Shown here: piece by piece, positions 1 through 64,000 of the stretch
Position numbering within the stretch: the stretch's first letter is position 1
Layout of the letters: each line of letters begins with the position of its first letter
Origin: Nitrospirales bacterium
Lineage (GTDB): Bacteria; Nitrospirota; Nitrospiria; Nitrospirales; UBA8639
Assembly: GCA_965221365.1 (NCBI GenBank)
Contig: OZ244884.1
Location: 773,493-837,492 of the forward strand
Length of the DNA stretch: 64,000 nucleotides
Direction: 5' to 3'
Notes under the pieces: generated by a model
What the model saw: only the letters and a program-made list of their open reading frames with translations
Told to the model about the DNA's origin: nothing
Databases searched by the model: none
Translations under genes and position numbers: made by a program

Positions 1-3000
1 GCGTCGGTGGCGGTGTAGGTGTACTGCGTCGCATCCTGGACCGCGCTCGGGGTGCCGGTGAGGGTGCGGTTGGTGGCGTCGAAGTTCAGGCCGGCCGGGG
101 CGTTGGGGCTCAGGCTGTAGGTCAGGGTGCCGTTGCCGCCGGTGGCTTCCGGCAGGGTCAAAGTCGCGATGGCCGTGTTGCGGGTGTAGTTCTGGTCGGC
201 GATGGTCTCGGTGCCGAAGCTGGGATCAGTATCGACCCGCGGCGTCGCGGTGACGGTGTCGGAGGCGTCGCTGTTGCCGGCGTTGTTCACCGCCCGGATC
301 TGGAAGGCGTACTGCTGGCCGTTGGTCAGGCCGGTGACCGTGTGGCTGGTGGTGCCGGCGCCGCTGCCGGTGATGTCGGCCCAGGCGGTGCTGCCGGGCA
401 CGGTTGCGCCCTGGGCCTGGCGGAGCTGGTACTTGGTGATGCTGGAGTCGTTCGGGTTGTTCCAGCTCAGGGTGACTTCGGTGTCGCCGGGCGCGGCGGC
501 CAGGTTGGCGGGCGCGGCGGGTACCGGTGGCGGCGGTGTTGCCTTGAAGATGATCTTCTGGTTGCCAATCGCAAGTTCGATGTGGAAATCGTTGTCGCCC
601 AGGGTGCTTAGCAGGGTGCCTGAAAACGTTACGTTCTTGCCCGTGAGATCGTAGGTGTTTCCGGTGAGATTGGCCTGGTCTATTTCCAATTCTCCATAAA
701 ATGTACCGAGCCAGAATGTGAAATCTCGATTGTAGTTGCTTGGGCTTTCGTATTGTGAAGTACCCGAGTAGGTATTCAGCCCGGTGGTTGTGATGTTCGG
801 GAGCGAGCTAAATCTGCTGACGGGTGTGGAATCCAAATTCGGTGGATGAATCTGCCACCTAGCCGAATCGTTAAACTGGATACCTTCGATTCCACTACCA
901 AGCCTCAACGTTGTATTGGAGGGATTACCGAAGCCGGACACATCCAAACTGCCCGAGCCCGCAATGGTCACGGTGCTGCCGTCATCGGAGAAGGTGAAGG
1001 TCAACGTGCGCGCCGGCGTCGAGGGCGCCATCGGTGTGGCCGCGGCGGTGGCCGCCTCGCCGTTGCCGGCGGTGTTGGTGGCGCGCACCGCGAAGGTGTA
1101 GCCGGTGCCGTTGGTCAGGCCCGTCGCCGTGTAGGCGGTGGCCGTGCCGGCGAGATCGGTCCAGGCGTCGCTGGCGGTGAACGGCAGGTCCGCCGTGGCC
1201 TTCCAGCGTACTTGTACGGCGCCGATCACGCTGGCGTTGGTGGGCAGGGTCCAGCTCAATTCGACCTGAGTGTTGCCGCCGGTGGCCGTCAGGCTCGTCG
1301 GCGCATCGGGCACCGCCAGCTTCGGCTGGGCGGCCACGGCCACCGAGTCGCTGCTGCCGGCGAGGTTGCTGGCGCGGACCTCGAACTCGTAGGTCACGCC
1401 GTTGTCGAGGCTGGTCACGGTGCTGGTGGTGGCGTCCTTGGCCAGCAGGGTCCATTGGCTCCAGCTTGTGTCCGTCTTCTTCTTGTGGCGCACGTCGATG
1501 GTGTCAACCGCGCCCTTGTCCGGCAGGTCCCAGGTCAGGGTCACCGTTGTGTCACCGGCGCTGGCCTGCAGGTTGCTCGGGGCTGAGGGCTTCGCCAGCT
1601 GCGGCGTGCCCTCGACGCTGGCCGACGGGCCCGTGCCCGCGGTGTTCACCGCGCGCACCTCGAACAGGTAGTCGGTGCCATTGACCAGGCCCGTCACCCG
1701 GGACCGTTCCGCCGTGCCCGCCAGCGAGGTCCACTGGCTCCAGCCGGTGTCGGGGGCCATCTTCACCTTGTGGCGCAGCTCGACGCTGTCGATCTGTCTG
1801 GTGTTGGTCGGCAGGGTCCACAGCACCACCACCTCGGTGTCGCCGGGCACCGTGCTCAGCTTGGTCGGCGCGCCAGGCGCCACCAGCGGGGGCACCGGAG
1901 TGGCCGAGACCGACGCCGCCGCGCCGGGGCCGGAGGCGTTCTCCGCCCGCACCTCGAAGTTGTACAGCTCCCCGTTGGTCAGGCCGGTCACGGTGTGGGT
2001 GGTGGCGTTCGCGGCCAGGTCAACCCAGGCCTCCCAGTCCTTCGCCGTGTCCGCCTTGTGGCGCGCCTGCACCTTGGTCAGCACGCCGGAGTTTGTCGGC
2101 AGGGTCCAGCTCAGGACGACTTGCGTGTCGCCGGGGGCCGCCGCCAGGCCGGTCGGTGCGGTCGGCACCGCCACCGGCGTCGAATCCACCTCCGCCACGG
2201 CGCCGCGGCCCGCGCCGTTCAGCGCGCGCACGATGAACGTGTACTCGCTGCCGTTGGTCAGGCCGGTGACTTCGTGGCTGGTCGCGTCCTTCGCCAGGTC
2301 AACCCAAGGCTGGAAGTTCGCCGCGCTCTTCAGCTTGTAGGCCACCTGCATCCTGTCGATTTCGCTGGTGTTGGTGGGCAGGTCCCACGTCAGGCCGACC
2401 TTGCCGTCGCCCGGCGCCGCGGTCAGGTTGCCGGGGGCGTCGGGGATCGCCAGCTTCGGCGTCGCCGTCACCGCCGAGGCCGCGCCTGCGCCGTCGGCGT
2501 TCACCGCGCGGACCTCGAAGGCGTGTTGCTTGCCGTTGGTCAGGCCGGTCACCGTGTGACCGGTGGTGCCGGCGTTGCTGCCGGCGATGTCGGTCCAAGG
2601 CTCGCTGTCGGGCACGCTGGCGCCTTCAATATAGCGGACCTGGTACTTGGTGATGCTGTTGTCCCGCGCATGGGTCCACGTCAACGTCACTTGGGTGTCG
2701 CCGGCCGTCGCCGCCAGGTCGGCGGGCGCGGACGGGACCGCCAGCTCCGGCCTTCCGGCCGTCCGCGCCGCCGGGCCGGTGCCGGACGCGCTCTCCGCGC
2801 GCACTTCGAAGAGGTAGTCCTGGCCGTTCTTTAGGTTGGCCACGGTGTGGGTGGTGGCGTCCGCAGCCAGGTCGGTCCAGGGCTCCCAGGTGGTCTCGCC
2901 CCGGGCTTGGTGGCGCACCTGCACCTTGTCCAGCACGCTGGCGTTGGTGGGCAGGTCCCAGCTCAGGCTCACCGAGCGGTCGCCGGCGGTGGCCGTCAGG

Positions 3001-6000
3001 TTGTCCGGGGCGTCGGGAACCGCCACTTGCGGCGTCGCCGTCACCGCCGAGGCCGCGCCTGCGCCGTCGGCGTTCACCGCGCGGACCTCGAAGGCGTGCA
3101 GGGTGTCGTTGGTCAGGCCGGTCACTTCGTGGCCGGTGGTGCCGGCGCCGCTGCCGGCGATGTCGGTCCAGCTCTCGGTGCCGGGTACGCTCGCGCCTTC
3201 GGCGTAGCGGAACTGGTACTTGGTGATGCTGCTGTCGCGCGACTGGGTCCACGCCAGCGTTACCTTGGTGTCGCCGACCGTCACGGTCAGATCGGCGGGC
3301 GCGGACGGCACCTTGCCCGGCCCCGCCTCGGGCGTCGCGTCCACCTTCGCCTCGGCGCCGCGGCCCGCGCCGTTCAGCGCGCGCACGATGAAGTTGTACT
3401 CGGTGCCGTTGGTCAGGCCGGTGACGTCGTAACTGGTCGCGTCTTTCGCCAGGTCGACCCAGGGCAGGTAGTTGGCCGCGCCGGACTCCCGGTAGGCCAC
3501 CTGCATCTTGTCGATTTCGCTGGTGTTGGTCGGCAGGTCCCAGGTCAGGGCCACCGCGCCGTCGCCCGCGGAGGCGGTCAGGTTGCCGGGGGCGTCGGGA
3601 ATCGCCAGCTTCGGCTGGGCGGCCACGGCCACCGAGTCGCTGCTGCCGGCGGTGTTGCTGGCGCGGACTTCGAACTCGTAGGGCACGCCGTTGTCAAGGC
3701 CGGTCTCAGTGTGGGTGGTGGCGTCCTTGGCCAGCAGGGTCCATTGGCTCCAGCTCGTGTCCGCCCTCTTCTTGTGGCGCACGTCGATGGTGTCCACGGT
3801 GCCCTTGTCCGGCAGATCCCAGGTCAAGGTCACCGTTGTGTCGCCGGCGTTGGCCTGCAGGTTGCTCGGGGCCGAGGGCTTCGCCAGCTCCGGCGTGCCC
3901 TCGACGCTGGCCGACGGACCCGTGCCCGCGGTGTTCACCGCGCGGACTTCGAACAGGTAGTCAGTGCCGTTGACCAGGCCCGTCACCCGGGACCGCTCCG
4001 CCGTGCCCGCCAGCGAGGTCCACTGGCTCCAGCCGGTGTCGGGATCCGTCTTCACCTTGTGGCGCAGCTCGACGCTGTCGATCTGGCTGGTGTTGGTCGG
4101 CAGGGTCCACAGCACCACCACTTCGGTGTCGCCGGGCACCGTGCTCAGGTTGGTCGGCGCGCCAGGCGTCACCAGCGGCGGCGCCCGCGGGGTCGCCGCG
4201 CCGGTGGCCGGCTCGCCGTTGCCGGCGGTGTTGGTGGCGCGCACCTGGAAGGTGTAGCCGGTGCCGTTGGTCAGGCCGGTGACCTTGTGGCTGGTGGCGT
4301 CGGCGGACGGCAGGTCGGTCCATTTGTCGCGGGCGTCGTCGAACGGCAGGTCCACCGTCGCCTTCCAGCGCACCTGCACGGTGACAATCTCGCTGGTGTT
4401 GGTGGGCAGCGTCCAGTTCAGGTCCACTTCGGCGTTGCCCGCCGTGGCGCTGAGCCCGGTCGGGGCGCCGGGGACCGCCAGCTCCGGCCTTCCGGCCGTC
4501 CGCGCCGCCGGGCCGGCGCCGGACGCGCTCTCCGCGCGCACTTCGAAGAGGTAGTCCTGGCCGTTCTTCAGGTTGGTCACGGTGTGCGTGGTCGCGTCTG
4601 CGGCCAGGTCCGTCCAGGGCTCCCAGGTGGTTTCGCCCCGGGCCTGGTGGCGCACCTGCACCTTGTCCAGCACGCTGGCGTTGGTGGGCAGGTCCCAGCT
4701 CAGGCTCACCGAGCGGTCGCCCGCGGTGGCCGTCAGGTTCTCCGGGGCGTCCGGGACCGCCACTTGCGGCGTCGCCTTGATCGCGTCGGAGGCGTCGCCC
4801 GGGAGGCTGCCGGCCACGGCGCGGATCTGGAAGGTGTACTCGGTGCCGTTGGTCAGGCCGGTCACGGTGTGGGTGATGGTGTCGGCGCCGCTGCCGGGAA
4901 TGTCATCCCACAGGTCGATCCCCGCGCTTTCAAAATCGAATATCTGGTACTTGGTGATGCTGTCGTCACCGGGGTCGGCCCAGATCAGGGTGACTTCCGT
5001 GTCGCCGGCTACGGCGGTGAAGTTTCTGGGCTTGGCGGGCGGCTCGACCGCCTTGGCGATGGTGATGTTGAACGTCAGGCTCGCCGTGTCGCCGTCCGCG
5101 TCGGTGACGGTGTAGGTGTACTGCGTCGCATCCTGGACCGCGCTCGGGGTGCCGGTGAGGGTGCGGTTGGTGGCGTCGAAGTTCAGGCCGGCCGGGGCGT
5201 TCGGGCTCAGGCTGTAGGTCAGGGTGCCGTTGCCGCCGGTGGCTTCAGGCAGGGTCAGCGTGGCGATGGCCGTGTTCTGGGTGTAGGTCTGGTCGGCGAT
5301 GGTCTCGGTGCCGAAGCTCGGCGCAACGTCCGCCTCCACCGTCACGACGAACTCGTCGTCCACCGTGCCGGCCTTGTTGTCGTCCGCCGTCACCGTCACC
5401 GTCGACGTGCCCGCCGCGACCCCGACAACCGTCACCGTCGCGTCCTTCACCGTCACCGTCGCCTTCGACGTGTCGTCCGAACTTGCCGTGTAGGTCAACG
5501 GGTCCTTGTCCGGGTCGTTGAACACCAGCGACACGTCCACGTCCCGCGTCTCGCCCACGGACAGCGTCAGGTCCTCGATCTCCTTCGCGACTATCGGCGG
5601 ATCGTTCGGCAGCCCATGCACCGTCACCGTGAACGTGGTCGAGACCGTGCCGCCCCTGCCGTCGTCCGCCGTCACCGTCACCGTCGGTTTGCCGGCCGAC
5701 ACCGACGTGTAGGTGAGCGTGGACCCGTTCACCGCCACCGTCACCTGGGTGGTGTCGCTCGATACCGCGCTGAAGGTCAGCGGGTCCTTGTCCGGGTCAC
5801 TGAACACCGCCGACAGGTCCACGGTGCCGGACTTGCCCTCGTTCAGCTCCGCGTCCGGGATCGCCTTGTCCACCACCGGCGGGTTGTTCGGCGGCGCCAC
5901 GGCGATGTTAAACGTCAGGCTGACCGCGTCGCCGTCGGCGTCGGTGGCGGTGTAGGTGTACGCCGTCGCATTCTGGGTGGCGGTGGGCGTGCCCGTCAGG

Positions 6001-9000
6001 GTGCGGTTGGTGGCGTCGAAGTTCAGACCGGCCGGGGCGTTCGGGGTCAGGCTGTAGGTCAGGGTGCGGTTGCCGCCGGTGGCTTCAGGCAGGTTCAAGG
6101 TCGCGATGGCCGTGTTCTGGGTGTAGGTCTGGTCGGCGATGGTCTCGGTGCCGAAGCTCGGCGCAACGTCCGCCTCCACCGTCACGACGAACTCGTCGTC
6201 CACCGTGCCGGCCTTGTTGTCGTCCGCCGTCACCGTCACCGTCGACGTGCCCGCCGCGACCCCGACAACCGTCACCGTCGCGTCCTTCACCGTCACCGTC
6301 GCCTTCGACGTGTCGTCCGAACTTGCCGTGTAGGTCAACGGGTCCTTGTCCGGGTCGTTGAACACCAGCGACACGTCCACGTCCCGACTCTCGCCCACGG
6401 ACAGCGTCAGGTCCTCGATCTCCTTCGCGACTATCGGCGGATCGTTCGGCAGCCCATGCACCGTCACCGTGAACGTGGTCGAGACCGTGCCGCCCCTGCC
6501 GTCGTCCGCCGTCACCGTCACCGTCGGTTTGCCGGCCGACACCGACGTGTAGGTGAGCGTGGACCCGTTCACCGCCACCGTCACCTGGGTGGTGTCGCTC
6601 GATACCGCGCTGAAGGTCAGCGGGTCCTTGTCCGGGTCACTGAACACCGCCGACAGGTCCACGGTGCCGGACTTGCCCTCGTTCAGCTCCGCGTCCGGGA
6701 TCGCCTTGTCCACCACCGGCGGGTTGTTCGGCGGCGCCACGGCGATGTTAAACGTCAGGCTGGCCGTGTCGCCGTCGGCGTCGGTGACGGTGTAGGTGTA
6801 CGCCGTCGCATTCTGGGTGGCGGTGGGCGTGCCCGTCAGGGTGCGGTTGGTGGCGTCGAAGTTCAGGCCCGCCGGGGCGTTCGGGGTCAGGCTGTAGGTC
6901 AGGGTGCCGTTGCCGCCGGTTGCTTCGGGCAGGGTCAGCGTGGCGATGGCCGTGTTCCGGGTGTAGTTCTGGTCCGCGATGGTCTCGGTGCCGAAGCTGG
7001 GCGTGGTGTCGGCCTCCGGCGTTGCCGTGGCGGTATCGGAGGCGGCGCTGTTGCCGCGGGCGTTCACCGCGCGAATCTCGAAGGCGTACTCGGTTTCGTT
7101 GGTGAGGCCGCTGACCGTGTGGCTGGTGGTGCCGGCGCCGCTGCCGGTGATGTCTTCCCAGTTGGCGGTAGTGGGCACGGTGGAACCCGCGCCGTAGCGC
7201 ACCTGGTACCTGGTGATGTTGCTGTCGTTCGGGTTGGTCCAAGCCAGGTCAACCTGGGCATTGCCCGCAGTCGCGGCCAGTCCGGTTGGCGCGTTTGGCA
7301 CCGTGGCCGGGTTCGCCGTCTGGAACACGATCTTCTGGTTGCCGATGGCGAATTCGATGTCGAAGTCGTTGTCGCCCAGCGTGGATTGCAGGGTGCCATC
7401 GAAGGTCGCCGCGCCGTTCGCGATCTGGTAGATGTCGCCGGTGAAATTGGCGCTGTCCATTTCCAGGTACTTGGAATAGGTGCTGAACCGGATGTAATAG
7501 CTAGAACTGTAATTGACCATGTTTTCCAGTTCGCTAGTGCCACCGTAGGACGTCTCGCCGGTGGTCACGAAGTCCGGCAGCGAGTCATAACGTTTGATCG
7601 GGATGGAATTGGGCGGGTGGATGCCCCAGATTTCCGTATCGTTCATCCGGATCCTCGAGAGATCCGCCGGCACACCGACTCGATCAAAATTGAAGCTTGA
7701 GGCATCCAGGCTGCCCGAGGCGGCGATGGTCACGGTGCTGCCGTTATCGGAGAAGGTGTAGGTCAGCGTGCGCGCCTGGGTCGGGGGCGCCATCGGTGTG
7801 GCCGCGACGGTGGCCGCGGGGCCGTCGCCGGCGGTGTTGGTGGCGCGCACTTCAAAGGTGTAGCCGGTGCCGTTGGTCAGGCCCGTCGCCGTGTAGGCGG
7901 TGGCCGTGCCGGCGAGGTCGGTCCAAGCGTCGCTGGCGGTGAACGGCAGGTCGGCGGTGGCCTTCCAGCGCACTTGCACGGCGCCGATCACGCTGGCGTT
8001 GGTGGGCAAGGTCCAGCTCAATTCGACCTGGGCGTTGCCGGCGGTGGCCGTCAGGCTCGTCGGGGCTTCCGGCACCGCCAGCTTCGGCTGGGCGGCCACG
8101 GCCACCGAGTCGCTGCTGCCGGCGAGGTTGCTGGCGCGGACCTCGAACTCGTAGGTCACGCCGTTGTCGAGGCCGGTCTCAGTGTGGGTGGTGGCGTCCT
8201 TGGCCAGCAGGGTCCAGAGGCTCCAGGCCGTGTCCGTCTTCTTCTTGTGGCGCACGTCGATGGTGTCCACGGTGCCCTTGTCCGGCAGGTCCCAGGTCAG
8301 GGTCACCTGGGTGTCGCCCGCGCTGGCCTGCAGGTTGCTCGGGGCTGAGGGCTTCGCCAGCTGCGGCGTGCCCTCGACGCTGGCCGACGGGCCCGTGCCC
8401 GCGGCGTTCACCGCGCGGACCTCGAACAGGTAGTCGGTGCCGTTGACCAGGCCCGTCACCCGGGACCGCTCCGCCGTGCCCGCCAGCGAAGTCCACTGGC
8501 TCCAGCCGGTGTCGGGGGCCATCTTCACCTTGTGGCGCAGCTCGACGCTGTCGATCTGTCTGGTGTTGGTCGGCAGGGTCCACAGCACCACCACCTCGGT
8601 GTCGCCGGGCACCGCGCTCAGCTTGGTCGGCGCCCCAGGCGCCACCAGCGGGGGCACCGGGGTGGCCGAGACCGACGCCGCCGCGCCGGGGCCGGAGGCG
8701 TTCTCCGCCCGCACCTCGAAGTTGTACAGCTCCCCGTTGGTCAGGCCGGTCACGGTGTGGGTGGTGGCGTTCGCGGCCAGGTCAACCCAGGCCTGCCATT
8801 GCTTCGCCGTGTCCGCCTTGTGGCGCGCCTGCACCTTGGTCAGCGCGCCGGAGTTTGTCGGCAGGGTCCAGCTCAGGACGACTTGCGTGTCGCCGGGGGC
8901 CGCCGCCAGGCCGGTCGGTGCGGTCGGCACCGCCACCGGCGTCGCATCCACCTCCGCCACGGCGCCGCGGCCCGCGCCGTTCAGCGCGCGCACGATGAAC

Positions 9001-12000
9001 GTGTACTCGGTGCCGTTGGTCAGGCCGGTGACCTCGTAACTGGTGGCGTCCTTCGCCAGGTCAACCCAGGGCTGGAAGTTCGCCGCGCTCTTCAGCTTGT
9101 AGGCCACCTGCATCCTGTCGATTTCGCTGGTGTTGGTGGGCAGGTCCCACGTCAGGCCGACCTTGCCGTCGCCGGGCGCCGCGGTCAGGTTGCCGGGGGC
9201 GTCGGGGATCGCCAGCTTCGGCGTCGCCGTCACCGCTGACGCCGCGCCCGGGCCGTCGGCGTTCACCGCGCGGATCTCGAAGGCGTGTTGCTTGCCGTTG
9301 GCCAGGCCGGTCACCGTGTGGCCGGTGGTGCCGGCATTGCTGCCGGCGATGTCGGTCCAAGGCTCGCTGTCGGGCACGCTGGCGCCTTCAATATAGCGGA
9401 CCTGGTACTTGGTGATGCTGTTGTCCCGCGCATGGGTCCACGTCAACGTCACTTGGGTGTCGCCCGCCGTCGCCGCCAGGTCGGCGGGCGCGGACGGCAC
9501 CTTGCCCGGCCCCGCCTCGGGCGTCGCGTCCACCTTCGCCTCGGCGCCGCGGCCCGCGCCGTTCAGCGCGCGCACGATGAAGTTGTACTCGGTGCCGTTG
9601 GTCAGGCCGGTGACGTCGTAGCTGGTGGCGTCTTTCGCCAGGTCGACCCAGGGCAGGTAGTTGGCCGCGCCCGACTCCCGGTAGGCCACCTGCATCTTGT
9701 CGATTTCGCTGGTGTTGGTGGGCAGGTCCCAGGTCAGGGCCACCGCGCCGTCGCCCGCGGCGGCGGTCAGGTTGCCGGGGGCGTCCGGGACCGCCAGCTT
9801 CGGCTGGGCGGCCACGGCCACCGAGTCGCTGCTGCCGGCGGTGTTGGTGGCGCGGACTTCGAACTCGTAGCTCACGCCGTTGTCAAGGCCGGTCTCGGTG
9901 TGGGTGGTGGCGTCCTTGGCCAGCAGGGTCCATTGGCTCCAACTCGTGTCCGTCTTCTTCTTGTGGCGCACGTCGATGGTGTCGACGGTGCCCTTGTCCG
10001 GCAGATCCCAGGTCAGGGTCACCTGGGTGTCACCGGCGCTGGCCTGCAGGTTGCTCGGGGCCGAAGGCTTCGCCAACTTCGGCGTGCCCTCGACGCTGGC
10101 CGACGGGCCCGTGCCCGCGGTGTTCACCGCGCGGACCTCGAACAGGTAGTCGGTGCCGTTGACCAGGCCTGTCACCCGGGACCGCTCGGCCGTGCCCGCC
10201 AGGGAGGTCCATGCGCTCCAGCCGGTGTCGGGGGCCGTCTTCACCTTGTGGCGCAGCTCGACGCTGTCGATCTGGCTGGTGTTCGTGGGCAGGGTCCACA
10301 GCACCACCACTTCGGTGTCGCCGGGCACCGTGCTCAGGTTGGTCGGCGCGCCAGGCGTCACCAGCGGGGGCGCCCGCGGCGTCGCCGCGCCGGTGGCCGG
10401 CTCGCCGTTGCCAGCCTTGTTGGTGGCGCGCACCTGGAAGGTGTAGCCGGTGCCGTTGGTCAGGCCGGTGACCTTGTGGCTGGTGGCCGCGGAGGACGGA
10501 AGGTCGGTCCAGGCGTCGCGGGCGTCGTCGAACGGCAGGTCCACCGTCGCCTTCCAGCGCACCTGCACGGTGACAATCTCGCTGGTGTTGGTGGGCAGCG
10601 TCCAGTTCAGGTCCACTTCGGCGTTGCCCGCCGTGGCGCTGAGCCCGGTCGGGGCGCCGGGGACCGCCAGCTCCGGCCTTCCGGCCGTCCGCGCCGCCGG
10701 GCCGGTGCCGGACGCGCTCTCCGCGCGCACTTCGAAGAGGTAGTCCTGGCCGTTCTTCAGGTTGGTCACGGTGTGCGTGGTCGCGTCTGCGGCCAGGTCC
10801 GTCCAGGGCTCCCAGGTGGTTTCGCCCCGGGCCTGGTGGCGCACCTGCACCTTGTCCAGCACGCTGGCGTTGGTGGGCAGGTCCCAGCTCAGGCTCACCG
10901 AGCGGTCGCCCGCGGTGGCCGTCAGGTTCTCCGGGGCGTCCGGGACCGCCACTTGCGGCGTCGCCTTGATCGCGTCGGAGGCGTCGCCCGGGAGGCTGCC
11001 GGCCACGGCGCGGATCTGGAAGGTGTACTCGGTGCCGTTGGTCAGGCCGGTCACGGTGTGGGTGATGGTGTCGGCGCCGCTGCCGGGAATGTCATCCCAC
11101 AGGTCGATCCCCGCGCTTTCAAAATCGAATATCTGGTACTTGGTGATGCTGTCGTCACCGGGGTCGGCCCAGATCAGGGTGACTTCCGTGTCGCCGGCTA
11201 CGGCGGTGAAGTTTCTGGGCTTGGCGGGCGGCTCCAGTTCCTTATAGATAGCGGTGACCGTGGTCGCGGCGGCGTTGTCGTTGCCGGCGGCGTCCTGGGC
11301 CACGCTCGCCGCCACGGCGACGCTGAACTCGCCCGCGGCCTTCGGCGTGATCTTCGCCGTGTAGACCGGCGCTGCCGGATCCGGCTGGGCGAAGTCCGAA
11401 GCGTCGGCGTTGGTCAATGTGATGTCGCCGGCCTCGAAGCCGGTGACGGACTCGCTGAAGGTGAAGGTGGCATCCACCGCTGCGTTGACCGTTCCGGAAA
11501 CGCCCGTGATGGCCACCGTCGGCACCGTGTTGTCCAGCTCGTACGTAATCTGATTGCCGCGGGGCGGGGTCCGGTCACGGAGCGTATTGCCAACGCAGTC
11601 CGTGACCTCCGCATGATTCAGCGTCAAGGTGGCCGTGCCGTTGTAGCCAGCCAATGCGCCGCCGGAAATGTTTACGACGTAGGGAGCGTAGACTCCGCAG
11701 GTATTCGGATCGTCGGCCCCCGGGGTCACGGTCAGCGTCGGCTCCTGCGTGATCGCCGGCACGAAGGTAACCGTATAGGCAGCCGCACTACCGGCCCCCG
11801 AATGGCGCATGCTTTCGTTGTATTGAACCGCCCACTGCACCGAATCCCGGTTGGTCGGCGACTTCGCGTCGGTGTTCCCGGTTTCGCTGTCGTAACGGTG
11901 AATTGAAGTTACGTGTGGCGGGGTCCTGTCCAGCAGGTAGGTGTCGTCGTTGGTCCCCGTCGGCGTGGTGTCGGTCAGCGCGTTGCCGGCGGTATCCTCG

Positions 12001-15000
12001 ATGTCCTGGCCTTGCACGAACTCCAGGTTCACCGTGCCGGCCAGCACCACCAAATTGCCACCGGCCACGTTCACGTCCCAGGTGGTGCCGTCCGTGCCGA
12101 CTGCCGTCGCCGTCTCCGTCCCGTCCGTACCCCGAACGTGGAAGTCATCGTCGGACACATTCACCACCGCCTCGCTGAACGTCACCCGCCAGGTCAAGGT
12201 CACCGCGTTGGTGGGCGAAGTTGGCGGATCATGTCGCACAATGCTCGCCACCCGCGGCGCTTGGGTGTCCGCAGTGACAGTGATGTTGAACGTGAGGCTG
12301 GCCGTGTCGCCGTCGGCGTCGGTGGCGGTGTAAGTGTAGGCTGTCGCGCTCTGGGCCGTGGTCGGAGTGCCCGTCAGGGTGCGGGCGGTGGCGTCGAAGG
12401 CCAGGCCCGCCGGGGCGGCCGGGGCCAAGCTGTAGGTCAGGGTGCCGTTGCCGCCGGTGGCCTCGGGCAGGTTCAAGGTGGCGATGGCGGCGTTCTGGGC
12501 GTAGGTCTGGTCGGCAATCGTGACGCCGGCGGCGAAGCTGGGCGCAGGATTGTACTGCGCGGTCACGGTAGTCGCCGCCGCATTGTCGTTGCCGGCGGCG
12601 TCTTGCGCCGCGCCCGCCGCAACGCCGACGCTGAACTCGCCCGCGTCCTTCGGCGTGATCTTCGCCGTGTAGACCGCTCCCGCCCCCGTGCCCGATTGGG
12701 CGAATTCCGTGGCGTCGGCGTTAGTCAGCGTGATGTCACCAAGCTCGAAGCCGGTGACCGGTTCGCTGAAGGTGAAGGTGGCATCCACCGCTGCGGTGAC
12801 TGTCCCGGAAACGCCCGTGATGGCCACTGTCGGCGCCACGTTGTCCACCACGAAGGTGTTGTCGTTGGTGCCGGTCGGCGTCCGGTCCCGGACCGCAACG
12901 CTGGCGCAGTTTCGGATAACCCCGTCCGACTTCAACGTCATCGTCACCGTGCCGTTGTAGTTGGCGAGGTCGCCGCCGTAAAGCTCGACGGAGAATGCCA
13001 GTCCCGCATCCCCGCGGATCCGGCATCTGCGGGCCGCGCCCAACCTGTTCGCGACCAGCGTCGGCGCGTTCGCGATCGGCGGGTCGTAGGCAACCTCGTA
13101 TGCCCCCGGTCCGCCGGCCTGCCCGTACAGCACCAGTTCGCTGAACACAACCTGCCACGTCAACGTGTCCGCGTTCGTCGGGGAGGTTGTTGGCATGTGC
13201 CGCGTGATGTCTTCCACGCCGGGCACCGTGCCCGTCGTCACGCTCACCTCGCTCGCCTCGCCGTTGCCGGCGGAGTTGGTGGCGCGCACTTGAAACCTGA
13301 ATTCGGTGCTTTCGGTCAGGTTATACGCGTCGAAGTACGTGCGCGTGGCAGGGAGATTGGTCCAAATGTCGGTGGTGTCATCAAACGGCAGGTCAGCCGT
13401 GGCCTTGTAGCGAACCTGGAGGTTGGTAAGCGAACTGGCGTTGGTCGGGTTGGTCCAGGACAGGGTGACCTGGTTGCCGCCGACGAAGGCGGTCAGGTTC
13501 GTCGGCGCGTCGGGGACGGCCAGTGCCGGTGTTGCGGTGACAGTGCTGGAGGCGTCGCTGTTGCCGTTGGCGTTGACGGCGCGGATTTCGAAAGCATATT
13601 GGGTGGCGTTGGTGAGGCCGGTGACCACGTGGCTGGTGGTCTGGTCGTCACTGGGGTCGATATCGTCCCAGGTGGCGGTGGCCGGCACGGTGGAACCCGC
13701 GCCGTAGCGGACCTGGTACTTGGTGATGCTGGTGTCGGACGGATCGGTCCAGTTCAGCGTGACCGTGGTGTCGCCCGCGGTGGCGGCCAGGCCGGTGGGC
13801 GCGGCGGGTGCCGGCGGCGCCTCGATGGTGATGTTGAACGTCAGGCTGGCCGTGTCGCCGTCCCCATCGGTCACCGTGTACGTGTATTCGGTGGCGGCCT
13901 GGGCGGTGGTCGGCGTGCCGGTGAGGGTGCGGGCGGTGGCATCAAACGTCAGGCCCGCCGGCGCCGTCGGCGTGAACGTGTACGTCAGCGGGGCGTCGCC
14001 GCCGGTGGCCTGCGGCAGGTCGAGCTGGGTAATCGCCGAGTTCTGCAGGTAGGTCTGGTCGGCAATGGTCTGGGTGCCGAAGTCCGGCAGGTTGTCCGCG
14101 GTAATCGTGATGTTGAACTTCAGCTCGGCCACATCCCCGTCGCCATCGGTCACCGTGTACGTGTATTCGGTGGCCCCCTGGGCGGTGGTCGGCGTGCCGG
14201 TGAGGGTACGGGCAGTGGCGTCAAACGTCAGGCCCGCCGGCGCCGTCGGCGTGAAGGTGTACGTCAGCGGGGCGTCGCCGCCGGTGGCCTGCGGCAGGTC
14301 GAGCTGGGTAATCGCCGAGTTCTGCAGGTAGGTCTGGTCGGGAATAGTCTGGGTGCCGAAGGTCGGTAGCGCGTTCGCGGTGACCGAGACCGTCGCCGTG
14401 AGGCCGGCGTAGTTGCCGCCGGCGGCGGTCAAGGTGAGGGTCGCATTACCGTCAGTCGGGCTCGCCGCCATGTTCACGGTGACCGTCTGCGCGGTGTTGT
14501 AGTTCGTGGCGGTGAACGTCAGCGACGTCGGGCTGACTGTCACGTCCGTGTCGTCGCTGGCCACGGTGACGGTGACCGAGGCGGTCGGGGCCGCGGCCAG
14601 GGTCACGTCAAAGGTGGCGCTGCCGCCCTCATCCACCTCCAAGGTGGCCGGTGAGACTTGGATGGCCGGATCCGGTCTGGGCGTGGCCGTGACCGTGTCC
14701 GAGTCCGGGCCGTTGGCCGTGCCGACCACGGCGCGGACCTGGAACGCATAGGTCGTGCCGTTGGTCAGGGTGTCAACGGTGTGGGTCGTGGTCGTCGCGC
14801 CGCTGCCGGTGATGTCCCCCCAGGTGGCGGTGGCGGGTACGGTGGACCCGGCGCCGTAGCGCACCTGGTACTTGGTAATGGTGCTGTCATTCGGGTTGGC
14901 CCAGGTCAGCGTGACCTCGGTGTCACCGGCCGTGGCGGTCAGGTTGGCCGGCTTGGCCGGGGCCTCGTCCACATCGGTGACCGTCACCGTGTAGGCGGCC

Positions 15001-18000
15001 GAGGTCACCGTGTTGGTGTTCGCATCCGTCGCCGTTAACGTGTACTCGTAGGTGTTGCTGGTGTCACTGTCGGTCGGGGACTCAAAGTCCCGCGCCGCCA
15101 AGCTCACCCGCGCCCCGGTCTGACTCTGGTTCGCCGCCGGCAGCGTAAACTCGCCCGCATCCGCCCCGCCCAGCGTCCAGGTGACCGCACCCAACGCGCC
15201 GACTAAGGTCGCATCAATGGTGTAGGCCTGGTTCTCGCTCACACTGGCATCGGCCAGGCCCGTGAGCGTCAGCGTTGCGGTCTCGTTGACATTGGTAATG
15301 GTGATGGACACGCCGACGGTGGCGCTGTTGCTGTCATCGTCGGTGGCCGTGAGCGTGTACTCGTAAATATTGTCGGTATTGTTGTCCGTCGGGACCTCGA
15401 AGTCCTTCGCCGTCAGGGTCACGGTGGCGCCGGTGTTGGTCGCGTTCGACAGCACAAACCCGTTCGCGTTGGCGTCGTCACCGGTCAGGGACCAGGTGAT
15501 GTTGCCCACCGGCGTGCCAGTCAGGGTCGCATTGCCGGTGTAGGCCGCATTCTCGGCTTGGTCGGCATCGGCCACATCGCCGATGGTCAGGGTGGCCGCG
15601 ACGCGGATGTCAAACGTCAGCGTGACCGGATCCCCGTCCGCATCGGTTGCGGTGTACGTGTACTCCGTCGCCGCCTGAGGCACGGTCGGGGTGCCGGTGA
15701 TCTCCCGACTGCTCGCGCTGAACGCCAGGCCCGCGGGCAGCACCGGACTCAGGCTGTACGTCAGTGTCCCGTCACCGCCGGTGGCTTGGGGCAGGTTCAG
15801 CGTGGTGATGGCTGTGCCCTGGGTATAGGTCTGGTCGGGAATGGTCTGGGTGCCGAAGCTCGGCAGCGCATTCGCTGTGACCGCGACCGTGGCCGTGAGG
15901 CCGGCGTAGTTGCCGCCGGCGGCGGTCAAGGTGAGGGTCGCAGTGCCGTCGGTCGGGCTCGCCGCCATGTTCACGGTGACCGTCTGCGCGGTACTGTAGT
16001 TCGTGGCAGTGAATGTCAGCGGAGTCGGGCTGACTGTCACGTCCGTGTCGTCACTGGCCACGGTGACGGTGACCGAGGCGGTCGGGGCCGCGGCCAGGGT
16101 CACGTCAAAGGTGTTGCTGCCGCCCTCATCCACCTCCAGGGTGGCCGGTGCGACTTGGATGGCCGGGTCCGGTCTGGGGGTGGCCGTGGCCGTGGCTGCA
16201 GCGCCGTTGCCGGCGGTGTTGCTGGCCCGCACGGCAAAGGTGTAGCCCGTGCCGTTGGTCAGGCTCGTGGCCGTGTAGGTCGTGACGGTGGGGGCCAGAT
16301 TGGTCCACGTATCGGTGGTGTCATCAAACGGCAGGTCAGCCGTGGCCTTGTAGCGGACCTGGAGGTTGTCAATCGTGCTGGCGTTGGTCGGGTTGGTCCA
16401 GTTCAGCGTGACCGTGGTGTCGCCCGCGGTTGCAGTCAGGTTGGTGGGCGCGTCAGGGATAGGCAAGGTCGGGGTGGCGGTGGTCGTGGCGGCCGTACCG
16501 TCCCCGGCAGTGTTGCTGGCGCGCACCTCGAAGGTGTAGCCCGTGCCGTTGGTCAGGCCGGTCGCCGTGGTGGTCGTGGCCGTGACGGCAAGATCGGTCC
16601 AGGTGTCGGTGGCGACGAACGGCAGATTGGCGGTGGCCTTCCAGCGCACCTGGACCTTGTCAATCGTGCTGGCGTTGGTGGGCAGCGTCCAAGCCAGTGT
16701 CACCGTGGTGTCACCCGCCGTGGCGCTCAGCCCCGTCGGCGCGGCCGGAACGGCCAGCGCCGGCGTCACCGTGACCTCGTCCGACTCGGCCCCCTCGCCC
16801 TGCTCGTGGACCCCGCGCACCTTGAAGGTGTAGGTGGTGCCGTTGGTCAGCCCTGTCACGTCCTTGCCGGAAATCGACAAGGAAGCGCTGTCGGCGATGT
16901 CGGTCCAGGCGAGAGAGGTGCCGTCATCGCCAGTGTAGGTGTACTGCCACTTCAGGATCGCCGGCCCACGCTGCACCACCGTGGCCGCCAGCGTCACCTT
17001 CGCATCCCCGGCGGTTGCGGTGAAGCTGGACGGTTTCTCAAGCAGGTAGAGCGGCCTGCCGCTCAGACCATCACTGAGGTGACCGACCCATTCATCGCAG
17101 GCGAAGGAATGGACGAGCACACGGGCATCGTAAGTCGTGTCATCAAGCGTGACGGCAATCTCGTTGGGATTGTTAGTATTAATCGGGGTTTGCTGGTTGA
17201 TGGTGAAGCGCTTGTTGGTAACGCCATTACCAAGATTCTCAACAACTTCAAAGCTTCCGCTGTTGACGTCGTTATTGATAAGGGGGTTACCTTGCCAAGC
17301 GTCACCAGTCTTCTTGTATTGGACTAAGTAGCGCTCGACTGCACAAGAATTGCCCTTGCTCCAGCTCCAGACCACGTCGAGGTCGGTATCGTTGGTGCCC
17401 GGCCCCACGCTGACTATTGTTGGAGCGGGCGGCACCTCGTTGATTGACGGCACCTCCCACACCGTGTCCGAGGCATCGCTCTCACCGCCGGCATTTACCG
17501 CGCGGATCTGGAATGCGTATAGGAAGCCGTTGGTCAGGTTGTCAACGGTGTGGGTCGTGGTCGAGGCGCCGCTGGACGGGATATCCGCCCAGGACACGCT
17601 GTCCGGAATGTCCACAACGTTAACATCGTAGCGCACCTGGTACTTGGTGATGCTGGCGTTTTGCGGGTCTGTCCACGACAGTGTCACTTCGGCTTCGCCC
17701 GCTGCGGTGGTCAGGCCGGTGGGCGCGTTCGGGATCGGCGGCAATGGCGTGGCCGTGGTCGTGACGGCCGTCCCGTCCCCGGCAGTGTTGCTGGCGCGCA
17801 CGGCAAAGGTGTAGCCCGTGCCATTGGTCAGGCCCGTCGCCGTAGTGGTCGTGGCCGTGCCGGCAAGGTCGGTCCAGGTGTCGGCAGCGACGAACGGCAG
17901 ATTGGCGGTCGCCTTCCAGCGCACCTGCACCTTGTCAATCTCACTGGCGTTGGTCGGCAGCGTCCAGGCCAGGGTGGCCTCGGTGTCACCCGCCGTGGCG

Positions 18001-19964
18001 CTCAGCCCCGTCGGCGCGTTCGGGATCGGCAGCACCGGCGTCGCCGTGGTCGTGGCGGCCGTCCCGTCCCCGGCGGTGTTGCTGGCCCGCACGGCAAAGG
18101 TGTAGCCCGTACCATTGGTCAGGCCCGTCGCCGTAGTGGTCGTGGCCGTGCCGGCAAGGTCGGTCCAGGTGTCAGCAGCGACGAACGGCAGATTGGCGGT
18201 GGCCTTCCAGCGCACCTGCACCTTGTCAATCTCACTGGCGTTGGTCGGCAGCGTCCAAGCCAGGGTGGCCTCGGTGTCACCCGCCGTGGCGCTCAGTCCC
18301 GTCGGCGGGTCCGGGATCGGCAGCACCGGCGTCGCCGTGGTCGTGGCGGCCGTCCCGTCCCCGGCGGTGTTGCTGGCCCGCACGGCAAAGGTGTAGCCCG
18401 TACCATTGGTCAGGCCCGTCGCCGTAGTGGTCGTGGCCGTGCCGGCAAGGTCGGTCCAGGTGTCAGCGGCGACGAACGGCAGATTGGCGGTGGCCTTCCA
18501 GCGCACCTGCACCTTGTCAATCTCACTGGCGTTGGTCGGCAGCGTCCAGGCCAGGGTGGCCTCGGTGTCACCCGCCGTGGCGCTCAGTCCCGTCGGCGGG
18601 TCCGGGATCGGCAGCACCGGCGTCGCCGTGGTCGTGGCGGCCGTCCCGTCCCCGGCAGTGTTGCTGGCGCGCACGGCAAAGGTGTAGCCCGTGCCATTGG
18701 TCAGGCCCGTCGCCATAGTGGTCGTGGCCGTGCCGGCAAGGTCGGTCCAGGTGTCGGCAGCGACGAACGGCAGATTGGCGGTCGCCTTCCAGCGCACCTG
18801 CACCTTGTCAATCTCACTGGCGTTGGTCGGCAGCGTCCAGGCCAGGGTGGCCTCGGTGTCACCCGCCGTGGCGCTCAGCCCCGTCGGCGCGTTCGGGATC
18901 GGCAGCACCGGCGTCGCCGTGGTCGTGGCGGCCGTCCCGTCCCCGGCGGTGTTGCTGGCCCGCACGGCAAAGGTGTAGCCCGTACCATTGGTCAGGCCCG
19001 TCGCCGTAGTGGTCGTGGCCGTGCCGGCAAGGTCGGTCCAGGTGTCAGCAGCGACGAACGGCAGATTGGCGGTGGCCTTCCAGCGCACCTGCACCTTGTC
19101 AATCTCACTGGCGTTGGTCGGCAGCGTCCAGGCCAGGGTGGCCTCGGTGTCACCCGCCGTGGCGCTCAGCCCCGTCGGCGCGTTCGGGATCGGCAGCACC
19201 GGCGTCGCCGTGGTCGTGGCTGCCGTCCCGTCCCCGGCAGTGTTGCTGGCGCGCACGGCAAAGGTGTAGCCCGTGCCATTGGTCAGGCCCGTCGCCATAG
19301 TGGTCGTGGCCGTGCCGGCAAGGTCGGTCCAGGTGTCGGCAGCGACGAACGGCAGATTGGCGGTGGCCTTCCAGCGCACCTGCACCTTGTCAATCTCACT
19401 GGCGTTGGTCGGCAGCGTCCAGGTCAGGGTGGCCTCGGTGTCACCGGCCGTGGCGCTCAGCCCCGTCGGCGCGTTCGGGATCGCCAGCGTCGGGGTGGCC
19501 GTGGCAAGGGCATGGATGCTGTTGCCGACGCTATTGGTGGCGCGCACCTCGAAGGTGTAGGCCGTGCTGTTGGTCAGGCCCTCCACCGTGTGGCTCGTGG
19601 TCGTAGCGTTGCTGCCCGGAACGTCAGGCCAGTGCTGATTCAACGCACCAGCTTGGTAGCGAAACTGGTACTTGGTGATGGTGCTGTCACCCGGGTCGTT
19701 CCAGGTCAGGGTCACCTTAGTGTCGCCAGCAGTCGCAACGAAATTCGCCGGCTTGGCCGGCACGGATTGCGCCAGCAGCGACTGGGGGCTGAGTAGCACC
19801 AGGGCGAAGCCCAAGACCGGCCAGACCCATTGCAGGGGTCCATGCAGACTCAGGCAGCCTCGCCCGCCGCGCGTGCGAGATGGGGATTCTACGCCCGCCT
19901 TCATGGCAGCCGGGTTACCCCCCCCCCCGCTGATGCGATGGGGAAAATGTCCATTTCTACTCAT
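1..19964 (-). CDS. Giant secreted repeat-rich surface protein, 5' portion only (>=6,654 codons in window; 3' end lies left of position 1)
   Basis: ATG at 19964 (in-frame TGA 8 codons upstream; second in-frame ATG at 19904). No track ORF lies in this minus frame (top coordinate = 2 mod 3), as expected if it reaches the window edge without a stop. Hand translation at 19964-19500, 17459-17041, 15410-15276, 7778-7320, 1052-540 and 59-1 is stop-free. It reads as a signal peptide (..WVWPVLGFALVLLSPQSLLA/QS), then FN3-like units (AGDxxVTLxW..P....I.KYQ/VR........W.D.....T.HTVTGLTNGTxYxFxVRA.N..G), He_PIG-type Ig units (LP.ATGG.G.LTYSL.P..PAGL.FD...RTLTGTP....AT.YTYT.TD.DGD) and cadherin-like units (AKDFEVPTDNNTDNIYEYTLTATDDDSNSATVGVSITITNVNE). 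The long + strand track ORFs (e.g. 2847-7700) are its codon-aligned antisense. Confidence 0.85.
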   Translation of the reverse strand, partial: MSRNGHFPHRISGGGGNPAAMKAGVESPSRTRGGRGCLSLHGPLQWVWPVLGFALVLLSPQSLLAQSVPAKPANFVATAGDTKVTLTWNDPGDSTITKYQFRYQAGALNQHWPDVPGSNATTTSHTVEGLTNSTAYTFEVRATNSVGNSIHALATATPTLAIPNAPTGLSATAGDTEATLTWTLPTNASEIDKVQVRWKATANLPFVAADTWTDLAGTATTTMATGLTNGTGYTFAVRASNTAGDGTAATTTATPVLPIPNAPTGLSATAGDTEATLAWTLPTNASEIDKVQVRWKATANLPFVAADTWTDLAGTATTTTATGLTNGTGYTFAVRASNTAGDGTAATTTATPVLPIPNAPTGLSATAGDTEATLAWTLPTNASEIDKVQVRWKATANLPFVAADTWTDLAGTATTTMATGLTNGTGYTFAVRASNTAGDGTAATTTATPVLPIPDPPTGLSATAGDTEATLAWTLPTNASEIDKVQVRWKATANLPFVAADTWTDLAGTATTTTATGLTNGTGYTFAVRASNTAGDGTAATTTATPVLPIPDPPTGLSATAGDTEATLAWTLPTNASEIDKVQVRWKATANLPFVAADTWTDLAGTATTTTATGLTNGTGYTFAVRASNTAGDGTAATTTATPVLPIPNAPTGLSATAGDTEATLAWTLPTNASEIDKVQVRWKATANLPFVAADTWTDLAGTATTTTATGLTNGTGYTFAVRASNTAGDGTAVTTTATPLPPIPNAPTGLTTAAGEAEVTLSWTDPQNASITKYQVRYDVNVVDIPDSVSWADIPSSGASTTTHTVDNLTNGFLYAFQIRAVNAGGESDASDTVWEVPSINEVPPAPTIVSVGPGTNDTDLDVVWSWSKGNSCAVERYLVQYKKTGDAWQGNPLINNDVNSGSFEVVENLGNGVTNKRFTINQQTPINTNNPNEIAVTLDDTTYDARVLVHSFACDEWVGHLSDGLSGRPLYLLEKPSSFTATAGDAKVTLAATVVQRGPAILKWQYTYTGDDGTSLAWTDIADSASLSISGKDVTGLTNGTTYTFKVRGVHEQGEGAESDEVTVTPALAVPAAPTGLSATAGDTTVTLAWTLPTNASTIDKVQVRWKATANLPFVATDTWTDLAVTATTTTATGLTNGTGYTFEVRASNTAGDGTAATTTATPTLPIPDAPTNLTATAGDTTVTLNWTNPTNASTIDNLQVRYKATADLPFDDTTDTWTNLAPTVTTYTATSLTNGTGYTFAVRASNTAGNGAAATATATPRPDPAIQVAPATLEVDEGGSNTFDVTLAAAPTASVTVTVASDDTDVTVSPTPLTFTATNYSTAQTVTVNMAASPTDGTATLTLTAAGGNYAGLTATVAVTANALPSFGTQTIPDQTYTQGTAITTLNLPQATGGDGTLTYSLSPVLPAGLAFSASSREITGTPTVPQAATEYTYTATDADGDPVTLTFDIRVAATLTIGDVADADQAENAAYTGNATLTGTPVGNITWSLTGDDANANGFVLSNATNTGATVTLTAKDFEVPTDNNTDNIYEYTLTATDDDSNSATVGVSITITNVNETATLTLTGLADASVSENQAYTIDATLVGALGAVTWTLGGADAGEFTLPAANQSQTGARVSLAARDFESPTDSDTSNTYEYTLTATDANTNTVTSAAYTVTVTDVDEAPAKPANLTATAGDTEVTLTWANPNDSTITKYQVRYGAGSTVPATATWGDITGSGATTTTHTVDTLTNGTTYAFQVRAVVGTANGPDSDTVTATPRPDPAIQVSPATLEVDEGGSATFDVTLAAAPTASVTVTVASDDTDVTVSPTSLTFTATNYNTAQTVTVNMAASPTDGNATLTLTAAGGNYAGLTATVSVTANALPTFGTQTIPDQTYLQNSAITQLDLPQATGGDAPLTYTFTPTAPAGLTFDATARTLTGTPTTAQGATEYTYTVTDGDGDVAELKFNITITADNLPDFGTQTIADQTYLQNSAITQLDLPQATGGDAPLTYTFTPTAPAGLTFDATARTLTGTPTTAQAATEYTYTVTDGDGDTASLTFNITIEAPPAPAAPTGLAATAGDTTVTLNWTDPSDTSITKYQVRYGAGSTVPATATWDDIDPSDDQTTSHVVTGLTNATQYAFEIRAVNANGNSDASSTVTATPALAVPDAPTNLTAFVGGNQVTLSWTNPTNASSLTNLQVRYKATADLPFDDTTDIWTNLPATRTYFDAYNLTESTEFRFQVRATNSAGNGEASEVSVTTGTVPGVEDITRHMPTTSPTNADTLTWQVVFSELVLYGQAGGPGAYEVAYDPPIANAPTLVANRLGAARRCRIRGDAGLAFSVELYGGDLANYNGTVTMTLKSDGVIRNCASVAVRDRTPTGTNDNTFVVDNVAPTVAITGVSGTVTAAVDATFTFSEPVTGFELGDITLTNADATEFAQSGTGAGAVYTAKITPKDAGEFSVGVAAGAAQDAAGNDNAAATTVTAQYNPAPSFAAGVTIADQTYAQNAAIATLNLPEATGGNGTLTYSLAPAAPAGLAFDATARTLTGTPTTAQSATAYTYTATDADGDTASLTFNITVTADTQAPRVASIVRHDPPTSPTNAVTLTWRVTFSEAVVNVSDDDFHVRGTDGTETATAVGTDGTTWDVNVAGGNLVVLAGTVNLEFVQGQDIEDTAGNALTDTTPTGTNDDTYLLDRTPPHVTSIHRYDSETGNTDAKSPTNRDSVQWAVQYNESMRHSGAGSAAAYTVTFVPAITQEPTLTVTPGADDPNTCGVYAPYVVNISGGALAGYNGTATLTLNHAEVTDCVGNTLRDRTPPRGNQITYELDNTVPTVAITGVSGTVNAAVDATFTFSESVTGFEAGDITLTNADASDFAQPDPAAPVYTAKITPKAAGEFSVAVAASVAQDAAGNDNAAATTVTAIYKELEPPAKPRNFTAVAGDTEVTLIWADPGDDSITKYQIFDFESAGIDLWDDIPGSGADTITHTVTGLTNGTEYTFQIRAVAGSLPGDASDAIKATPQVAVPDAPENLTATAGDRSVSLSWDLPTNASVLDKVQVRHQARGETTWEPWTDLAADATTHTVTNLKNGQDYLFEVRAESASGTGPAARTAGRPELAVPGAPTGLSATAGNAEVDLNWTLPTNTSEIVTVQVRWKATVDLPFDDARDAWTDLPSSAATSHKVTGLTNGTGYTFQVRATNKAGNGEPATGAATPRAPPLVTPGAPTNLSTVPGDTEVVVLWTLPTNTSQIDSVELRHKVKTAPDTGWSAWTSLAGTAERSRVTGLVNGTDYLFEVRAVNTAGTGPSASVEGTPKLAKPSAPSNLQASAGDTQVTLTWDLPDKGTVDTIDVRHKKKTDTSWSQWTLLAKDATTHTETGLDNGVSYEFEVRATNTAGSSDSVAVAAQPKLAVPDAPGNLTAAAGDGAVALTWDLPTNTSEIDKMQVAYRESGAANYLPWVDLAKDATSYDVTGLTNGTEYNFIVRALNGAGRGAEAKVDATPEAGPGKVPSAPADLAATAGDTQVTLTWTHARDNSITKYQVRYIEGASVPDSEPWTDIAGSNAGTTGHTVTGLANGKQHAFEIRAVNADGPGAASAVTATPKLAIPDAPGNLTAAPGDGKVGLTWDLPTNTSEIDRMQVAYKLKSAANFQPWVDLAKDATSYEVTGLTNGTEYTFIVRALNGAGRGAVAEVDATPVAVPTAPTGLAAAPGDTQVVLSWTLPTNSGALTKVQARHKADTAKQWQAWVDLAANATTHTVTGLTNGELYNFEVRAENASGPGAAASVSATPVPPLVAPGAPTKLSAVPGDTEVVVLWTLPTNTRQIDSVELRHKVKMAPDTGWSQWTSLAGTAERSRVTGLVNGTDYLFEVRAVNAAGTGPSASVEGTPQLAKPSAPSNLQASAGDTQVTLTWDLPDKGTVDTIDVRHKKKTDTAWSLWTLLAKDATTHTETGLDNGVTYEFEVRASNLAGSSDSVAVAAQPKLAVPEAPTSLTATAGNAQVELSWTLPTNASVIGAVQVRWKATADLPFTASDAWTDLAGTATAYTATGLTNGTGYTFEVRATNTAGDGPAATVAATPMAPPTQARTLTYTFSDNGSTVTIAASGSLDASSFNFDRVGVPADLSRIRMNDTEIWGIHPPNSIPIKRYDSLPDFVTTGETSYGGTSELENMVNYSSSYYIRFSTYSKYLEMDSANFTGDIYQIANGAATFDGTLQSTLGDNDFDIEFAIGNQKIVFQTANPATVPNAPTGLAATAGNAQVDLAWTNPNDSNITRYQVRYGAGSTVPTTANWEDITGSGAGTTSHTVSGLTNETEYAFEIRAVNARGNSAASDTATATPEADTTPSFGTETIADQNYTRNTAIATLTLPEATGGNGTLTYSLTPNAPAGLNFDATNRTLTGTPTATQNATAYTYTVTDADGDTASLTFNIAVAPPNNPPVVDKAIPDAELNEGKSGTVDLSAVFSDPDKDPLTFSAVSSDTTQVTVAVNGSTLTYTSVSAGKPTVTVTADDGRGGTVSTTFTVTVHGLPNDPPIVAKEIEDLTLSVGESRDVDVSLVFNDPDKDPLTYTASSDDTSKATVTVKDATVTVVGVAAGTSTVTVTADDNKAGTVDDEFVVTVEADVAPSFGTETIADQTYTQNTAIATLNLPEATGGNRTLTYSLTPNAPAGLNFDATNRTLTGTPTATQNATAYTYTATDADGDAVSLTFNIAVAPPNNPPVVDKAIPDAELNEGKSGTVDLSAVFSDPDKDPLTFSAVSSDTTQVTVAVNGSTLTYTSVSAGKPTVTVTADDGRGGTVSTTFTVTVHGLPNDPPIVAKEIEDLTLSVGETRDVDVSLVFNDPDKDPLTYTASSDDTSKATVTVKDATVTVVGVAAGTSTVTVTADDNKAGTVDDEFVVTVEADVAPSFGTETIADQTYTQNTAIATLTLPEATGGNGTLTYSLSPNAPAGLNFDATNRTLTGTPSAVQDATQYTYTVTDADGDTASLTFNITIAKAVEPPAKPRNFTAVAGDTEVTLIWADPGDDSITKYQIFDFESAGIDLWDDIPGSGADTITHTVTGLTNGTEYTFQIRAVAGSLPGDASDAIKATPQVAVPDAPENLTATAGDRSVSLSWDLPTNASVLDKVQVRHQARGETTWEPWTDLAADATTHTVTNLKNGQDYLFEVRAESASGAGPAARTAGRPELAVPGAPTGLSATAGNAEVDLNWTLPTNTSEIVTVQVRWKATVDLPFDDARDKWTDLPSADATSHKVTGLTNGTGYTFQVRATNTAGNGEPATGAATPRAPPLVTPGAPTNLSTVPGDTEVVVLWTLPTNTSQIDSVELRHKVKTDPDTGWSQWTSLAGTAERSRVTGLVNGTDYLFEVRAVNTAGTGPSASVEGTPELAKPSAPSNLQANAGDTTVTLTWDLPDKGTVDTIDVRHKKRADTSWSQWTLLAKDATTHTETGLDNGVPYEFEVRASNTAGSSDSVAVAAQPKLAIPDAPGNLTASAGDGAVALTWDLPTNTSEIDKMQVAYRESGAANYLPWVDLAKDATSYDVTGLTNGTEYNFIVRALNGAGRGAEAKVDATPEAGPGKVPSAPADLTVTVGDTKVTLAWTQSRDSSITKYQFRYAEGASVPGTESWTDIAGSGAGTTGHEVTGLTNDTLHAFEVRAVNADGAGAASAVTATPQVAVPDAPDNLTATAGDRSVSLSWDLPTNASVLDKVQVRHQARGETTWEPWTDLAADATTHTVANLKNGQDYLFEVRAESASGTGPAARTAGRPELAVPSAPADLAATAGDTQVTLTWTHARDNSITKYQVRYIEGASVPDSEPWTDIAGSNAGTTGHTVTGLTNGKQHAFEVRAVNADGAGAASAVTATPKLAIPDAPGNLTAAPGDGKVGLTWDLPTNTSEIDRMQVAYKLKSAANFQPWVDLAKDATSHEVTGLTNGSEYTFIVRALNGAGRGAVAEVDSTPVAVPTAPTGLAAAPGDTQVVLSWTLPTNSGVLTKVQARHKADTAKDWEAWVDLAANATTHTVTGLTNGELYNFEVRAENASGPGAAASVSATPVPPLVAPGAPTKLSTVPGDTEVVVLWTLPTNTRQIDSVELRHKVKMAPDTGWSQWTSLAGTAERSRVTGLVNGTDYLFEVRAVNTAGTGPSASVEGTPQLAKPSAPSNLQASAGDTTVTLTWDLPDKGAVDTIDVRHKKKTDTSWSQWTLLAKDATTSTVTSLDNGVTYEFEVRASNLAGSSDSVAVAAQPKLAVPDAPTSLTATGGNTQVELSWTLPTNASVIGAVQVRWKATADLPFTASDAWTDLAGTATAYTATGLTNGTGYTFAVRATNTAGNGEAATAAATPMAPSTPARTLTFTFSDDGSTVTIAGSGSLDVSGFGNPSNTTLRLGSGIEGIQFNDSARWQIHPPNLDSTPVSRFSSLPNITTTGLNTYSGTSQYESPSNYNRDFTFWLGTFYGELEIDQANLTGNTYDLTGKNVTFSGTLLSTLGDNDFHIELAIGNQKIIFKATPPPPVPAAPANLAAAPGDTEVTLSWNNPNDSSITKYQLRQAQGATVPGSTAWADITGSGAGTTSHTVTGLTNGQQYAFQIRAVNNAGNSDASDTVTATPRVDTDPSFGTETIADQNYTRNTAIATLTLPEATGGNGTLTYSLSPNAPAGLNFDATNRTLTGTPSAVQDATQYTYTATD
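543..1007 (-). other. Unrecognised ~155-aa module inside the giant protein, copy 1 (visibly lower GC than flanking FN3 units)
   Basis: Hand translation: TLTFTFSDDGSTVTIAGSGSLDVSGFGNPSNTTLRLGSGIEGIQFNDSARWQIHPPNLDSTPVSRFSSLPNITTTGLNTYSGTSQYESPSNYNRDFTFWLGTFYGELEIDQANLTGNTYDLTGKNVTFSGTLLSTLGDNDFHIELAIGNQKIIFKA. It matches no motif I recognise. Confidence 0.7.
1000..5045 (-). repeat. Segmental duplication copy A (block of about 14 FN3 units)
   Basis: Track ORFs recur in copy B at constant offsets: 1402/8164, 1675/8437, 2368/9130 (offset 6762) and 3220/9409, 3691/9880, 3964/10153, 4261/10450, 4573/10762 (offset 6189). Copy A has 573 extra bp. This equals the distance between two copies of TCGGCGGGCGCGGACGG at 2719-2735 and 3292-3308. 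Confidence 0.85.
5100..6780 (-). repeat. Two tandem copies of an 840-bp block (one He_PIG-like unit plus two Ig/cadherin-like units)
   Basis: Track ORF pairs 5299/6139, 5506/6346 and 5713/6553 are all offset by 840 bp. The first pair is identical and the second differs by one residue. A third partial He_PIG-like copy follows at about 6780-6990, and another lies at the window start (1-210). Confidence 0.85.
7320..7769 (-). other. Unrecognised ~150-aa module inside the giant protein, copy 2
   Basis: Hand translation: TLTYTFSDNGSTVTIAASGSLDASSFNFDRVGVPADLSRIRMNDTEIWGIHPPNSIPIKRYDSLPDFVTTGETSYGGTSELENMVNYSSSYYIRFSTYSKYLEMDSANFTGDIYQIANGAATFDGTLQSTLGDNDFDIEFAIGNQKIVFQ. The ends are conserved with copy 1 and the centre has diverged. 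Confidence 0.7.
7760..11235 (-). repeat. Segmental duplication copy B (block of about 12 FN3 units)
   Basis: See copy A. Translations of 4573.. and 10762.. are identical over 158 codons (about 474 bp). Similarity ends at about 5045/11235, where the flanks diverge. Confidence 0.85.
13790..14350 (-). repeat. Two tandem 279-bp He_PIG-like units
   Basis: Track ORFs 13720-14052 and 14065-14331 end 279 bp apart and share a near-identical 70-residue C-terminal translation. Confidence 0.8.
14340..14690 (-). repeat. Dispersed duplicate of an Ig-like module (partner at about 15840-16190)
   Basis: Track ORFs 14506-14751 and 16003-16245 (offset 1497 bp) share nearly identical translations over about 60 residues. 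Confidence 0.75.
15840..16190 (-). repeat. Dispersed duplicate of an Ig-like module (partner at about 14340-14690)
   Basis: See partner feature. Confidence 0.75.
17815..19560 (-). repeat. Six tandem 291-bp (97-codon) near-identical FN3 units
   Basis: Out-of-frame track ORFs end at 18105, 18396, 18687, 18978, 19269 and 19560 (constant 291-bp spacing). Translations of 18115-18396 and 18406-18687 are identical. 17818-18105 and 18691-18978 differ by one residue, which suggests an 873-bp (3-unit) higher-order repeat. Confidence 0.9.
19918..19928 (-). repeat. G11 homopolymer (C11 on + strand) in the 5' end of the giant gene
   Basis: Read directly: ..gggttaCCCCCCCCCCCgctgatg.. on + strand. Sense-strand position is +37..+47 relative to ATG 19964 and -24..-14 relative to ATG 19904. 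Confidence 0.9.
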
Positions 19965-20030
19965 ATTGTGAACTCTTTTGCCCAGTCACAGCGTTGCTCT
20001 CGTTGCTCAGTCGCCCTCCTAGTCCACACC

Positions 20031-20083
20031 AACGCATTTGCGTTATATTTTCGTTGAAAATATGCACACTTAGCTGAAAATAT
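20031..20083. promoter_or_regulatory. Candidate regulator-binding sites in the AT-rich region upstream of the giant gene
   Basis: Perfect 14-bp palindrome AACGCATTTGCGTT (20031-20044). Two copies of TGAAAATAT lie 20 bp apart (20055-20063, 20075-20083). I could not assign a convincing -35/-10 pair. Confidence 0.3.
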
Positions 20084-20330
20084 CACTTTTACCAACCTTA
20101 GGGCAAGTCCTTAGGAAAAAATTCTTCAGGAACAATTGATGACATTTTTTGGGCCTCCTGCCTCAACGTGTGCTCGCCCACGGGGGCTGTTGCCCTCCCA
20201 GCGGACGCCCATCTCGCTTGTGGCGGACAGACAGCCGCGTCTGCCGTACGCCATCGGATGCCATAGACGTGTCAGGATCTACGGCCATGGGTGACGGTGG
20301 GACGCGCGGTGCTTGGCAACCGTCTGGCCC

Positions 20331-20678
20331 TCATGGTGTTGGTTGCTCTTTCGTACATTGAAACCGGATGCCCCACCGAGATTCGGTCAGGATTTCCGCG
20401 CCCCCCATGCCCTCGACCATTCGCTGGCGGCCTTTTGCTTTGCCTTCCTTGAGCACCTGATACGGGCCACGACACGCCTCGCGCATCTTTTCAAAGGCCT
20501 TCGCGCGGTTGGATGAGCGCAGGTGCCCCTCCTCTCCCTTGTAGACGTACGTGACGACCCCGGAGTCAGGGCTTTCTCGAATGACCCGAACCGCGCCTTC
20601 ACACCCCGGAAGCCCCATCATGAGCCCCATCAACACGAGGCACGCTCCTGCTCTTGACCGCGTTCCGAACGTGGGCAT
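20331..20678 (-). CDS. Small lipoprotein of unknown function
   Basis: The track ORF 20331-20720 starts at GTG. The first ATG (20678) gives MPTFGTRSRAGACLVLMGLMMGLPGC.., a signal peptide with a lipobox (LPGC). The start is uncertain because neither candidate has a clear SD. Confidence 0.6.
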   Translation of the reverse strand: MPTFGTRSRAGACLVLMGLMMGLPGCEGAVRVIRESPDSGVVTYVYKGEEGHLRSSNRAKAFEKMREACRGPYQVLKEGKAKGRQRMVEGMGGAEILTESRWGIRFQCTKEQPTP

Positions 20679-20744
20679 AGGATGTTTCAGTAGCCGCAAT
20701 GGTTGTTGATGCTCCTCCACATTCGTCAGACAGGGAGGTTCTTC

Positions 20745-21173
20745 ATGAAAATCCGGACGATCCTTTCCCGTATCATCGGGCTTTCACTCGGCCTGGTTCT
20801 GCTCGGCGGTTCCGTATCGGCTCACCCAACGTACGTCCTCAGCGTCCAGGAACTGAATCGCGGGCTCCAAAAAGCTCCGAGCCTCCAGCAGAAAGGGTTT
20901 TTTCTTGTCGACGTTCGCACCGAAGAGGAACACCTGACTGGCTTTATTCCGGGCACCGACCGCAACATCGATTTTCGCGAGATCGATCAGCGCCACCAGG
21001 AAATCGGAGCCGGGTTCACGGATCATATCGTCGTGTATTGTCAATCCGGGCACCGGAGCAACATTGCCGCCAACACGCTGGCCGGGCTTGGATACCAAAA
21101 CGTGTATAACGTCGCAGGAAGCATGAACGCCTGGAACGAGGCCGGGTATCCGGTGGACTTTCCCCAGCGATGA
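20745..21173 (+). CDS. Secreted single-domain rhodanese (sulfurtransferase-like)
   Basis: The track ORF starts at TTG 20703. ATG 20745 is preceded by GGGAGG. The product has a signal peptide (MKIRTILSRIIGLSLGLVLLGGSVSA) and the rhodanese active-site loop CQSGHRS. Confidence 0.8.
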   Translation: MKIRTILSRIIGLSLGLVLLGGSVSAHPTYVLSVQELNRGLQKAPSLQQKGFFLVDVRTEEEHLTGFIPGTDRNIDFREIDQRHQEIGAGFTDHIVVYCQSGHRSNIAANTLAGLGYQNVYNVAGSMNAWNEAGYPVDFPQR

Positions 21174-21343
21174 ATGTTGTCCTCTCTGCCGGTGTTTCCG
21201 GGGCGGCATGCGGCCCTCACCCCGGCCCTCTCCCTGAGGGAGAGGGAGCATAACCCAGCGGAGCCGGTGCTCTCCCATCAGGGAGAGGGAGCTGAGAGGG
21301 AGCTTGATCCGGCCCTCCGAACAGGCCCGGATGGCTCGCCGCT

Positions 21344-22183
21344 CTACCGCGCCGCCTCTTCGTCCCTGATGGTCGAAAAAATCCGATCAAACTCCAGGTG
21401 CCTTTCCCGAAAGGCTTCCAGCAGGGTCGGATCGAAATGCTGGGGTCTGGTGCGCTCGTTTCCATTGAGCATGATGTCCCGTGTTTTCTCATGGGACAAG
21501 GCCGGTTTATACGGCCGCACGCTGCGCAAGGCGTCATAGGTGTCTCCCAGCATGACCATGCGCCCGCCCAAGGGAATGGCCTCGCCTTTCAACCCCTGCG
21601 GGTATCCGCTCCCGTCCCACCGTTCATGATGCGTGAGGGCGATCTCTCGCGCGGTCTGAAGCAACAACGACGGCGAACCGGCTAATAAATTCGCGCCCAG
21701 GATCGGGTGCTGCTTGACGATTTCCCATTCCCGTTCGTTCAACGGTCCCTGTTTTTGCATGATCCTGTCCGGGATCGCCACCTTGCCCACGTCATGCATG
21801 GGGGCCGCGTCGAAGATCAGTTGGGCGTCCTGTTCATCGAGTTCGATGAACCGCGCCAGGATCCTGCTGTAGTGACTGAGCCGCTGAATGTGGGCGCCGG
21901 TTTCTTCATCCTTGTACCGGGACGCCAGGGTCAGGCGCACCACCGTATCGGCATAGGCTGTTTCGAGTTCCCGCGTTTTTTCCCGTTGGGCGTCATAGGC
22001 CACCTTCAGGTCATGGGCATAGGCCTGCAACTGCTTGTTCGTCGTTTCCAGTTTGGACGACTCCTTGCGTTCACGGGACAACAGGGCGTTCAAATCCTTG
22101 GCATACAGGTCCAGTTGGGATCGGGCCGAACGCAGTCGTTTATTCAGGTCATCATCCGGCACGAAATCCTGCGAGAGTTTCAT
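21344..22183 (-). CDS. HD-GYP domain phosphodiesterase (c-di-GMP signalling type)
   Basis: Motifs HDVGKVAIPD and HHERWDGSGYPQGL. It starts 14 nt after the stop of the upstream receiver gene. Confidence 0.85.
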   Translation of the reverse strand: MKLSQDFVPDDDLNKRLRSARSQLDLYAKDLNALLSRERKESSKLETTNKQLQAYAHDLKVAYDAQREKTRELETAYADTVVRLTLASRYKDEETGAHIQRLSHYSRILARFIELDEQDAQLIFDAAPMHDVGKVAIPDRIMQKQGPLNEREWEIVKQHPILGANLLAGSPSLLLQTAREIALTHHERWDGSGYPQGLKGEAIPLGGRMVMLGDTYDALRSVRPYKPALSHEKTRDIMLNGNERTRPQHFDPTLLEAFRERHLEFDRIFSTIRDEEAAR

Positions 22184-22197
22184 CGGTCACCCATTGG

Positions 22198-22584
22198 CTA
22201 CCGGGGGCTGGAGTTTTCCATCTGCCCGAGTGCCCGTCTGACGGTCTCCAGGAGTTTCAGGGGGCTGAACGGCTTGACCAGATAGGCAAAGACCTCCGGC
22301 ACCTGCTCATCATCACCGGCCGCGGGTTGCTCCAGGGCCGTCAGGAGAATCAGCGGGATATGCCGGATGGCCGGATCCGTCAGCACGGCCTGGGCCACTT
22401 CCAGGCCGTTCAGGTTGGGCATGATCCGATCCAGAATGACCGCGTCGGGTCGTTCCTGCCGCACGAGACGCAGGGCCGATTCCCCGTCCGAGGCTTCGAG
22501 GATGCGATAGGCCGGATCTTCCAGGGTGGTTTGCAGCAACAACCGGAGATCGGGGTCATCATCTGCAATGAGAAGCGTTTTCAT
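22198..22584 (-). CDS. Stand-alone response-regulator receiver (CheY-like)
   Basis: MKTLLIADDDPDLRLLL...PDAVILDRIMPNLNGLEV...LVKPFSP carries the canonical DD/D/K receiver residues. Confidence 0.85.
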   Translation of the reverse strand: MKTLLIADDDPDLRLLLQTTLEDPAYRILEASDGESALRLVRQERPDAVILDRIMPNLNGLEVAQAVLTDPAIRHIPLILLTALEQPAAGDDEQVPEVFAYLVKPFSPLKLLETVRRALGQMENSSPR

Positions 22585-22616
22585 CGCCGAAGCTCCAGGA
22601 TCCGCAGCGCATGGGT

Positions 22617-23489
22617 TCAGCCGCCGTCGAACCCCTGGTCTTCCTCCCCGGACGCGGCCACGGAGAGTGGTTGTGCCGAGCTATCGCCCCTTTCCACGCG
22701 ACGGGCAACGGTGATGAAGCCCGAATGCGCGATCATCCGCAGGTCCGGCCGCACGCTCCGGCCTTCGATGTTCCACGGCCGCACCAGGGTCTCGAAGGTT
22801 TCGATCAGCCCGAAGGCCCTGGTTTGTCGAAGGGCCTCAACCGTCTGCACGACCTGGGGAACCGTTGGGACAAAGCTCAGATAGATGCCGCCCAACCTGA
22901 GGGCCGCGGGCACGTGGGGGACGACGTTCCAGGGTTCCGGCAAATCCAGGATCACCCGGTCGAAGACGTGCTCCGTTCCTTCTGCATCCCGGCCAATGCC
23001 TTCATACGCATCGTGCTGCACCAAGTGAAAGTTGGCTACGGGGCCCAGGAATCTTTCGATGTTCTTCATCGCGGTGCGAGCAAAGTCTTCCCGTTTTTCA
23101 TAGCTCACGACTCGTCCGCGGTCCCCCACGGCCCGCAACAATCCCAATGTCAGCGCCGCAGAGCCGACTCCCGCTTCGAATACGGAAGCCCCGGCATACA
23201 CGTCGGCCCACATGAGGATCATGGCCACGTCCTTGGGGTACAGGACTTGCGCCCCACGAGGCATCTTCAGCGTGTATTCCGCCAGGGTGGGCATCAAGGC
23301 CGTCATGGTTTTTCCTCCGGACAGACGAACCATCGTGCCGTCGGACCGTCCGATGAGATCGTCATGCGGAAGGATCTCTCCACCATGTTGAAACCGATCG
23401 CCGGCCTTGAGCGTGAGCGCATACTGACGCCCTTTTTTATCCACCAAATGGACTCGCTGGCCTGCTTGAAACGCGTGCATCATGCGCAT
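22617..23489 (-). CDS. trmI: tRNA (adenine-N1)-methyltransferase, TrmI/GCD14 family
   Basis: SAM-binding motif VFEAGVGSAALT and the GAQVLYPKD motif. The track ORF extends to 23789 only by reading into the repeat array. ATG 23489 (MRMMHAFQAG..) lies 8 nt downstream of GGGGGAGG. Confidence 0.8.
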   Translation of the reverse strand: MRMMHAFQAGQRVHLVDKKGRQYALTLKAGDRFQHGGEILPHDDLIGRSDGTMVRLSGGKTMTALMPTLAEYTLKMPRGAQVLYPKDVAMILMWADVYAGASVFEAGVGSAALTLGLLRAVGDRGRVVSYEKREDFARTAMKNIERFLGPVANFHLVQHDAYEGIGRDAEGTEHVFDRVILDLPEPWNVVPHVPAALRLGGIYLSFVPTVPQVVQTVEALRQTRAFGLIETFETLVRPWNIEGRSVRPDLRMIAHSGFITVARRVERGDSSAQPLSVAASGEEDQGFDGG

Positions 23490-23529
23490 TCTAGGAGCCT
23501 CCCCCTGGGGTTGCAACCTGCCGCATGTC

Positions 23530-25315
23530 TGATTCGTCATTCCTGCGCATGCCCCCTTCCGTCGAACACGCACACACCACCAATCGTCATCCCCGACGTT
23601 TTTAATCGGGGATCCAGGGCTTTTTCTCTTTCCTTTGTTTCCTGGATGCCGGATCGGGGTCCGGCATGACGGTTGGGGGGGATGCCATGTCGAGTCCGGC
23701 ATGACGGTTGTGGGGCCTTTGCGTCCTTCCCCGACGCGCCCCATTCGTCGCACACGCACCTTCTTCGTCATTCCTGCGAAGACCTCCATTCGTCATCCGC
23801 ACGCGCTCCAATCGTCATTCCCGCGAAGACCACCAATCGTCATCCCCGTGAAGACCACCATTCGTCATCCGCACGCGCTCCAATCGTCATTCCCGCGAAA
23901 GCGGGAATCCAGGGTCGTTGCCTTTCCTTTTTTCTGGATGCCGGATCGGGGTCCGGCATGACGGAGGGGGGGGGGATGCCATGTCGAGTCCGGCATGACG
24001 TTGAGGGGGATGCCCGTCGCAACCGCACACACCACCAATCGTCATCCCCGACGTTTGTAATCGGGAATCCAGAGTCGTTGCCTTTCCTTTTTTCTGGATG
24101 CCGGATCAAGTCCGGCATGACGGTGGGGGGGGGATGCCATGTCGAGTCCGGCATGACGTTGAGGGGGATGCCCGTCGCAACCGCACACACCACCAATCGT
24201 CATCCCCGACGTTTGTAATCGGGAATCCAGAGTCGTTGCCTTTCCTTTTTTCTGGATGCCGGATCAAGTCCGGCATGACGGTGGGGGGGGGATGCCATGT
24301 CGAGTCCGGCATGACGTTGGGGGCCTTTGCGTCATTCCCCCACGCGCCCCATCCGTCGCACACGCGCCTTCTTCGTCATTCCTGCGAAGACCTCCATTCG
24401 TCATCCGCACGCGCTCCAATCGTCATTCCCGCGAAAGCGGGAATCCAGGGCCGTTGCTTTTTCCTTTTTTTCTGGATGCCGGATCAAGTCCGGCATGACG
24501 GAGGGGGGGGGGATGCCATGTCGAGTCCGGCATGACGTTGGGGGCCTTTGCGTCCTTCCCCGACGCGCCCCTTCCTTCGCACACACACCTTCTTCGTCAT
24601 TCCTGCGAAGACCTCCATTCGTCATCCGCACGCGCTCCAATCGTCATTCCCGCGAAAGCGGGAATCCAGGGTCGTTGCCTTTCCTTTTTTCTGGATGCCG
24701 GATCGGAGTCCGGCATGACGAAGGGGGGGATGCCCGTCGCACCCGCACACACCACCAATCGTCATTCCCGCGAAAGCGGGAATCCAGGGTTGTTGCTTTT
24801 CCTTTTTTCTGGATGCCGGATCGAGTCCGGCATGACGGAGGGGGGCCTGTGGTTTTTCTGGATGCCGGATCGGGGTCCGGCATGACGGAGGGGGCCTGTG
24901 GTTTTTCTGGATGCCGGATCGGGGTCCGGCATGACGGAGGGGCCTGTGCGTCATTCCCCGACGCGCCCCATTCGTCGCACACGCACCTTCTTCGTCATTC
25001 CTGCGAAGACCTCCATTCGTCATCCGCACGCGCTCCAATCGTCATTCCTGCGAAGACCACCATTCGTCATCCCCGACGTTTGTAATCGGGGATCCAGGGT
25101 CGTTGCCTTTTCCTTTCTTTCTGGATGCCGGATCGGAGTCCGGCATGACGGTGGGGGCCTGTGGTTTTTCTGGATGCCGGATCGGGGTCCGGCATGACGG
25201 AGGGGGGGATGCCATGTCAGAGCCCGGCATGACGGAGAGGGACGCGAGGTCAAGGCCCGACATGACGGTGGGGACGGCATGGCGAATGAAGGGCATGACG
25301 AAGAGAGGGCGTAAC
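23530..25315. repeat. Array 1 (1.8 kb) of the modular nested-palindrome repeat family, between divergent trmI and nfeD-like genes
   Basis: Dozens of modules in these forms:
- CGTCAT-TCCCGCGAAAGCGGGA-ATCCAGG
- CGTCAT-CCCCGACGTTTGTAATCGGGG-ATCCAGG
- pyrimidine-rich spacer (e.g. GTCGTTGCCTTTCCTTTTTT)
- CTGGAT-GCCGGATCGGGGTCCGGC-ATGACGG
- GATGCCATGTCGAGTCCGGC-ATGACG. Confidence 0.9.
24036..24351. repeat. 158-bp tandem duplication of a composite repeat unit inside array 1
   Basis: CAATCGTCATCCCCGACGTTTGTAATCGGGAATCCAGAGTCGTTGCC.. starts at both 24036 and 24194. About 135 bp are identical in the two copies, each including a G9 run. Confidence 0.85.
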
Positions 25316-25332
25316 GAAGAGGGGCTGTTTTC

Positions 25333-25361
25333 TTGACAGTCTTCGGAGGGGATCGTAAGAT
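25333..25361 (+). promoter_or_regulatory. Candidate sigma70-type promoter for the nfeD-like/stomatin operon
   Basis: TTGACA (25333-25338), 17-nt spacer, TAAGAT (25356-25361). AGGAGG follows at 25371-25376. Confidence 0.5.
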
Positions 25362-25387
25362 GATTTCTGTAGGAGGTTTCCTCCGCC

Positions 25388-26761
25388 TTGAACGTCTTTC
25401 ATACAACGCCTTTCCGGTTTTGGCCCCTGCCCGGTTTTGTACGGCAGAATCGGAACGGCCCTGTGCTCATCGCGCTGAGCGTTCTGTTTTTCGCGTTTCC
25501 TGTTCACGTCGACGTCTCCCGGGCCGAGCCTTCCCTGGTGATTACCGCGGCTTATGAAGGCGTGATCAATCCCGTTGCTGCCGAATATCTGCACGAAGCC
25601 ATTGCCCATGCGGAGCAGGAACGCGCCCAGTTTCTCGTGTTTCAACTCGATACGCCCGGTGGCCTGGACACGTCGATGCGCGAGATGATCAAGGATATGA
25701 CCGGGTCCCATCTTCCGATCGTGGTCTACGTGGCTCCGACGGGCGGACGCGCCGCGTCGGCCGGGGTCTTTCTCACCCTGGCGGCCCACGTGTCGGCCAT
25801 GGCTCCGGGGACCAACATCGGAGCGGCCCATCCCGTGGCCATGGGAGGCGGGGAAATGGATGAGGTGATGAAGGAAAAGGTGGAGAACGACTCGGTCGCC
25901 TATATCCGTTCCATTGCCGAACGTCGCGGACGGAACGTCGAATGGTCGGAACAGGCCGTCAAGAAGAGTGTCTCGGCCACGGCCACGCAAGCGCTCGAAC
26001 TGGGCGTGATCGACCTGATGGCGTCGGACCTGGATGACCTGTTACGCCAACTCGATGGACGGCAACTCTCCTTCGACGCCCGGGCCCTCACCCTTCGGAC
26101 GCAAGACGTGGACGTGCGGGCATTTCCCATGAGTTGGCGACTCGAAACCATGAAAGCCATCAGCGATCCGAACATTGCCTACGTCCTCATGACCCTCGGC
26201 ACCATCGGGCTGATTGCCGAACTCTACAACCCCGGGGCGATTCTGCCCGGCGTGGTCGGCGCCATCAGCCTGATTCTGGCCTTTTATTCCCTCCAGTCCC
26301 TGCCCGTGAACTACGCGGGGGTGCTGTTGTTCATTCTGGGCATCGTCATGCTGATCCTGGAGATCACCGTCACCAGTTACGGGTTGCTGGCGATCGGAGG
26401 CATTACCGCGATGATTCTGGGATCGCTTTTTCTCATCAATCAGGATTTCCCCTATTATCAGATTTCCTGGTCTGTTATTCTTCCCATGGTTGGCCTGGCG
26501 ATCGGCTTTACGTTGCTGGTGGTCAATTTCGGGGTCCGGGCCTTGCGTCGGCAACCGGCGACCGGCCCCGAAGGGATGGTCGGCCTCATGGGATCGGCGA
26601 AGACGAATCTGACGCCGAACGGAAAAATTTTCGTGCAGGGGGAAATCTGGGATGCCGTCAGTTCGGTGCCGGTCACCGAAGGGCAGCCCATTCAAATCAC
26701 CCAAATCGACGGCCTCACGGTGCACGTGAAACCCGTCGAGCTTCATCACGAGAGTCAATAA
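25388..26761 (+). CDS. NfeD-family membrane-bound ClpP-class serine protease
   Basis: GGLDTSMREMIKDM...PIVVYVAPTGGRAASAGVFL (ClpP-like), several TM helices and a C-terminal OB-like NfeD domain. The track start is TTG 25388 (AGGAGG 11 nt upstream). GTG 25463 is an alternative. Confidence 0.8.
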   Translation: MNVFHTTPFRFWPLPGFVRQNRNGPVLIALSVLFFAFPVHVDVSRAEPSLVITAAYEGVINPVAAEYLHEAIAHAEQERAQFLVFQLDTPGGLDTSMREMIKDMTGSHLPIVVYVAPTGGRAASAGVFLTLAAHVSAMAPGTNIGAAHPVAMGGGEMDEVMKEKVENDSVAYIRSIAERRGRNVEWSEQAVKKSVSATATQALELGVIDLMASDLDDLLRQLDGRQLSFDARALTLRTQDVDVRAFPMSWRLETMKAISDPNIAYVLMTLGTIGLIAELYNPGAILPGVVGAISLILAFYSLQSLPVNYAGVLLFILGIVMLILEITVTSYGLLAIGGITAMILGSLFLINQDFPYYQISWSVILPMVGLAIGFTLLVVNFGVRALRRQPATGPEGMVGLMGSAKTNLTPNGKIFVQGEIWDAVSSVPVTEGQPIQITQIDGLTVHVKPVELHHESQ

Positions 26762-27571
26762 ATGCCATTCAATTCCACCATGCTGTTTGTCCTGTTCCTG
26801 GGTCTCATCATCCTGCTCTCGAAGGGGTTCTATATCCTGCGGGAATATGAACGAGCCGTTATTTTTCGCTTTGGCCGTCTGGCCAGGGGGGTGTTCGGGG
26901 GGAATGGACCCGGGGTGATCGTCATTATTCCGTTCATCGATAAGCTGCTTCGCGTGAGCCTCCGGACCGTGACCATGGACGTACCTCCCCAGGACGTCAT
27001 TACGAAGGACAACGTCTCGGTCAAGGTCAACGCGGTGATCTATTTCCGCGTGGTCGATTCGGAAAAAGCCATTGTCGGCGTGGAAGACTATTATTACGCC
27101 ACGTCCATGATCGCCCAAACGACCCTGCGCAGCGTCCTGGGCCAGAGCCAGTTGGACGACCTGCTCTCGAAGCGGGATGAAATCAACGCGGATCTGCAAC
27201 GGATTATCGATCAAGCGACCGAACCCTGGGGCATCAAGGTGTCCGCGGTCGAAGTCAAGAACGTGGACCTCCCTCAGGAAATGCAGCGGGCGATTGCACG
27301 GCAGGCGGAAGCCGAGCGGGAGCGCCGGTCGAAAGTCATCCACGCCGAAGGCGAATTTCAGGCGTCCCAGCGCCTTTCCGATGCCGCCAACATTCTGAGT
27401 CAGAATCCGGCGGCCCTGCAATTACGGTATCTGGAAACCATCATGAACGTCGCCGGAGATAAAAATTCCACGATCCTGTTTCCCATCCCCGTTGACCTGC
27501 TGAGTCCGTTTCTTCAACAGGCGCAACCGCTGCCCCCTCCACCTCCATCCGAAGGTCCCCCTTCGGAATAG
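26762..27571 (+). CDS. SPFH/band-7 (stomatin/prohibitin-like) protein
   Basis: TM anchor then [30 protein letters not shown]... The ATG immediately follows the nfeD-like stop. NfeD-stomatin pairing is a known operon type. Confidence 0.9.
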
Positions 27572-27609
27572 CATGACGTGCCCCACCCTCCGATGAGTCG
27601 CGTGACGTC

Positions 27610-28299
27610 ATGAAGCGTTTGTTTGCGGTGATCGGCCTGGGCCGATTCGGCTATGGCGTCGCTGAATCCCTGGTGCAAAAGGGCTGTGAGGTTCTCGCGA
27701 TCGATCGCGACGAAGCGAAGGTGCAGGCGATCAGCGATATTGCGACCTTTGCGGTGCAGTGCGACGCGACGGATGAACGCGCGCTGAAATCCGTCAGCAC
27801 GCAAAACGTGGACGTGGCGGTGGTGAGCATCGCCGAAAACATCGAAGCGAGCATCCTCATCGTCCAGACGTTGCACGAAATGGGGATCGATTCCATCATT
27901 GCCAAGGCCATGACCACCCTGCATGGAAAAATTCTCACGAATCTCGGGGTGACCGAAGTGATTTACCCCGAACGGGACGCCGCGATTCGGCTGGCGCATC
28001 GACTCGTCTCTCCCAAGGTTCTGGATTATCTCAAGTTGGCGCCCGGGTACAGCGTCGAGGAAATCACGGTGCCGGATCGATTTTCCGGCATGAGCATCAA
28101 GGAAACGAAAATCCGCGAACTGCACAACCTCAACATCATCGGCATCAAGAAACAGGTCAATCGCATGATCAAGGGACAGTTGAAGAAAGAAGACACCTTC
28201 AATTTCACTCCCTCGCCCGGTGACATGATCGAAAAAGGCGACATTCTGGTCATGATCGGGAAAGAGCACGACCTGGACGGATTCAGTAATTCCGAATAA
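27610..28299 (+). CDS. TrkA/KtrA-like RCK-domain K+ transport regulatory subunit
   Basis: Rossmann motif VIGLGRFGYGVAESL and a C-terminal TrkA-C-like segment. No membrane partner gene is adjacent. Confidence 0.85.
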   Translation: MKRLFAVIGLGRFGYGVAESLVQKGCEVLAIDRDEAKVQAISDIATFAVQCDATDERALKSVSTQNVDVAVVSIAENIEASILIVQTLHEMGIDSIIAKAMTTLHGKILTNLGVTEVIYPERDAAIRLAHRLVSPKVLDYLKLAPGYSVEEITVPDRFSGMSIKETKIRELHNLNIIGIKKQVNRMIKGQLKKEDTFNFTPSPGDMIEKGDILVMIGKEHDLDGFSNSE

Positions 28300-28360
28300 G
28301 CGTCCCCTGTCCACCCTGCATGACAAGACGGACGGCACCCCAGACGACGATCCGCGTGAC

Positions 28361-28687
28361 ATGAATCCTGCCGCGTCACCGCACGAGACCGTCCTCGATG
28401 AATTCCGTCAGAACCTGGAGGCCTTTTATGCGGCCCTGCACCTCGCGCCCCCCTATGACAGCGTGGAAAAAACCATCAGATGTCTCTCCGCTCTCTTCAA
28501 CGACAAAACGGCCGAGGAACAGCGACAACTGCTCACGGACGATTCCCTGAAACAGAAACTGCACATCCAGGCTTTTCTGAACGCGGGGCTCCACAAAAAA
28601 CACCGGGGGATCATCTCCGGACTCGCACGCACCGGTGAGCCGTTCCCCGAATCCGTGCGATACCTGTTGGAACCCTTTCGATCCTGA
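28361..28687 (+). CDS. Hypothetical protein (108 aa)
   Basis: ATG-initiated ORF on the same strand as its neighbours. No recognisable motif. Confidence 0.5.
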   Translation: MNPAASPHETVLDEFRQNLEAFYAALHLAPPYDSVEKTIRCLSALFNDKTAEEQRQLLTDDSLKQKLHIQAFLNAGLHKKHRGIISGLARTGEPFPESVRYLLEPFRS

Positions 28688-28852
28688 ATCAGACTCGCTC
28701 CTTGAGCCCCGGCTGTTGTTTTTGTGCAACACCACTATTGATTTTTCGCATCATCTTCAAATTCATGAAAGTCAAGTATCTTATATTTCAACAGGTTAGG
28801 TTAATGGAATTCATGGAAAATTTGGCCTATATCTTGCATAAGAATAGGACTA

Positions 28853-29794
28853 ATGAAAATATTTGCACAACGACAGCATACCATCGAGCAAACCGTATCA
28901 GTCTCAGGCGTTGGGCTCCATTCAGGATGTTCCTCGAAGGTCAGTCTTTCCCCTGCCCCCACGGACAACGGCCTTGTGTTTCGCCGAAAAACCAATGGTC
29001 ACGTCGAACGCTGCCGCGCGTCGATTCATAATCTCAGGCCCATGGAGCTCTGTACCGCGGTCGGCTCCAATGGATTCCAGATCCAGACGACCGAGCACGT
29101 CCTAGCGGCGCTCTGGGGGTTGGGAATCGATAACGCCTTTATCGACATCGATTCGGAAGAAGTTCCGGTGATGGACGGCAGTGCCGCGCCGTTTACCAAA
29201 CTCATTCAAGACGCCGGGATCATTCCCCAGGAACAGCCTCGCCCGTATCTCAAAATTCTGGAACCCATTCGGATCGGTGATGCCGAGCGAGGGATCTCCA
29301 TCATGCCCTCCCCCCTTCCCAGGATCACCTATACGATCGACTACCCGCATCGGTTGATTCAGGAGCAAACCTACGAACACGAATGGTCCGCGGTGGAGTT
29401 CGAGGCCAATATCGCGCAGGCCCGGACCTTTGCGTTTTCGCATGAGGTGCAAGCCCTCTGGGACCGTGGCTTGGGCAAAGGCGGTTCTCTGGACAATACC
29501 ATCGTGTTTACCGACACCGGCATCCTGAATAAAGAGTCGCTTCGTTTCCCTGACGAATGCGTTCGCCACAAGGTCTTGGACCTCATTGGCGATCTGTCGC
29601 TCCTCGGCTTCCACATCATCGGACATATTATTGCCAGACGATCCGGGCATCGACTCCACAACCAGCTCGTCCAGGCGATCCTGGACAATCCCCAGGCCTG
29701 GACGCTTCTGGGCTCCCATGACCAGCCGGAACCCGATTCGGTCGAACGGGTGTCGATGCATGCCGTGCCTCTCTCCGAAGGCTTCGCGCGCTGA
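28853..29794 (+). CDS. lpxC: UDP-3-O-acyl-N-acetylglucosamine deacetylase
   Basis: QHTIEQTVSVSGVGLHSG..., TTEHVLAAL and HKVLDLIGDLSLLG....SGHRLH are LpxC hallmarks. AT-rich upstream region. Confidence 0.9.
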   Translation: MKIFAQRQHTIEQTVSVSGVGLHSGCSSKVSLSPAPTDNGLVFRRKTNGHVERCRASIHNLRPMELCTAVGSNGFQIQTTEHVLAALWGLGIDNAFIDIDSEEVPVMDGSAAPFTKLIQDAGIIPQEQPRPYLKILEPIRIGDAERGISIMPSPLPRITYTIDYPHRLIQEQTYEHEWSAVEFEANIAQARTFAFSHEVQALWDRGLGKGGSLDNTIVFTDTGILNKESLRFPDECVRHKVLDLIGDLSLLGFHIIGHIIARRSGHRLHNQLVQAILDNPQAWTLLGSHDQPEPDSVERVSMHAVPLSEGFAR

Positions 29795-29840
29795 GTCCCT
29801 CGCCGTTGAGTTCCCGAACGAAGGATGATACGGTGGCGAG

Positions 29841-30338
29841 ATGACGCCACGTCCGCATCCCCTCGTGCTTCTCGTTTGCTGGCTGCTTCTTCTCGCGGCG
29901 AACATGCCTGCTGCGAAGGGATTTCAGGGAATTCCCTGGGGCAGTGCGCTTGCGGAATTTCCGCAACTCGTCCTCGTGGAGCCTGACGAGCGGGTCGACA
30001 TGTATCAATACAAGGAAGGCCCCCTGCATTTTGCGAACGAACCGGTCGACTCCATCAAGCTCTACGCCATCGACGCCCAATTCGCCCGCGTGATGATCCG
30101 CTACCGCCATGAAGCCACGCACACCCGGATCAAGGACGCGCTGGATTCGGAATTCGGAGCCATTCAACACAACCGGGGATCGATGATCCGAGGGCTGAAT
30201 CAGGAATATTCCTGGCGGGACGAGGACACCGAGGTCAATCTGAGTTACCGGGGATTGGGCGAACGCGGATTGCTGGTGATTCAGAGTCGCGTCCTGGCCC
30301 CGCGTTTTCTCGAACTGTTGAGCGAACACACGCATTAG
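29841..30338 (+). CDS. Hypothetical secreted protein (165 aa)
   Basis: N-terminal hydrophobic signal-like segment LVLLVCWLLLLAANMPAA. No recognised domain. Confidence 0.55.
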   Translation: MTPRPHPLVLLVCWLLLLAANMPAAKGFQGIPWGSALAEFPQLVLVEPDERVDMYQYKEGPLHFANEPVDSIKLYAIDAQFARVMIRYRHEATHTRIKDALDSEFGAIQHNRGSMIRGLNQEYSWRDEDTEVNLSYRGLGERGLLVIQSRVLAPRFLELLSEHTH

Positions 30339-30389
30339 CCCGAGACGGAGTCGTTCCCGCAGGCAGGACCCTGGCTGCACGGGAATCGG

Positions 30390-31181
30390 ATGGCGTACCA
30401 CACCCGGGAGTCACGCGTGCCCCTCTCACCCGATGCCTTCGCGATCAATTCCGACTGCCGGGTTTCCATCGAGCACGTCGGCCTGGGCCGGCACAAGGTC
30501 GTCATGGTCGACGGGTTTTATCAGCACCCCGAGCACGTCCTGCAACTGGCCCTGGAGCTTCCTTATACCGATCGCTTCGAGATCGTCGGCAACTTTCCCG
30601 GCGTTCGGGCGTCGGTGAACGCCGAGACCGGGCCGATCGTGGAGGCGATCAGTGCCTTCTGGGGCGTGAGGCTGTACCCGTTCTTCGATCCCCAACCGGT
30701 CGTGTTTCAGGGCATCACCACCCGGGAGTACCGGCTCAACGTGGGTCAGCGTCAACCCCACGTCGATCAGGACGTGACCGCCATGGTCTACCTGAATCCC
30801 GCGGAATCCTGCATGGGCGGAACCGGCCTGTACCGCCACGTTCCCACGGGGCTGGAACGCGTGCCCATCGTTCCCGATCAGGGCATTCGGGAACTGGCCG
30901 ACAGGCTGGAACTGAGCGATGAATTTCTCGGGAGTCCGGAGGGCTATGACAACTTCCAGAACAGCATGATTTTCAATCCCCTGTTCGCGACCAGGGACAA
31001 TGCGTACATCAACGACGGTAACGCCTATTGGGAACTCCTCTTTCTCATGCGCATGAAGCCCAATCGTCTGATCATTTTCGATGGACGCTGTTTCCATTCG
31101 CAATACATCACGGCCGATCAGTACGCCCATGCCTTCCGGGTCAATCAGGTTCTGTATCTGAGTCAGCAGCCCAGATCCTGA
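30390..31181 (+). CDS. Hypothetical protein, possible 2OG-Fe(II)-oxygenase-like fold
   Basis: Candidate H-x-D...H triad (PHVDQD ... CFHSQY). The family assignment is from memory only and is weak. Confidence 0.6.
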   Translation: MAYHTRESRVPLSPDAFAINSDCRVSIEHVGLGRHKVVMVDGFYQHPEHVLQLALELPYTDRFEIVGNFPGVRASVNAETGPIVEAISAFWGVRLYPFFDPQPVVFQGITTREYRLNVGQRQPHVDQDVTAMVYLNPAESCMGGTGLYRHVPTGLERVPIVPDQGIRELADRLELSDEFLGSPEGYDNFQNSMIFNPLFATRDNAYINDGNAYWELLFLMRMKPNRLIIFDGRCFHSQYITADQYAHAFRVNQVLYLSQQPRS

Positions 31182-31192
31182 ACCTGCATCCG

Positions 31193-32536
31193 TCAGGAGC
31201 CCTGCCCTTGCAGATAGGTCTGGCCCTTGTAGCGCCGGGCCACCGCGACGAAGAGCATCGACATGCCCAGCATGACGATCGTGAAAAACCAGTAATACGC
31301 CGGGCCTTCCAGGCGCACGCTACCGTCGTCGTTCTGAATGAAATAATTCACCAATGAGGTAAAGGCGTTGCCCAGGGACACCGACAGGAGAAAGAGCGCC
31401 ATCACGAACGATTTCAAGGCCCGTGGCGCCTGCGTATAGGAAAACTCCAGGCACGTGATCGAGACCATGACCTCCGCCGCGGTGATCACCACAAACGCCG
31501 CAATCTGCCAGACCACGTTCGGCCGCAGTCCCGCGGCAATCTGCATCTCGATCACCGCGGAAATCACGAAGGCGATGACCGTCACGAAAAACCCGATGCT
31601 GATCTTTCGCAGGGGCGTCAGCGGCACCACCTTCTCGACGGCGGGATAGAGGAAGGAGGCAAAGACCGGAATGAGGAGCATGATCAGGAACGGATTCACG
31701 AACTGAATCTGCGACGGCAGCCATTCCACCCCCAGCCAGTATAAATCCATCTTGCGTGCCTGGAGGACCCAGGCCGACCCTGTTTGATCGTAGAGCGCCC
31801 AGAACATCGCCACGAACAGATAGATCGGCGTAAGGTGCCACAGGGCCACCAGGCTCTCGCGCGTCAGCAATTCCTGAAAAAACGCCCTGCCCCTGGCGGG
31901 CACATGCGCATATTCCCGCCGCCCCAACCAGAAGACCCACGTCGCCAGCAGCATCAACAGGCCGGGGACGCCAAAGGCCAGATGGGGCCCGACGTGCCGA
32001 AGCAGCCAGGGAGTCAGCAGCGTCGACAGCCCCGCGCCGAAATTGATCGCAAAGTAAAACCAGTAAAAGGCCTTGCTGAGCAGATGCCCGTTGGTCGCAC
32101 TGAACTGGTCCCCCAGGTTCGCGGAGACACAGGGTTTGATGCCGCCGGACCCCACGGCGATCAGCGCAAGCCCCACGGCCAAGCCGACTCTGGTCTGATC
32201 CATTGCGAGGGCCAGATGCCCCAGGCAATACACCAGCGACAAGGACATGATCGTGGCGTACTTGCCACCCCACGCGTCCGCGATCAGGGCTCCGATCACC
32301 GGGAAAAAATACACCGCGGACGTAAACAGATGATAATAGGAGCGCGCTTCGGGTTCGCTCATCACGTCCAGGGTCCCATCCGCGTTCAGGAGATACTGGG
32401 TCATGAAGATGACCAGGATCGTTCGCATGCCGTAGAAACTGAATCGCTCCGCGGCTTCGTTCACGATCAGGAACGGAATGCAGGACGGCATCTGCTCCGA
32501 GGGTTCGGGTTGGGTCCGGTATCCGGCGTTGCTCAT
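31193..32536 (-). CDS. Proton-dependent oligopeptide transporter (POT/PTR2 family, MFS)
   Basis: PTR2 signature region NEAAERFSFYGMRTILV and a multi-TM profile throughout. Confidence 0.9.
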   Translation of the reverse strand: MSNAGYRTQPEPSEQMPSCIPFLIVNEAAERFSFYGMRTILVIFMTQYLLNADGTLDVMSEPEARSYYHLFTSAVYFFPVIGALIADAWGGKYATIMSLSLVYCLGHLALAMDQTRVGLAVGLALIAVGSGGIKPCVSANLGDQFSATNGHLLSKAFYWFYFAINFGAGLSTLLTPWLLRHVGPHLAFGVPGLLMLLATWVFWLGRREYAHVPARGRAFFQELLTRESLVALWHLTPIYLFVAMFWALYDQTGSAWVLQARKMDLYWLGVEWLPSQIQFVNPFLIMLLIPVFASFLYPAVEKVVPLTPLRKISIGFFVTVIAFVISAVIEMQIAAGLRPNVVWQIAAFVVITAAEVMVSITCLEFSYTQAPRALKSFVMALFLLSVSLGNAFTSLVNYFIQNDDGSVRLEGPAYYWFFTIVMLGMSMLFVAVARRYKGQTYLQGQGS

Positions 32537-32664
32537 GGTGCAATCATGATTCCTCTGCGGCTCAAGGACCGTTCAGGCACGATCATCCCGTGGCGCGAAA
32601 GGCGTCCTGGAAGAAGAGGCGTGTATAACACAGATCGACCGGGGATGAGAAGCGGCCCTCGTTC

Positions 32665-33735
32665 GGCGTCATCGGGGACCCGGCATGACGTTGTGGGCCT
32701 TGAGTCGTCATTCCCGACGCGCGTGCCATCCGTCATACACACGCGCCCAATCGTCATTCCCGCGAAAGCGGGAATCCAGGGCCGTTGCTTTTTCCTTTTT
32801 TTCTGGATGCCGGATCGGAGTCCGGCATGACGGTGAGAGGGATGCCAGGTCGAGGTCCGACATGACGTTGGGGCCTTGAGTCGTCATTCCGCGTCCCCGT
32901 CCGTCGCACCCGCGCACACGCCCCAATCGTCATTCCCGCGAAAAGCCTGCCCTCGACGTTTTTAATCGGGGGCGGGAATCCAGGGCCTTTGCCTTTGCCT
33001 TTTCCTCTGGATGCCGGGTCAGGCCCGGCATGACGGTGGGGGTCTGCCGTCATTATCGCACGCGCTCCGTCATTTCCATGAAGGCCCCCATTCGTCATTC
33101 CCGCGCGCCCCATCCGTCATTCCCGCGAAAACCACCAATCGTCATCCCCGACGTTTGTAATCGGGGATCCAGTGTTTTTTCTTTTTCCTTTCTTCCTGGA
33201 TGCCGGATCGAGTCCGGCATGACGAATGAGGCCTGTGGTTTTTCTGGATGCCAGGTCGAGTCCGGCATGACGTTGGGGCCTTGAGTCGTCATTCCGCGTC
33301 CCCGTCCGTCGCACCCGCGCACACGCGCCCAGTCGTCATTCCCGCGAAGGCGGGAATCCAGGACCGTTGCTTTTTCCTTTTTTTCTGGATGCCGGATCAA
33401 GTCCGGCATGACGGTAAGAGGGATGCCAGGTCGAGTCCGGCGTGACGGAGGGGAGGCCAGTGCGTCATTATCGCGCGCGCTCCGTCATTCCCGCGAAGAC
33501 CACCAATCGTCATCCCCGACGTTTGTAATCGGGGATCCAGGGCAGTTGCTTTTTCCTTTTTCTCTGGATGCCGGATCGGGGTCCGGCATGACGAATGAGG
33601 CCTGTGCCTTTTCCTTTTTCTGGATGCCGGATCGGAGTCCGGCATGACGGAGAGAGGGATGCCGGGTCGGAGCCCGGCATGACGGAGAGGGATGCCGGGT
33701 CAGTCACGGCATGACGACTGGGCGTGACACGGACG
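32665..33735. repeat. Array 2 (about 1.1 kb) of the nested-palindrome repeat family
   Basis: Same modules as array 1. It includes the 108-nt composite element at 32928-33035. Confidence 0.9.
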
Positions 33736-33740
33736 GACAT

Positions 33741-34010
33741 CTAGGCTTTGTGAAAAGCAATGTGCTCTCTGTATTCCTGTATGGCCGCGCGTAACGCGGC
33801 TTTGCCGAGAGGGATGTTGGCTTCGAGGGTTTCTTCGATCGTGGCATCGTCGATGACCACTTCGTATTTCTCCTGCACGTTCGTGAGGATCACCCCCTTT
33901 TCAACCTGCCGGGGCAGGAAAATTTCCGTCCACACTTCCTTTTCGACGAGACAGACGTCGCAAAACCGTTCGTACAACATCTCCATCCGTTCGGGATCCG
34001 TTTCTTTCAT
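33741..34010 (-). CDS. Small protein (89 aa) translationally coupled to hyuB
   Basis: Its ATG (34010) overlaps the hyuB stop (ATGA, 34007-34010). No recognised domain. One CxxC (FCDVC). Confidence 0.55.
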   Translation of the reverse strand: MKETDPERMEMLYERFCDVCLVEKEVWTEIFLPRQVEKGVILTNVQEKYEVVIDDATIEETLEANIPLGKAALRAAIQEYREHIAFHKA

Positions 34011-35596
34011 GCTTCAGGCCTCCTGTCTGATTCACCCATCGACTCCCCATAGCCACCACCGCCCGGTGTTTCGATCCGCAACCGGTCTCCCTTCATGACG
34101 GTCAGCGTGGTTTTACCGGGAAGCTTCTTTTCCCGTCCTTTCCGAATCAACACGTTTCGACCGGATTGCCCGGCTCCGCCTCCGGCCAGCCCGAAGGGCC
34201 TGGTTTTCCGTCGATCGGAAACAATCGTCACACTGGCTTCCTCCAGGAATTCGATTTCGCGCGTGACTCCGTTTCCGCCTTCATGGATTCCCGCTCCACC
34301 CGTGCCTTCGCGAAGCACGTAACGGGCTATCCGAAAGGGATAGGCATATTCCAGGGCCTCGACCGGCGTGTTCAGCGTATTCGTCATGTGGGAATGAATG
34401 CCGCTCGCCCCCTGCTGTTCTCTCCCGGCCCCCATGCCGCCACCCAGGGTTTCATAATAGGCAAACGGCCGCTGCTTTTGGTGATCCCAGCCCCCGATCG
34501 TGAGGTTATTCATGGTGCCCTGACTCGCGGCAGGCACCCGGTCGGGACAGGCCTGCGCCAGGGCCCCCAGCAGGACGTCGACGATTCGCTGAGCGGTTTC
34601 CACGTTTCCTGCGGCCACGGCCGCGGGAAACCGGGCGTTGACCACCGACCCTTCGGGGGCCCGAACGTGGATGGGCACCATACACCCACTGTTTCCGGGA
34701 ATATCCAGGCCCAGCAGACAGCGAAACACGTACGCCGTGGCCGAGACCGTGATCGCGTAGACCGCGTTGACGCTTCCCGTGCACTGCGGCGCGCTTCCTT
34801 CAAAATCGACCACCACCTCTTCATCGCGGATCGTCACGGTGACGGCAATCGTGATCGGGTGGGGATCGAAGCCGTCGTCGTCGAGCACGTCTTCATACCG
34901 ATAGGTGCCATTCGGCAACGTCCGGATGCCGTGCCGGGTCAGCGTTTCACTGTAGCGCAACAACTCGGCCATGTTGTCCCGAACGCGCTCCGCTCCGTAT
35001 CGTGCCACCAGTTCCTGAAGCCGCTCTGCCCCTATGCGGTTGGCTGCCAATTGCGCCTGTACGTCACCGGCGCGTTCCCGCGGGGTCCGCACGTTCGCCA
35101 GAAAGAACTCCCACAGGGCCTGGTTCATCCGGCCCGCTTCCATGAGCTTGACCGGTGGAATGATCATCCCTTCCTGATACAGTTCCCGTGACAACGGCAT
35201 GGAGCCCGGCGACATGCCTCCAACGTCGGCGTGATGCGCACGATTCGCGACGAAGCCCAAGAGGCTGCCGTCTTCGACGAAGACCGGGGACACGACCGTG
35301 ATATCCGGCAGGTGCGTCCCACCCTGAAACGGGTCGTTCAGCATGACCACGTCACCCGGCCCAACGGTCAGGTGCCGGCAACAGGCTTCTACGGAGAGCG
35401 GCATGGCCCCGAGATGGATCGGGATATGGGCCGCTTGCGCTACCAGCCGTCCCGCGTGATCGAAGACGGCGCAGGAGAAATCGCGGCGCTCCTTGATATT
35501 GGGGGAAAAGGCCGAGCGTTGCAGGCGCACGCCCATTTCCTCGGCAATCGAGCCGTACAGATGCTTGAAGATTTCCCGATCAACGGCCTTCTGCAC
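34007..35596 (-). CDS. hyuB: Hydantoinase B/oxoprolinase family protein
   Basis: Family-typical N-terminus ..DREIFKHLYGSIAEEMGVRLQRSAFSPNIKERRDFSCAVFD. The track ORF extends to 35809 inside hyuA. GTG 35596 is preceded by GGAGG plus 5 nt and overlaps the hyuA stop region by 17 nt. Confidence 0.85.
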   Translation of the reverse strand: MQKAVDREIFKHLYGSIAEEMGVRLQRSAFSPNIKERRDFSCAVFDHAGRLVAQAAHIPIHLGAMPLSVEACCRHLTVGPGDVVMLNDPFQGGTHLPDITVVSPVFVEDGSLLGFVANRAHHADVGGMSPGSMPLSRELYQEGMIIPPVKLMEAGRMNQALWEFFLANVRTPRERAGDVQAQLAANRIGAERLQELVARYGAERVRDNMAELLRYSETLTRHGIRTLPNGTYRYEDVLDDDGFDPHPITIAVTVTIRDEEVVVDFEGSAPQCTGSVNAVYAITVSATAYVFRCLLGLDIPGNSGCMVPIHVRAPEGSVVNARFPAAVAAGNVETAQRIVDVLLGALAQACPDRVPAASQGTMNNLTIGGWDHQKQRPFAYYETLGGGMGAGREQQGASGIHSHMTNTLNTPVEALEYAYPFRIARYVLREGTGGAGIHEGGNGVTREIEFLEEASVTIVSDRRKTRPFGLAGGGAGQSGRNVLIRKGREKKLPGKTTLTVMKGDRLRIETPGGGGYGESMGESDRRPEA

Positions 35597-37613
35597 GAAC
35601 GCCTCCGATGGTGACCAGCAGGTTCTGCCAGGCGTCAACCTGCGCGTGATCGGTTTCCGACAGGAGAATGGTGGTATCGTCCTGGAAGATAACCGCGGGC
35701 CCGGCGATGCAATGCCCCGGATGGAATCGTCGGCGATCATAGAATGGAACGGTCCGGGCCCCTGAAGCGAACACGACTCGGCGTTCGTGGCACAGGGCTT
35801 CGGAGGCATCGGGCGGCCCTATTTCCCGTGGCTCGATGCTCGGAGGGGTGACGGCTCCAATCGCCCGCACCCGAAGATTGACGATTTCGAGCTCCGCGGC
35901 CTCGTTCCGGTACCCATAGCGTTGGGCGTGCCGCTCATGAAAGGCCGCTCGAAAATCAGGAGAGAACGGCACGGTCAATTCAAAGGACTGGCCTTCATAG
36001 CGGAGAGCCACTTCACAATGCACGCGTCGAGCGGGAAGCGGGACCTTCTGCGTCGCCAGATCTTCCTGAGCCCGTTCGATCACGGGCACAAAACGACCTT
36101 CCAATTCCTCGAACGACGTCTCGCCCGGACACATCACCGTTTGGACGTAATCCAGAAACACGTTCGCCGTCAACATGCCCCGCGCGGACAACGTCGAGGC
36201 GGCCAGGGGAATCAGGACCCGTCCGACGTTGAGCGACCGTGCGAGTTCACAGGCGTGGACGCCTCCGGCCCCACCGAAGGAGAGCAGCACGTAATCCCTG
36301 GGATCATGCCCGCGCTCGACCGAGATCACGCGAATCGCCCGCTCCATCTCGGCATTGACCACGGAGACCACGCCCAGGGCCGTCTCCTCGAGGTCCACGC
36401 GGGGCACCCCGGCATGCCGGGCCAACTCCCGCGAGAGCACGGTGAGCGCCTGCCGTCCGGCCTCCGGGTCCAAGGGCAGCGTGCCGCCCAGCAAGCCCGT
36501 TGCGGGCAACCGCCCCAACAGGGCATTGGCATCCGTGACCGTGGCCGTCCGTCCGCCTCGTCCGTAGCACGCCGGACCCGGGTCGGCGCCGGCGCTCTCC
36601 GGCCCGACGCGCAGGGCGCCGCCTGCATCGACTCGCGCCAACGACCCGCCTCCGGCCCCTACCGTGTGCAGATCAATCACCGGCACCCGAATGGGCAGGC
36701 CCGCGATTTCCGCTTCCGCGGTCACGTGAATCGCGCCGTCGACCACGGAGACGTCCGTCGACGTGCCGCCCATGTCAAACGTGATGATTCGGGAAAAGCC
36801 CGCCAGGCGGGCCAGGGACTCGGCCCCGACCACCCCTCCCGCGGGTCCGGACAGGATGGAACGGACCCCCTCCTGCCGTGCCCGGGTCGCCTGCATGCGT
36901 CCGCCATTCGATTGCATGACGTGGAAGGACCCGAACGAACGGGCGAGGGTTTCCAGATACCGGCTGAGCACCGGGGAGACGTAGGCGTTCACCACCGTGG
37001 TGGAGGCTCGTTCAAATTCCCGAAACTCCGGGATCAGCTCATGCGAGGCCGTGACGAAGAAGCCCGCGTCCCGGAGGCCTTGCGCGATCCGGCGTTCATG
37101 CTCGGGATTCACAAAGGCAAACAGCAGGGAAAGCGCCACGGCCTCGACCCGTTGTTTCCGCAAGGTTTCGATAAGAGGGGCCAGCGTTTTGGGGGCCAGG
37201 GGCCGCAACACGCGCCCGCGATGATCGAGCCGTTCCCGAACTTCCAGGCACCGGTCCGGCGGCACGAGTGCCGGCACTCCGCCACTGAACCAGTCATAGA
37301 GACGCCGACGAGTCTGTCGGCCAATCTGCAACACGTCCCGAAACCCCTGCGTGGTGATGAACGCCGTACAGGCCCCTTTTCGTTCGAGCAGTGCGTTGGT
37401 GGCCACGGTCGAACCATGGACGACGGTCGGATCCGCGGACGGCGACAGCCTCCGGAAGCCCTCCAGCACCGCTTGTGCAGGGTCATCGGGGGTCGAAAGG
37501 ATTTTGAAGGTCTTCTCGTATTTGGCGTCGTGGTCATAGACCACGAAATCCGTGAAGGTCCCGCCGATGTCGATGCCGACCGAAAGGGATGAACGTTCGC
37601 TGTCCTGATTCAT
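35580..37613 (-). CDS. hyuA: Hydantoinase A/oxoprolinase family protein
   Basis: GIDIGGTFTDFVV near the N-terminus and a later DMGGTSTDV motif. ATG 37613 is one codon inside the GTG 37616 used by the track. Confidence 0.9.
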   Translation of the reverse strand: MNQDSERSSLSVGIDIGGTFTDFVVYDHDAKYEKTFKILSTPDDPAQAVLEGFRRLSPSADPTVVHGSTVATNALLERKGACTAFITTQGFRDVLQIGRQTRRRLYDWFSGGVPALVPPDRCLEVRERLDHRGRVLRPLAPKTLAPLIETLRKQRVEAVALSLLFAFVNPEHERRIAQGLRDAGFFVTASHELIPEFREFERASTTVVNAYVSPVLSRYLETLARSFGSFHVMQSNGGRMQATRARQEGVRSILSGPAGGVVGAESLARLAGFSRIITFDMGGTSTDVSVVDGAIHVTAEAEIAGLPIRVPVIDLHTVGAGGGSLARVDAGGALRVGPESAGADPGPACYGRGGRTATVTDANALLGRLPATGLLGGTLPLDPEAGRQALTVLSRELARHAGVPRVDLEETALGVVSVVNAEMERAIRVISVERGHDPRDYVLLSFGGAGGVHACELARSLNVGRVLIPLAASTLSARGMLTANVFLDYVQTVMCPGETSFEELEGRFVPVIERAQEDLATQKVPLPARRVHCEVALRYEGQSFELTVPFSPDFRAAFHERHAQRYGYRNEAAELEIVNLRVRAIGAVTPPSIEPREIGPPDASEALCHERRVVFASGARTVPFYDRRRFHPGHCIAGPAVIFQDDTTILLSETDHAQVDAWQNLLVTIGGVRAEGR

Positions 37614-37662
37614 CACGCAGGCTTCCCTGAACGCGGAAGATCGAAGCGGGCGGGAGGGCGCG

Positions 37663-39192
37663 TCAGCCCTTGACGGTTCCGCTCAGGGTCACGATTCTTG
37701 GTCCACCCGGCGCATTGTCAAAAATACGCAGCAACGCCTGATGTTCTCCGGGCTCCACACTCTTGAAATGAATGGGCACGGCACAGAGTTCTCCCGTGTC
37801 CAGGGTGGCCCCGGCACAGGATTCCTGGTCAACGGAAAAGGCTCGCGATCCCTCCAGCACGATATCGTCGATGCTCAAGGAGCCGAGCCCCACGTTGGAG
37901 ACGGTCAATTGAATGGTCCTGGGAGCCGGCACGGCGACGGCTTCGTCAAACCGGATGGTCTCGGCGCTCAAACTGATGGACGGAATCACGGCCTTGCCGT
38001 TCAGCAGAATCGACACGTCATCGGAGCCACTGTTGGCCGTCACGACGTCCGGCAACCCGTCATTGTCAAAATCCTCGATCCCCATCGCGGTCGGCATGGC
38101 CCCGACGGCATAGTGCCCCGCGGGCTGAAACGACCCGTCCCCCCGCCCCAGAAGGATGGAGGTGCTGTTGGAGGCGCGATTCGTGGAGATCAGGTCGCGG
38201 GAGCCGTCACCATCCAGATCCTCGTAGGCCACCGCCACGGGACCGAATCCCACCTCCAGGTTCGCGGGCTTCGTATACCGGTCCGGATGGAGTTGAAGAA
38301 GCAGCTTGATGCTGTCGGTGAACAGGCTGGCCACCATGAGATCCAGGGTTCCATCCGCGTCCACGTCCGTTTGGGTCACGGCGCTCAACGTCAACCCCGC
38401 TTGAATCGTTTTCCAGAAGGCAAAGGCACCCCCTCCCTGGTTCCGAAACACGGACACGTAGCCATTCGGTGTCCGCCAACTCGGCTGACTCCACGTCAAC
38501 GTGATCTCCGGCAGCCCGTCGTCGTCGAGATCCGCCAGGGAGGCGCCGGTGGGGAACAAGCCGTTGTGGTCCGGCTCTTCCTCGCGTTGCGTCAACGCAA
38601 ACGTTCCCTGTCCTTCGTTCACCAGCACCGACCAACTGAATGGTGGATAATGACCGAATCGTCCGCTGTTGACCACGACCAGATCCGGAGCTTCATCCCC
38701 GTCCACGTCACCCACTGCGAGAAACGTCGGGCCTTTCCCCGAGGGATACGTCACGGGTTCGTGGAAGGTGCCATTCCCCTTGCCCAACAGGACGGCGATG
38801 CGATCGGCGCCGGTCTCGGCCACGACCAGGTCCGGTTTCCCATCCACGTCGAGATCGCCGGTCGTCACAAACATGGGACTTTTCCCCACGCCGAAGGAAT
38901 AGCTCGCGCGAAACGTGCCGTTTCCGTTGCCCAGTAGCACCGAGACGTCGTCCGATTCGCTGTTGGCCGTCGCAACGTCCGAATAGCCATCCTGATTGAA
39001 ATCTCCAACCGTCAGTCCTTCCGGATGCCTGCCAACGGGCGCGGATAGCACCGGGGTCAGGACGAGGTTCTGGGCAAGGACGGAACCGGCCCCGATCAGC
39101 ACCAACGCACCGCAGCCGATCCATTGCGCGAGCATCGGCCGCCAGGCCCCTGGACGGGCGTGACCGATTCGACGCGTCGCGGCTCCTTTCAT
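37663..39192 (-). CDS. Secreted FG-GAP/VCBS-repeat protein with C-terminal Ig-like domain
   Basis: Repeated D.D.DG..D.......D.V.VLLG.G.G.F units. The track ORF extends to 39528 by reading through repeat array 3. ATG 39192 gives MKGAATRRIGHARPGAWRPMLAQWIGCGALVLIGAGSVLA (signal peptide). Confidence 0.8.
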   Translation of the reverse strand: MKGAATRRIGHARPGAWRPMLAQWIGCGALVLIGAGSVLAQNLVLTPVLSAPVGRHPEGLTVGDFNQDGYSDVATANSESDDVSVLLGNGNGTFRASYSFGVGKSPMFVTTGDLDVDGKPDLVVAETGADRIAVLLGKGNGTFHEPVTYPSGKGPTFLAVGDVDGDEAPDLVVVNSGRFGHYPPFSWSVLVNEGQGTFALTQREEEPDHNGLFPTGASLADLDDDGLPEITLTWSQPSWRTPNGYVSVFRNQGGGAFAFWKTIQAGLTLSAVTQTDVDADGTLDLMVASLFTDSIKLLLQLHPDRYTKPANLEVGFGPVAVAYEDLDGDGSRDLISTNRASNSTSILLGRGDGSFQPAGHYAVGAMPTAMGIEDFDNDGLPDVVTANSGSDDVSILLNGKAVIPSISLSAETIRFDEAVAVPAPRTIQLTVSNVGLGSLSIDDIVLEGSRAFSVDQESCAGATLDTGELCAVPIHFKSVEPGEHQALLRIFDNAPGGPRIVTLSGTVKG

Positions 39193-39204
39193 GTCAATGC
39201 CTCT

Positions 39205-39545
39205 TCCGTCATTCCCGGACGCCTGCTCCACACCCCACGTGTCCTCGTCCGCCATTCTCGCGTCTCGCTCCGTCATTCCCGACGCGCCCGAGTTCGTCAT
39301 TCCCGCGAAAGCGGGAATCCAGGTCTTTGCTTTTTCCTTTTTTCCTGGATGCCGGATCGGGGTCCGGCATGACGGTTGGAAGCCTGCCGTCATTATCGCA
39401 CGCGCTCCGTCATTTCCATGAAGGCCCCTGTTCGTTATTCCCGCGCGCCCTCGTCTGTCATTCCCGTGAAGGCCCCTGTTCGTTATTCCTGCCAATGCCC
39501 TTTCCGTCATTCCCGCGAAAAGCCCCATTCGTCATCCCTGACGTT
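39205..39545. repeat. Array 3 of the nested-palindrome repeat family
   Basis: CGTCATTCCCGCGAAAGCGGGAATCCAGG...CTGGATGCCGGATCGGGGTCCGGCATGACGG plus degenerate CGTCAT modules. Confidence 0.85.
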
Positions 39546-39570
39546 TTCATGTTGCTAACTTGACGAACGT

Positions 39571-39599
39571 TTGATACTCACGTCAATTATTGTTATTTA
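39571..39599 (+). promoter_or_regulatory. Candidate sigma70-type promoter for the small 39622 gene
   Basis: TTGATA (39571-39576), 17-nt spacer, TATTTA (39594-39599). GAGGAG lies 11 nt upstream of ATG 39622. Confidence 0.45.
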
Positions 39600-39621
39600 T
39601 TATCGAGGAGTTAGGGCAAAC

Positions 39622-39825
39622 ATGGCAGTGATGCTTTCCAAGACGTACGAAGCATTTCGGGCGGCAGGCGCTCCAGATGACAAGGCGTGTGAAGCAGCCG
39701 AAGAGATCGCTGCGTTTGAAATTCGGTTGGCCAGCATCGAAAACCGACTTATACGTCTTGAAGTTCTGATAACTATTGTCCTTACCGGGGTCGTGAGTCT
39801 TGTAGTCAAAACCTTCCTTGCGTGA
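39622..39825 (+). CDS. Small coiled-coil protein with C-terminal TM helix (67 aa)
   Basis: MAVMLSKTYEAFRAAGAPDDKACEAAEEIAAFEIRLASIENRLIRLEVLITIVLTGVVSLVVKTFLA. The track start (TTG 39571) is unlikely. The gene sits in a low-GC segment between two repeat arrays. It recalls DUF1640-type proteins (memory only). Confidence 0.5.
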   Translation: MAVMLSKTYEAFRAAGAPDDKACEAAEEIAAFEIRLASIENRLIRLEVLITIVLTGVVSLVVKTFLA

Positions 39826-39854
39826 AAAGCATGCCGTCAAGTTAACTACTTGAT

Positions 39855-40035
39855 TCCCTTCTCTTTTCCTGGATGCCGGATCGGGGTCCGGCATGACGGT
39901 TGGTGCTTTTTCTTTTCTCTGGAATGCCGGATCAAATCCGGCATGATGAATTGTACGGATCCGGTATGACGTGTGGTCAGTGCCCGGCATGACGAATGGC
40001 GCCCGTGGTTTCCCTGGGTGCCGGGTCGGGAACCA
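39855..40035. repeat. Array 4 of the nested-palindrome repeat family
   Basis: CTGGATGCCGGATCGGGGTCCGGCATGACGG, then degenerate GCCGGATCAAATCCGGCATGATG and GCCCGGCATGACG modules. Confidence 0.85.
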
Positions 40036-40036
40036 T

Positions 40037-40321
40037 TCAGAATTCCGACGATGATTCCGTTGAAAACGTTTTTTCCAGGGCAATTTCCACTTCATCCATC
40101 GCCGCCATCCCCCTGTTGCGAACATGCACGGACCAGGAAGGATGGCCGCGCAGCGCAGCGATCACGGTTTTGAGCAATTCGGGTTTGATCCGGGTCTCCC
40201 AATCATGCAGCCAGGCATACCCGTCTTCGTCGCCATCGTAGTCTTCCGGAAACCCGGCGACGAGATTCACCCGAAGGGTAAACGTTTTTTCTTCTTCGAA
40301 CATCTCCGGGCCTTTGCTCAT
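40037..40321 (-). CDS. Hypothetical acidic protein (94 aa)
   Basis: ATG-initiated ORF. No recognised domain. Confidence 0.45.
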   Translation of the reverse strand: MSKGPEMFEEEKTFTLRVNLVAGFPEDYDGDEDGYAWLHDWETRIKPELLKTVIAALRGHPSWSVHVRNRGMAAMDEVEIALEKTFSTESSSEF

Positions 40322-40474
40322 GCGCGTGCCATCCGGCTGAACCCGTTCTTGTCGCTCGCACGTTCCTGCGCCACGTTCAGCGTCTCGAGTCCGCCCAAGG
40401 CCTTCAGCGTTGCACGGCGGCTCTCTCCGTCGAACGACAGCCTCACGGGTGAGCGCGGCGGCAGGAAGCCAACT

Positions 40475-41377
40475 TCATTCCCGAATATCCCGGGCCCGAC
40501 GATCGAAATACTCCGACCGGGCGGACCCGTACAGATCGATCATGGACGCTTCGATTCCCTCGAACCTCTCGATGTTGAGCGCACGGCTATTCAAGCGATC
40601 CGCCGCGTTGAGGCCTGCATTCGGGACAACCGGAATAAAATAATTGAAGGGGTTCATGAAGATATCGCCGACAAATCCCACTGCGTCTCGAACCGTCACC
40701 GGAGGAAACAGCGGCAGAACCAGATAGGGTCCGGAATCCACTCCATAGGACGCAAGGGTTTGACCGATATCTTCCTTTGGCGGGGCTTCGAGATCGAACA
40801 TGTACGTGGCCACGTCGAACAGACCGGCCACGCCAAGGGTCGAATTCAAAAGGAACCGTTGCAGTTCGGTGACGGCCCGATCACCTTTCCCCTGCAAGAC
40901 CCCGTTAAGAAATCGCGAGGGAAACCCCATGTTGTTGAAAGCGTTTCCCAAGGAATTCTGAACGTCGGGTGGCAGGATGCCGGAGTACACCTTGGCTAAG
41001 GGTTTCAGGGCATAGCGGTCCAGATTATAATTGAAGGCAAAGGTGGTCGAATTGAACGGTTCCCAGGGGTCCCGGACCGGTTCGCTCTCGGTACTAAACG
41101 GATCCTGAAAGGTGTCTTCGACGAACGTTTCTTCTATCAGGGGGACTTCTTCCTCATCGGATTCCCCGGCATCACGGCTCGATCGGTCGGCCCCATCCGC
41201 CGGTTCTGGTGGAGAATACGCCAGCAGCTCCGCCTGAAAATGCAACAGGGTAGGCGTCACGATGAAAGACGTCGTCTCGGAAGCTTGTATTGCAGGTGGA
41301 TTCGCAGGGCTGGCCAAGGCGGGAAGACCCAGCACGCACCACATGCCTATCAGGGACACGCAAACCCGTCTCCTCAT
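40475..41377 (-). CDS. mlaA: MlaA/VacJ-family outer-membrane lipoprotein
   Basis: PFNSTTFAFNYNLDRYALKPLAKVYSGILPPDVQNSLGNAFNNMGFPSRFLN matches the VacJ pattern. ATG 41377 gives a signal-like MRRRVCVSLIGMWCVLGLPALA. The track start is 41437. Confidence 0.8.
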   Translation of the reverse strand: MRRRVCVSLIGMWCVLGLPALASPANPPAIQASETTSFIVTPTLLHFQAELLAYSPPEPADGADRSSRDAGESDEEEVPLIEETFVEDTFQDPFSTESEPVRDPWEPFNSTTFAFNYNLDRYALKPLAKVYSGILPPDVQNSLGNAFNNMGFPSRFLNGVLQGKGDRAVTELQRFLLNSTLGVAGLFDVATYMFDLEAPPKEDIGQTLASYGVDSGPYLVLPLFPPVTVRDAVGFVGDIFMNPFNYFIPVVPNAGLNAADRLNSRALNIERFEGIEASMIDLYGSARSEYFDRRARDIRE

Positions 41378-41447
41378 GCCTTTCTCCTCAAAAATGCGCC
41401 TCGCACGAGATTTCAAGCCCTGACGGCTCCTCACCATAGGGGACTCG

Positions 41448-41687
41448 TTACTCGGAACTGCCTAACATATCATCGATCAGCGGACGGTTGATATCTTCAC
41501 AGCCCGGGCACAGAAGATCGAACAGGGCCTCGTAGTTCTCGACGTAGTTGCGGGCATCGACCAATTGTTCATCGACCACGTCCTGATAACAGGGATCACA
41601 CAACATCATGACCCCACGCATCACCGACACGGTTTTTCGGCCATGGCTCCCGATCATACGGCACCGCCTTTCAGAACCCGATAGCAT
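41448..41687 (-). CDS. Hypothetical small protein with two CxxC motifs (79 aa or shorter)
   Basis: CDPC ... CPGC. Several internal Met residues could be the true start. Confidence 0.4.
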   Translation of the reverse strand: MLSGSERRCRMIGSHGRKTVSVMRGVMMLCDPCYQDVVDEQLVDARNYVENYEALFDLLCPGCEDINRPLIDDMLGSSE

Positions 41688-41739
41688 GGAACACCCGTCC
41701 CGACCATGGTCTCCGTCTTTCCCGAGCGCTCAACCGCGG

Positions 41740-41934
41740 TCATGACCAGCCGCGTTGCTGGGCCAGAAAAAAATCTTCCGTTTCAAGGTCAATACCGCAT
41801 TCCGGACATTCGTATGGTTGATCGGGCGGCGGAATGGACAATGCCTTTTCCTGGATACGGCCCTGGCAAACGTGATAAAAATGTCCACCGGAATGTTCGG
41901 AATCCAATGGCTCATTTTCATACTTGAGAATCAT
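41740..41934 (-). CDS. Hypothetical zinc-ribbon-like small protein (64 aa)
   Basis: HFYHVC ... YECPECG. Its start codon overlaps the divergent dehydrogenase start by 2 nt, so one of the two starts may be wrong. Confidence 0.45.
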   Translation of the reverse strand: MILKYENEPLDSEHSGGHFYHVCQGRIQEKALSIPPPDQPYECPECGIDLETEDFFLAQQRGWS

Positions 41935-43120
41935 GCCCTACTCTCTCCGCCTCCGTTATAACAAGGACTCGAAACGGCGTGCAATCCTCAACTTGCTTGG
42001 GGGTTGTATCACGGTCTTCCTGCTGTTGTCAGCCCATCCTGCAGGGGCCCTGTCTCAACGGCCTGCCGCGCAGCAGCCTTCGACTCCACGAATCGCCCTG
42101 ACGCCCATTCTCACGCAGGGACTCACCCAACCGGTCTTCATCGGGCACGCGGGTGACGCCCGGCTCTTCATCCTCGAACAGCCGGGAAGAATCCAGATCC
42201 TTCGGGACGGGGCCCTGGAGCCTTCGGCATTTCTGGACGTCTCCGACCGCGTCGACTTCGGTGGGGAAATGGGGCTCCTGGGCTTGGCGTTTCATCCCCG
42301 CTTTTCGCAAAACGGCCGTTTTTTCGTCAATTATACAAGAAAGCCGGACGGCGCCACCATCGTTGCGGAGTTCCGGGTTTCGGAAGACCCGAACCGCGCC
42401 CTCCAGGCCGCCACCCCGCTGCTCGCGATTCCCCAGCCCTATGGCAATCACAACGGAGGCATGCTGGCGTTCGGGCCTGACGGCTATCTGTATATTGCCA
42501 CGGGAGACGGCGGAGCCGGCGGTGACCCGGGGAATCGAGGACAGAACCCGGAGACCCTGCTCGGCAAGCTGTTGCGCATCGACGTTGACGGCGGAGATCC
42601 TTATGACCTCCCGCCCGATAATCCGTTCGTCGGGCAACGAAGCGGAGGGGAAATCTTTGCCCTGGGCTTCCGGAATCCCTGGAGATTTTCCTTCGACCGG
42701 GAGACCGGTCACTTGTGGGTCGCCGACGTAGGACAGAACCACTGGGAAGAAATCAACGTGGTGGAAGCCGGGCGCAACTACGGTTGGCGCATCATGGAAG
42801 GGAGCCATTGTTTCGACCCGCCTCAAGGCTGCGACACGACCGGGCTCACGCTCCCCGTGGCGGAATACCGGAATCAATCGCCTTCCTGTGCCATCACGGG
42901 CGGCTACGTGTATCGTGGACGCCGCGTGGCGTTCTTGCGGGGCACCTACGTGTTCGGCGATTACTGCAGTGGCCGGATCATGGGCCTGATCGACGGACAG
43001 CCCCACGTCCTGCTGGCTTCGGGGTTGAGAATTTCTTCCTTCGGGGAGGATCGGGAAGGCGAACTCTACGTCGTGGATCACGGGGGCGGAATCTACAGGA
43101 TCACCGGTCACACCCCGTAG
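41933..43120 (+). CDS. PQQ-dependent sugar (glucose/sorbosone) dehydrogenase family beta-propeller
   Basis: LGLAFHPRFSQNGRFFVNY..., PYGNHNGGMLAFGPDGYLYIATGDGG and GFRNPWRFSFD. Signal peptide after ATG 41933 (the track uses TTG 41924). Confidence 0.85.
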   Translation: MPYSLRLRYNKDSKRRAILNLLGGCITVFLLLSAHPAGALSQRPAAQQPSTPRIALTPILTQGLTQPVFIGHAGDARLFILEQPGRIQILRDGALEPSAFLDVSDRVDFGGEMGLLGLAFHPRFSQNGRFFVNYTRKPDGATIVAEFRVSEDPNRALQAATPLLAIPQPYGNHNGGMLAFGPDGYLYIATGDGGAGGDPGNRGQNPETLLGKLLRIDVDGGDPYDLPPDNPFVGQRSGGEIFALGFRNPWRFSFDRETGHLWVADVGQNHWEEINVVEAGRNYGWRIMEGSHCFDPPQGCDTTGLTLPVAEYRNQSPSCAITGGYVYRGRRVAFLRGTYVFGDYCSGRIMGLIDGQPHVLLASGLRISSFGEDREGELYVVDHGGGIYRITGHTP

Positions 43121-43212
43121 CCTTCTGCCCTGCCCCGGGAACGGACGGGGTCCAGTTGACGGAATCATCGGATCCTGTTATTCACCTTCTATCGTCTCTC
43201 CACGTAGCAACC

Positions 43213-44676
43213 GTGAATAAAACAACCCTCTTCTCCGTCATTGCGTTCGTCGTCATTGCCTTCTACCTGGTCATGGTGGGCCTGTATCGATGGGGAGACG
43301 GAACGCCGCCTCGCATCACGCTGGTCGAGCCGTTTACCCAGGCCGGGCCGGTGACTCCCCTGGTTCTCCACGTCGAAGATGCCGAAACGGGACTCCGGGA
43401 CGTCCACGTCAGCATTGTCCAGAACCTCGAGCAGTACCCCCTGGCCCAGGAGCAGTTCCCCTCGCAGGCGTTCCGTGCCATGGGAGGCGAGGGCCATCCT
43501 GCGTTCGACCTCAACGTCATTCCCTTTGGTGACGACGCGATCCCCAAACGCCGAGGCCTGATCAAACTGGTGATCGAGGCCCGGGATCATTCCTGGCGAG
43601 GCTTCTTCGAAGGAAACTGGGCGCGCATGGAACAGGACGTCGACGCGAAATTTACGCCCCCGCGGCTGGAAGTCCTGTCGTCTCCCCTGTCCATTTCCCA
43701 GGGAGGAGCGGGCGTTGTGGTGTATCGCGTCTCCGACGATGCGCAGCAACACGGCGTCCGAATCGGCAAGACCGTGTTTCCGGGATACCCGAACCCCAAT
43801 CAGGCCTTCAGCATGTTTTCACTCATTGCCTTTCCTCATGACGCCCCGGCCTCGACGCCGGTGGTGCTCGTGGCGGATGACGGCTTGGGCAATCATGCCG
43901 AACAACGGCTCCACGTGAGCGTCCTCTCCAGACAATGGCGAACCCGAACCCTGACGATTTCCGATCGCTTCATCGAACAGACTATTCGTCCCATCATTGC
44001 CCAGACCCCCGGGATCGAGGATCTGGACGATCCGCTCGGCAATTTTCTACAGGTCAACAAGGTGTTGCGACAACGAACGGCCGACCAACTCACGGCCATG
44101 GCCTCGGAAAGCCACCCCGAGTTCCTGTGGCACGGGGCCTTCGTCCAGTTGTCCAACTCCCAGGTGGAAGCGGTCTTCGCCGATCATCGCGAATATCGCT
44201 ACCGCGGAAAGGTCGTGGACCGGCAGTCTCATCTGGGGTTCGATCTGGCCGTCACCAAACACTACCCCGTGGAAGCCGCGAATGACGGACGCGTCGTACT
44301 GGCAGAATATTTCGGGATTTATGGCAACACCGTGGTGATCGATCACGGCTATGGCCTTCAGTCGCTGTACGCGCATTTATCCTCGTTCGTGGTGGAGCAA
44401 GGAGAGGCCGTGCGCAAAGGCCAGGTCATCGGACGATCCGGCATGACGGGTCTGGCTGCGGGCGATCATCTGCATTTCAGCCTGCTTCTTCACGGAGTCC
44501 AGATCAATCCCATGGAATGGTGGGACCACCGCTGGGTGCAATCCCATCTCACCGAGCCCCTTCTCATGAACGACGCCGCGGGTTCCTCTTCCGGGCCTCG
44601 CCCCCCCATGGTCCCCTCACCGCCCAACGGGAACGCTTCTTCGCCTCCCTCCCCCGAGCCCCAACCGGCCTTCTAG
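43213..44676 (+). CDS. Membrane-anchored M23/LytM-family metallopeptidase
   Basis: HLGFDLA (HxxxD) and GDHLHFSLLLHG (HxH) at the C-terminus. N-terminal TM TLFSVIAFVVIAFYLVMVGLY. The track ORF starts at 42715 inside the upstream gene. GTG 43213 or TTG 43156 are plausible starts. Confidence 0.8.
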   Translation: MNKTTLFSVIAFVVIAFYLVMVGLYRWGDGTPPRITLVEPFTQAGPVTPLVLHVEDAETGLRDVHVSIVQNLEQYPLAQEQFPSQAFRAMGGEGHPAFDLNVIPFGDDAIPKRRGLIKLVIEARDHSWRGFFEGNWARMEQDVDAKFTPPRLEVLSSPLSISQGGAGVVVYRVSDDAQQHGVRIGKTVFPGYPNPNQAFSMFSLIAFPHDAPASTPVVLVADDGLGNHAEQRLHVSVLSRQWRTRTLTISDRFIEQTIRPIIAQTPGIEDLDDPLGNFLQVNKVLRQRTADQLTAMASESHPEFLWHGAFVQLSNSQVEAVFADHREYRYRGKVVDRQSHLGFDLAVTKHYPVEAANDGRVVLAEYFGIYGNTVVIDHGYGLQSLYAHLSSFVVEQGEAVRKGQVIGRSGMTGLAAGDHLHFSLLLHGVQINPMEWWDHRWVQSHLTEPLLMNDAAGSSSGPRPPMVPSPPNGNASSPPSPEPQPAF

Positions 44677-44679
44677 CAC

Positions 44680-47079
44680 ATGGCACGGGCCCGCACGTCA
44701 CCCAGAGGCGATGTCGCCCGAGCCCCTATCACTACGGTGCCGCTGGATCAGACCACGCGCCAGCGGTACCTGAACTACGCCCTGTCCGTGATTACCGCCC
44801 GTGCCCTGCCCGACGTGCGAGACGGGCTGAAGCCGGTGCAGCGCCGCATTCTGTTTTCCATGTTTCACAACCACCGGTTATCCCCCGACCGTCCGCCCAT
44901 CAAGAGCGCCAAGGTCGTGGGGTCGGTGATCGGCGAATGGCATCCCCACGGTGATTCCGCGGTCTATGACGCCATGGCCCGCATGGCCCAATGGTGGTCC
45001 CTTCGCGCGCCCCTCGTGGACGGTCATGGCAACTTCGGCAGCCTGGACGGGGACCCGCCGGCGGCGTACCGGTATACCGAAGCCAGGCTCACCCCGATCG
45101 CCGTCGAACTGCTGACCGAACTGAACAAGGACACGGTTGACTTCCAGCCGAATTACGACGGCAAGGACGAAGAACCGCTGATCCTGCCCGCTCCGTTTCC
45201 GAACCTGCTGGTCAATGGGTCCACCGGCATTGCCGTGGGGATGACCACCAACGTGCCCCCCCATAACCTCGAAGAAGTCATCAACGGAGCCGTGGCCCTG
45301 ATCGACGACCGAACGTGCACGACGTCCGACCTCATGAAGTCGATCAAGGGTCCCGATTTTCCCACCGGCGGGGAAATCCTGAACTCCCGAACCGAGCTTC
45401 GCGAGATCTATGAGACCGGCCAGGGGATGGTGCGCCTGCGCGGGGAGTTCACCGTGGTGCCGGGCTCGCATGGCAAATCCCGGATCGTCGTCACCTCGAT
45501 CCCCTTTGCCGTGGATAAAGCCACGATCCTCGAACGCATCGGCGAACTCATCGCCGGCAAAAAAGTGCCGCAGTTGGTGGACGTTCGCGACGAGTCCACG
45601 ACCGACGTCCAGATCGTGCTGGAACTTCAGAAGGACGCCGATGCCGACGTGGCCATGGCCTATCTGTTCAAACATACTCCACTCCAGGGTAATGTGTCCG
45701 TGAATCTGACGAGTCTGATTCCGGTTCCGGGAACCACGACCGTCCGTCCGCAATGCCTGCCCCTCAAGGAGATCCTCGAACAGTTCATCGATTTTCGCTT
45801 TGAAACGGTCACGCGCCGGTTGTCTCATGACCTGCGCATCCTGGAGCAACGGCTTCACATCCTGTCGGGGTTTCGCGTCATCTTCGATGCCCTGGACGAG
45901 GTGCTGACCATCATCCGTCAGAGTGACGGCAAAGCCGATTCCGCGAAAAAGCTGAAACGTCGATTCCGACTCGACGACGCCCAGACCCACGCGATCCTGG
46001 AGACGCCGATCTACAAGCTCTCCCGGACGGAAATCCAAACCATGTTGGATGAGCTGGCCGACAAGACGAAGCAGGCCCATGACCTCAAGACCCTGCTCGC
46101 CTCGAAGAGCAGGATGTGGAACGTCGTCAAGCAAGAGCTCCGGGCCCTCGCCAAGACGTATGGCGACAAACGGCGGACCAGGGTCGGACGACGCCAAGGG
46201 GACCCCGTCGAATTCGACCCCGAGGCCTACATCGTCAAGGAAGACGCCGTGGTGACGATTTCCACGGACGGATGGATTCGCCGCGTCGGGATGATCAAAG
46301 ACCTGTCGAAAGCCCGGCTCCGGGAAGGGGATACCCTCCTGACGGCCTTGATCGGCAGCACGGTGGATACCATGGTGTGCTTTTCGAATTTCGGTAGCGC
46401 GTACACCATTCGCATTGGCGATCTGGCCCCGGCTCGAAGCGGGTATGGCGATCCCGCGCAAAAGTTGTTCAAATTCAAAGACGGGGAACGCATCATTGCC
46501 GCGCTCAGTGCCGATCCCAGATGCGCGGCCTCGTCAGCTGAACGCCCCGCGACGTCGGCCCTTCCGCTTTTCGACGGAGCACCGTCACCCGCCCTTCGGC
46601 AAGGGCTCGCCGTCTCATCGGCCGGCATGGGCGTGCGCTTTGACGTGGCCCCCTTCAAGGAGCCCTCGACCCGACTCGGTCGAAAATTCATGAAACTCCG
46701 GGACCGGGAAGAAGTCGTGGGCGTCGAAACCCTGGACCCCGCGGCCACGTCCATCCTCGCGGTCGCCTCCCGACGCGGGCGCGCGCTCCTGTGCCAAGCC
46801 GAAGAAATCAGCGTGCTCTCCGGTGCGGGACGAGGGGTCACGGTCATCAAACTCGAGAGCGGGGACCACGTCATGGCCGTGCGCATGTTGTCGCGGAAAC
46901 AGGACCAGTTGATCGTCCTGAAACAGGACGGCGGCAAGCTCCCGATTTCGGCGAGGAAATACCAGCCCGTCAGCCGCGGGGGCAAGGGTCACGTGCTGTT
47001 CAAACGCGGAACCCTGAAAGGAGCCGAACCGTTGCCCGTCGAACTGCCGGTCCTCGATTCGGAACGTCACGACGCGTAA
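44680..47079 (+). CDS. Type IIA DNA topoisomerase subunit A (GyrA/ParC family; ParC-like length)
   Basis: YLNYALSVITARALPDVRDGLKPVQRRILF, HPHGD and the catalytic-Tyr region AAYRYTEARL. 799 aa. I saw no GyrA-box at the usual position in the CTD. Confidence 0.9.
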   Translation: MARARTSPRGDVARAPITTVPLDQTTRQRYLNYALSVITARALPDVRDGLKPVQRRILFSMFHNHRLSPDRPPIKSAKVVGSVIGEWHPHGDSAVYDAMARMAQWWSLRAPLVDGHGNFGSLDGDPPAAYRYTEARLTPIAVELLTELNKDTVDFQPNYDGKDEEPLILPAPFPNLLVNGSTGIAVGMTTNVPPHNLEEVINGAVALIDDRTCTTSDLMKSIKGPDFPTGGEILNSRTELREIYETGQGMVRLRGEFTVVPGSHGKSRIVVTSIPFAVDKATILERIGELIAGKKVPQLVDVRDESTTDVQIVLELQKDADADVAMAYLFKHTPLQGNVSVNLTSLIPVPGTTTVRPQCLPLKEILEQFIDFRFETVTRRLSHDLRILEQRLHILSGFRVIFDALDEVLTIIRQSDGKADSAKKLKRRFRLDDAQTHAILETPIYKLSRTEIQTMLDELADKTKQAHDLKTLLASKSRMWNVVKQELRALAKTYGDKRRTRVGRRQGDPVEFDPEAYIVKEDAVVTISTDGWIRRVGMIKDLSKARLREGDTLLTALIGSTVDTMVCFSNFGSAYTIRIGDLAPARSGYGDPAQKLFKFKDGERIIAALSADPRCAASSAERPATSALPLFDGAPSPALRQGLAVSSAGMGVRFDVAPFKEPSTRLGRKFMKLRDREEVVGVETLDPAATSILAVASRRGRALLCQAEEISVLSGAGRGVTVIKLESGDHVMAVRMLSRKQDQLIVLKQDGGKLPISARKYQPVSRGGKGHVLFKRGTLKGAEPLPVELPVLDSERHDA

Positions 47080-47087
47080 CCCCTGCT

Positions 47088-47850
47088 CCGTCATTCGCGA
47101 GAAGCCCCCCATTCGTCATCCCTGCGGCTCTCGTCGTCATTCCTGCGAAGACCCCCAATCGTCATCCCTGCGGCTCTCGTCGTCATTCCTGCGAAGACCC
47201 CCAATCGTCATCCCCGCCAATGCCCCTTCCGTCATCCCCGACGTTTGTAATCGGGGATCCAGGGCTTTTGCTTCTTCCTTTTTTCTGGATGCCGGATCGG
47301 AGTCCGGCATGACGGAGAGGGATGCCAGGTCGAGTCCGGCATGACGTTGAGGCCCTTGAGTCGTCATTCCGCGTCCCCGTCCGTCGCACCCGCACACGCC
47401 CCCAATCGTCATTCCCGCGAAAAGCCTGCCCTCGACATCTTTAATCGGGGGCGGGAATCCAGGGCCTTTGCCTTTTCCTTCTTCTGGATGCCGGATCGGA
47501 GTCCGGCATGACGACTGAAGGCCTGTGGTCCGTCATTGCTATGAAGACCACCATTCGTCATCCCCGACATTTTTAATCGGGGATCCAGGGCCTTTGCTTT
47601 TTCCTTTTTCTGGATGCCGGATCGGGGTCCGGCATGACGGAGAGGGATGCCAGGTCGAGCCCGGCATGACGGAGAGGGATGCCAGGTCGAGCCCGGCATG
47701 ACGACTGAAGGCCTTGAATCGTCATCCCCCGACGCGCCCAATCCGTCGCACCCGCCTCCAATCGTCATTCCCGCGAAAGCGGGAATCCAGGGTCTTTGCC
47801 TTTTCCTTCTTCTGGATGCCGGATCGGGGTCCGGCATGACGGAGAGGGAT
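47088..47850. repeat. Array 5 of the nested-palindrome repeat family (forward orientation)
   Basis: Modules as in array 1. It includes the 107-nt composite element at 47407-47513. Confidence 0.9.
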
Positions 47851-48011
47851 TCAGAGACAACTCGTGGAAAGGGTACCTCTGAAGCGTTGCAAAATGATCT
47901 ACCCGCCTGCCTGATCCGTTGAATGTTGCGCAATAATGGTGCATAATAGATACAAATAAGAGCTAAAAGGCGCTATATTGATGACAAATTGATTCTATTT
48001 GGAGACAAAAG

Positions 48012-48272
48012 ATGCCAAGAAGAAGCATTTCTATCACAGAAACACATAATGAATGGCTGAAAGCCCAAGTTGCGAGCGGACAATATCGCTCGGAAAGTGA
48101 AGTCATCAGCGATCTTATCCGGGACCGACAAAACCGGGACGCGGGCGTCGAGGCCATTCGCCTTGCGCTGATCGAAGACGAGAAATGCGGCCCCGGCACC
48201 CCCACGACTGAAAACGTCCGAACTGCGGTGCAGGAGCGATTACGGAAAAGCGGCCCGCTGCCCATTCAGTAA
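48012..48272 (+). CDS. ParD-type ribbon-helix-helix antitoxin-like protein (no cognate toxin gene adjacent)
   Basis: ISITETHNEWLKAQVASGQYRSESEVISDLIRDRQNRDAGVEAIRLALIEDE matches the ParD (COG3609-type) pattern from memory. GGAGA lies 6 nt upstream of the ATG. Confidence 0.75.
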   Translation: MPRRSISITETHNEWLKAQVASGQYRSESEVISDLIRDRQNRDAGVEAIRLALIEDEKCGPGTPTTENVRTAVQERLRKSGPLPIQ

Positions 48273-48483
48273 TCCCTTGCCGACTCGGATCGCCGCGGCA
48301 AATACGGAGTCCTGCCATATTCAGGATTGAGACCAAGCAGAGAAGAGGTCTACAGTTCAACTTATCCGGCACCCCGACCTTTCTGAAAATCGGCATAGAC
48401 GTCGACCGGAACGGGTCTTGACTGTCGATGCATCGCATGATGAACCCGACGCGGCAGATGAGGAATGCTAATGGAGAAAGCTG

Positions 48484-49743
48484 ATGATCACGCTGATTGA
48501 AGCACTGAACTACCGTTGCTTGCGGTACGTGCAGAGACCCCTGAAGCCGTTTCACGTCCTGGTCGGGCCGAACGCATCGGGAAAGACCACTTTCTTGGAC
48601 GTCATTGGTCTGCTGAGTGATCTCGTATCCAACGGGTTGGACGCCGCTCTGTCCGATCGCACCTCGAATCCCCAAGAACTCCTCTTTCGGCGCCAAGGTG
48701 ATGGGCTGGAATTGTTGATCGAGGCGCGCATTCCCGAGGAGCTTCGTCAGCAGACGTCGAAACCTGAACTGGACACAATAAGATATGAAGTGGCAATCGG
48801 CTTTGATGAAACGCGGCACCAATTCGAGTTGAAGGCCGAAACCCTGTTATTGAAGAAAGCCAAGGCCTTGAACCTGCCCCAACGCTCATTATTTCCCATG
48901 CCTCCCAGTACACCGGATTCCCTGCTGACCAAGTCCCGTCAACGGGGCAACAAGATCGTGATGAAAAAGATGCCGGGAGGAAACGACAATTTTTATAGTG
49001 AGAAAGATTCTCGTGCTGGCAAGGGTTGGGCACCCTCGATCAGATTGGGACCGGGGAAATCTGTCCTCGGCCATTTCCCTTTCGACGGAAATCAATTTCC
49101 CGTGGCTGCATGGTTTCGAGCATACTTAACCACTGGAGTTCAGCGGTTCGTGCTCAACAGCCATGCGATCAAGCACCCCAGTCCTCCCATGAAGTTTTCG
49201 GGGTTTTTGTCGGACGGCTCAAATCTTCCCTGGGTTGTGCGACGTCTCCGGAAGGACGATCCGGAACGGCACCGTGCTTGGATCGCTCATCTTCGGACGG
49301 CCCTTCCCGATCTGGTGGACGTTGCAACCTCTTTACGGAGAAACGACAGTCACTGCTATATGTTCTACGAATATGAAGGCAGGCTGAAAGTGCCTTCATG
49401 GCTGGTTTCCGATGGCACGCTCAGACTGACGGCCCTCACCTTACCTGCATATCTGAACGATCATCGAGGCATCTATCTGATAGAGGAGCCTGAAAACGGG
49501 ATTCATCCGAAAGCCGTGGCCACCGCGTATGATTCCCTCTCCTCGGTCTATGAGGCCCAGGTGTTGTTGGCGACCCATTCTCCGGTCGTCCTGAGCAAAG
49601 TCGACATGAAAGACGTGCTGTGCTTTGCCAAGAATGACGACGGCTCAACCGACGTCGTTCTTGGCTCTGAACATCCCTTGCTTCAACAATGGCAGGGTAC
49701 CACTGACCTTGGGACCTTGCTCGCCTCCGGGGTCCTGGGATGA
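48484..49743 (+). CDS. SMC/RecF-like ABC ATPase (AAA_15/AAA_21 type) without a fused nuclease domain
   Basis: Walker A GPNASGKTT, signature-like SDGTLRL, Walker B IYLIEEPENGIHP and H-loop LATHSP. GGAG lies 7 nt upstream of the ATG. Confidence 0.85.
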   Translation: MITLIEALNYRCLRYVQRPLKPFHVLVGPNASGKTTFLDVIGLLSDLVSNGLDAALSDRTSNPQELLFRRQGDGLELLIEARIPEELRQQTSKPELDTIRYEVAIGFDETRHQFELKAETLLLKKAKALNLPQRSLFPMPPSTPDSLLTKSRQRGNKIVMKKMPGGNDNFYSEKDSRAGKGWAPSIRLGPGKSVLGHFPFDGNQFPVAAWFRAYLTTGVQRFVLNSHAIKHPSPPMKFSGFLSDGSNLPWVVRRLRKDDPERHRAWIAHLRTALPDLVDVATSLRRNDSHCYMFYEYEGRLKVPSWLVSDGTLRLTALTLPAYLNDHRGIYLIEEPENGIHPKAVATAYDSLSSVYEAQVLLATHSPVVLSKVDMKDVLCFAKNDDGSTDVVLGSEHPLLQQWQGTTDLGTLLASGVLG

Positions 49744-50369
49744 CCAGAAAAAACCTCATTGTTCTCGCAGCCGATAAAAACATCGAATATGCTCTGAAAG
49801 GACTGTTCAGCAGACCCGAAGCACTCGGAATCCGTCGAATTGAGACGGAGATTTTCATTCATCCCCGCCGTGACCCCGGGTGCGTGCAAGACGGCGTTGC
49901 ATTTCTGTCCAACTTCTCGGAGCAATATGACTACGGTCTGCTCATGTTTGATTATGCAGGAAGTGGGAAAGAGCGAAAGCAACAGCCCAAGGAGTTACAG
50001 GAGCTGCTGAACCATGAATTGGACGGTTCGGGATGGCATGGGCGAGCCAAGACAATCGTGTTGTTGCCGGAGATTGAGGCGTGGATCTGGAGTGATTCTC
50101 CCCACGTTCCCGACGTGGCAGGATGGAAGCGTCGGCAGCCGTCACTTCGACAATGGCTGATTGAGCAAGGCTGGCTCGAAAAAGATGCCGTCAAACCCAA
50201 TCAACCAAAAGAGGCGTTCCTGGCAACCTTGCGCGAGGCTCGCACGCAGCGCAGTGCATCCCTGTATCAGCAGATTGCGGAAAAAGTTTCCTTACGTCGA
50301 TGCAAGGATCATTCGTTTCAGGAATTCAGAGACATTCTGAGAGCCTGGTTCCCACAAGAGAGCCAATGA
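49740..50369 (+). CDS. Small partner of the ATPase (209 aa), possibly DUF4276-like
   Basis: ATGA start/stop overlap with the ATPase gene. Motifs LIVLAADKNIEYAL, LLMFDYAGSG and LLPEIEAWIWSD. The family assignment is from memory and unverified. Confidence 0.7.
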   Translation: MTRKNLIVLAADKNIEYALKGLFSRPEALGIRRIETEIFIHPRRDPGCVQDGVAFLSNFSEQYDYGLLMFDYAGSGKERKQQPKELQELLNHELDGSGWHGRAKTIVLLPEIEAWIWSDSPHVPDVAGWKRRQPSLRQWLIEQGWLEKDAVKPNQPKEAFLATLREARTQRSASLYQQIAEKVSLRRCKDHSFQEFRDILRAWFPQESQ

Positions 50370-50438
50370 TGAGTAACAACTGACGTCACACGTTGCGGAT
50401 TGCCGGAAAATACAACCGCAGAACACGGCAAGCGGGGC

Positions 50439-51983
50439 ATGACCCTGGCCAAAGCCTTTCACGCAAGCGACCAGAGTCTGCCAATGGATGCAGACAGATT
50501 CCAGCCCTTGCCGACGCCGAGCTACGATAGCAATGAGCCTCCAGGACAATCCCCGATGAGCCGTCGTGTCGCCACTTCAACCCACTTATGCGAGCGCCCG
50601 ATGTCATGGGTTAAAGCGAACCCTGGGTTGGCTGTTCTGTGGGCTCTGCTTTTCATATTCGTTCTGATTTTCGCGACTTTCCTGTTCGTCATGTTCTCCG
50701 AGGATTGTGAAGCATGGATCGGCCAACGTTTGGGGTTATCCGAAAAAAACGAAATTCTCTCCTTTCTGGGAATCGGCATGGGTGGCATCCTGCTGACCAT
50801 ACAAGCCGTGATCGCGAACAGGCGCGCTAAAGCGATGGAAGAGCAAGCGAAAGCGCAAGTCACGGCCACGGAAAATCAGGCAGAGGCCAACCGACAAACC
50901 GAGAGAGGGCAGCGGCAGGAACGCCTGAAACTCGGCATTGAACACCTGGGACACGGCTCATACTCCGTGCGGCTGGGCGGGGCTTATGAACTGTTCCACC
51001 TTGCTCAGGATACAGAAGAACTGCGCCAGACGGTTCTGGACATTCTCTGTGCTCATCTCCGCCAAACTACGGGCAAAACGGACTATCGGGAGCAATACCC
51101 TAACAAGCCTTCAGAAGAAGTTCAAAGCCTGCTGACCCTGATGTTCGTAGAGGAACATACAGTCTTCGAGGGCCGGCGGATCAATTTGCAAGGAAGCTGG
51201 CTGAATGGGGCCCGGCTCTGGAAAGCGCGCCTGCAGGAAGCCAACCTTACAGATGCACACCTGCAAGGAGCCTACCTTGTAGCTGCACGCCTACATAAGG
51301 TTAATCTCGCAAAGGCACAACTCCAAGGTTCTATTCTTCATGTCGCGTGCCTGAATGGAGCCTTCCTTGCAGATGCACACCTGCATGGGGCTGATCTCGA
51401 AGAAGCAGAAGCGAAAGGCTTTTATTCTAATCTCCAGAGAGCGCACTTGTATGGAGCTAATCTTGCGGGCGCGAAGCTGCAAGGAGCACGTCTTTCTAGC
51501 GCATTCCTTCGAGGAAGTATTCTTGATCATACGCACTTAGAAGGAGCTGCTCTTTCGAAGGCCTCCCTACAAGGAGCGAACCTTGTTGGTGCCTCCCTGC
51601 AAGGAGCTACACTCAGAGGCGCTCATCTGGGAGGAACCACGACTCATGGGTCTTATAATGACATGTCTTTCCCTGAGCGCATAAGAAAGCAGATCGGCAA
51701 GCCCTCTGAGTTTATCAATGCGACCTTCGCGGGCGGATTGAACCAAGAAGACGTAGACTCCAGCGTCCAAGGATTGGACGACCAACAGGCAAACTTGTTA
51801 CGTCGGATACTCAACCCCCATATCAACAGGCCAGCCAGCAATCAACTACCGGAAAACAGCGAGGCCAATACCGGAACCTATTCCTCAGAAGATGCCGAAC
51901 AATGGATCGCCGAATACGAAAAGGCTATGGCGAAGGACAAAGACCGCTCAACCCATGCCAAATCTGAACTGGTTGACCCATGA
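50439..51983 (+). CDS. Membrane-anchored pentapeptide-repeat protein
   Basis: Two TM helices (LAVLWALLFIFVLIFATFLFVMF; ILSFLGIGMGGILLTIQAVIA), a coiled coil rich in A/E/Q/R, then about 30 A(D/N)LxX-type pentapeptides (ANLTDAHLQGAYLVAARLHKVNLAKAQLQGS...). The start is uncertain (TTG 50400, ATG 50439, ATG 50601). GC is visibly lower than the flanks. Confidence 0.8.
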   Translation: MTLAKAFHASDQSLPMDADRFQPLPTPSYDSNEPPGQSPMSRRVATSTHLCERPMSWVKANPGLAVLWALLFIFVLIFATFLFVMFSEDCEAWIGQRLGLSEKNEILSFLGIGMGGILLTIQAVIANRRAKAMEEQAKAQVTATENQAEANRQTERGQRQERLKLGIEHLGHGSYSVRLGGAYELFHLAQDTEELRQTVLDILCAHLRQTTGKTDYREQYPNKPSEEVQSLLTLMFVEEHTVFEGRRINLQGSWLNGARLWKARLQEANLTDAHLQGAYLVAARLHKVNLAKAQLQGSILHVACLNGAFLADAHLHGADLEEAEAKGFYSNLQRAHLYGANLAGAKLQGARLSSAFLRGSILDHTHLEGAALSKASLQGANLVGASLQGATLRGAHLGGTTTHGSYNDMSFPERIRKQIGKPSEFINATFAGGLNQEDVDSSVQGLDDQQANLLRRILNPHINRPASNQLPENSEANTGTYSSEDAEQWIAEYEKAMAKDKDRSTHAKSELVDP

Positions 51984-52034
51984 TGAAGTCCTTTGCGCTG
52001 CCATGCGCGGCCTCGGTTGCTGGAAGAGGGCGCG

Positions 52035-52400
52035 GGGATGACGATTCAAGAGCCTCATCCGTCATGTCGGACTCCGATCCGGCACCAGAAAGACTGAAAG
52101 ACAAGACAAAGAAAAAGCCCTGGATTCCCGCGTTCGCGGGAATGACGTATTTGGACGCCGGACTCCTCCATTCGTCATGCCGGCCCTGACCTGGTGGCCA
52201 GAAAAGCAAAGGCACCAGTCGTCATGCCGGACCCCGATCCGGCATCCAGAAAAAAGGGAAAAGCAAAGACCCTGGATTCCCGCCCCCGATTAAAAACGTC
52301 GAGGGCAGGCTTTTCGCGGGAATGACGGATCGGGGCATTGGCGGGGATGACGAATGGTGGTCTTCGCGGGAATGACGAACTGGGCGTGCGGGAATGACGG
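52035..52400. repeat. Array 6 of the nested-palindrome repeat family (reverse orientation)
   Basis: CCGTCAT-GTCGGACTCCGATCCGGC-ACCAG...CTGGAT-TCCCGCGTTCGCGGGA-ATGACG and related modules. Confidence 0.9.
52208..52327. repeat. 120-bp perfect direct repeat, copy 1 (copy 2 at 53320-53439)
   Basis: Character-by-character comparison shows AAAGGCACCAGTCGTCATGCCGGACCCCGATCCGGCATCCAGAAAAAAGGGAAAAGCAAAGACCCTGGATTCCCGCCCCCGATTAAAAACGTCGAGGGCAGGCTTTTCGCGGGAATGACG is identical at both sites. Confidence 0.9.
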
Positions 52401-52500
52401 GCTGGGGGGACTCAAAAGTCGATCGATTCCATCGATGTGGTGCACTCGATTCGTTCTGCCACTCTATGGTCCACGCCCTACAGCCTGCCTTGTGGAGGCC

Positions 52501-52546
52501 TTGAAACGACTCATTCCTTAATGTAATAATTTCTTACATCCTTACA
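52501..52546 (+). promoter_or_regulatory. Candidate promoter/operator of the AbrB-PIN cassette
   Basis: TTGAAA (52501-52506), 17-nt spacer, TAATAA (52524-52529). The inverted repeat ATGTAA/TTACAT (52521-52526 / 52534-52539) overlaps the -10. A second TTACA lies at 52542-52546. Confidence 0.45.
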
Positions 52547-52558
52547 ATCCTGAATGTC

Positions 52559-52783
52559 ATGCTTGCCAAACTGACATCAAAAAACCAGTTGACTCTCCCG
52601 AAAGCGATATTGGCCGCTTTCGAAGGGGTGGAGTATTTTGAGGTAACCGGAGCGAATGGCTCCATCGTTCTGACGCCCGTGCAGATCAGTCGCGTGGGCA
52701 CCGTGCGCGCCAAGTTGGCCGCATTGGGCCTGTCCGACGCAGACGTGGCCGACGCTGTGGCTTGGGCGCGTCAAGCGGAATGA
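52559..52783 (+). CDS. AbrB/SpoVT-fold antitoxin (VapB/MazE-like)
   Basis: MLAKLTSKNQLTLPKAILAAF is a swapped-hairpin AbrB-type N-terminus. Its stop overlaps the downstream PIN gene start (ATGA). Confidence 0.75.
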   Translation: MLAKLTSKNQLTLPKAILAAFEGVEYFEVTGANGSIVLTPVQISRVGTVRAKLAALGLSDADVADAVAWARQAE

Positions 52784-53220
52784 GCCCACCCCGAGTTGTC
52801 ATCGATACCAACGTGCTGCTTTCGGCACTCCTGTTTCAGGCCGGGACGCTCTCCTGGCTACGCACGGCTTGGCAGGCCCGCCGCATCTGTCCACTGGTAA
52901 GCCGCGAAACGATGAACGAATTGCTTCGAGCGCTGGGCTATCCGAAGTTCGCCCTGACCAACGACGAGCGGGAGGAGCTGCTGGCGGATTATCTGCCCTG
53001 GTGCGAAACCGTCCACGTATCGAAACCGTCAGGGATTCCACCGTGCCGTGATCCATTCGATCTCCCTTTCCTTGAACTTGCGCGCGTGGCTCAGGCCGAT
53101 GCCTTAGTCACCGATGACAAGGATCTGCTTGATATGGCTCAAGGCTTTCCCATTTCGATTCTCACCCCTCGCGCCTTCCGTAAGCGCCTCCCACCCGCCA
53201 AACGGCCGGTGAAGTCGTAG
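52780..53220 (+). CDS. PIN-domain toxin (VapC-like)
   Basis: VVIDTNVLLSALLF... and LVTDDKDLL carry the acidic PIN residues. ATG 52780 overlaps the antitoxin stop. The track start is TTG 52762. Confidence 0.8.
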   Translation: MSPPRVVIDTNVLLSALLFQAGTLSWLRTAWQARRICPLVSRETMNELLRALGYPKFALTNDEREELLADYLPWCETVHVSKPSGIPPCRDPFDLPFLELARVAQADALVTDDKDLLDMAQGFPISILTPRAFRKRLPPAKRPVKS

Positions 53221-53302
53221 AGCGCGCGTTGGTTACATCGCCCGGGGAGGACAAATTCGGATTCAAGTGGCTGGCTGAAACGGTCGCGTTTCAAACATGG
53301 GG

Positions 53303-53485
53303 GCATGCGGGAATGACGGAAAGGCACCAGTCGTCATGCCGGACCCCGATCCGGCATCCAGAAAAAAGGGAAAAGCAAAGACCCTGGATTCCCGCCCCCG
53401 ATTAAAAACGTCGAGGGCAGGCTTTTCGCGGGAATGACGATTGGGACGCGTGAGGTGTGGAGGGGCATGCGCGGGGATGACGAAT
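53303..53485. repeat. Array 7 of the repeat family (contains copy 2 of the 120-bp perfect repeat, 53320-53439)
   Basis: See 52208-52327. The 3' extension ATTGGGACGCGTGAGGTGTGGAGGGGCATGCGCGG is shared with array 8. Confidence 0.9.
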
Positions 53486-53639
53486 GGGGCGTGCTGTGGA
53501 TAGAGAACGAGAACCTGCACAGGCCATCGTCTCGGTTATTGGAAGAGGTGACCGGGGCGGCGGTAAGGACAGGTGTTGGCGTTGACTCAAAAATCGTTTG
53601 ACGTTTGCACCTTACCGCTTTGCATAGTATGTTTTTGCC

Positions 53640-53927
53640 ATGCTCCGGTCATGGCGCAACACGGCGAGCCGCCAAATCTGGGAAGGAAAACGGCTCAACA
53701 GATTCCGTGGTCTGGATTTTGATATGGCTATCGATTTGTTGCTGGCGCTGAATGCCGCTGAAACGATTCGAGACGTGAGTCCACTCAAGAGCGTTGGGCT
53801 GCACAAACTCAAGGGGGAGCGAAAAGGACAATGGGCGATGACCGTAAACGGACCTTGGCGGATTTGCTTCGGGTTTCGTAAAGGTGACGCATTCAATGTC
53901 GAGATTGTCGATTGCCACAGAGGATAA
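53640..53927 (+). CDS. higB: HigB-type (RelE-fold, plasmid maintenance system killer) toxin
   Basis: 95 aa with ..LHKLKGERKGQWAMTVNGPWRICFGFRKGDAFNVEIVDCH, the typical HigB C-terminus. It is followed 4 nt later by higA. Confidence 0.8.
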   Translation: MLRSWRNTASRQIWEGKRLNRFRGLDFDMAIDLLLALNAAETIRDVSPLKSVGLHKLKGERKGQWAMTVNGPWRICFGFRKGDAFNVEIVDCHRG

Positions 53928-53931
53928 AACC

Positions 53932-54216
53932 ATGCACCCTATTGCACACCCTGGCAGATTGTTGAAGCGCGAGATTGAGGCGCGCAACTTGAGCGCCAAT
54001 CGGTTGGCCTTAGCTCTCGGCGTTCCTTCTGGCCGTATCACGGATATCTTGAACGGCCGCCGATCCATCACGGCTGAGACCGCAGTGCGGCTTGGCCGCT
54101 ATTTCGGCAACAGTCCCCGTTTCTGGCTCGAGCTCCAGAGCCAATACGATGTTGCCCTGGTCGAACGTGACCGCGGCACAGAAATAGCCGAACAGGTGCG
54201 GCCTGCCCGTGCCTGA
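53932..54216 (+). CDS. higA: HigA-family HTH (XRE) antitoxin
   Basis: HPGRLLKREIEARNLSANRLALALGVPSGRITDILNGRRSITAETAVRLGRYFGNSPRFWLELQ. ATG 53932 follows AGAGGA. The track start is GTG 53884, inside higB. Confidence 0.85.
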   Translation: MHPIAHPGRLLKREIEARNLSANRLALALGVPSGRITDILNGRRSITAETAVRLGRYFGNSPRFWLELQSQYDVALVERDRGTEIAEQVRPARA

Positions 54217-54282
54217 CGGCGTCGGCGGAATCCATCAAGGTGTTCGACGAACAGGCTCGACAGCTCGTTGCGGAGACGTGTT

Positions 54283-54540
54283 TGGAGGCCGGACTCCTCC
54301 ATTCGTCATGCCGGACCCTGATTCGGCATCCAGGGGAAAAAAGAAAAAGTAAAAGCCCTGGATCCCCGCCCCCGATTAAAAAAGTCGAGGGCAGGCTTTT
54401 CGCGGGAATGACAATTGGGACGCGTGAGGTGTGGAGGGGCATGCGCGGGAATGACAGACTGGGCGCCGGGAATGACTGAAGGGGCGTGCGAAAGGGACAA
54501 GGCCTTGCAGGAATGACGGACGGGGGATCGGGATGCCAGG
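54283..54540. repeat. Array 8 of the repeat family (diverged third copy of the 120-bp element at about 54303-54411)
   Basis: CGTCATGCCGGACCCTGATTCGGCATCCAGGGGAAAAAAGAAAAAGTAAAAGCCCTGGATCCCCGCCCCCGATTAAAAAAGTCGAGGGCAGGCTTTTCGCGGGAATGAC. Confidence 0.85.
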
Positions 54541-54573
54541 GGGGAAACGACGGGGATCATCGAAAGGACTTCC

Positions 54574-56490
54574 ATGACTGCTAAATACGATGCGAGCGAA
54601 ATTCTTGTGCTGGAAGGGATTGACCCGGTTCGCCGAAGACCGGCGATGTACATCGGCGGGACCGACAAGACCGGCCTGCATCATCTCGTGTGGGAAATTC
54701 TGGACAATGCCATCGACGAAGTCATCAATGGGTATGCCACGATGATCACGGTGGAACTCGATAAGACGGGTGACGGCATTCGCATCACCGACAACGGTCG
54801 CGGGATTCCGGTCGATCAGCACAAGCAATACAAAAAGTCGGCACTGGAAATCATCATGACGACGCTCCACGCCGGCGGCAAATTCGAAACCGGCAGCTAC
54901 ATCCATTCCGGCGGATTGCACGGGGTCGGGGCCTCGGTGGTCAATGCCCTCTCCGATTACATGGAAGTCACCGTGAAACGGCACGGGCATGAATGGCAAC
55001 AACGGTATCGGGCCGGCAAGCCCCTGGGGCCGGTCAAACAGGGGAACGCGGCGCGGGGCACGGGCACGTCGGTGTATTTTCGCCCGGACCCGATCATTTT
55101 CGGGAAGCAGACGACCTTCGATTCGACCCTGTTACGGAACACGCTGGAAGCCAAATCCTATCTGCACAAAGGACTCCGGCTCTCGTTCAAGGACGGGCAC
55201 ACGCACGAGTTCGTCCATGAGCAGGGTATCGAAGAATACCTCGTCAAGCTCGTGAAGGATCGTGGCTCGAACCCCACTGCGGACTTCGTGTTTTATCTGG
55301 AGCGTCGCCTGGACAACACCGCTGCGGACGGCTTTGCCATGGAAGTCGCCCTGCAATGGACCGATGAACCCGCGGAATTCATCCGGAGTTACGTGAACGG
55401 CGTGGCCACGTCGAGCGGCGGCACGCATGAATCGGGTCTGCGCAGCGGCATCGTGAAGGCCATGCGTCATTACATGGAGACGCACAACCTCACGCCGAAA
55501 GGGCTCAGTATCCAGGCCGATGATATTCGCGAAGGCATGGCCTGCGTCCTGAGCGTTCTCATTCTGTCTCCGCAATTTCAGGGCCAGACCAAGGAACGGC
55601 TCAATAATCCCGAGGTCCAGGGGCTTGTGGACAACGCCCTGCGACCACCCCTGGAAAATTTTCTTCACGAAAATCAAACCATTGCCGAAACCCTGGTCGG
55701 CCGCATGATCCTGGCGGCGCGCGCGCGGGAAGCGTCCCGTGAGGCGTCAAAGGCCGTCATCCGCCAATCTGCCGTGAGTCATCGCCTGAATCTGCCGGGC
55801 AAGCTGACGGACTGCCAAAGCACGGATCCTGCATGCAGCGAGCTGTTCGTGGTGGAAGGGGATTCCGCAGGAGGGACAGCCAAGCAGGGCCGCGATCTGA
55901 ACACCCAGGCCATCTTCCCCATCCGGGGCAAGGTGCTGAACACGGAGGAACTGACCCTCGGCAAGGTGGTGGAGAACAAGGAACTGTCGGACCTGGTCAA
56001 AGTCCTGGGCTGCGGGATCGGGCGGGATTTCGATCTCAAGAAGTTGCGATACCACAAGATCATCCTGCTCATGGACGCGGACGTCGATGGCTACCACATC
56101 AGCACGTTGCTGCTTACCTTCTTTTTCCGGCACGTCCCGGAATTGATCAGGCAGGGATACGTGTATCTTGCTCAACCGCCCCTCTACCGCATCGACGTGG
56201 GGAAGACCGTCCATTGGGCAGGCTCGGATGAAGAGAAGGAACACGTTCTGGCCAAGGCCCCGGGCAATACCAAGCCGGTCATCAGCCGATTCAAGGGGCT
56301 CGGCGAAATGTTTCCTCAACAGCTCAAGGAGACGACAATGGATCCCGGGACGCGCCGGCTCCTGAAAGTCGAACTGCAGGATGAACTCGATACCGACCGC
56401 ACCTTCCGGGATCTCATGGGCAAACGCACCGAAGCCCGGTATGAGTTTCTGATGGCCAATGCCGCCCTCGCCGATCATCTGGACGTGTAG
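54574..56490 (+). CDS. Type IIA DNA topoisomerase subunit B (GyrB/ParE family; 638 aa)
   Basis: LEGIDPVRRRPAMYIGG, LHHLVWEILDNAIDE (GHKL ATPase), EGDSAGG (Toprim), PIRGKVLN and LMDADVDGYHI. Confidence 0.9.
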   Translation: MTAKYDASEILVLEGIDPVRRRPAMYIGGTDKTGLHHLVWEILDNAIDEVINGYATMITVELDKTGDGIRITDNGRGIPVDQHKQYKKSALEIIMTTLHAGGKFETGSYIHSGGLHGVGASVVNALSDYMEVTVKRHGHEWQQRYRAGKPLGPVKQGNAARGTGTSVYFRPDPIIFGKQTTFDSTLLRNTLEAKSYLHKGLRLSFKDGHTHEFVHEQGIEEYLVKLVKDRGSNPTADFVFYLERRLDNTAADGFAMEVALQWTDEPAEFIRSYVNGVATSSGGTHESGLRSGIVKAMRHYMETHNLTPKGLSIQADDIREGMACVLSVLILSPQFQGQTKERLNNPEVQGLVDNALRPPLENFLHENQTIAETLVGRMILAARAREASREASKAVIRQSAVSHRLNLPGKLTDCQSTDPACSELFVVEGDSAGGTAKQGRDLNTQAIFPIRGKVLNTEELTLGKVVENKELSDLVKVLGCGIGRDFDLKKLRYHKIILLMDADVDGYHISTLLLTFFFRHVPELIRQGYVYLAQPPLYRIDVGKTVHWAGSDEEKEHVLAKAPGNTKPVISRFKGLGEMFPQQLKETTMDPGTRRLLKVELQDELDTDRTFRDLMGKRTEARYEFLMANAALADHLDV

Positions 56491-56507
56491 GCCGCGCCCT
56501 TGCTCCC

Positions 56508-56755
56508 ATCCGTCATGCCGGACTTGATTCGGCGCCAGAAAAAAGAAAAGGCAAAGGACCTGGATTCCCGCTTTCGCGGGAATGACGTATTTGGAGGCCG
56601 GACTCCTCCAGTCGTCATGTCGGACGCGGTCCGGCGCCAGAAAGACTGAAAGACAAGACCAAGAAAAAGCCCTGGATCCCCGATTACAAACGTCGGGGAT
56701 GACGAATGGGGGCGTGCGCGGGAATGACGGATCGGGGCATTGGCGGGGATGACGA
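56508..56755. repeat. Array 9 of the repeat family (reverse orientation)
   Basis: CCGTCATGCCGGACTTGATTCGGCGCCAG...CTGGATTCCCGCTTTCGCGGGAATGACG ... CTGGATCCCCGATTACAAACGTCGGGGATGACG. Confidence 0.9.
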
Positions 56756-56803
56756 GATACACCCAATGCTCTGTCATGGCCCAGGGTCTGCACAGACGGG
56801 GCT

Positions 56804-56832
56804 TTGTCCTGAGACGCGGAGGGCGGTAGAAT
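56804..56832 (+). promoter_or_regulatory. Candidate promoter giving a (near-)leaderless transcript for the SagB-type gene
   Basis: TTGTCC (56804-56809), 17-nt spacer, TAGAAT (56827-56832). The ATG at 56842 is only 9 nt after the -10 element, and there is no SD. Confidence 0.4.
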
Positions 56833-56841
56833 CCACGTCAG

Positions 56842-58557
56842 ATGGAACCCCTCGAATTCGTGAAACATTATCATGCCCAAACCAAGCATGATTTCAACCG
56901 TTATGCCCGCGCCCTCGGGTACATGGACTGGGCCAACCAGCCCGATCCCTTTCGGCGTTATGAAGGAACGATGCTCTATGAATTGCCGCTGATCGAGGCT
57001 GGGGATGATCCGGTGGCGCCTGCGTATGCCTCGTTGTTTTCCTCACCACCGATTCCGCCGCAACCCCTGAATCTGAACGGGCTTTCCCGATTTTTCGAAT
57101 ACGGCCTCTCCATCACCGCGTGGAAGGAGTACGGGGGGAATCGCTGGGCGTTGCGCAGCAATCCGTCCAGCGGCAACCTGCACCCCACCGAAGGCTATCT
57201 GCTGATCAGGGAAACTCCCGGGCTTCCGCTGCAACCCGGGCTCTACCATTATGCTCCCAACGAACATGGGCTGGAGCACCGGTGGCAGGGCTCGAACGAG
57301 TTCCTCGAAGCCCTCCTTCGCCCCTTTCCTGCGCAATCCTTTTTCGTCGGGCTGAGTTCGGTTCATTGGCGGGAGGCCTGGAAATACGGGGAGCGGGCGT
57401 TTCGCTACTGCCAGCACGACGTTGGCCATGCGCTGGGCACGCTTCGGATTGCCGGAGCCGCCCTGGGTTGGCGCGTGTTCCTGCTCGCCGGGCTTGCCGA
57501 TCACACGATGAGCCTTCTTCTCGGCTTGAACCGGTTGCATGAATTTGAACACGCCGAGCCCGAATGTCCCGAACTCATGTGCGTCGTCTGTCCCGCAGAC
57601 GACTCCCGGACGGAAGCCCTGCCGCTCACCGTCGAGCAGGCCGTTCTCGAGCATTGGGAACACGGCGACTGGCGAGGCCAGGCCAATCGACTAAGCCGGG
57701 ACGATCCCGTTTCCTGGGACATTATCGACGCCGTGACCAAGGCGTCCTGGAAACCCGCCACTGAAGCGTTTGGAATAGTCCCTGCGCCGTGCCCGGAACA
57801 GGGCGGGATCGAACCGGCCTCCCCTCCCGATCCCGGACCGAACGTGCTCTCGGCCCACCACGTCATTCATCAACGCCGAAGTGCCGTGGCGTTTGACGGG
57901 CACACGTCGATTGCCGCGGAACGATTCTTCGCGATGCTGGCGCGCGTCATGCCTCACGCCACCCGACCCGTTGCCCAACGACCGATGCCGTGGGATTCGC
58001 TCCCGTGGGAGCCCACCATTCACCTGGCTCTCTTCGTTCATCGGGTCGACGGCCTCCTGCCCGGGCTCTACATGCTCCTGCGACGTTCGGACCCTGCGCT
58101 CAAGGCCACCTTGCAACAATCCATGCATCAACAATTCGTCTGGACCGTTCCCGCACAATGTCCGGAAACGCTTCCCCTGTACCTGTTGGAGGATGGGAAC
58201 GCGCAACGCCTGGCCATGCAGTTGAGTTGCCACCAGGAAATCGCAGGAGCCGGGGCGTTTTCCCTGGGGATGATTGCGGAATTCGAGGCGTCGTTGGAGA
58301 ACCATGGCCCGTGGTTCTACAAGCGCCTGTTCTGGGAAACCGGCCTCATCGGGCAGGTGCTGTACCTGGAGGCGGAAGCGGCCGGTGTTCGTGCAACGGG
58401 CATCGGGTGTTTTTTCGATGATCCCGTGCATCGCGTCCTCGGCTGGTATCCCGAGACGCGCTTTCAGTCCCTGTATCACTTCACCGTGGGTGGAGCCGTG
58501 GAGGATCATCGCCTCACCACCCTGCCTCCCTATGGCAAACGGAGAGGGACGCCGTGA
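56842..58557 (+). CDS. SagB-type dehydrogenase / double nitroreductase-fold protein
   Basis: N-terminus FVKHYHAQTKHDFNRYA..DWANQPDPFRRYEG is typical of the SagB/ThcOx family (memory). The C-terminus GIGCFFDD..H is nitroreductase-like. 571 aa. Confidence 0.75.
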   Translation: MEPLEFVKHYHAQTKHDFNRYARALGYMDWANQPDPFRRYEGTMLYELPLIEAGDDPVAPAYASLFSSPPIPPQPLNLNGLSRFFEYGLSITAWKEYGGNRWALRSNPSSGNLHPTEGYLLIRETPGLPLQPGLYHYAPNEHGLEHRWQGSNEFLEALLRPFPAQSFFVGLSSVHWREAWKYGERAFRYCQHDVGHALGTLRIAGAALGWRVFLLAGLADHTMSLLLGLNRLHEFEHAEPECPELMCVVCPADDSRTEALPLTVEQAVLEHWEHGDWRGQANRLSRDDPVSWDIIDAVTKASWKPATEAFGIVPAPCPEQGGIEPASPPDPGPNVLSAHHVIHQRRSAVAFDGHTSIAAERFFAMLARVMPHATRPVAQRPMPWDSLPWEPTIHLALFVHRVDGLLPGLYMLLRRSDPALKATLQQSMHQQFVWTVPAQCPETLPLYLLEDGNAQRLAMQLSCHQEIAGAGAFSLGMIAEFEASLENHGPWFYKRLFWETGLIGQVLYLEAEAAGVRATGIGCFFDDPVHRVLGWYPETRFQSLYHFTVGGAVEDHRLTTLPPYGKRRGTP

Positions 58558-58584
58558 ACAGGAAGGCATCTGGCGGGCCTCAAC

Positions 58585-58740
58585 CTTTGCTTTTTCTTTT
58601 TTCTGGATGCCGGATCAAGTCCGGCATGACGGTGGGGGATACCGGATCGGAGTCCGGCATGACGACTGCTCGCCTGTGGTCTTCTGGATGCCAGGTCGGA
58701 GTCCGGCATGACGGATTGTAGGTATCCGGCAGGACGGCAG
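58585..58740. repeat. Array 10 of the repeat family (forward orientation)
   Basis: CTTTGCTTTTTCTTTTTTCTGGATGCCGGATCAAGTCCGGCATGACGG ... CTGGATGCCAGGTCGGAGTCCGGCATGACGG. Confidence 0.85.
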
Positions 58741-58896
58741 GGCGGAGAGGGAGGCAGGACGCATGGAAGGTGGGAGCCCGTTCTCTTGCAGTCTGCCCAT
58801 GGAATAGGATAGGGTTATGACTATTCAATCCGGCTCGACTCGCGAGATCGTTTCCTTCAGCGACACCGAGCATCATCCACGATCAAGGAGGACGTC

Positions 58897-58986
58897 ATGA
58901 ATCCACTCGACTCGATCCCCGGCACGATAGCCGCAGGATTCGTACTGACCGTCGTTCTATATTTTTTCGTGAAACTGCTTGTCTAG
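58897..58986 (+). CDS. Candidate 29-aa hydrophobic micropeptide (below the track size cut-off)
   Basis: AAGGAGG lies 6 nt upstream of the ATG. Translation is MNPLDSIPGTIAAGFVLTVVLYFFVKLLV, followed by a stop. It sits 55 nt upstream of the next membrane-protein gene. Confidence 0.4.
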   Translation: MNPLDSIPGTIAAGFVLTVVLYFFVKLLV

Positions 58987-59041
58987 CACTTCTTGAACGT
59001 TTCCTGTACTTCCCTGCAATCAACCGAAAGAGGATATACAA

Positions 59042-59524
59042 ATGGAAACCTTATTAGCTTGGGGACATTTTCTGGCGGGTATCACCTGGATCGGTATTTT
59101 GTATTATTTCAATTTCATTCAAGTGCCCTTTTTGGGAAAGGTCACTCCTGAAACCAAGGCTGAAGCCTTCAAACATTTAGTCCCGAACGCCCTCTGGTGG
59201 TTCCGCTGGGGCGCGCTCGCCACGTGGCTGTTCGGGGCCCTGCTCCTGATGAACCAAGCGCGATTCGCCTCGGCATTCGCCCTGCAGGGGCAAGATGCCA
59301 TCATCGGAATGGGGGCTTGGCTCGGAACCATTATGCTTTTGAACGTCTGGGGCATTATCTGGCCCAATCAGAAAAAGGTCCTGGGGCTCAAGGAGGCCAC
59401 CGCGGACGAGAAGAAACAATCCGCCCGCATGGCCCTGTTGGCTTCGCGGACCAATACGATGCTTTCGATTCCCATGTTGTTCTTCATGGCCTCGTCCGGG
59501 CATCCATCCGCCGGGCTGTTTTAA
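59042..59524 (+). CDS. Integral membrane protein (160 aa), resembles the membrane domain of PuuD-type urate hydroxylases
   Basis: HFLAGITWIGILYYFNFIQVPF... and 4 predicted TM helices. AGAGGA lies upstream of the ATG. The functional assignment is from memory and weak. Confidence 0.7.
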   Translation: METLLAWGHFLAGITWIGILYYFNFIQVPFLGKVTPETKAEAFKHLVPNALWWFRWGALATWLFGALLLMNQARFASAFALQGQDAIIGMGAWLGTIMLLNVWGIIWPNQKKVLGLKEATADEKKQSARMALLASRTNTMLSIPMLFFMASSGHPSAGLF

Positions 59525-59540
59525 ACGGAGGAGAAGCGTT

Positions 59541-60368
59541 ATGGTGCAGTCATCCGTTGCAATGACGGGGCGTCATGCCACCCGTCTCCTTCTCCTGCTG
59601 ATGGCGGCGTCGTGGATTTTCACGACGGGGGCATGGGCAAACGACACTGAAGGCTTCTTCGCCGGGATTCGGTTCGGCCATGAACTCGCCGACGTGGAAA
59701 AGACCAAAAGCGTCTTTTACAACGCCGGGGTGCTCCCCTCCCATCCGAATGGCAGTGCCTTGGCGACCACGAATAGCGAAGGCGATGGATTCAATTCGTT
59801 CTCGGCGAACCTGGGCTATCGCCTGTTCTTGTCCGACCGGGTCTACCTTTCCGGCGAGGTCGAAGGGGCGATCTACTCCAATGCGGTGCAGGGCTTTCTT
59901 CGGGGCACGTACAGAGGAGACGCACACCCCATTCCCTCCCAGAACGTCCTGCCCGGCGCCTGGAAAGTGGAAAAGAACCACAGCCTCGGGTTCAACGCCC
60001 GCTTGGGGTACGTGCCTCAGGGCTTTGCCTTTCTGGGCGCAGGCCGCTCCATCTACCTGATTTCCGGGGTGAAGTGGCTGGATGCGACGTTTGAATCCGC
60101 CTATGATAATTTTGGCGATGGGGCTGCCGCCATTCGCGGCGTAACCCGCAAGACACGGGATGCGGTTCCCTGGCTCATCGGAGGCGGCCTGGAGTTCGGG
60201 AGCAGCACCAATCGCTTCGACGTGCGTATCCACTATTCGAATTGGAGCATGGACTACGCCAGCGGATCCGGGGCCACGGAACAGAGTGCCTATGTGCCGT
60301 ATGATTTTGAAGTCGACGAAGTCGGCGTCTCATTGGGATATACCAGATCGTTTACCCTCGGCCTGTAA
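59541..60368 (+). CDS. Putative outer-membrane beta-barrel protein
   Basis: GGAGGAG lies 7 nt upstream. Signal peptide RLLLLLMAASWIFTTGAWA, then alternating hydrophobic/aromatic strands (GYRLFLSDRVYLSGEVEG, RFDVRIHYSNW, VGVSLGYTRSF). Confidence 0.65.
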   Translation: MVQSSVAMTGRHATRLLLLLMAASWIFTTGAWANDTEGFFAGIRFGHELADVEKTKSVFYNAGVLPSHPNGSALATTNSEGDGFNSFSANLGYRLFLSDRVYLSGEVEGAIYSNAVQGFLRGTYRGDAHPIPSQNVLPGAWKVEKNHSLGFNARLGYVPQGFAFLGAGRSIYLISGVKWLDATFESAYDNFGDGAAAIRGVTRKTRDAVPWLIGGGLEFGSSTNRFDVRIHYSNWSMDYASGSGATEQSAYVPYDFEVDEVGVSLGYTRSFTLGL

Positions 60369-60528
60369 GGTCGCGTCTACGCCGATCCTGCCCCAAGAGA
60401 CGCGGGGCAGACTTCGGCCATCCGCAGAACCCGCGGCGTCGCATCGAGGTTGAGCAACGATGAGCCGAGCCGGGCCGTGATTGTGGGCGCCGGTTCATTC
60501 CGTCATAATTTTCACGAAAGAGGAGACC

Positions 60529-60957
60529 ATGAGCAAGACTCTCAAGGGCACCCAGAGCCATGATAATCTCAAGGCCGCGTTCGCCGGGGAATCCCAGGCC
60601 AATCGCCGGTATCTGTATTTTGCACGCCGGGCCGATATCGAAGGGTACACGGACATCGGCGGCCTGTTCCGCGACACGTCCGAAGCCGAAACCGGCCATG
60701 CCTTCGGTCATCTGGATTTTCTGAAGGAAGTCGGGGACCCCGCCACGGGCGAGCCCATCGGGAACACCGAATCGAATCTCAAGGCCGCCATCGAAGGCGA
60801 AACCTACGAGTACACGCAAATGTATCCGGGTATGGCCAAAACCGCTCGGGAAGAAGGCTTCGAAGAGCTGGCGGAATGGTTCGAGACCCTGGCCAAGGCG
60901 GAACGCTCCCACGCCAACCGCTTCACCAAAGGGCTGGAGTCTCTCAGCAACGCGTAA
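60529..60957 (+). CDS. Rubrerythrin-family diiron protein without rubredoxin domain (erythrin-like)
   Basis: Four-helix ExxH pattern: [44 protein letters not shown] 60529 is preceded by AGAGGAG. The track start (60481) is less likely. Confidence 0.85.
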
Positions 60958-60972
60958 TCCCTGCTACACCCC

Positions 60973-62304
60973 ATGGAGCGGAGTCGCCGTGTTCCACGAC
61001 TCCGCCTCGCGTGGGTTCCCAGAGCTTCGTTGAAAAACCTTCACCTCATTTCCCCTGACTGGACGCGGGACGATCTCGTCCAGGAGACGAATCGCGTGTT
61101 CGACGTCTGCGACGGCTGTCGTCGATGCTTCAACCTCTGTCCTTCCTTCAACACGCTGCTGGACCGGATCGACGAGTACGAGAGCGACGTCTCCCGCATG
61201 GCCGCCGCGGATTATGAACGGGTCGAACGGGAATGCTACTACTGCAAGCTCTGTTACAACCACTGCCCGTACACGCCGCCCCATGACTACCAAATCGATT
61301 TCCCGCGTCTCATGGCCGCGTGGAAAAAGCAACGGGTCCGGGAACAGGGGGCATCCTGGCGCGATCGCCTGCTGATCAAAACGGACCTGATCGGAAGAAT
61401 GGGAGGCCTGACCGCCTCGCTGACCAATTGGGCACTCTCGACGCCGTGGATCCGGACCCTGCTGGAAACGATGATCGGCCTGCACCGGGATCGGCACGTG
61501 CTCGCCTTTTCCCGGGAAAGCTTTCCCGCGTGGTGGCACAAACGCGGCCCTGCCCTGCACCCCGCGGGTGCCACACACAAGGTCGTGCTGTTCCCGAGTT
61601 GCATGGTGAACTATCAGGCCACCGACGTCGGGAAAGCCACGGTGCAGGTGCTGGCCAAGAACCACGTGGAGGTCGTCGTACCCGAGGGGCAACGCTGTTG
61701 CAGCATGCCGTCCTTCGATCTCGGGGATACCGAGACCATGGTGCAGACCGCCATGCACCACGTCCGCCTGTTTCTGCCGTATCTGGACCAGGGGTATGAC
61801 CTGGTCGTCCCGACCCCCAGTTGCAGCCTCATGTTCAAACGGGAATATCCGTATCTGCTGCCAACGCCCGAGGTGACGAGGCTGGCCGAACGCACGTTCG
61901 ACGTCTGTGAATACCTGATGCGGCTCAACAAAGAGGGGGCCTTGTCAACGGATTTCAGGTCCGTGCCGCAACGCATTGCGTATCAGGTGCCCTGTCATCT
62001 GCGTGATCAGAACATCGGCTTCAAATCCAAGGAGCTCCTGGAACTCACGGGCGCCCGGGTCGAGGTGATTGAAAAATGTTCCGGCCACGATGGGTCCTGG
62101 GGCGCCAAGGTCGAATTTTTCGAACGTTCCATGAAGATCGCTCAAAAGGCCGTCCGCGCCGTTTCCGATTGCGAACCCGACCTGGTGGCGTCGGATTGTC
62201 CGCTTTCGGCGCTGCAACTCGATCAGGCCGGGGCCACGCATTCGACCAACAGGACCCGACATCCCATACAGATCATTCGCGACGCGTACAACCTGCCCTC
62301 ATGA
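60973..62304 (+). CDS. Fe-S oxidoreductase with two 4Fe-4S motifs and CCG domains (HdrD/GlpC-like)
   Basis: [12 protein letters not shown] and [12 protein letters not shown], followed by CCSMP / PSCSLM / VPCHLRD cysteine-rich CCG-type motifs. A 9-bp hairpin (GCGGAGTCG..CGACTCCGC) lies in the first codons, so the start is not certain. Confidence 0.8.
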
Positions 62305-62885
62305 CCCCTTTGACTCAAGCCGATCTCCTCTCTCACGCCGACTATGAGGCGCAACGTCAGACGTTGCGGCAGGAGATTATCGCCCTCAAGAAACGACGCC
62401 GGATTGCCGTGGGGCCCCTGGTCACGCTGATCTTCGAGAATCGACGGACGATTCTCTTTCAGATTCAGGAAATGCTTCGGGTCGAACGCATCTTCGACCC
62501 GGTGAAAATCCAGGATGAACTCGACGTGTACAATGCTCTGCTTCCCCGAACGAGCGAACTCAGTGCTACCGTGATGATTGAAATTACAACACAGGAACGC
62601 ATCCGGGAGATTCTGGATTCCTTTCAGCATTTCGATCGATCAGACACGTTGGCGCTCACCGTCCGGGACCAGGTCGCGTTTGCCGACTTCGAGGCCGGCC
62701 ACAGCAAGGAGGACAAAATCAGTGCGGTCCATTTTGTCCGCTTTCCGGTTCCTGCATCTTTTCGGCACGCGCTTGGAGAGGACGGCGCACCAGCCGGCAT
62801 TCGGATTACCCATGAGCACTACCGGGCTGAGGCGAACGTCCCATCGGCCCTGCGGGAAGAATGGCTGAAGGACCTGGACGCCTGA
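62301..62885 (+). CDS. DUF3501-like protein (194 aa)
   Basis: ATG 62301 overlaps the Fe-S gene stop (ATGA). The track ORF starts earlier (62076), inside the upstream gene. The family assignment is from memory of the conserved Fe-S protein/DUF3501 pairing. Confidence 0.65.
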   Translation: MTPLTQADLLSHADYEAQRQTLRQEIIALKKRRRIAVGPLVTLIFENRRTILFQIQEMLRVERIFDPVKIQDELDVYNALLPRTSELSATVMIEITTQERIREILDSFQHFDRSDTLALTVRDQVAFADFEAGHSKEDKISAVHFVRFPVPASFRHALGEDGAPAGIRITHEHYRAEANVPSALREEWLKDLDA

Positions 62886-62915
62886 GTATTTTTTCAGAAT
62901 TTTTTCTTCGACAAA

Positions 62916-62944
62916 TTGACAACCACCGGGAGGGTGGTTATGAT
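62916..62944 (+). promoter_or_regulatory. Near-consensus sigma70 promoter upstream of the IscA/ErpA-like gene
   Basis: TTGACA (62916-62921), 17-nt spacer ACCACCGGGAGGGTGGT (itself an inverted repeat), TATGAT (62939-62944). A T-rich tract lies upstream. Confidence 0.55.
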
Positions 62945-63016
62945 TAATCTTCAGCAACGTTCTGGATCGTCCGGAGGCGTCTAACCTATTCATCTTATAT
63001 GTGAGCGGAGGGATTT

Positions 63017-63340
63017 ATGGTTACGATCACCCCAATGGCCGAAGAAAAGATCAAAGAGCTGATCCACGATGAAGAAGAAGACGTGATCGGATTGCGGATC
63101 TACGTCAAAGGCGGCGGGTGCAGCGGCTATCAATACGGGATGTCCTTTGAATCCAAGATGGATGATGATGACACGGTGATTGAAAAAGGCAACGTCAAAG
63201 TCATCGTCGATTCGCAAAGCGCTCCCATGCTGAACGGCGCGGAAGTCGATTACGTCGACAGCCTGCAAGGCTCCGGGTTTGCGATCAAGAACCCGCAAGC
63301 CAAAAGCACGTGCGGATGCGGTAGTTCTTTCAGCACTTGA
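63017..63340 (+). CDS. HesB/IscA/ErpA-family Fe-S cluster insertion protein
   Basis: LRIYVKGGGCSGYQYG ... CGCGSSF carries the three conserved cysteines. GGAGGG lies upstream of the ATG. Confidence 0.9.
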   Translation: MVTITPMAEEKIKELIHDEEEDVIGLRIYVKGGGCSGYQYGMSFESKMDDDDTVIEKGNVKVIVDSQSAPMLNGAEVDYVDSLQGSGFAIKNPQAKSTCGCGSSFST

Positions 63341-63360
63341 TCCCCGCGCATTCGACCTCG

Positions 63361-63407
63361 AAAAGGCCAGGCGTTCCACCCGTAAGGGCAAGAACCCTGG
63401 CCTTTTT
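63361..63407 (+). terminator. Rho-independent-type terminator hairpin after the IscA-like gene
   Basis: AAAA-GGCCAGG (63365-63371) ... CCTGGCC (63396-63402) -TTTTT (63403-63407). The 24-nt interior can extend the stem (TTC/GAA, CCC/GGG). Confidence 0.6.
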
Positions 63408-63430
63408 CGTTACAGCGCCGATCATCGAGC

Positions 63431-64000
63431 ATGACGCGATCCACCCTCACGAAGCGAATCGAGTTTTCCGCGTCCCATCGGTACTTCCGAACGGAATGGG
63501 ACGAGGCGCACAATCAGCGGGTTTTTGGCCCTTGTAGCCAGGAACATGGGCACAATTATCTCCTCGAAGTGACCCTGGACGGCCGAGTCGATCCCGTCAC
63601 GGGCATGATCATCAATTTGTACGACCTGAAACACATCGTCACGGACGTGCTCGAAGAGTTCGACCATAAACACCTCAACCTCGATACCCCCTACTTTGAC
63701 CGGCTGGTCCCCACCACTGAAAATCTTGCCCTGGTGCTGTGGAGGAAATTCCGCGCGCGCCCCGAGACCCGGGAAGTCAAATCGATCCGGATTTGCGAAG
63801 GTGACGACCTGTGGGCCGAACTTCATTCGCCGAACCACCCGACGTCATGGGACGATGAGGAACCGACCGAAGCCCTGCTGACCCGCCGGTATGTTCTGCC
63901 GGTCCCCCTCCACGCGGCGTCTTCCCACGTGGACACGTGGCTCCGTTCCTTGGACGTCACGGTGGAAGGCCCGATCGACCCCATCACGGGTCGCGTCACG
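63431..64000 (+). CDS. 6-pyruvoyl-tetrahydropterin synthase / QueD-family protein, apparently tandem-domain (partial, runs off right edge)
   Basis: It is absent from the track because it is edge-truncated. Hand translation: MTRSTLTKRIEFSASHRYFRTEWDEAHNQRVFGPCSQEHGHNYLLEVTLDGRVDPVTGMIINLYDLKHIV..FDHKHLN, with the Cys + HGH zinc motif. A second PTPS-like half begins at about 63880. No stop to 64000. Confidence 0.8.
   Translation, partial: MTRSTLTKRIEFSASHRYFRTEWDEAHNQRVFGPCSQEHGHNYLLEVTLDGRVDPVTGMIINLYDLKHIVTDVLEEFDHKHLNLDTPYFDRLVPTTENLALVLWRKFRARPETREVKSIRICEGDDLWAELHSPNHPTSWDDEEPTEALLTRRYVLPVPLHAASSHVDTWLRSLDVTVEGPIDPITGRVT

Follow-up and report, generated by a model that had tools for sequence, protein, structure and literature searches.

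The 5' end of a giant surface-protein gene in this Nitrospirales genome contains a homopolymer of 11 G between two candidate start codons, raising the question of whether the gene is switched on and off by slippage. We examined the tract within a 64,000-nucleotide stretch of DNA (the window) and compared the locus with the rest of the genome, with relatives in the genus and with known phase-variable genes.

A G11 tract between two candidate starts of a giant autotransporter gene

The gene (G000:C1:754775-793456) is one ORF of 38.7 kb encoding 12,893 aa, and its 5' half lies on the minus strand at 1..19964, where no stop codon interrupts the ORF between 19964 and the start of the window. The product is an adhesin-like type Va autotransporter of the FN3/He_PIG-repeat type: its first 5000 aa contain no fewer than 26 fn3 and 7 He_PIG stretches, and the autotransporter beta-domain at its C terminus has Phe as the last residue. 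It is the sole autotransporter gene of the 2.19-Mb genome. The host is an uncultured member of Nitrospirales from a sponge/coral-associated group.

The G11 homopolymer occupies 19918..19928 on the minus strand (C11 on the plus strand), and re-checking in the sequence confirmed the coordinates that the original prediction had given for the tract and both ATGs. The upstream candidate start, ATG-19964 (ATG-1; 19962..19964, minus strand), is the first ATG/GTG/TTG past an in-frame TGA and was picked by the ENA contig gene caller; its frame reads the tract as GGG GGG GGG GGT, i.e., four Gly. Its Shine-Dalgarno sequence is weak (AGAG, 8 nt upstream), with an anti-SD duplex of only -2.4 kcal/mol, which counts against a contingency tract. 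The downstream candidate, ATG-19904 (ATG-2; 19902..19904, minus strand), lies 13 nt past the run and shares the frame of ATG-19964 because the two are 60 nt apart. Relative to ATG-19904, the tract is at -24..-14, where the G run itself could pair with the anti-SD (duplex -11.6 kcal/mol). Reading the sequence from ATG-19904 also bore out the earlier description of a signal peptide (MKAGVESPSRTRGGRG...WVWPVLGFALVLLSPQSLLA/QS); it spans 45 aa (19770..19904, minus strand), its n-region is positively charged, WVWPVLGFALVLL forms the hydrophobic core, and LLA/QS is the likely cleavage site.

The AT-rich region upstream (19965..20150, minus strand) is presumably where the promoter and 5' UTR lie. By eye, the best sigma-70-like match was TTGCCC-18-TATTTT with TG upstream, which scored below the threshold of the promoter scan. 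This region also contains the palindrome AACGCATTTGCGTT (20031-20044) and showed no match to Rfam families.

Predicted effect of a change in tract length

We simulated the reading frame at other tract lengths. At G8, G11 and G14, ATG-19964 was open through to the gene, so that translation from it would run in frame through the signal peptide into the adhesin-like protein of 12,893 aa. During replication, slipped-strand mispairing would add or remove one G in some cells. At G9 or G12, the leader ORF ended at a TAA right behind the run (19915..19917, minus strand), and at G10 or G13 it ended at the TGA of the -1 frame (19903-19901, minus strand), which overlaps ATG-19904 as an ATGA stop/start. 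In these shifted states, the protein could be made only via initiation or re-initiation at ATG-19904, and output of the 38.7-kb gene would be abolished or lowered in part of the population. We infer that ATG-19964 is the start in use, that the tract changes length at a useful rate and that expression changes as a result.

The switch could, however, be leaky or without effect. ATG-19904 is downstream of the tract and by itself gives an ordinary signal peptide; therefore, the gene need not fall silent after a frameshift, and initiation there could bypass the tract. The switch layout stands as originally described and both mechanisms proposed for it are physically possible. The further proposal that, with a start at 19904, length changes would alter the spacing does not hold, as the distance from the 3' end of the run to this ATG stays at 13 nt. 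Spacing would thus be relevant to a promoter alone, and neither the promoter scan nor reading by eye found a convincing -35/-10 pair flanking the run.

Long G/C runs in the genome

At the base level, long runs exceed chance. Counts of G/C runs in the genome dropped approximately 5-fold per extra base up to length 8 (2962, 586, 122 and 20), and extrapolation gives approximately 0.17 expected runs of at least 11. Three were present (11, 13 and 14), all in genes for secreted proteins (3/3). If the tract is coding, however, G11 from four Gly codons is less striking and not very improbable; GGG accounts for 29% of Gly codons, and among 29 Gly runs of at least four in 905 long ORFs, approximately 0.7 would be expected as G11 or longer, and two were observed.

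The other two long runs are in lipoprotein paralogs with near-identical 5' flanks, at one homologous site: G13, in frame, at C1:62499, and G14, frameshifted, at C1:588701, where the ORF is split at the run. A third paralog has an interrupted GGGGAGGGGG at this site. Runs of this kind have therefore varied in length within this genome, and they can disrupt an ORF.

The objection that the homopolymer is a polishing artefact is contradicted by a second assembly (L203; ENA ERZ26695579 ctg112945, 6.8x), in which 10,840 bp match with 100% identity and the run is again G11. Between these two identical assemblies, the only records of the locus, the G11 tract showed no length change, which counts against a contingency tract.

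Similar loci in the genus

Runs of at least 11 occurred in 36 of 38 genus genomes (370 in total, at most 48 per genome), reaching a length of 41 among the loci retrieved. Genomes with more runs tended to have more autotransporter C-terminal matches (Spearman 0.45, p 0.005), with the caveat that related genomes are not independent. Many long G/C runs in these relatives lie directly upstream of the signal peptide in autotransporter and other envelope genes. In relative G016, 17 of 50 runs were 0-200 nt upstream of a hydrophobic N-terminal segment (export/membrane) in an ORF of 300 codons or more, against a baseline rate of 2.05% for random positions in G000. In half of 22 such loci in relatives (11/22), the stretch from the run to the hydrophobic segment contained no ATG/GTG/TTG, and in 8 of these 11 none of the upstream starts was in frame at the length assembled. 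One locus (L139) has the same layout as the giant gene: ATG, 19 nt, C13, 18 nt, then ATG and a signal peptide.

Two differences count against a contingency tract in the giant gene: the relatives' runs are 13-41 nt, making G11 short by comparison, and their 5' runs are mostly sense-strand poly-C, whereas this run is poly-G. No ortholog of the gene's 5' end was found in the 37 genus genomes or contig collections searched.

Comparison with known phase-variable systems

Taken together, G11 is a plausible contingency tract. We give roughly even odds (approximately 0.5) that it is a real slippage-prone homopolymer in a translated 5' leader acting in phase variation. MutS and MutL are intact in this genome, which counts against such a role; they are likewise intact in Neisseria. 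The original prediction knew of no such report for this kind of gene. For autotransporters generally this is wrong, given the documented cases of NalP and MspA, but among giant adhesins of Nitrospirales or of sponge symbionts it may be true. The nalP tract is C6-15, with phase ON at 7, 10 or 13 (PMC3723659), and the pilC tract is G9-20 (PMC5953494). The length of G11 falls within the range of both proven phase-variable tracts, and the tract resembles the documented switches of NalP/MspA and pilC in kind. In its construction it is likewise similar to the on/off switches, prone to slippage, that surface genes of Neisseria carry.

The G11 tract and its reading frames

We propose that the G11 run at the head of the giant autotransporter gene is a translational contingency tract, i.e., a repeat whose slippage in length switches expression, possibly in a leaky manner, and we put the probability of this reading at about one half. 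The run occupies positions 19918–19928 of the window on the minus strand, between two in-frame ATG codons at 19964 and 19904; on the plus strand it is read as C11 at 19918–19928, within ttaCCCCCCCCCCCgctg. The sequence was re-read on both strands, and the 11-nt run between two in-frame starts that the original prediction had described was confirmed, with every coordinate correct. From ATG-19964 to ATG-19904, the minus strand reads ATG AGT AGA AAT GGA CAT TTT CCC CAT CGC ATC AGC GGG GGG GGG GGT AAC CCG GCT GCC ATG AAG. For the phase switch that the same prediction had read into this arrangement, G11 is a plausible candidate, in agreement with a pattern seen throughout the lineage.

The poly-G lies 36 nt downstream of the first ATG, ahead of the signal peptide. 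An in-frame TGA was found eight codons upstream of ATG-19964, indicating that this codon is the earliest possible ATG, GTG or TTG start; the gene caller applied to the ENA contig also picked 19964. We then simulated the frame at different run lengths. At G8, G11 and G14, translation from ATG-19964 could read through to the signal peptide. At G9 and G12, the leader open reading frame (ORF) stopped at a TAA immediately 3' of the run, and at G10 and G13 it stopped at a TGA overlapping ATG-19904 (ATGA). That is, gain or loss of one G truncated the ORF begun at ATG-19964, while ATG-19904, located 3' of the run, could still initiate the protein. Since both shifted leader ORFs stop at or just before ATG-19904, re-initiation would be allowed, and the tract could be a dimmer and not a strict on/off switch. 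The peptides NGHFPHR and ISGGGGNPAAMK are specific to translation from 19964, and a start at 19904 gives the N-terminus MKAGVESPSR. At 11 nt, the run is long enough for a slippage-prone homopolymer when compared with the proven tracts of nalP (C6–15) and pilC (G9–20).

A more elaborate version seemed unlikely to us. Here, G11 would be a three-state translational dimmer that sets the sole giant adhesin at three heritable levels, as one example of the use of G/C contingency tracts across the lineage. In frame, the adhesin would carry a 65-aa extended leader from ATG-19964. One of the shifted frames would have an upstream ORF of 20 codons ending on the ATGA overlap, with coupled re-initiation at ATG-19904; in the other, an upstream ORF of 15–16 codons would end at the TAA, 10 nt before ATG-19904.

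Long G/C runs across the genus

Matches to the autotransporter C-terminal domain were present in all 38 genomes of the genus. Their number ranged from one, in the source genome, to 38, and the open frames reached approximately 36,000 aa. G/C runs of at least 11 nt occurred in 36 of the 38 genomes (370 in total, with a maximum of 48 per genome), and the longest among the fetched loci was 41 nt. Run count was correlated with autotransporter count (Spearman 0.45, p = 0.005), with the genomes being kin and therefore not independent.

All 50 runs of one relative, G016 (OY843588.1), were fetched. Seventeen lay 0–200 nt ahead of a hydrophobic segment at the N-terminus of an ORF with 300 codons or more, compared with a rate of 2.05% at random positions in the source genome (binomial p ~1e-16, a value inflated by paralogy). 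These 17 runs headed autotransporters, lipoproteins and a membrane-protein family, and the sense strand was poly-C in every case. Of 22 loci of this kind in relatives, 11 lacked a start codon after the run and before the hydrophobic segment; at the length assembled, eight of these 11 were in frame with none of the upstream starts. In the other 11 loci, a start was also present 3' of the run, as at G11; the layout of one of the fetched loci, L139, matched that of the G11 locus (ATG, 19 nt, C13, 18 nt, then ATG with a signal peptide). Four G016 paralogs sharing the leader ARILRRSGWNPYRWFN carried C13, C15, C14 and C15, and a 42-nt indel among them preserved the frame, an argument for translation of the leader. 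In two other G016 paralogs, L180 and L184, the run lay just upstream of GGAG and a start codon and was thus non-coding, indicating that both coding and non-coding placements exist.

The same relative, a sister species, had at least 25 autotransporter genes, many of them head-to-tail, with stop-free frames of up to approximately 36,000 aa (e.g., positions 1045046–1046119, 1153944–1155026 and 2962543–2963619 of its contig C1). In these arrays, poly-C of 13–18 nt stood in the short gaps preceding the next gene. Separately, five poly-C runs of C11–C14 preceded the first membrane segment of proteins encoded at G016:C1:2379200–2395600 (L198–L200). Four of these were multi-pass membrane proteins paralogous to one another (…YLPWLI.LGWLTAV.WFLCDDA.IGFRYVRNL…), and the fifth, in L200, was another membrane protein; three of the five runs were out of frame with any upstream start.

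Alternative readings of the tract

The main rival is a fixed, non-switching leader, which we regard as possible, though doubtful. Translation would start at ATG-19904, and the run would lie in the 5' untranslated region as a Shine–Dalgarno (SD)-like or structural element, or simply be tolerated, so that changes in length would be rare or of little effect. ATG-19904 does yield a conventional signal peptide, and the G run could pair strongly with the canonical anti-SD sequence of the source genome's 16S rRNA (−11.6 kcal/mol); ATG-19964 has a weak SD only (AGAG, duplex −2.4 kcal/mol). However, the distance of 13 nt from the 3' end of the run to ATG-19904 exceeds the usual SD spacing. The run was also predicted to pair with a downstream CCCC segment around ATG-19904 in a hairpin, with a z-score of only −2.0, and no Rfam family was found around the run. 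The consensus at the locus was identical in two assemblies, and the non-coding runs of L180 and L184 provide a precedent for this placement. Against it, many runs in relatives have no start codon after them and so must be translated, and the upstream in-frame ATG, together with stops at or beside ATG-19904 in both shifted frames, would have to be coincidences.

It is improbable that the run acts at the level of transcription, as a Bordetella fim-like spacer separating a −35 or activator element from a −10 element TAACCC, with a near-leaderless transcript at ATG-19904 and promoter strength set by run length. TAACCC does lie 3' of the run with ATG-19904 7 nt further on, the right distance for a leaderless start, and several relatives' runs are followed by TAnnnT-like hexamers or GAAAAT. 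However, TAACCC lacks the conserved final T, and the hexamer located 17–18 nt further upstream (CATCGC or CCATCG) does not resemble TTGACA; the hexamers flanking the run, CATCGC and TAACCC, are thus poor promoter matches. The recognisable −35 or activator and −10 elements that enclose the run in switches of the Bordetella fim and Neisseria porA/opc type were not found here. A promoter scan of the gene's strand around the run returned no promoter-like site, none being convincing, and the AT-rich region 60–190 nt upstream is the likelier promoter.

Other long runs in the source genome

The occurrence of a run of this length was set against chance. In the whole source genome, counts of G/C runs dropped approximately 5-fold per added base up to length 8. 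By extrapolation, about 0.17 runs of at least 11 nt were expected, and three were observed (11, 13 and 14 nt). If the tract is coding, the excess over chance is a weaker case: GGG makes up 29% of Gly codons, there were 29 Gly runs of at least four residues in 905 long ORFs, and approximately 0.7 runs of G11 or longer were expected by chance compared with two observed.

The other two runs, G13 and G14, both lay in paralogous lipoprotein genes with the lipobox LTIAGC and Pro-Thr repeats, for which no Pfam family was found. The first paralog carried G13 in frame (C1:62499–62511 of the source contig, RITVEGGGGVTSVGG). The second carried G14 (C1:588701–588714), and its ORF was split at the run: the upstream part ended 33 codons past it, and the remainder was in another frame. 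At the homologous site of the third (approximately C1:1151700), GGGGAGGGGG was found in frame. The occurrence of G13, G14 and GGGGAGGGGG at one homologous site indicates that run lengths have changed in this genome, with one copy now broken at the run. Homologs or paralogs of differing run length were seen for the lipoproteins (G13, G14 and interrupted) and for the G016 leader family (C13, C14, C15 and C15); the G11 locus has no homolog among the genomes searched. These lipoprotein paralogs look like stronger candidates for phase variation than G11 itself.

All three runs of at least 11 nt were followed by TAACC (window 19912–19928, C1:62499 and C1:588701), a 5-mer that occurs at 2e-4 per position, and the motif of G8 followed by TAACC was absent from the 37 other genus genomes. 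The one clear effect of TAACC is the TAA stop directly 3' of the run in one shifted frame. A common origin of these tracts was unsupported, as their flanks are dissimilar beyond TAACC.

Shorter runs were also observed. In a Sel1-repeat gene (C1:1586446–1587546), a G run occupied the GRGG site of each repeat; G7 (1587140) and G9 (1587247) occurred where G8, the length in the in-frame repeats, would be in frame, producing compensating −1/+1 shifts with 36 codons out of register. These may reflect either real slippage or consensus error. Four G9–G10 runs were found at one junction (catgacgg-Gn-atgcc) within hairpin-repeat arrays at window 23966–24512, and the same junction with G10 recurred at C1:1512464.

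Assemblies, synteny and the giant gene

An ENA contig, ERZ26695579 ctg112945 (6.8x), was 100% identical to the locus over 10,840 bp and also carried G11. The G13 and G14 runs were reproduced exactly in ERZ26695579 and in ERZ25067264 (2x), and the flanks of the three runs differed by 0–2 bases over 10–14 kb. The run lengths are thus not polishing noise; these assemblies represent the same clone and therefore say little about variability. A wrong tract length through long-read homopolymer consensus error, which would make the in-frame state uninformative, is very improbable given that G11, G13 and G14 were all reproduced in these assemblies, even though the contigs bear names (ctg..._6.82x_l) that point to a metagenome assembler for long reads, the Sel1-repeat gene contains compensating shifts and the G14 paralog is frameshifted.

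Exact neighbour proteins were used to trace further assemblies of the locus, and their sole yield was the same ENA contig. Exact flank patterns detected no same-species DNA in the genome contigs or metagenome contigs searched. The first 110 residues were unmatched among candidate proteins of 138–437 aa, the first 70 residues had no significant match in the 37 genus genomes, and the 5' DNA was not conserved in 60 relatives. The comparison of orthologous loci suggested with the original prediction thus came to nothing, since none of the searched genomes contained a homolog of the 5' end. For the neighbouring HD-GYP gene, a strain variant exists (ERZ25072258); its contig stops 46 nt past the gene and does not reach the giant gene. 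In sister species (L224 and L225), synteny covered the trmI-like, REC, HD-GYP, rhodanese and small lipoprotein genes and ended exactly upstream of the giant gene (window 19965–20330), and no autotransporter was found at the syntenic site. Judging from this break in synteny after the small lipoprotein and the lack of an autotransporter in the sister species, the giant gene is a lineage-specific island; its G+C content is approximately 68%, compared with the genome average of 58%.

The giant gene extends beyond the window (C1:754775–793456) as one open frame of 12,893 aa. It is the largest gene in the genome, which is a single contig of 2,189,132 bp with 57.9% G+C, and accounts for 1.8% of it. 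At least 26 fn3 and seven He_PIG stretches were found in the first 5000 residues, and the last 500 contained the autotransporter beta-domain PF03797 (E 1.9e-9, 38.1 bits, cut-off 26), the single match to this C-terminal domain in the genome. The protein ends in NMRLPF, the last residue being Phe. A signal segment (called from sequence reading as a hydrophobic N-terminal segment) and the passenger precede the C-terminal beta-barrel domain on one polypeptide, as in type Va autotransporters, and the combination of signal peptide, FN3/He_PIG passenger and beta-domain predicts surface exposure. All relatives of the neighbouring gyrB-like gene were from Nitrospirales metagenome-assembled genomes (MAGs), many from sponge or coral samples according to their isolate names. 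Therefore, judged from the sampling sites of its relatives, the host bacterium is probably a host-associated symbiont.

Implications

Contingency loci are familiar from host-adapted pathogens, of which they are textbook devices. If the contingency reading is correct, beneficial or commensal invertebrate symbionts would also diversify their surface stochastically, perhaps against host phagocytosis, phages or grazing, and a contingency tract would head the largest gene of a probable symbiont that is presumably nitrite-oxidising, as expected of a member of Nitrospirales. It would also explain why giant genes often look 'broken' in MAGs and why runs are scattered in relatives, which have as many as 38 autotransporter genes. 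In annotating such MAGs, the reads should be inspected before a frameshift at a long G/C run is taken for a pseudogene or 'corrected'. Our literature search returned no paper on phase variation for either sponge symbionts or Nitrospira autotransporters; lineage-wide G/C contingency tracts in sponge-associated Nitrospirales would be so far unpublished.

Comparison with known systems

The autotransporters NalP and MspA (AusI) of Neisseria meningitidis contain coding poly-C tracts of 6–15 nt in nalP and 6–14 nt in mspA, and nalP is ON at 7, 10 or 13, as confirmed by immunoblots (PMC3723659). These are the closest documented cases. They share with the G11 gene the type Va architecture, a surface-exposed or secreted product, a homopolymer of comparable length within the coding sequence (for G11, if translation starts at ATG-19964) and a frame that is open at every third length; mismatch repair is intact in the Neisseria host and in our genome alike, where both MutS and MutL are intact. 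In contrast to both, G11 is a poly-G located ahead of the signal peptide, with a second in-frame ATG 3' of the run. The host also differs, being an uncultured member of Nitrospirales with relatives sampled from sponges and corals, and ON/OFF variation is known for nalP, whereas the two assemblies that contain G11 are identical. NalP has approximately 1,000 residues, so the giant gene is about 12 times larger.

Jonsson and colleagues are said to have reported in 1991 that the G tract of Neisseria pilC lies in the part encoding the signal peptide. As at G11, the poly-G is on the sense strand, right at the 5' end of a gene whose exported product is related to adhesion, and the frameshift falls before the mature protein. 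However, the protein families differ, and pilC is not known to have a bypass start after its tract. The pilC tract comprises G9–20 within the reading frame (PMC5953494).

The C-stretch in the fim2/fim3 promoter of Bordetella pertussis lies between the activator site and the −10 element, and its length tunes expression. Both cases have a G/C homopolymer of 11–15 nt directly upstream of a surface-structure gene, whereas G11 lacks flanking promoter elements. The runs of the genus resemble G11 in the order of start codon, short leader, run and signal peptide, and in gene class and lineage. They differ in being mostly sense poly-C of 13–18 nt (up to 41), in many paralogs per genome and often out of frame, whereas our genome has just one autotransporter gene, and its poly-G is shorter and in frame.

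Follow-up and report, generated by a model that had tools for sequence, protein, structure and literature searches.

NTS/SRM hairpin doublets, probably amplified into NIME-like arrays, in intergenic regions of a Nitrospirales bacterium

The window, that is, the whole 64,000-nt stretch analyzed here, contains ten intergenic arrays of short hairpin modules. A sequence-only reading had pointed out these arrays, and all of them were present at the positions it gave. Together they cover about 5.1 kb and are built of CGTCAT-hairpin-ATCCAG modules. Units that carry GTCAT cluster at 23535-25300, 32667-33716, 39207-39531, 39897-39994, 47089-47841, 52042-52399, 53317-53482, 54304-54476, 56511-56773 and about 58600-58715. 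We counted 51 full modules in ten clusters within 35 kb, and none of them lies inside a called gene. Modular palindromic intergenic repeats of a REP/BIME-like kind were borne out by this census. The accompanying statement that the repeats fill nearly every intergenic gap was correct in that the modules are all intergenic, but it was overstated, since 9 of the 19 gaps that measure 100 nt or more contain a full module. The host has a GC content of about 58-60% (52-63% in the window outside the giant gene), and an MlaA lipoprotein gene suggests that this bacterium has an outer membrane. The DNA uptake sequence GCCGTCTGAA has no match in the window.

The largest array (array 1; positions 23530 to 25315) lies between the divergent methyltransferase (minus strand) and NfeD (plus strand) genes. 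It contains 17 full modules and many half-units, and promoter-like sites are located at both of its edges. The partial and tandem units noticed earlier are real: Tandem Repeats Finder gave periods of 25, 33-37, 49, 158 and 221 nt, those within array 1 being 25, 37, 49, 158 and 221 nt.

The grammar of the modules was as first described. In 46 simple modules, GTCA and TCCAG enclose a single hairpin, and in five further modules a second hairpin is nested within the loop. Each of the 46 has at least 6-7 paired positions in the stretch enclosed by these two flanks; three different stems occur, and the 5′ flank is CGTCAT in every module. The type A module, CGTCATTCCCGCGAAAGCGGGAATCCAG (for example at positions 23885 to 23912 on the plus strand, one of 10 copies), is the exact published NTS consensus and contains dRS3. 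The 28-nt NTS consensus, CGTCATTCCCGCGMAVGCGGGAATCYRG, has 10 exact matches in the window, eight on the plus strand and two on the minus strand. Similarly, dRS3 (ATTCCCN8GGGAAT) has 10 matches, against 0.01 expected by chance, and the right-hand module pattern has 9, against 0 expected. The published SRM pattern, HGTCWYN(0-2)YYVSBRHN(0-5)WNVSBRGN(0-2)RNCYNB, gave 10 matches in the window (0.66 expected in shuffles), and all of these are type A. The pattern misses the other 41 of the 51 full modules, namely those of types B and C and the nested ones.

Types B and C share the flanks GTCAT...ATCCAG with type A, and their stems are different or their loops are longer. The type B module, CGTCAT-CCCCGA-CGTTTTTAA-TCGGGG-ATCCAG (positions 23585 to 23617, plus strand), thus joins the type A flanks to another hairpin. 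Since its exact pattern had no match in the metagenome contigs, type B looks lineage-specific. Type C, GTCAT-GCCGGA-CCCCGA-TCCGGC-ATCCAG (positions 23642 to 23670, minus strand), is the commonest module in the window and is widespread in metagenomes. In the nested module at positions 32929 to 32983 (plus strand), a B-like hairpin is inserted into the loop of a type A hairpin; further nested copies are located at 47408-47462 (plus strand) and at 52272-52326, 53384-53438 and 54358-54412 (all minus strand). Orphan 5′ half-units, which consist of CGTCAT, the 5′ stem arm and a C-rich linker, are repeated in tandem about every 25 nt at positions 23765 to 23899 (plus strand), in a run that lies upstream of a full module. 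This asymmetry in favor of 5′ half-sites is also present in other phyla.

Most modules are paired tail-to-tail. The window has 23 complete doublets, in each of which a left hairpin (type A, type B or nested) is followed by a spacer and an inverted type C module, so that type C is the right-hand partner in every doublet. The spacer is 21-24 nt long and 78-96% pyrimidine. For example, the doublet at positions 23885 to 23962 (plus strand) consists of type A, a 21-nt pyrimidine-rich spacer and inverted type C. The 80-nt unit of the sequence-only reading is this inverted doublet of two module hairpins. The arrangement also occurs elsewhere: for 70 of 138 NTS copies from other genomes, an inverted partner lies within 200 nt in convergent orientation, and for only nine is the partner divergent. 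Between genomes, the doublet spacer ranges from 8 to 172 nt (median, 33 nt).

Array 2 (positions 32668 to 33716) lies between the PTR2 and hydantoinase B genes, both on the minus strand, and contains 11 simple modules and one nested module. As in array 1, which has four dRS3 sites among its other modules, dRS3 is interspersed here (two sites). Array 3 (39208 to 39545) ends in a truncated type B 5′ half at position 39527. It is separated by about 320 nt, with a 67-aa ORF in between, from array 4 (39869 to 39995), which is composed of right-hand (type C) units. Array 5 (47089 to 47845), with seven simple modules and one nested module, is located downstream of a ParC-like gene. Arrays 6 (52042 to 52399) and 7 (53317 to 53482) are followed by arrays 8 (54304 to 54476) and 9 (56511 to 56773), which lie upstream and downstream, respectively, of a ParE/GyrB-like gene. 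Array 10 (about 58600 to 58715) again contains type C units. In arrays 6 to 9, near a weak minimum of the cumulative GC skew, the doublets have the opposite orientation to those of arrays 1 to 5, and a replication-strand bias was considered. This idea was dropped: array 10 is back in the first orientation, and at 92 loci from other genomes the NTS orientation was not linked to the local GC skew (52 vs 40, p = 0.25-0.37).

An ~80-nt unit had been expected to fold as a closing stem with three arms, in a cloverleaf or four-way-junction topology. Folding predicted this shape (as RNA, −37.9 kcal/mol, z-score −2.3), but it is not a conserved structure. The four-way junction arises because two hairpin motifs sit inverted, and the hexamers that appeared to close it are the invariant flanks of these motifs. 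For the covariation test, partner modules across genomes were picked by their flanks alone. A full 8-bp stem was found in 48 of the 91 partner modules, against about 0.05% of shuffled controls, and compensatory changes occurred at stem positions 2, 3 and 6-8. Thus, the check for compensatory changes proposed for the three arms supports the two local hairpins but nothing beyond them. The long-range stems show no covariation because they are built of the invariant flanks.

These results bear on whether the ~80-nt units are transcribed as a structured RNA, such as a cloverleaf-like small RNA, a terminator or an mRNA stabilizer. The predicted junction and the location of many arrays just downstream of genes are in its favor. 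However, no Rfam family matched at gathering thresholds, ARAGORN made no tRNA-like call, and no terminator-like T tract is present within array 1. With respect to the flanking genes, both orientations of the units are seen, the spacer length varies between genomes, and covariation is confined to the hairpins. Furthermore, the characterized protein partner of these repeats does not bind RNA (PMC11893778). An RNA function is therefore very unlikely.

The exact consensus of type A identifies the repeats. Chenal et al. (2025, Nat Commun 16:2388, PMC11893778) named the NTS/SRM family and characterized its partner enzyme, Ssn. The NTS is the 28-nt Neisseria Transformation Sequence, which contains dRS3 and is the founding SRM member. 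Ssn proteins are small single-domain GIY-YIG nucleases that bind and cut SRM as single-stranded DNA only, as demonstrated for four homologues, and are inactive on double-stranded DNA and RNA. The enzyme binds the hairpin on one strand and cuts a few nucleotides upstream. A cd10448-type ssn gene is present in 81% of the genomes with more than 200 SRMs, and the NTS is reported to be intergenic, clustered and distributed across phyla (all PMC11893778). The sequence-only reading had supposed that the family may be widespread yet poorly described, and had named a match to an already characterized family as evidence against its proposal. The second part did not stand, since type A gives such a match to a family named in 2025 (PMC11893778). 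The first part did: in scans, at least 120 genome stretches, which represent many phyla, and 74 viral contigs contained the exact 27-mer, and the family occurred in at least 120 metagenome stretches as well. Among the loci compared, no similarity to the window outside the repeats was detected.

The hairpin variants B and C, the nested modules and the orphan half-sites go beyond what the main text of PMC11893778 describes, and the same main text does not describe strict left/right doublets, runs of 5′ half-sites or this density of modules. When the palindrome was altered with the hairpin kept, cutting by the Neisseria enzyme was abolished (PMC11893778). Thus, cutting of types B and C may depend on other Ssn paralogues, or may not occur at all.

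The literature documents dRS3 as a target of phage integration and proposes that recombinases act on NIME arrays (PMC1797815, PMC11893778). On the model of the Neisseria dRS3, which filamentous Nf prophages use for integration, the arrays might be recombination hotspots. The window does have 10 dRS3 sites. However, no array in the window adjoins an integrase, an IS110-type gene or a prophage, and the oriented flanks and hairpin types B and C would be left unexplained. We consider this reading unlikely as the account of the arrays; it is also compatible with an origin of the arrays from amplified NTS/SRM doublets, rather than an alternative to it.

A partner gene was searched for in the window. 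Searches by tblastn (E up to 50), by a regular expression for GIY-YIG and by an iterated HMM detected no ssn (GIY-YIG) gene in the 64-kb window or in an extra 2.5 kb of locus L001. As first observed, the window has no RAYT-like or other transposase gene either. In other loci, single-domain GIY-YIG ORFs of 97-109 aa (PF01541) are flanked by modules or adjoin them. In L139, the order is NTS, ssn and inverted NTS; in L043 and L042, modules flank or adjoin an ssn-like gene; and in L247, a type C module is located 19 nt upstream of the start codon of an ssn-like gene. In L173, about 7 kb separate an ssn-like ORF from an NTS match. The ends of the doublets are the same as the ends of the module-ssn-module units in L139, L043 and L247.

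An IS200/IS605-like RAYT gene had been the suggested partner. The module-flanked gene elsewhere is instead one for a GIY-YIG single-stranded DNA nuclease. When 11,010 ORFs from 312 loci (about 2.2 Mb) were clustered, neither a transposase nor any other family recurred conspicuously beside the modules; the large clusters comprised generic families, spurious repeat translations and related prophage genes. These findings weigh on the view that the repeats are of the REP/BIME type (REPINs) and are kept by a RAYT, a Y1 HUH transposase of the IS200/IS605 type. The inverted doublets, their clustering into mosaic arrays and a motif that is a single-stranded DNA hairpin with a conserved 5′ flank would all fit it. 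Nevertheless, the sequence is that of the NTS and not of a GTAG-type REP, the window has no Y1 transposase, and it is the GIY-YIG gene that modules flank at the loci surveyed. We regard maintenance by a RAYT as extremely improbable.

The strain comparison suggested in the sequence-only reading was carried out. The flanking genes are 97-99% identical between the window and a sister strain, and all eight orthologous arrays differ in content. The gap of array 1 is 671 nt in the sister strain and 1900 nt in the window; the corresponding lengths are 1067 and 1472 nt for array 2, and 505 and 934 nt for array 5. In the alignment of array 9, block indels and module swaps were observed. At array 10, the left half of a doublet is present in the sister strain and absent in the window. 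The indels between the strains are bounded by repeat units, and the changes are confined to existing arrays. Identity among the internal super-units of 158 and 221 nt is 93-97%. The contigs of the sister strain were assembled at low coverage (3.6-6x), and some of the array differences could be assembly errors.

Based on these results, we conclude that the arrays are very probably NTS/SRM (dRS3/NTS) doublets that were amplified into NIME-like arrays. Each module would form an 8-bp-stem hairpin in single-stranded DNA, with GTCAT on its 5′ side and C (within TCCAG) on its 3′ side. The modules are mostly paired into ~80-nt inverted doublets, which look like miniature gene-less versions of an IS-like 'module-ssn gene-inverted module' unit. 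These doublets, together with orphan 5′ half-sites and degenerate right-hand hairpins, have been amplified and reshuffled into the arrays. The boundaries of the indels point to unequal recombination or replication slippage between short direct repeats as the probable driver, and such a process would explain why the arrays diverge between near-identical strains. A cognate Ssn that cuts the modules is presumably encoded elsewhere in the genome.

It is possible, though not probable, that the doublets are instead active selfish MITE-like elements, mobilized in trans by Ssn via single-stranded DNA, and that the arrays grow mainly by insertion. The doublets carry the terminal repeats expected of a MITE, and their ends match those of the ssn-bearing units in L139, L043 and L247. 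In addition, the occurrence of the exact 27-mer in distant phyla and in 74 viral contigs indicates horizontal spread, and the nested modules, together with doublets that center longer palindromes in other metagenomes, resemble insertions into hairpin loops. On the other hand, we know of no strand-transfer activity in GIY-YIG nucleases. The ssn gene is absent nearby, and the changes between the strains are unit-bounded indels, block duplications and swaps, not clean insertions with target-site duplications; the boundaries of the single elements are ambiguous. An IS analogy for Ssn/NTS was already raised in PMC11893778, but that study shows cleavage only.

A bolder form of this idea is that the doublets are a self-propagating, gene-less form of 'hairpin-ssn-hairpin', with cross-phylum spread, insertion into loops, half-sites as scars and side-specific Ssn proteins. 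We consider it rather doubtful. If it were true, Ssn would be a new kind of mobilizer. A preference for exposed hairpin loops would account for the nested modules and the palindrome-centered doublets, and the tandem 5′ half-sites would be scars of repeated cutting upstream of the hairpin, followed by repair. Furthermore, the left (A or B) and right (C) hairpins would be served by different Ssn specificities.

The preferred reading, amplification of NTS/SRM doublets into NIME-like arrays, has a practical consequence for annotation. As had been noticed, translating the module sequence directly yields VIPAKAGIQ, FRGNDG and AGMT, and spurious hypothetical proteins do result from it, since gene callers placed ORFs of 40 aa and 56 aa inside array 1. 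A literature search with the module peptide strings gave no relevant match. The arrays are NTS/SRM repeats, ORFs called inside them with VIPAKAGIQ, SFPRKRESS, FRGNDG or AGMT are spurious, and about 5 kb of the window should be masked. NIME-like arrays, once thought to be Neisseria-specific, are very dense in this unrelated uncultured bacterium and turn over fast between strains. The two off-pattern hairpin variants, the fixed left/right doublets and the nested hairpins are leads for Ssn biology, and the orphan 5′ half-sites, which repeat on the side where Ssn cuts, are a further one. These leads could help to settle whether Ssn elements move and by what route the arrays grow.

Among known repeat systems, IS200/IS605 elements also have subterminal hairpins that are recognized on one strand of single-stranded DNA and a very small protein. 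However, their left- and right-end hairpins are on the same strand, whereas the two ends are inverted here, and a Y1 transposase and TnpB are absent. REP/BIME-REPIN systems share single-stranded DNA hairpins, inverted doublets, mosaic clusters and a small repeat-flanked partner gene with the present repeats. They differ in that the partner is a GIY-YIG nuclease here and not a Y1 HUH transposase, that the flank is GTCAT and not GTAG, and that the module sequence is common across phyla, whereas REPs are typically species-specific. The NTS/SRM family itself agrees in its hairpin with oriented flanks, its many copies and its intergenic, clustered and cross-phylum distribution; the host of the window differs in being an uncultured bacterium without DNA uptake sequences. 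NIMEs are arrays of dRS3 separated by RS elements (Bentley 2007, PMC1797815; also Parkhill 2000), and such arrays were stated to be absent outside Neisseria (PMC1797815). Long arrays such as the present ones, which had at first seemed unusual, are therefore not without precedent, the NIME arrays being comparable (PMC1797815). The genome of the window lacks Neisseria hallmarks (DNA uptake sequences and a GC content of about 50%), and its spacers belong to one conserved pyrimidine-rich family, in contrast to the more than 100 RS families of NIMEs. Nevertheless, the two share the dRS3 signature, long intergenic arrays in which GC-rich hairpins alternate with lower-GC spacers, and a repeat number and length that vary between strains.

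The segment at 23530-25315 (array 1), between a methyltransferase gene and an NfeD gene, is a mosaic of densely packed short palindromic modules. A mechanical search of the window for GTCA, a hairpin and TCCAG detected 46 simple modules, all within 23.5-58.7 kb. Their hairpins are type A (TCCCGC-GAAA-GCGGGA), type B (CCCCGA-CGTTTGTAA-TCGGGG) and type C (GCCGGA-(5-6 nt)-TCCGGC). Beyond these 46, five nested modules carry a B-like hairpin in the loop of the A hairpin, which is the Neisseria Transformation Sequence (NTS) hairpin (32929-32983, 47408-47462, 52272-52326, 53384-53438 and 54358-54412); similar nested hairpins were also found in other lineages (comparison loci L005, L024, L084 and L248). 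In the 23 complete doublets, a left hairpin is followed by a pyrimidine-rich spacer of 21-24 nt and then by an inverted type C hairpin; in this genome A, B or a nested module occupies one side, and C is always opposite.

Clustering of the GTCAT-bearing units confirmed the ten arrays listed in the sequence-only reading, about 5.1 kb in sum. Tandem periods of 25, 33-37, 49, 158 and 221 nt were detected inside them, the large tandem units being 93-97% identical. ATTCCCN8GGGAAT matched ten times in the window against 0.01 expected, and the right-hand module pattern nine times against 0 expected. The array feature in the window is real and more than chance. Every full module is intergenic, as had been proposed, but the statement that nearly every gap is filled was too strong, since a full module is present in 9 of the 19 gaps of at least 100 nt. 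Public gene calls inside arrays comprise ORFs of 56, 40 and 171 aa without a Pfam match (window 24715-24885 and about 25214-25336, and 4943-5458 of the sister-strain contig L317, respectively); these are translated repeats.

In Neisseria, ATTCCCN8GGGAAT is known as the dRS3 repeat, from which NIME arrays are built (PMC1797815). Searching the literature for the module sequence brought up Chenal et al. 2025 (PMC11893778), whose available text defines the 28-nt NTS as CGTCATTCCCGCGMAVGCGGGAATCYRG, with dRS3 contained within it, and the Ssn-related motifs (SRM) as a degenerate motif class. The type A module is exactly the NTS consensus, in ten copies, whereas the published SRM pattern did not match the type B, type C or nested modules of the window. 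The window repeats thus belong to the named NTS/SRM-dRS3 family and form NIME-like arrays; their NTS/SRM membership is shown by sequence and hairpin as well as by copy number and location. This match refutes the earlier suggestion of a poorly described family.

According to the available text of the same paper (PMC11893778), SsnA is a 94-aa single-domain GIY-YIG nuclease that binds and cuts NTS/SRM hairpins, acting on single-stranded DNA only and on one strand only. The cut falls upstream of the motif, at a distance of a few nucleotides; the three bases preceding the palindrome govern cutting and the C directly after it governs binding, the loop being dispensable. The motifs and ssn homologues are described there from many phyla, and the motifs often flank ssn genes in an insertion-sequence-like manner. 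Among the fetched loci, an HMM built from two seeds detected five ORFs (97-109 aa) that resemble ssn, and each of the three scanned against Pfam matched PF01541 only. Two are GIY-YIG genes on IMG/VR viral contigs (L139 2948-3377, a clean NTS / ssn / inverted NTS unit, and L173 9969-10334). In locus L043, the ssn stop codon lies inside an inverted right-hand module. In locus L247, a forward type C module precedes the ssn start codon by 19 nt; thus, the commonest variant of the window is tied to the same system. Searches of the 64-kb window found no GIY-YIG gene, RAYT or other transposase, which bears out the earlier remark on transposases. A cognate nuclease is presumably encoded elsewhere in this genome and would cleave its modules.

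The predicted fold of one 87-nt unit has an outer stem and two hairpin arms, and its spacer is closed by an inner stem; the energies are -20.8 kcal/mol (z -3.15) as DNA and -37.9 kcal/mol (z -2.3) as RNA. This is exactly the three-arm topology proposed from the sequence. However, it arises automatically when two motifs whose flanks do not vary are inverted relative to each other, and the covariation speaks for local hairpins, not for pairing between arms. Of 138 NTS copies in other genomes, 70 are paired with a convergent inverted partner (spacer 8-172 nt, median 33) and only nine with a divergent one. Among 91 partners found by their flanks alone, 48 carry a complete 8-bp stem, as against about 0.05% of shuffles, with compensatory changes such as T-A to C-G or G-C at stem positions 2 and 3. 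Partners often have a stem unlike that of the NTS, so it is local pairing that is conserved. Neither an Rfam match, a tRNA-like call nor a terminator signature was detected.

Cluster look-ups yielded a sister strain from another sample (contigs L317 and L318), whose genes are 97-99% identical to those of the window. None of the eight orthologous arrays agrees between the strains in length or in module content, with the caveat that the assemblies are of low coverage (3.6-6x). Array 1 measures 1900 nt in the window and 671 nt in the sister strain, and the array after ParC 934 nt and 505 nt. The alignments show single 33-nt units lost or gained in register, block duplications, module swaps and one doublet without its left half; no clean transposon-like insertion was seen in them. 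The differences fit a process put forward likewise for NIMEs (PMC1797815), in which direct repeats recombine unequally or slip.

Several other features of the window were recorded. A giant gene at about 2019-19964 (- strand) encodes a 5,981-aa protein with fn3 and He_PIG repeats; its GC content is about 70%, against about 58-60% for the remaining window. It has many internal repeats of 279-300 nt, among them seven nearly identical units of 291 nt at 17.6-19.6 kb, and the + strand ORFs listed over it are artefacts. A 67-aa ORF (MAVMLSKTYEAFRAAG...) at 39622-39825 (+) has a good ribosome-binding site, a predicted coiled-coil and a hydrophobic tail, and no Pfam match. It lies in about 320 nt of low-GC DNA, flanked by a truncated type B 5' half (39527) and by a spacer with a type C module (39869), and looks as if it occupied the spacer position of a doublet (module-gene-module). 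The type IIA topoisomerase pair (44680-47079 and 54574-56490) has scores intermediate between the models for GyrA/GyrB and those for ParC/ParE; the two subunits clear only the broad subfamily cut-offs and fall short of the equivalog cut-offs specific for one or the other enzyme. Between these ParC-like and ParE/GyrB-like genes, an accessory island of lower GC (52-55%; 48012-54216) carries ParD, an AAA_21 ATPase with a 209-aa partner, a pentapeptide-repeat protein, a MazE-like/PIN pair and a HigB/HTH pair; in the sister strain the AAA_21 pair is absent and a DUF4258 gene replaces HigB. In the ENA assembly ERZ26695579, the window is split over ctg112945 and ctg115524, and it is continuous on the 2.19-Mb NCBI contig.

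The NTS 27-mer GTCATTCCCGCGWWWGCGGGAATCCAG was found in at least 120 stretches of one-genome-per-species contigs. Hosts among the matches listed include Alpha-, Beta-, Gamma- and Deltaproteobacteria, candidate phyla radiation lineages, Dehalococcoidia, Chloroflexia, Phycisphaerae, Nitrospirae, Bacteroidetes, Actinomycetes and a Rickettsia endosymbiont, and the cultured Sphingopyxis, Lysobacter and Pseudomonas. The exact 27-mer was likewise present in 74 IMG/VR viral contig stretches. In metagenomes, the type C module is as widespread (at least 120 stretches), usually paired, on the right, with a left module of the GTCATTCCGGCGAAAGCCGGAATCCAG type; the type B module gave no match in the metagenome scan.

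In several metagenomes, the doublet is often positioned exactly in the middle of a longer inverted repeat (L200, L205, L206, L224, L226, L240 and L249; L207, L212, L228, L233, L248 and L253; L204, L210, L216, L222, L230, L234, L236 and L246). By eye, the outer repeats belong to at least three different families, with ends such as ...ttgaattgcgacacagtct, ...tttataaacagactctaatt and ...ttaattgccggagtaata. Such loci are either composite MITEs with a common doublet core or doublets that inserted into the loops of other palindromes.

Both the window and other phyla have tandem runs of orphan 5' half-sites, consisting of GTCAT, the 5' arm and a C-rich linker, that immediately precede full modules. 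They accompany 10 of 132 NTS copies, as against 0-1 for each of three other configurations. In eight loci from unrelated phyla (L019, L025, L038, L063, L073, L092, L112 and L113), half-sites of GTCATTCCCG and a C-rich linker of about 7-10 nt, spaced about 20-25 nt, directly precede the NTS match. The types B, C and nested outside the SRM pattern, the fixed doublet pairing, the 5' half-sites and the palindrome-centred doublets go beyond the available text of Chenal et al.; together they suggest, but do not prove, insertion into hairpin loops and scars left by cut-and-repair. The half-site runs, in the window as in other phyla, lie on the same side of the motif as the cutting by Ssn described in the available text of that paper (PMC11893778).

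Follow-up and report, generated by a model that had tools for sequence, protein, structure and literature searches.

In a sponge-type Nitrospirales genome, 7.5 kb separates the genes for subunits A and B of a type IIA topoisomerase, both on the plus strand, and the interval holds toxin-antitoxin (TA) and candidate defence genes together with arrays of a structured repeat (Table 1). In one sponge-type Nitrospirales clade, the spacer between the subunit genes of this enzyme, a second type IIA topoisomerase, has probably long served as a hot spot for selfish and defence modules, with the repeats arriving later and as a separate matter. By profile comparison, subunit A scores under the gyrA and parC equivalog cutoffs, and subunit B under those for gyrB and parE. 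The gene order M23 - A - B - nitroreductase-like is kept across Nitrospirales; A and B are a cognate pair, and an accessory, lineage-variable insertion sits between them. Genes of this islet have a G+C content of 52-60%, against 62% for the whole window (the full 64,000-nucleotide stretch of DNA analysed).

Table 1. Features of the topoisomerase A-B interval and its flanks, in window coordinates. PRP, pentapeptide-repeat protein.
Feature	Position	Strand	Evidence or remark
Type IIA topoisomerase subunit A, left core flank	44680..47079	+	Pfam DNA_topoisoIV 6e-140; NCBIfam NF004044 761 bits (cutoff 654)
Array 1	47089..47845	+	Largest in interval, directly 3' of subunit A; four composite units
ParD-like ribbon-helix-helix gene, without ParE partner	48012..48272	+	Pfam ParD_antitoxin 1.4e-9; TIGR02606 45.1 bits, slightly below the 46.2 cutoff
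11-bp direct repeat CCCTTGCCGAC, left copy	48274..48284	+	Bounds MAD3-MAD4 segment
MAD3 / HEC-01A AAA_21 ATPase, candidate phage defence	48484..49743	+	NCBIfam antiphage_MADS3 491.5 bits (cutoff 420); PADLOC HEC-01A 6.6e-40
MAD4 / HEC-01B partner	49740..50369	+	NCBIfam antiphage_MADS4 215.9 bits (cutoff 160); PADLOC HEC-01B 3.6e-5
11-bp direct repeat CCCTTGCCGAC, right copy	50505..50515	+	Bounds MAD3-MAD4 segment
Membrane-anchored PRP	50556..51983	+	Pfam Pentapeptide 4.6e-31
Array 2	52030..52410	-	3' of PRP
120-nt element, family D2	52208..52327	-	100% identical to 53320-53439; the pair are direct repeats around AbrB-PIN
AbrB-type antitoxin + PIN_3 toxin, VapBC-like module	AbrB 52559-52783, PIN_3 52780-53220	+	PIN_3 6.8e-21; TIGR00305 55 bits (cutoff 29)
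Array 3	53300..53500	-	3' of PIN; includes second 120-nt copy
HigB toxin + HigA antitoxin	HigB 53640-53927, HigA 53932-54216	+	HigB-like_toxin 1.3e-8; TIGR02607 HigA 86.5 bits (cutoff 47.7)
31-nt remnant of MqsA-like antitoxin gene 3' end (as in L146)	54250..54280	+	Direct sequence comparison
Array 4	54290..54545	-	3' of HigA; mosaic, left flank array-2-like, right flank array-3-like
Type IIA topoisomerase subunit B, right core flank	54574..56490	+	Pfam HATPase_c, DNA_gyraseB, Toprim, DNA_gyraseB_C; NF004189 773.7 bits (cutoff 740)
Array 5	56500..56760	-	Subunit B / nitroreductase-like gene spacer, beyond the reported interval; between two core genes
Further arrays	23535-25325, 32680-33716, 39207-39984, 58605-58715		Outside the interval, between ordinary core genes

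Profile searches and coordinates agreed with the gene positions and module order that had been proposed between A and B. The ATPase and its partner, whose start overlaps the MAD3 stop, are by their profile matches MAD3-MAD4, alias HEC-01, a candidate defence pair: they exceed the NCBIfam equivalog cutoffs for two components of the methylation-associated defence system (MADS) and match HEC-01A and HEC-01B of the PADLOC candidate HEC-01. Unlike MADS, only these two genes are present, other mad genes are absent nearby, and in the clade a ParD-like gene precedes the pair. Homologues of the PRP lie immediately 5' of type III Mod-Res genes in L008, L142, L143 and L151-154, and the family elsewhere is the head of type III restriction-modification (RM) operons; the PRP in the window has no Mod-Res. 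The AbrB/MazE fold match of the AbrB gene is weak (0.0056). Sigma-70-like matches 5' of ParD, the ATPase and AbrB give weak backing to the claim that each module has its own promoter, but their count (6) is within chance expectation (3.9 +/- 1.8). The sponge Nitrospirales genus Ca. Nitrosymbion has been described as enriched in TA modules (PMC11812461).

We compared the A-B gap across Nitrospirales. The gap measures 42-340 bp in 46 of 50 more distant species (A-subunit identity <=77%). Within the window's clade (subunit A 82-87% identical), the 15 measured gaps span 54 to 9646 bp, two more exceed 10 kb, and they hold differing module sets and orders. A short gap in distant species and a variable one in the clade is what the original prediction expected of a variable accessory island, and that reading is therefore supported. 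Cargo in the relatives includes type III RM (MTase_III 3.9e-198, REase_III 5.5e-182), PifA (2.8e-108), HipA, one further PIN, a Schlafen-type protein, and IS481 and IS1595 transposases. Decayed genes are also found: a 5' PRP stub follows ParD in L005 and L020, and Mod and Res fragments are present in L001, L009 and L056. L147 and L148, 98.3% identical over 8.7 kb, begin to diverge inside the PRP gene.

The repeat, about 80 nt long, has inverted termini of 6 bp (CGTCAT/ATGACG) and contains three hairpins; 'head' and 'tail' fragments accompany it in tandem. The structure proposed for it is borne out, as full units (77-108 nt) fold into a four-way junction (z-scores -2.8 to -4.6), and hairpin 1, ATTCCCGC-GAAA-GCGGGAAT, shows compensatory changes in three of its five pairs. 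In each composite unit of array 1, a single full unit of 79-108 nt is combined with heads of 21-25 nt and tails of 32 nt. The claims that the repeats share one orientation and bound every module hold in part: the arrays after PRP, PIN and HigA are co-oriented and close their modules, but array 1 runs opposite to arrays 2-5 (inverted pairs I1-I25), and of the interval's six module junctions two (ParD-ATPase and partner-PRP) have no array. Arrays 2-5 are mosaics of one another, with arrays 2 and 5 paralogous at 89-100% across common segments. Arrays between core genes elsewhere in the window show that the repeat also occurs outside the interval, and all arrays together make up 8.7% of the window. 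They are restricted to the lineage that comprises the window, L145 and L146, and are absent from all 80 species-level relatives, as well as from L147/L148 and L151-154. Between near-identical contigs their lengths differ: 692 versus 1633 nt and 530 versus 999 nt in the comparison with L145, and about 300 nt in L146 versus 757 nt in the window for array 1; array 5 is about 440 nt in L146.

REP/BIME elements of enterobacteria and NIME/dRS3 arrays of Neisseria are short, imperfectly palindromic extragenic repeats that form fast-evolving mosaic intergenic arrays, as the repeats of the window do in its spacers. The dRS3 pattern is ATTCCC-N8-GGGAAT, which hairpin 1 matches, and BIME units alternate in orientation. 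Unlike REP/BIME and dRS3, the unit in the window is longer (77-108 nt), with a four-way junction and CGTCAT/ATGACG ends; unlike BIMEs, units keep a single orientation within each array, and the REP-type GTAG 5' motif is absent.

A closer comparison is with L146, an independent contig from another sample that is 99% identical to the window. Coding regions are about 98-99% identical both in the flanks and within the islet, the exception being the C-terminal half of the PRP (82-86%, versus about 98% elsewhere). L146 has arrays at the same junctions. The clearest recent difference in gene content is the presence or absence of MAD3-MAD4, and it ends at the 11-bp direct repeat rather than at arrays: L146 has one copy of this repeat and lacks the intervening 2.2 kb, for which a deletion in L146 is more likely than an insertion with target duplication. 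A second difference is a DUF4258 gene and an MqsA-like gene that in L146 replace the 5' two-thirds of higB, with a left breakpoint abutting array 3.

An alternative is that turnover of the islet is mainly lateral replacement through conserved flanks (A/B or ParD/PRP), with vertical loss minor. Minimal mobile elements of Neisseria, as the part of PMC3082526 that draws on Snyder et al. 2007 defines them, are different whole-gene cassettes between two conserved genes, and the A-B islet, with genome-dependent cassettes between two such genes, fits that definition. The same definition requires that transformation be followed by homologous recombination in the flanks, through which the cassettes are exchanged, but no recombination tract appears between the window and L146, where no block of altered divergence extends across the flanks, the C-terminal half of the PRP excepted. 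MAD3-MAD4 is scattered over the subunit A tree, with the pair found in the window, L147 and L151 but not in L146, and MAD3 homologues 70-85% identical occur in several phyla. Given that the pair is missing from all 23 clade GTDB representatives, an ancestral origin with many losses competes with lateral spread between lineages. Against lateral replacement, the divergence of common modules mirrors that of the core: HigA 91-93%, ParD 76-85% (in many relatives), AbrB 72-81% and PIN 70-78%, compared with 82-87% for subunit A, while HigBA is 88-93% identical in L005, L007, L012 and L020, and in L147 MAD3 and subunit A are both 83% identical. We consider lateral replacement as the main process unlikely.

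The original prediction took the arrays to be active sites that capture, excise and reorder self-contained cassettes, in the manner of an integron without an integrase. Vibrio superintegrons are chromosomal integron cassette arrays with many TA cassettes, and the islet resembles them in its small co-oriented modules, which include many TA systems and have a repeated structured element between them. Further observations favour such a role: the exchange among arrays indicated by their mosaic structure, the junction of the L146 replacement with array 3, the identical 120-nt direct repeats on either side of AbrB-PIN in the window, and the placement of AbrB-PIN, which lies 3' of PRP in the window and L146 alone, where arrays are present, and in array-free relatives is immediately 3' of subunit A and 5' of ParD. 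However, the elements flanking AbrB-PIN in L146 are not identical to one another, and the identity in the window may therefore come from gene conversion of recent date and not be the scar of an insertion. Islet content varies as much or more in array-free relatives, where the same modules directly abut, and spacers between core genes carry arrays equally. The inverted array 1, the two array-free junctions and the MAD3-MAD4 indel at the 11-bp repeat also weigh against active arrays. As had been noted at the outset, attC core motifs are missing from the arrays, and the window's annotated genes include no identified integrase. Unlike integrons, the islet shows no IntI, attC architecture or GTTRRRY cores; its modules have two to four genes with their own upstream regions, its repeat occurs in multi-unit arrays that also lie between core genes, and relatives keep the modules without the repeat. 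Accumulation of cassettes driven by integron-like arrays is thus not sustained, and we hold active arrays to be quite improbable.

It is very unlikely that the position itself is functional, with ParD (from the family of antitoxins against ParE, a gyrase poison) and the PRP (Qnr/MfpA fold) modulating the flanking topoisomerase as a dedicated accessory operon. ParD does adjoin the start of subunit B in L002, L006, L011 and L034, and the PRP weakly matches the MfpA and Qnr models (4.5e-11 and 1.7e-7), but it falls under all Qnr and MfpA cutoffs, and far so (43 versus 360 and 31 versus 240 bits), and has hydrophobic N-terminal segments. Unrelated genomes carry PRP homologues in translational coupling with type III Mod-Res and no topoisomerase gene close by, MAD3 is preceded by ParD in three species (including L147 and L151), the A-B gap of L004 is only 54 bp, and most Nitrospirales have nothing between A and B. 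Finally, a false island from mis-joining at repeats in a low-coverage long-read contig (5.96x, about 6x by its name), arrays being prone to assembly error, is hardly credible, as the same contig is recorded in two samples, L146 has matching gene order and array junctions, and species-level relatives, many with chromosome-level assemblies, have the same modules between A and B.

Among known systems, the hot-spot reading finds a close likeness in cDHS1 and cDHS2 of Pseudomonas aeruginosa, defence hot spots flanked by core genes with medians of 6-26 kb (PMC10250203). Here too a fixed interval between core genes holds varying defence combinations in most genomes of the clade, mostly without a dedicated integrase, although the genomes compared here are species-level MAGs and not hundreds of isolates. 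Unlike those loci, the Nitrospirales interval is much smaller (0.05 to >10 kb), is dominated by type II TA pairs, and splits two subunit genes of one enzyme. RM gene complexes are mobile or unstable units with short direct repeats at their borders (PMC2853133), and the islet is similar in that a defence block bordered by a short direct repeat is present or absent between close relatives, and in that the islets of relatives carry type III RM and its decayed remnants; the block here, however, is MAD3-MAD4 and not an RM pair.

For this long-standing hot spot, we infer that an early member of the clade gained AbrB-PIN, ParD with MAD3-MAD4, HigBA, and PRP with type III Mod-Res, the polarity of events following parsimony on a neighbour-joining tree of one protein. 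Descendants would then differ mainly in three ways: first by piecemeal loss, as seen in the 11-bp microhomology indel of MAD3-MAD4 and breakpoints within the repetitive PRP gene, with remnants of PRP, Mod, Res and the MqsA-like gene also present; second by occasional gains, such as PifA, HipA, the DUF4258/MqsA-like pair, IS481 and IS1595; and third by local reshuffling of module order. Modules may persist because TA and RM genes are addictive and a spacer between co-oriented genes tolerates insertions. The repeat would have invaded the window lineage later, independently of the islet and genome-wide, as judged from nine arrays in the window and two related contigs (about 80 kb of genome inspected), filling most long intergenic spacers, core and accessory; shifts in array length between genomes 98-99% identical suggest a fast-evolving family. 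Arrays would resemble cassette borders because the islet has many short operons, and therefore many spacers. They are unnecessary for islet variability and at most give homologous recombination or gene conversion additional local sequence to act on, of which the 120-nt copies around the relocated AbrB-PIN may be an example. Since only the window lineage has both arrays and AbrB-PIN moved behind PRP, a repeat-mediated move, and with it some involvement of the repeats in the islet, is possible. The repeats are probably genome-wide intergenic filler, and the locus is an ordinary defence and TA hot spot on which a rapidly evolving repeat family has been superimposed.

The accessory islet between the topoisomerase subunit genes A and B is real, and its genes and coordinates hold as originally proposed (see the table). 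G+C content is 52-60% in the islet genes versus 62% for the window, whose sequence comes from ena:ERZ26695579:ctg115524_5.96x_l, a Nitrospirales contig of 80,277 nt recorded in two samples; the analysis covered these ~80 kb of the genome. The A-type and B-type domain sets and their kept adjacency on one strand argue that the two flanking genes are a cognate pair. Both passed NCBIfam subfamily models only and do not reach the equivalog cutoffs that define GyrA/GyrB or ParC/ParE; we therefore call the pair a second type IIA topoisomerase, without assigning it to gyrase or topoisomerase IV. At the left of the window, a giant minus-strand frame (3-19985, at least 6,661 codons, running past the window start) carries 279-291-nt tandem repeats in three arrays with 61-96% matches, and looks like a repetitive surface protein. 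Six long plus-strand ORFs at 1-20 kb have no Pfam match and are shadows of this frame.

Genes of the A-B islet and its flanks, and the nine repeat arrays of the window
Feature	Coordinates	Evidence or position
Subunit A	44680-47079	full type IIA A-type domain set
ParD-like ribbon-helix-helix gene	48012-48272	Pfam ParD_antitoxin
AAA_21 ATPase (MAD3)	48484-49743	NCBIfam MAD3 491 bits, cutoff 420; PADLOC HEC-01A
ATPase partner (MAD4)	49740-50369	NCBIfam MAD4 216 bits, cutoff 160; PADLOC HEC-01B
Pentapeptide-repeat protein (PRP), hydrophobic segments at N-terminus	50556-51983	Pfam Pentapeptide
AbrB + PIN_3	52559-53220	domain matches
HigB + HigA	53640-54216	domain matches
Subunit B	54574-56490	full type IIA B-type domain set
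Array 1	47089-47845	between A and B
Array 2	52030-52410	between A and B
Array 3	53300-53500	between A and B
Array 4	54290-54545	between A and B
Array 5, outside islet	56500-56760	between B and conserved nitroreductase-like gene
Array outside islet	23535-25325	between TrmI and NfeD
Array outside islet	32680-33716	between POT transporter and hydantoinase B
Array outside islet	39207-39984	between FG-GAP protein and MlaA
Array outside islet	58605-58715	directly 3' of nitroreductase-like gene

We scanned relatives at one genome per species and obtained 80 Nitrospirales loci, most of which keep the order M23, A ... B, nitroreductase-like gene. As had been predicted, the A-B gap is short or differently filled in these relatives. 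Among the 50 species with A identity of 77% or less and both genes on the contig, it spans 42-340 bp in 46; the four exceptions measure 478, 1710, 2611 and 8796 bp. Within the clade at 82-87% A identity, the 15 measured gaps range from 54 bp (locus L004) to 9646 bp (L009), and in loci L001 and L012 the gap exceeds 10 kb. These clade gaps hold varying subsets of ParD, AbrB-PIN, HigBA and PRP, at a divergence similar to that of core genes. Further cargo comprises another PIN, HipA, IS481 and IS1595 transposases, a methyltransferase-glycosylase fusion, a Schlafen-type protein, PifA and a complete type III restriction-modification (RM) pair; across loci, Phd-VapC and a DUF4258/MqsA-like pair occur besides HigBA, AbrB-PIN and MAD3-MAD4. 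Three loci (L013-L015) have core-type genes within 10 kb downstream of A (HtrA-like protease, sigma-70 factor, prolyl oligopeptidase, M20 peptidase) and do not reach B, and the junction in L013 holds HipA and an IS481 transposase. In these three, the A-B linkage may be broken or the gap very long. Exact-protein look-ups with PIN, HigA and B returned the source contig only, with no strain variants.

With constant flanks, differing content and a cargo of defence, toxin-antitoxin (TA) and mobile genes, the locus is best read as a core-gene-flanked defence and TA hot spot. It fits both the concept of such defence hot spots (PMC10250203) and a minimal mobile element as defined in the literature (PMC3082526). 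Short direct repeats around blocks of defence genes have been described for restriction-modification systems (PMC2853133), and TA enrichment has been reported in Ca. Nitrosymbion, a genus of sponge Nitrospirales (PMC11812461).

L146, an array-bearing close relative from another sample, shares with the window an A gene of 99.4% identity and coding DNA of ~98-99% identity; its gene order agrees with the window, and its arrays occupy corresponding junctions with unchanged orientation. MAD3-MAD4 is absent from L146; in the window, this 2.2 kb segment is bounded by CCCTTGCCGAC at 48274-48284 and 50505-50515, of which L146 has one copy. The trio ParD-MAD3-MAD4 also lies between A and B in the array-free relatives L147/L148, with 83% identity to the window for both A and MAD3, and again in the array-free L151-154; L147 and the window are colinear across the junction on the right side of MAD4. 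Because the trio is present in these other species and the right junction is colinear, the state of L146 is probably explained more simply by a deletion between the 11-bp repeats than by an insertion in the window, and we dropped a fresh insertion of MAD3-MAD4 with an 11-bp target duplication, given the trio in two other species. The polarity of events was assigned by parsimony and a neighbour-joining tree of one protein. Homologous recombination in the flanking genes may have exchanged MAD3-MAD4, which would fit the patchy distribution of the pair; between the window and L146, a search for recombination tracts saw none, and divergence shows no step across the flanks.

Other parts of the islet differ between these two near-identical contigs. 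In L146, a DUF4258 gene and an MqsA-like gene, a putative DUF4258 toxin with zinc-ribbon antitoxin, replace the 5' two-thirds of higB (11116-11587 in L146, 53396-53822 in the window), and the left breakpoint of the replacement lies at the border of array 3. Downstream of higA (54250-54280), 31 nt of the MqsA-like gene survive as a remnant in the window, and a similar remnant lies behind higA in L005, an array-free locus. The C-terminal half of PRP (51260-52000 in the window, 8969-9700 in L146) is 82-86% identical, against ~98% elsewhere.

More distant relatives carry the same modules in other arrangements. L151 has the order A, AbrB-PIN, ParD-MAD3-MAD4, an HTH gene, then PRP followed by the type III RM pair Mod-Res. 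A two-gene ParD-PRP module split by MAD3-MAD4 was also considered and set aside, as L151 has ParD-MAD3-MAD4 with PRP-Mod-Res elsewhere; the grouping is uncertain. The ParD-like gene lies directly 5' of MAD3-MAD4 in three species (window 48012-50369, L147 5484-7883, L151 6689-8883). A 5' stub of the PRP gene stands behind ParD in L005 and L020, and fragments of Mod or Res occur in L001, L009 and L056. L147 and L148, from the same sample (ERZ21830300), are 98.3% identical over 8.7 kb and split within the PRP repeat region (~8690), after which one runs straight to B and the other goes on through a HigA-like gene to a second PRP accompanied by Mod. The hot spot is therefore structurally polymorphic between close relatives that co-occur and lack arrays. 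We read the islet as an old one that would mostly erode and rearrange, with occasional gains.

The repeat arrays have a different distribution from the modules. Four arrays make up 21% of the A-B interval, and all nine occupy 8.7% of the window. It had been proposed that every module is bounded by arrays; they do stand at four junctions of the interval, but ParD/MAD3 and MAD4/PRP have none. Likewise, the single orientation ascribed to the repeats applies to arrays 2-4 and not to array 1, which is inverted relative to the other three. Because arrays adjoin core genes outside the islet and two islet junctions lack them, the arrays are marks of long intergenic spacers in general, not of the islet; the islet is rich in them because it has many short operons and so many spacers. 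None of the 80 relatives' loci contains an array, and only single hairpin fragments were found after A or before B. In L005, AbrB-PIN, ParD, HigBA, a DnaJ-domain gene and Phd-VapC abut with plain spacers, and neither the L147/L148 nor the L151-154 loci hold arrays.

Array lengths differ about two-fold among contigs whose genes are 98-99% identical. Array 1 is ~300 nt in L146 (7358-7655) versus 757 nt in the window, and array 5 is ~440 nt (14265-14704) versus 260 nt. L145, the other array-bearing close relative, is 98.3-98.9% identical to the window across 22.6-37.4 kb, and its arrays measure 692 nt (876-1567) versus 1633 nt (23532-25164) and 530 nt (9070-9599) versus 999 nt (32691-33689). Arrays thus change faster than any other feature of the window lineage.

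A full repeat unit is 77-108 nt long and reads CGTCAT, hairpin 1, ATCCAG-(~20 nt, pyrimidine-rich)-CTGGAT, GCCGGA-TCGGGG-TCCGGC, ATGACG. RNA and DNA folding of the unit both give a four-way junction (z-scores -2.8 to -4.6). Hairpin 1 has three forms within the window and others elsewhere; three of its five pairs vary on both sides while 99% of cells remain paired (compensatory changes). The other helices are fixed by how copies were collected, and covariation there carries no weight. Tandem 21-25-nt 5' fragments ('heads') precede full units and 32-nt 3' fragments ('tails') follow them. The window has 60 CGTCATYCC and 45 CCGGCATGAC sites, nearly all in the nine intergenic clusters, with ~3 elsewhere. 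Rfam gave no match for the whole window at the gathering threshold; for an array at a permissive E-value, the sole match was a chance-level one to CC3552 (20 bits versus a gathering score of 50). ARAGORN called neither a tRNA nor a tmRNA gene, and we do not call the cloverleaf-like unit tRNA-like. The 30-mer of hairpin 3 has exact matches in 56 JGI metagenome contigs (41-68% G+C) and 2 IMG/VR contigs; many of these share the overall architecture and have a hairpin 1 that covaries, mostly in single copy.

We take the window repeats to resemble REP/BIME and NIME/dRS3 arrays. Like REP/BIME, they are short imperfect palindromes, extragenic and in many copies; REP/BIME, however, have alternating units and a GTAG-like 5' tetranucleotide, whereas the window repeat has one orientation per array and CGTCAT/ATGACG ends. 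The 6-bp inverted ends and 77-108-nt length of each full unit may recall a MITE, an element of 50-500 bp with terminal inverted repeats, a target-site duplication and an autonomous partner; a consistent target duplication was not seen.

A sign of some repeat involvement is at AbrB-PIN, where 52208-52327 and 53320-53439 flank the module as direct repeats without a mismatch in 120 nt, while other copies are 60-93% alike; AbrB-PIN stands behind PRP only in the array-bearing lineage. Recent conversion between copies would explain this identity as well as an insertion scar, because in L146 the two orthologous flanking elements are not identical, and one unit, compared at its orthologous position, differs between the window and L146 only by a 29-nt hairpin inserted in the first loop. 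Arrays 2-5 are mosaics of one another. The ~80-nt repeat could still be a new non-autonomous mobile or recombinogenic element whose arrays reshuffle small operons without an integrase, with AbrB-PIN as a fresh example; a module would be excised between flanking copies and then reinserted at another array. We consider this improbable.

The original prediction of an integron-like, repeat-driven accumulation of cassettes is not supported, and none of the four defining features tested was found. An integron has an IntI tyrosine recombinase with attI and Pc next to the array; as that prediction itself had observed, the window shows no integrase, and no integrase or transposase domain was found in the annotated genes of the window and 2.5 kb beyond. 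Also as observed, attC cores are lacking, with GTTRRRY and RYYYAAC absent from all five arrays tested; attC is a bulged hairpin of R''-L''/L'-R' architecture, whereas the window units form a four-way junction with CGTCAT/ATGACG ends. Integron cassettes are mostly promoterless single ORFs with one site each, whereas islet modules have 2-4 genes and their own kept upstream regions, and integron borders are one recombination site, whereas islet borders are multi-unit arrays of 200-760 nt or, at two junctions, nothing. The separate promoter assigned to each cassette finds no backing in promoter and terminator scans, whose counts are within chance. Integron cassettes would depend on the repeat for mobility, whereas AbrB-PIN, ParD, MAD3-MAD4, HigBA and PRP all occur between A and B in array-free relatives. 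The locus is an ordinary kind of defence and TA hot spot on which a repeat expansion specific to the lineage is superimposed.

Two components of the cargo deserve separate mention. A MADS system has the full mad1-mad8 set, including a methyltransferase, whereas the window has only MAD3 and MAD4, with ParD and PRP as neighbours; the two-gene PADLOC candidate HEC-01 is complete. Neither a ParE toxin nor other mad genes stand beside ParD-MAD3-MAD4 in the loci of the three species, and the ribbon-helix-helix ParD-like protein may be a regulator of MAD3-MAD4 rather than an antitoxin.

Qnr/MfpA proteins are soluble and ~180-220 aa long, whereas PRP has 475-527 aa and N-terminal hydrophobic segments; its scores against Qnr/MfpA models are 31-43 bits, with cutoffs of 240-360. 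In some type III RM systems, proteins of the PRP family may serve as an accessory component that has gone unrecognised. No PADLOC model covers PRP, and plasmids had distant homologues only (33-49% identity), in mobile or defence-like contexts without type III RM, a comparison uninformative for the operon link. PRP-family genes immediately precede those for a type III methyltransferase and a restriction helicase in Nitrospirales relatives (L008 12969-18424, L151 11265-15254) and in two unrelated large genomes (L142 4001-9515, L143 4001-9344), and in the latter two the PRP stop and Mod start overlap.

When a repeat family spreads into every intergenic spacer, its copies can look like cassette borders, and integron-like readings made from sequence alone call for caution. 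More novel than the islet, as candidates for a mechanism, are the fast-evolving structured repeat, the membrane-anchored PRP coupled to type III RM in unrelated genomes and the recurring ParD-MAD3-MAD4 trio. The hot spot is easily located in sponge-associated Nitrospirales by anchoring on A and B and reading between them, and it could be used for harvesting candidate defence and TA systems from uncultured symbionts.
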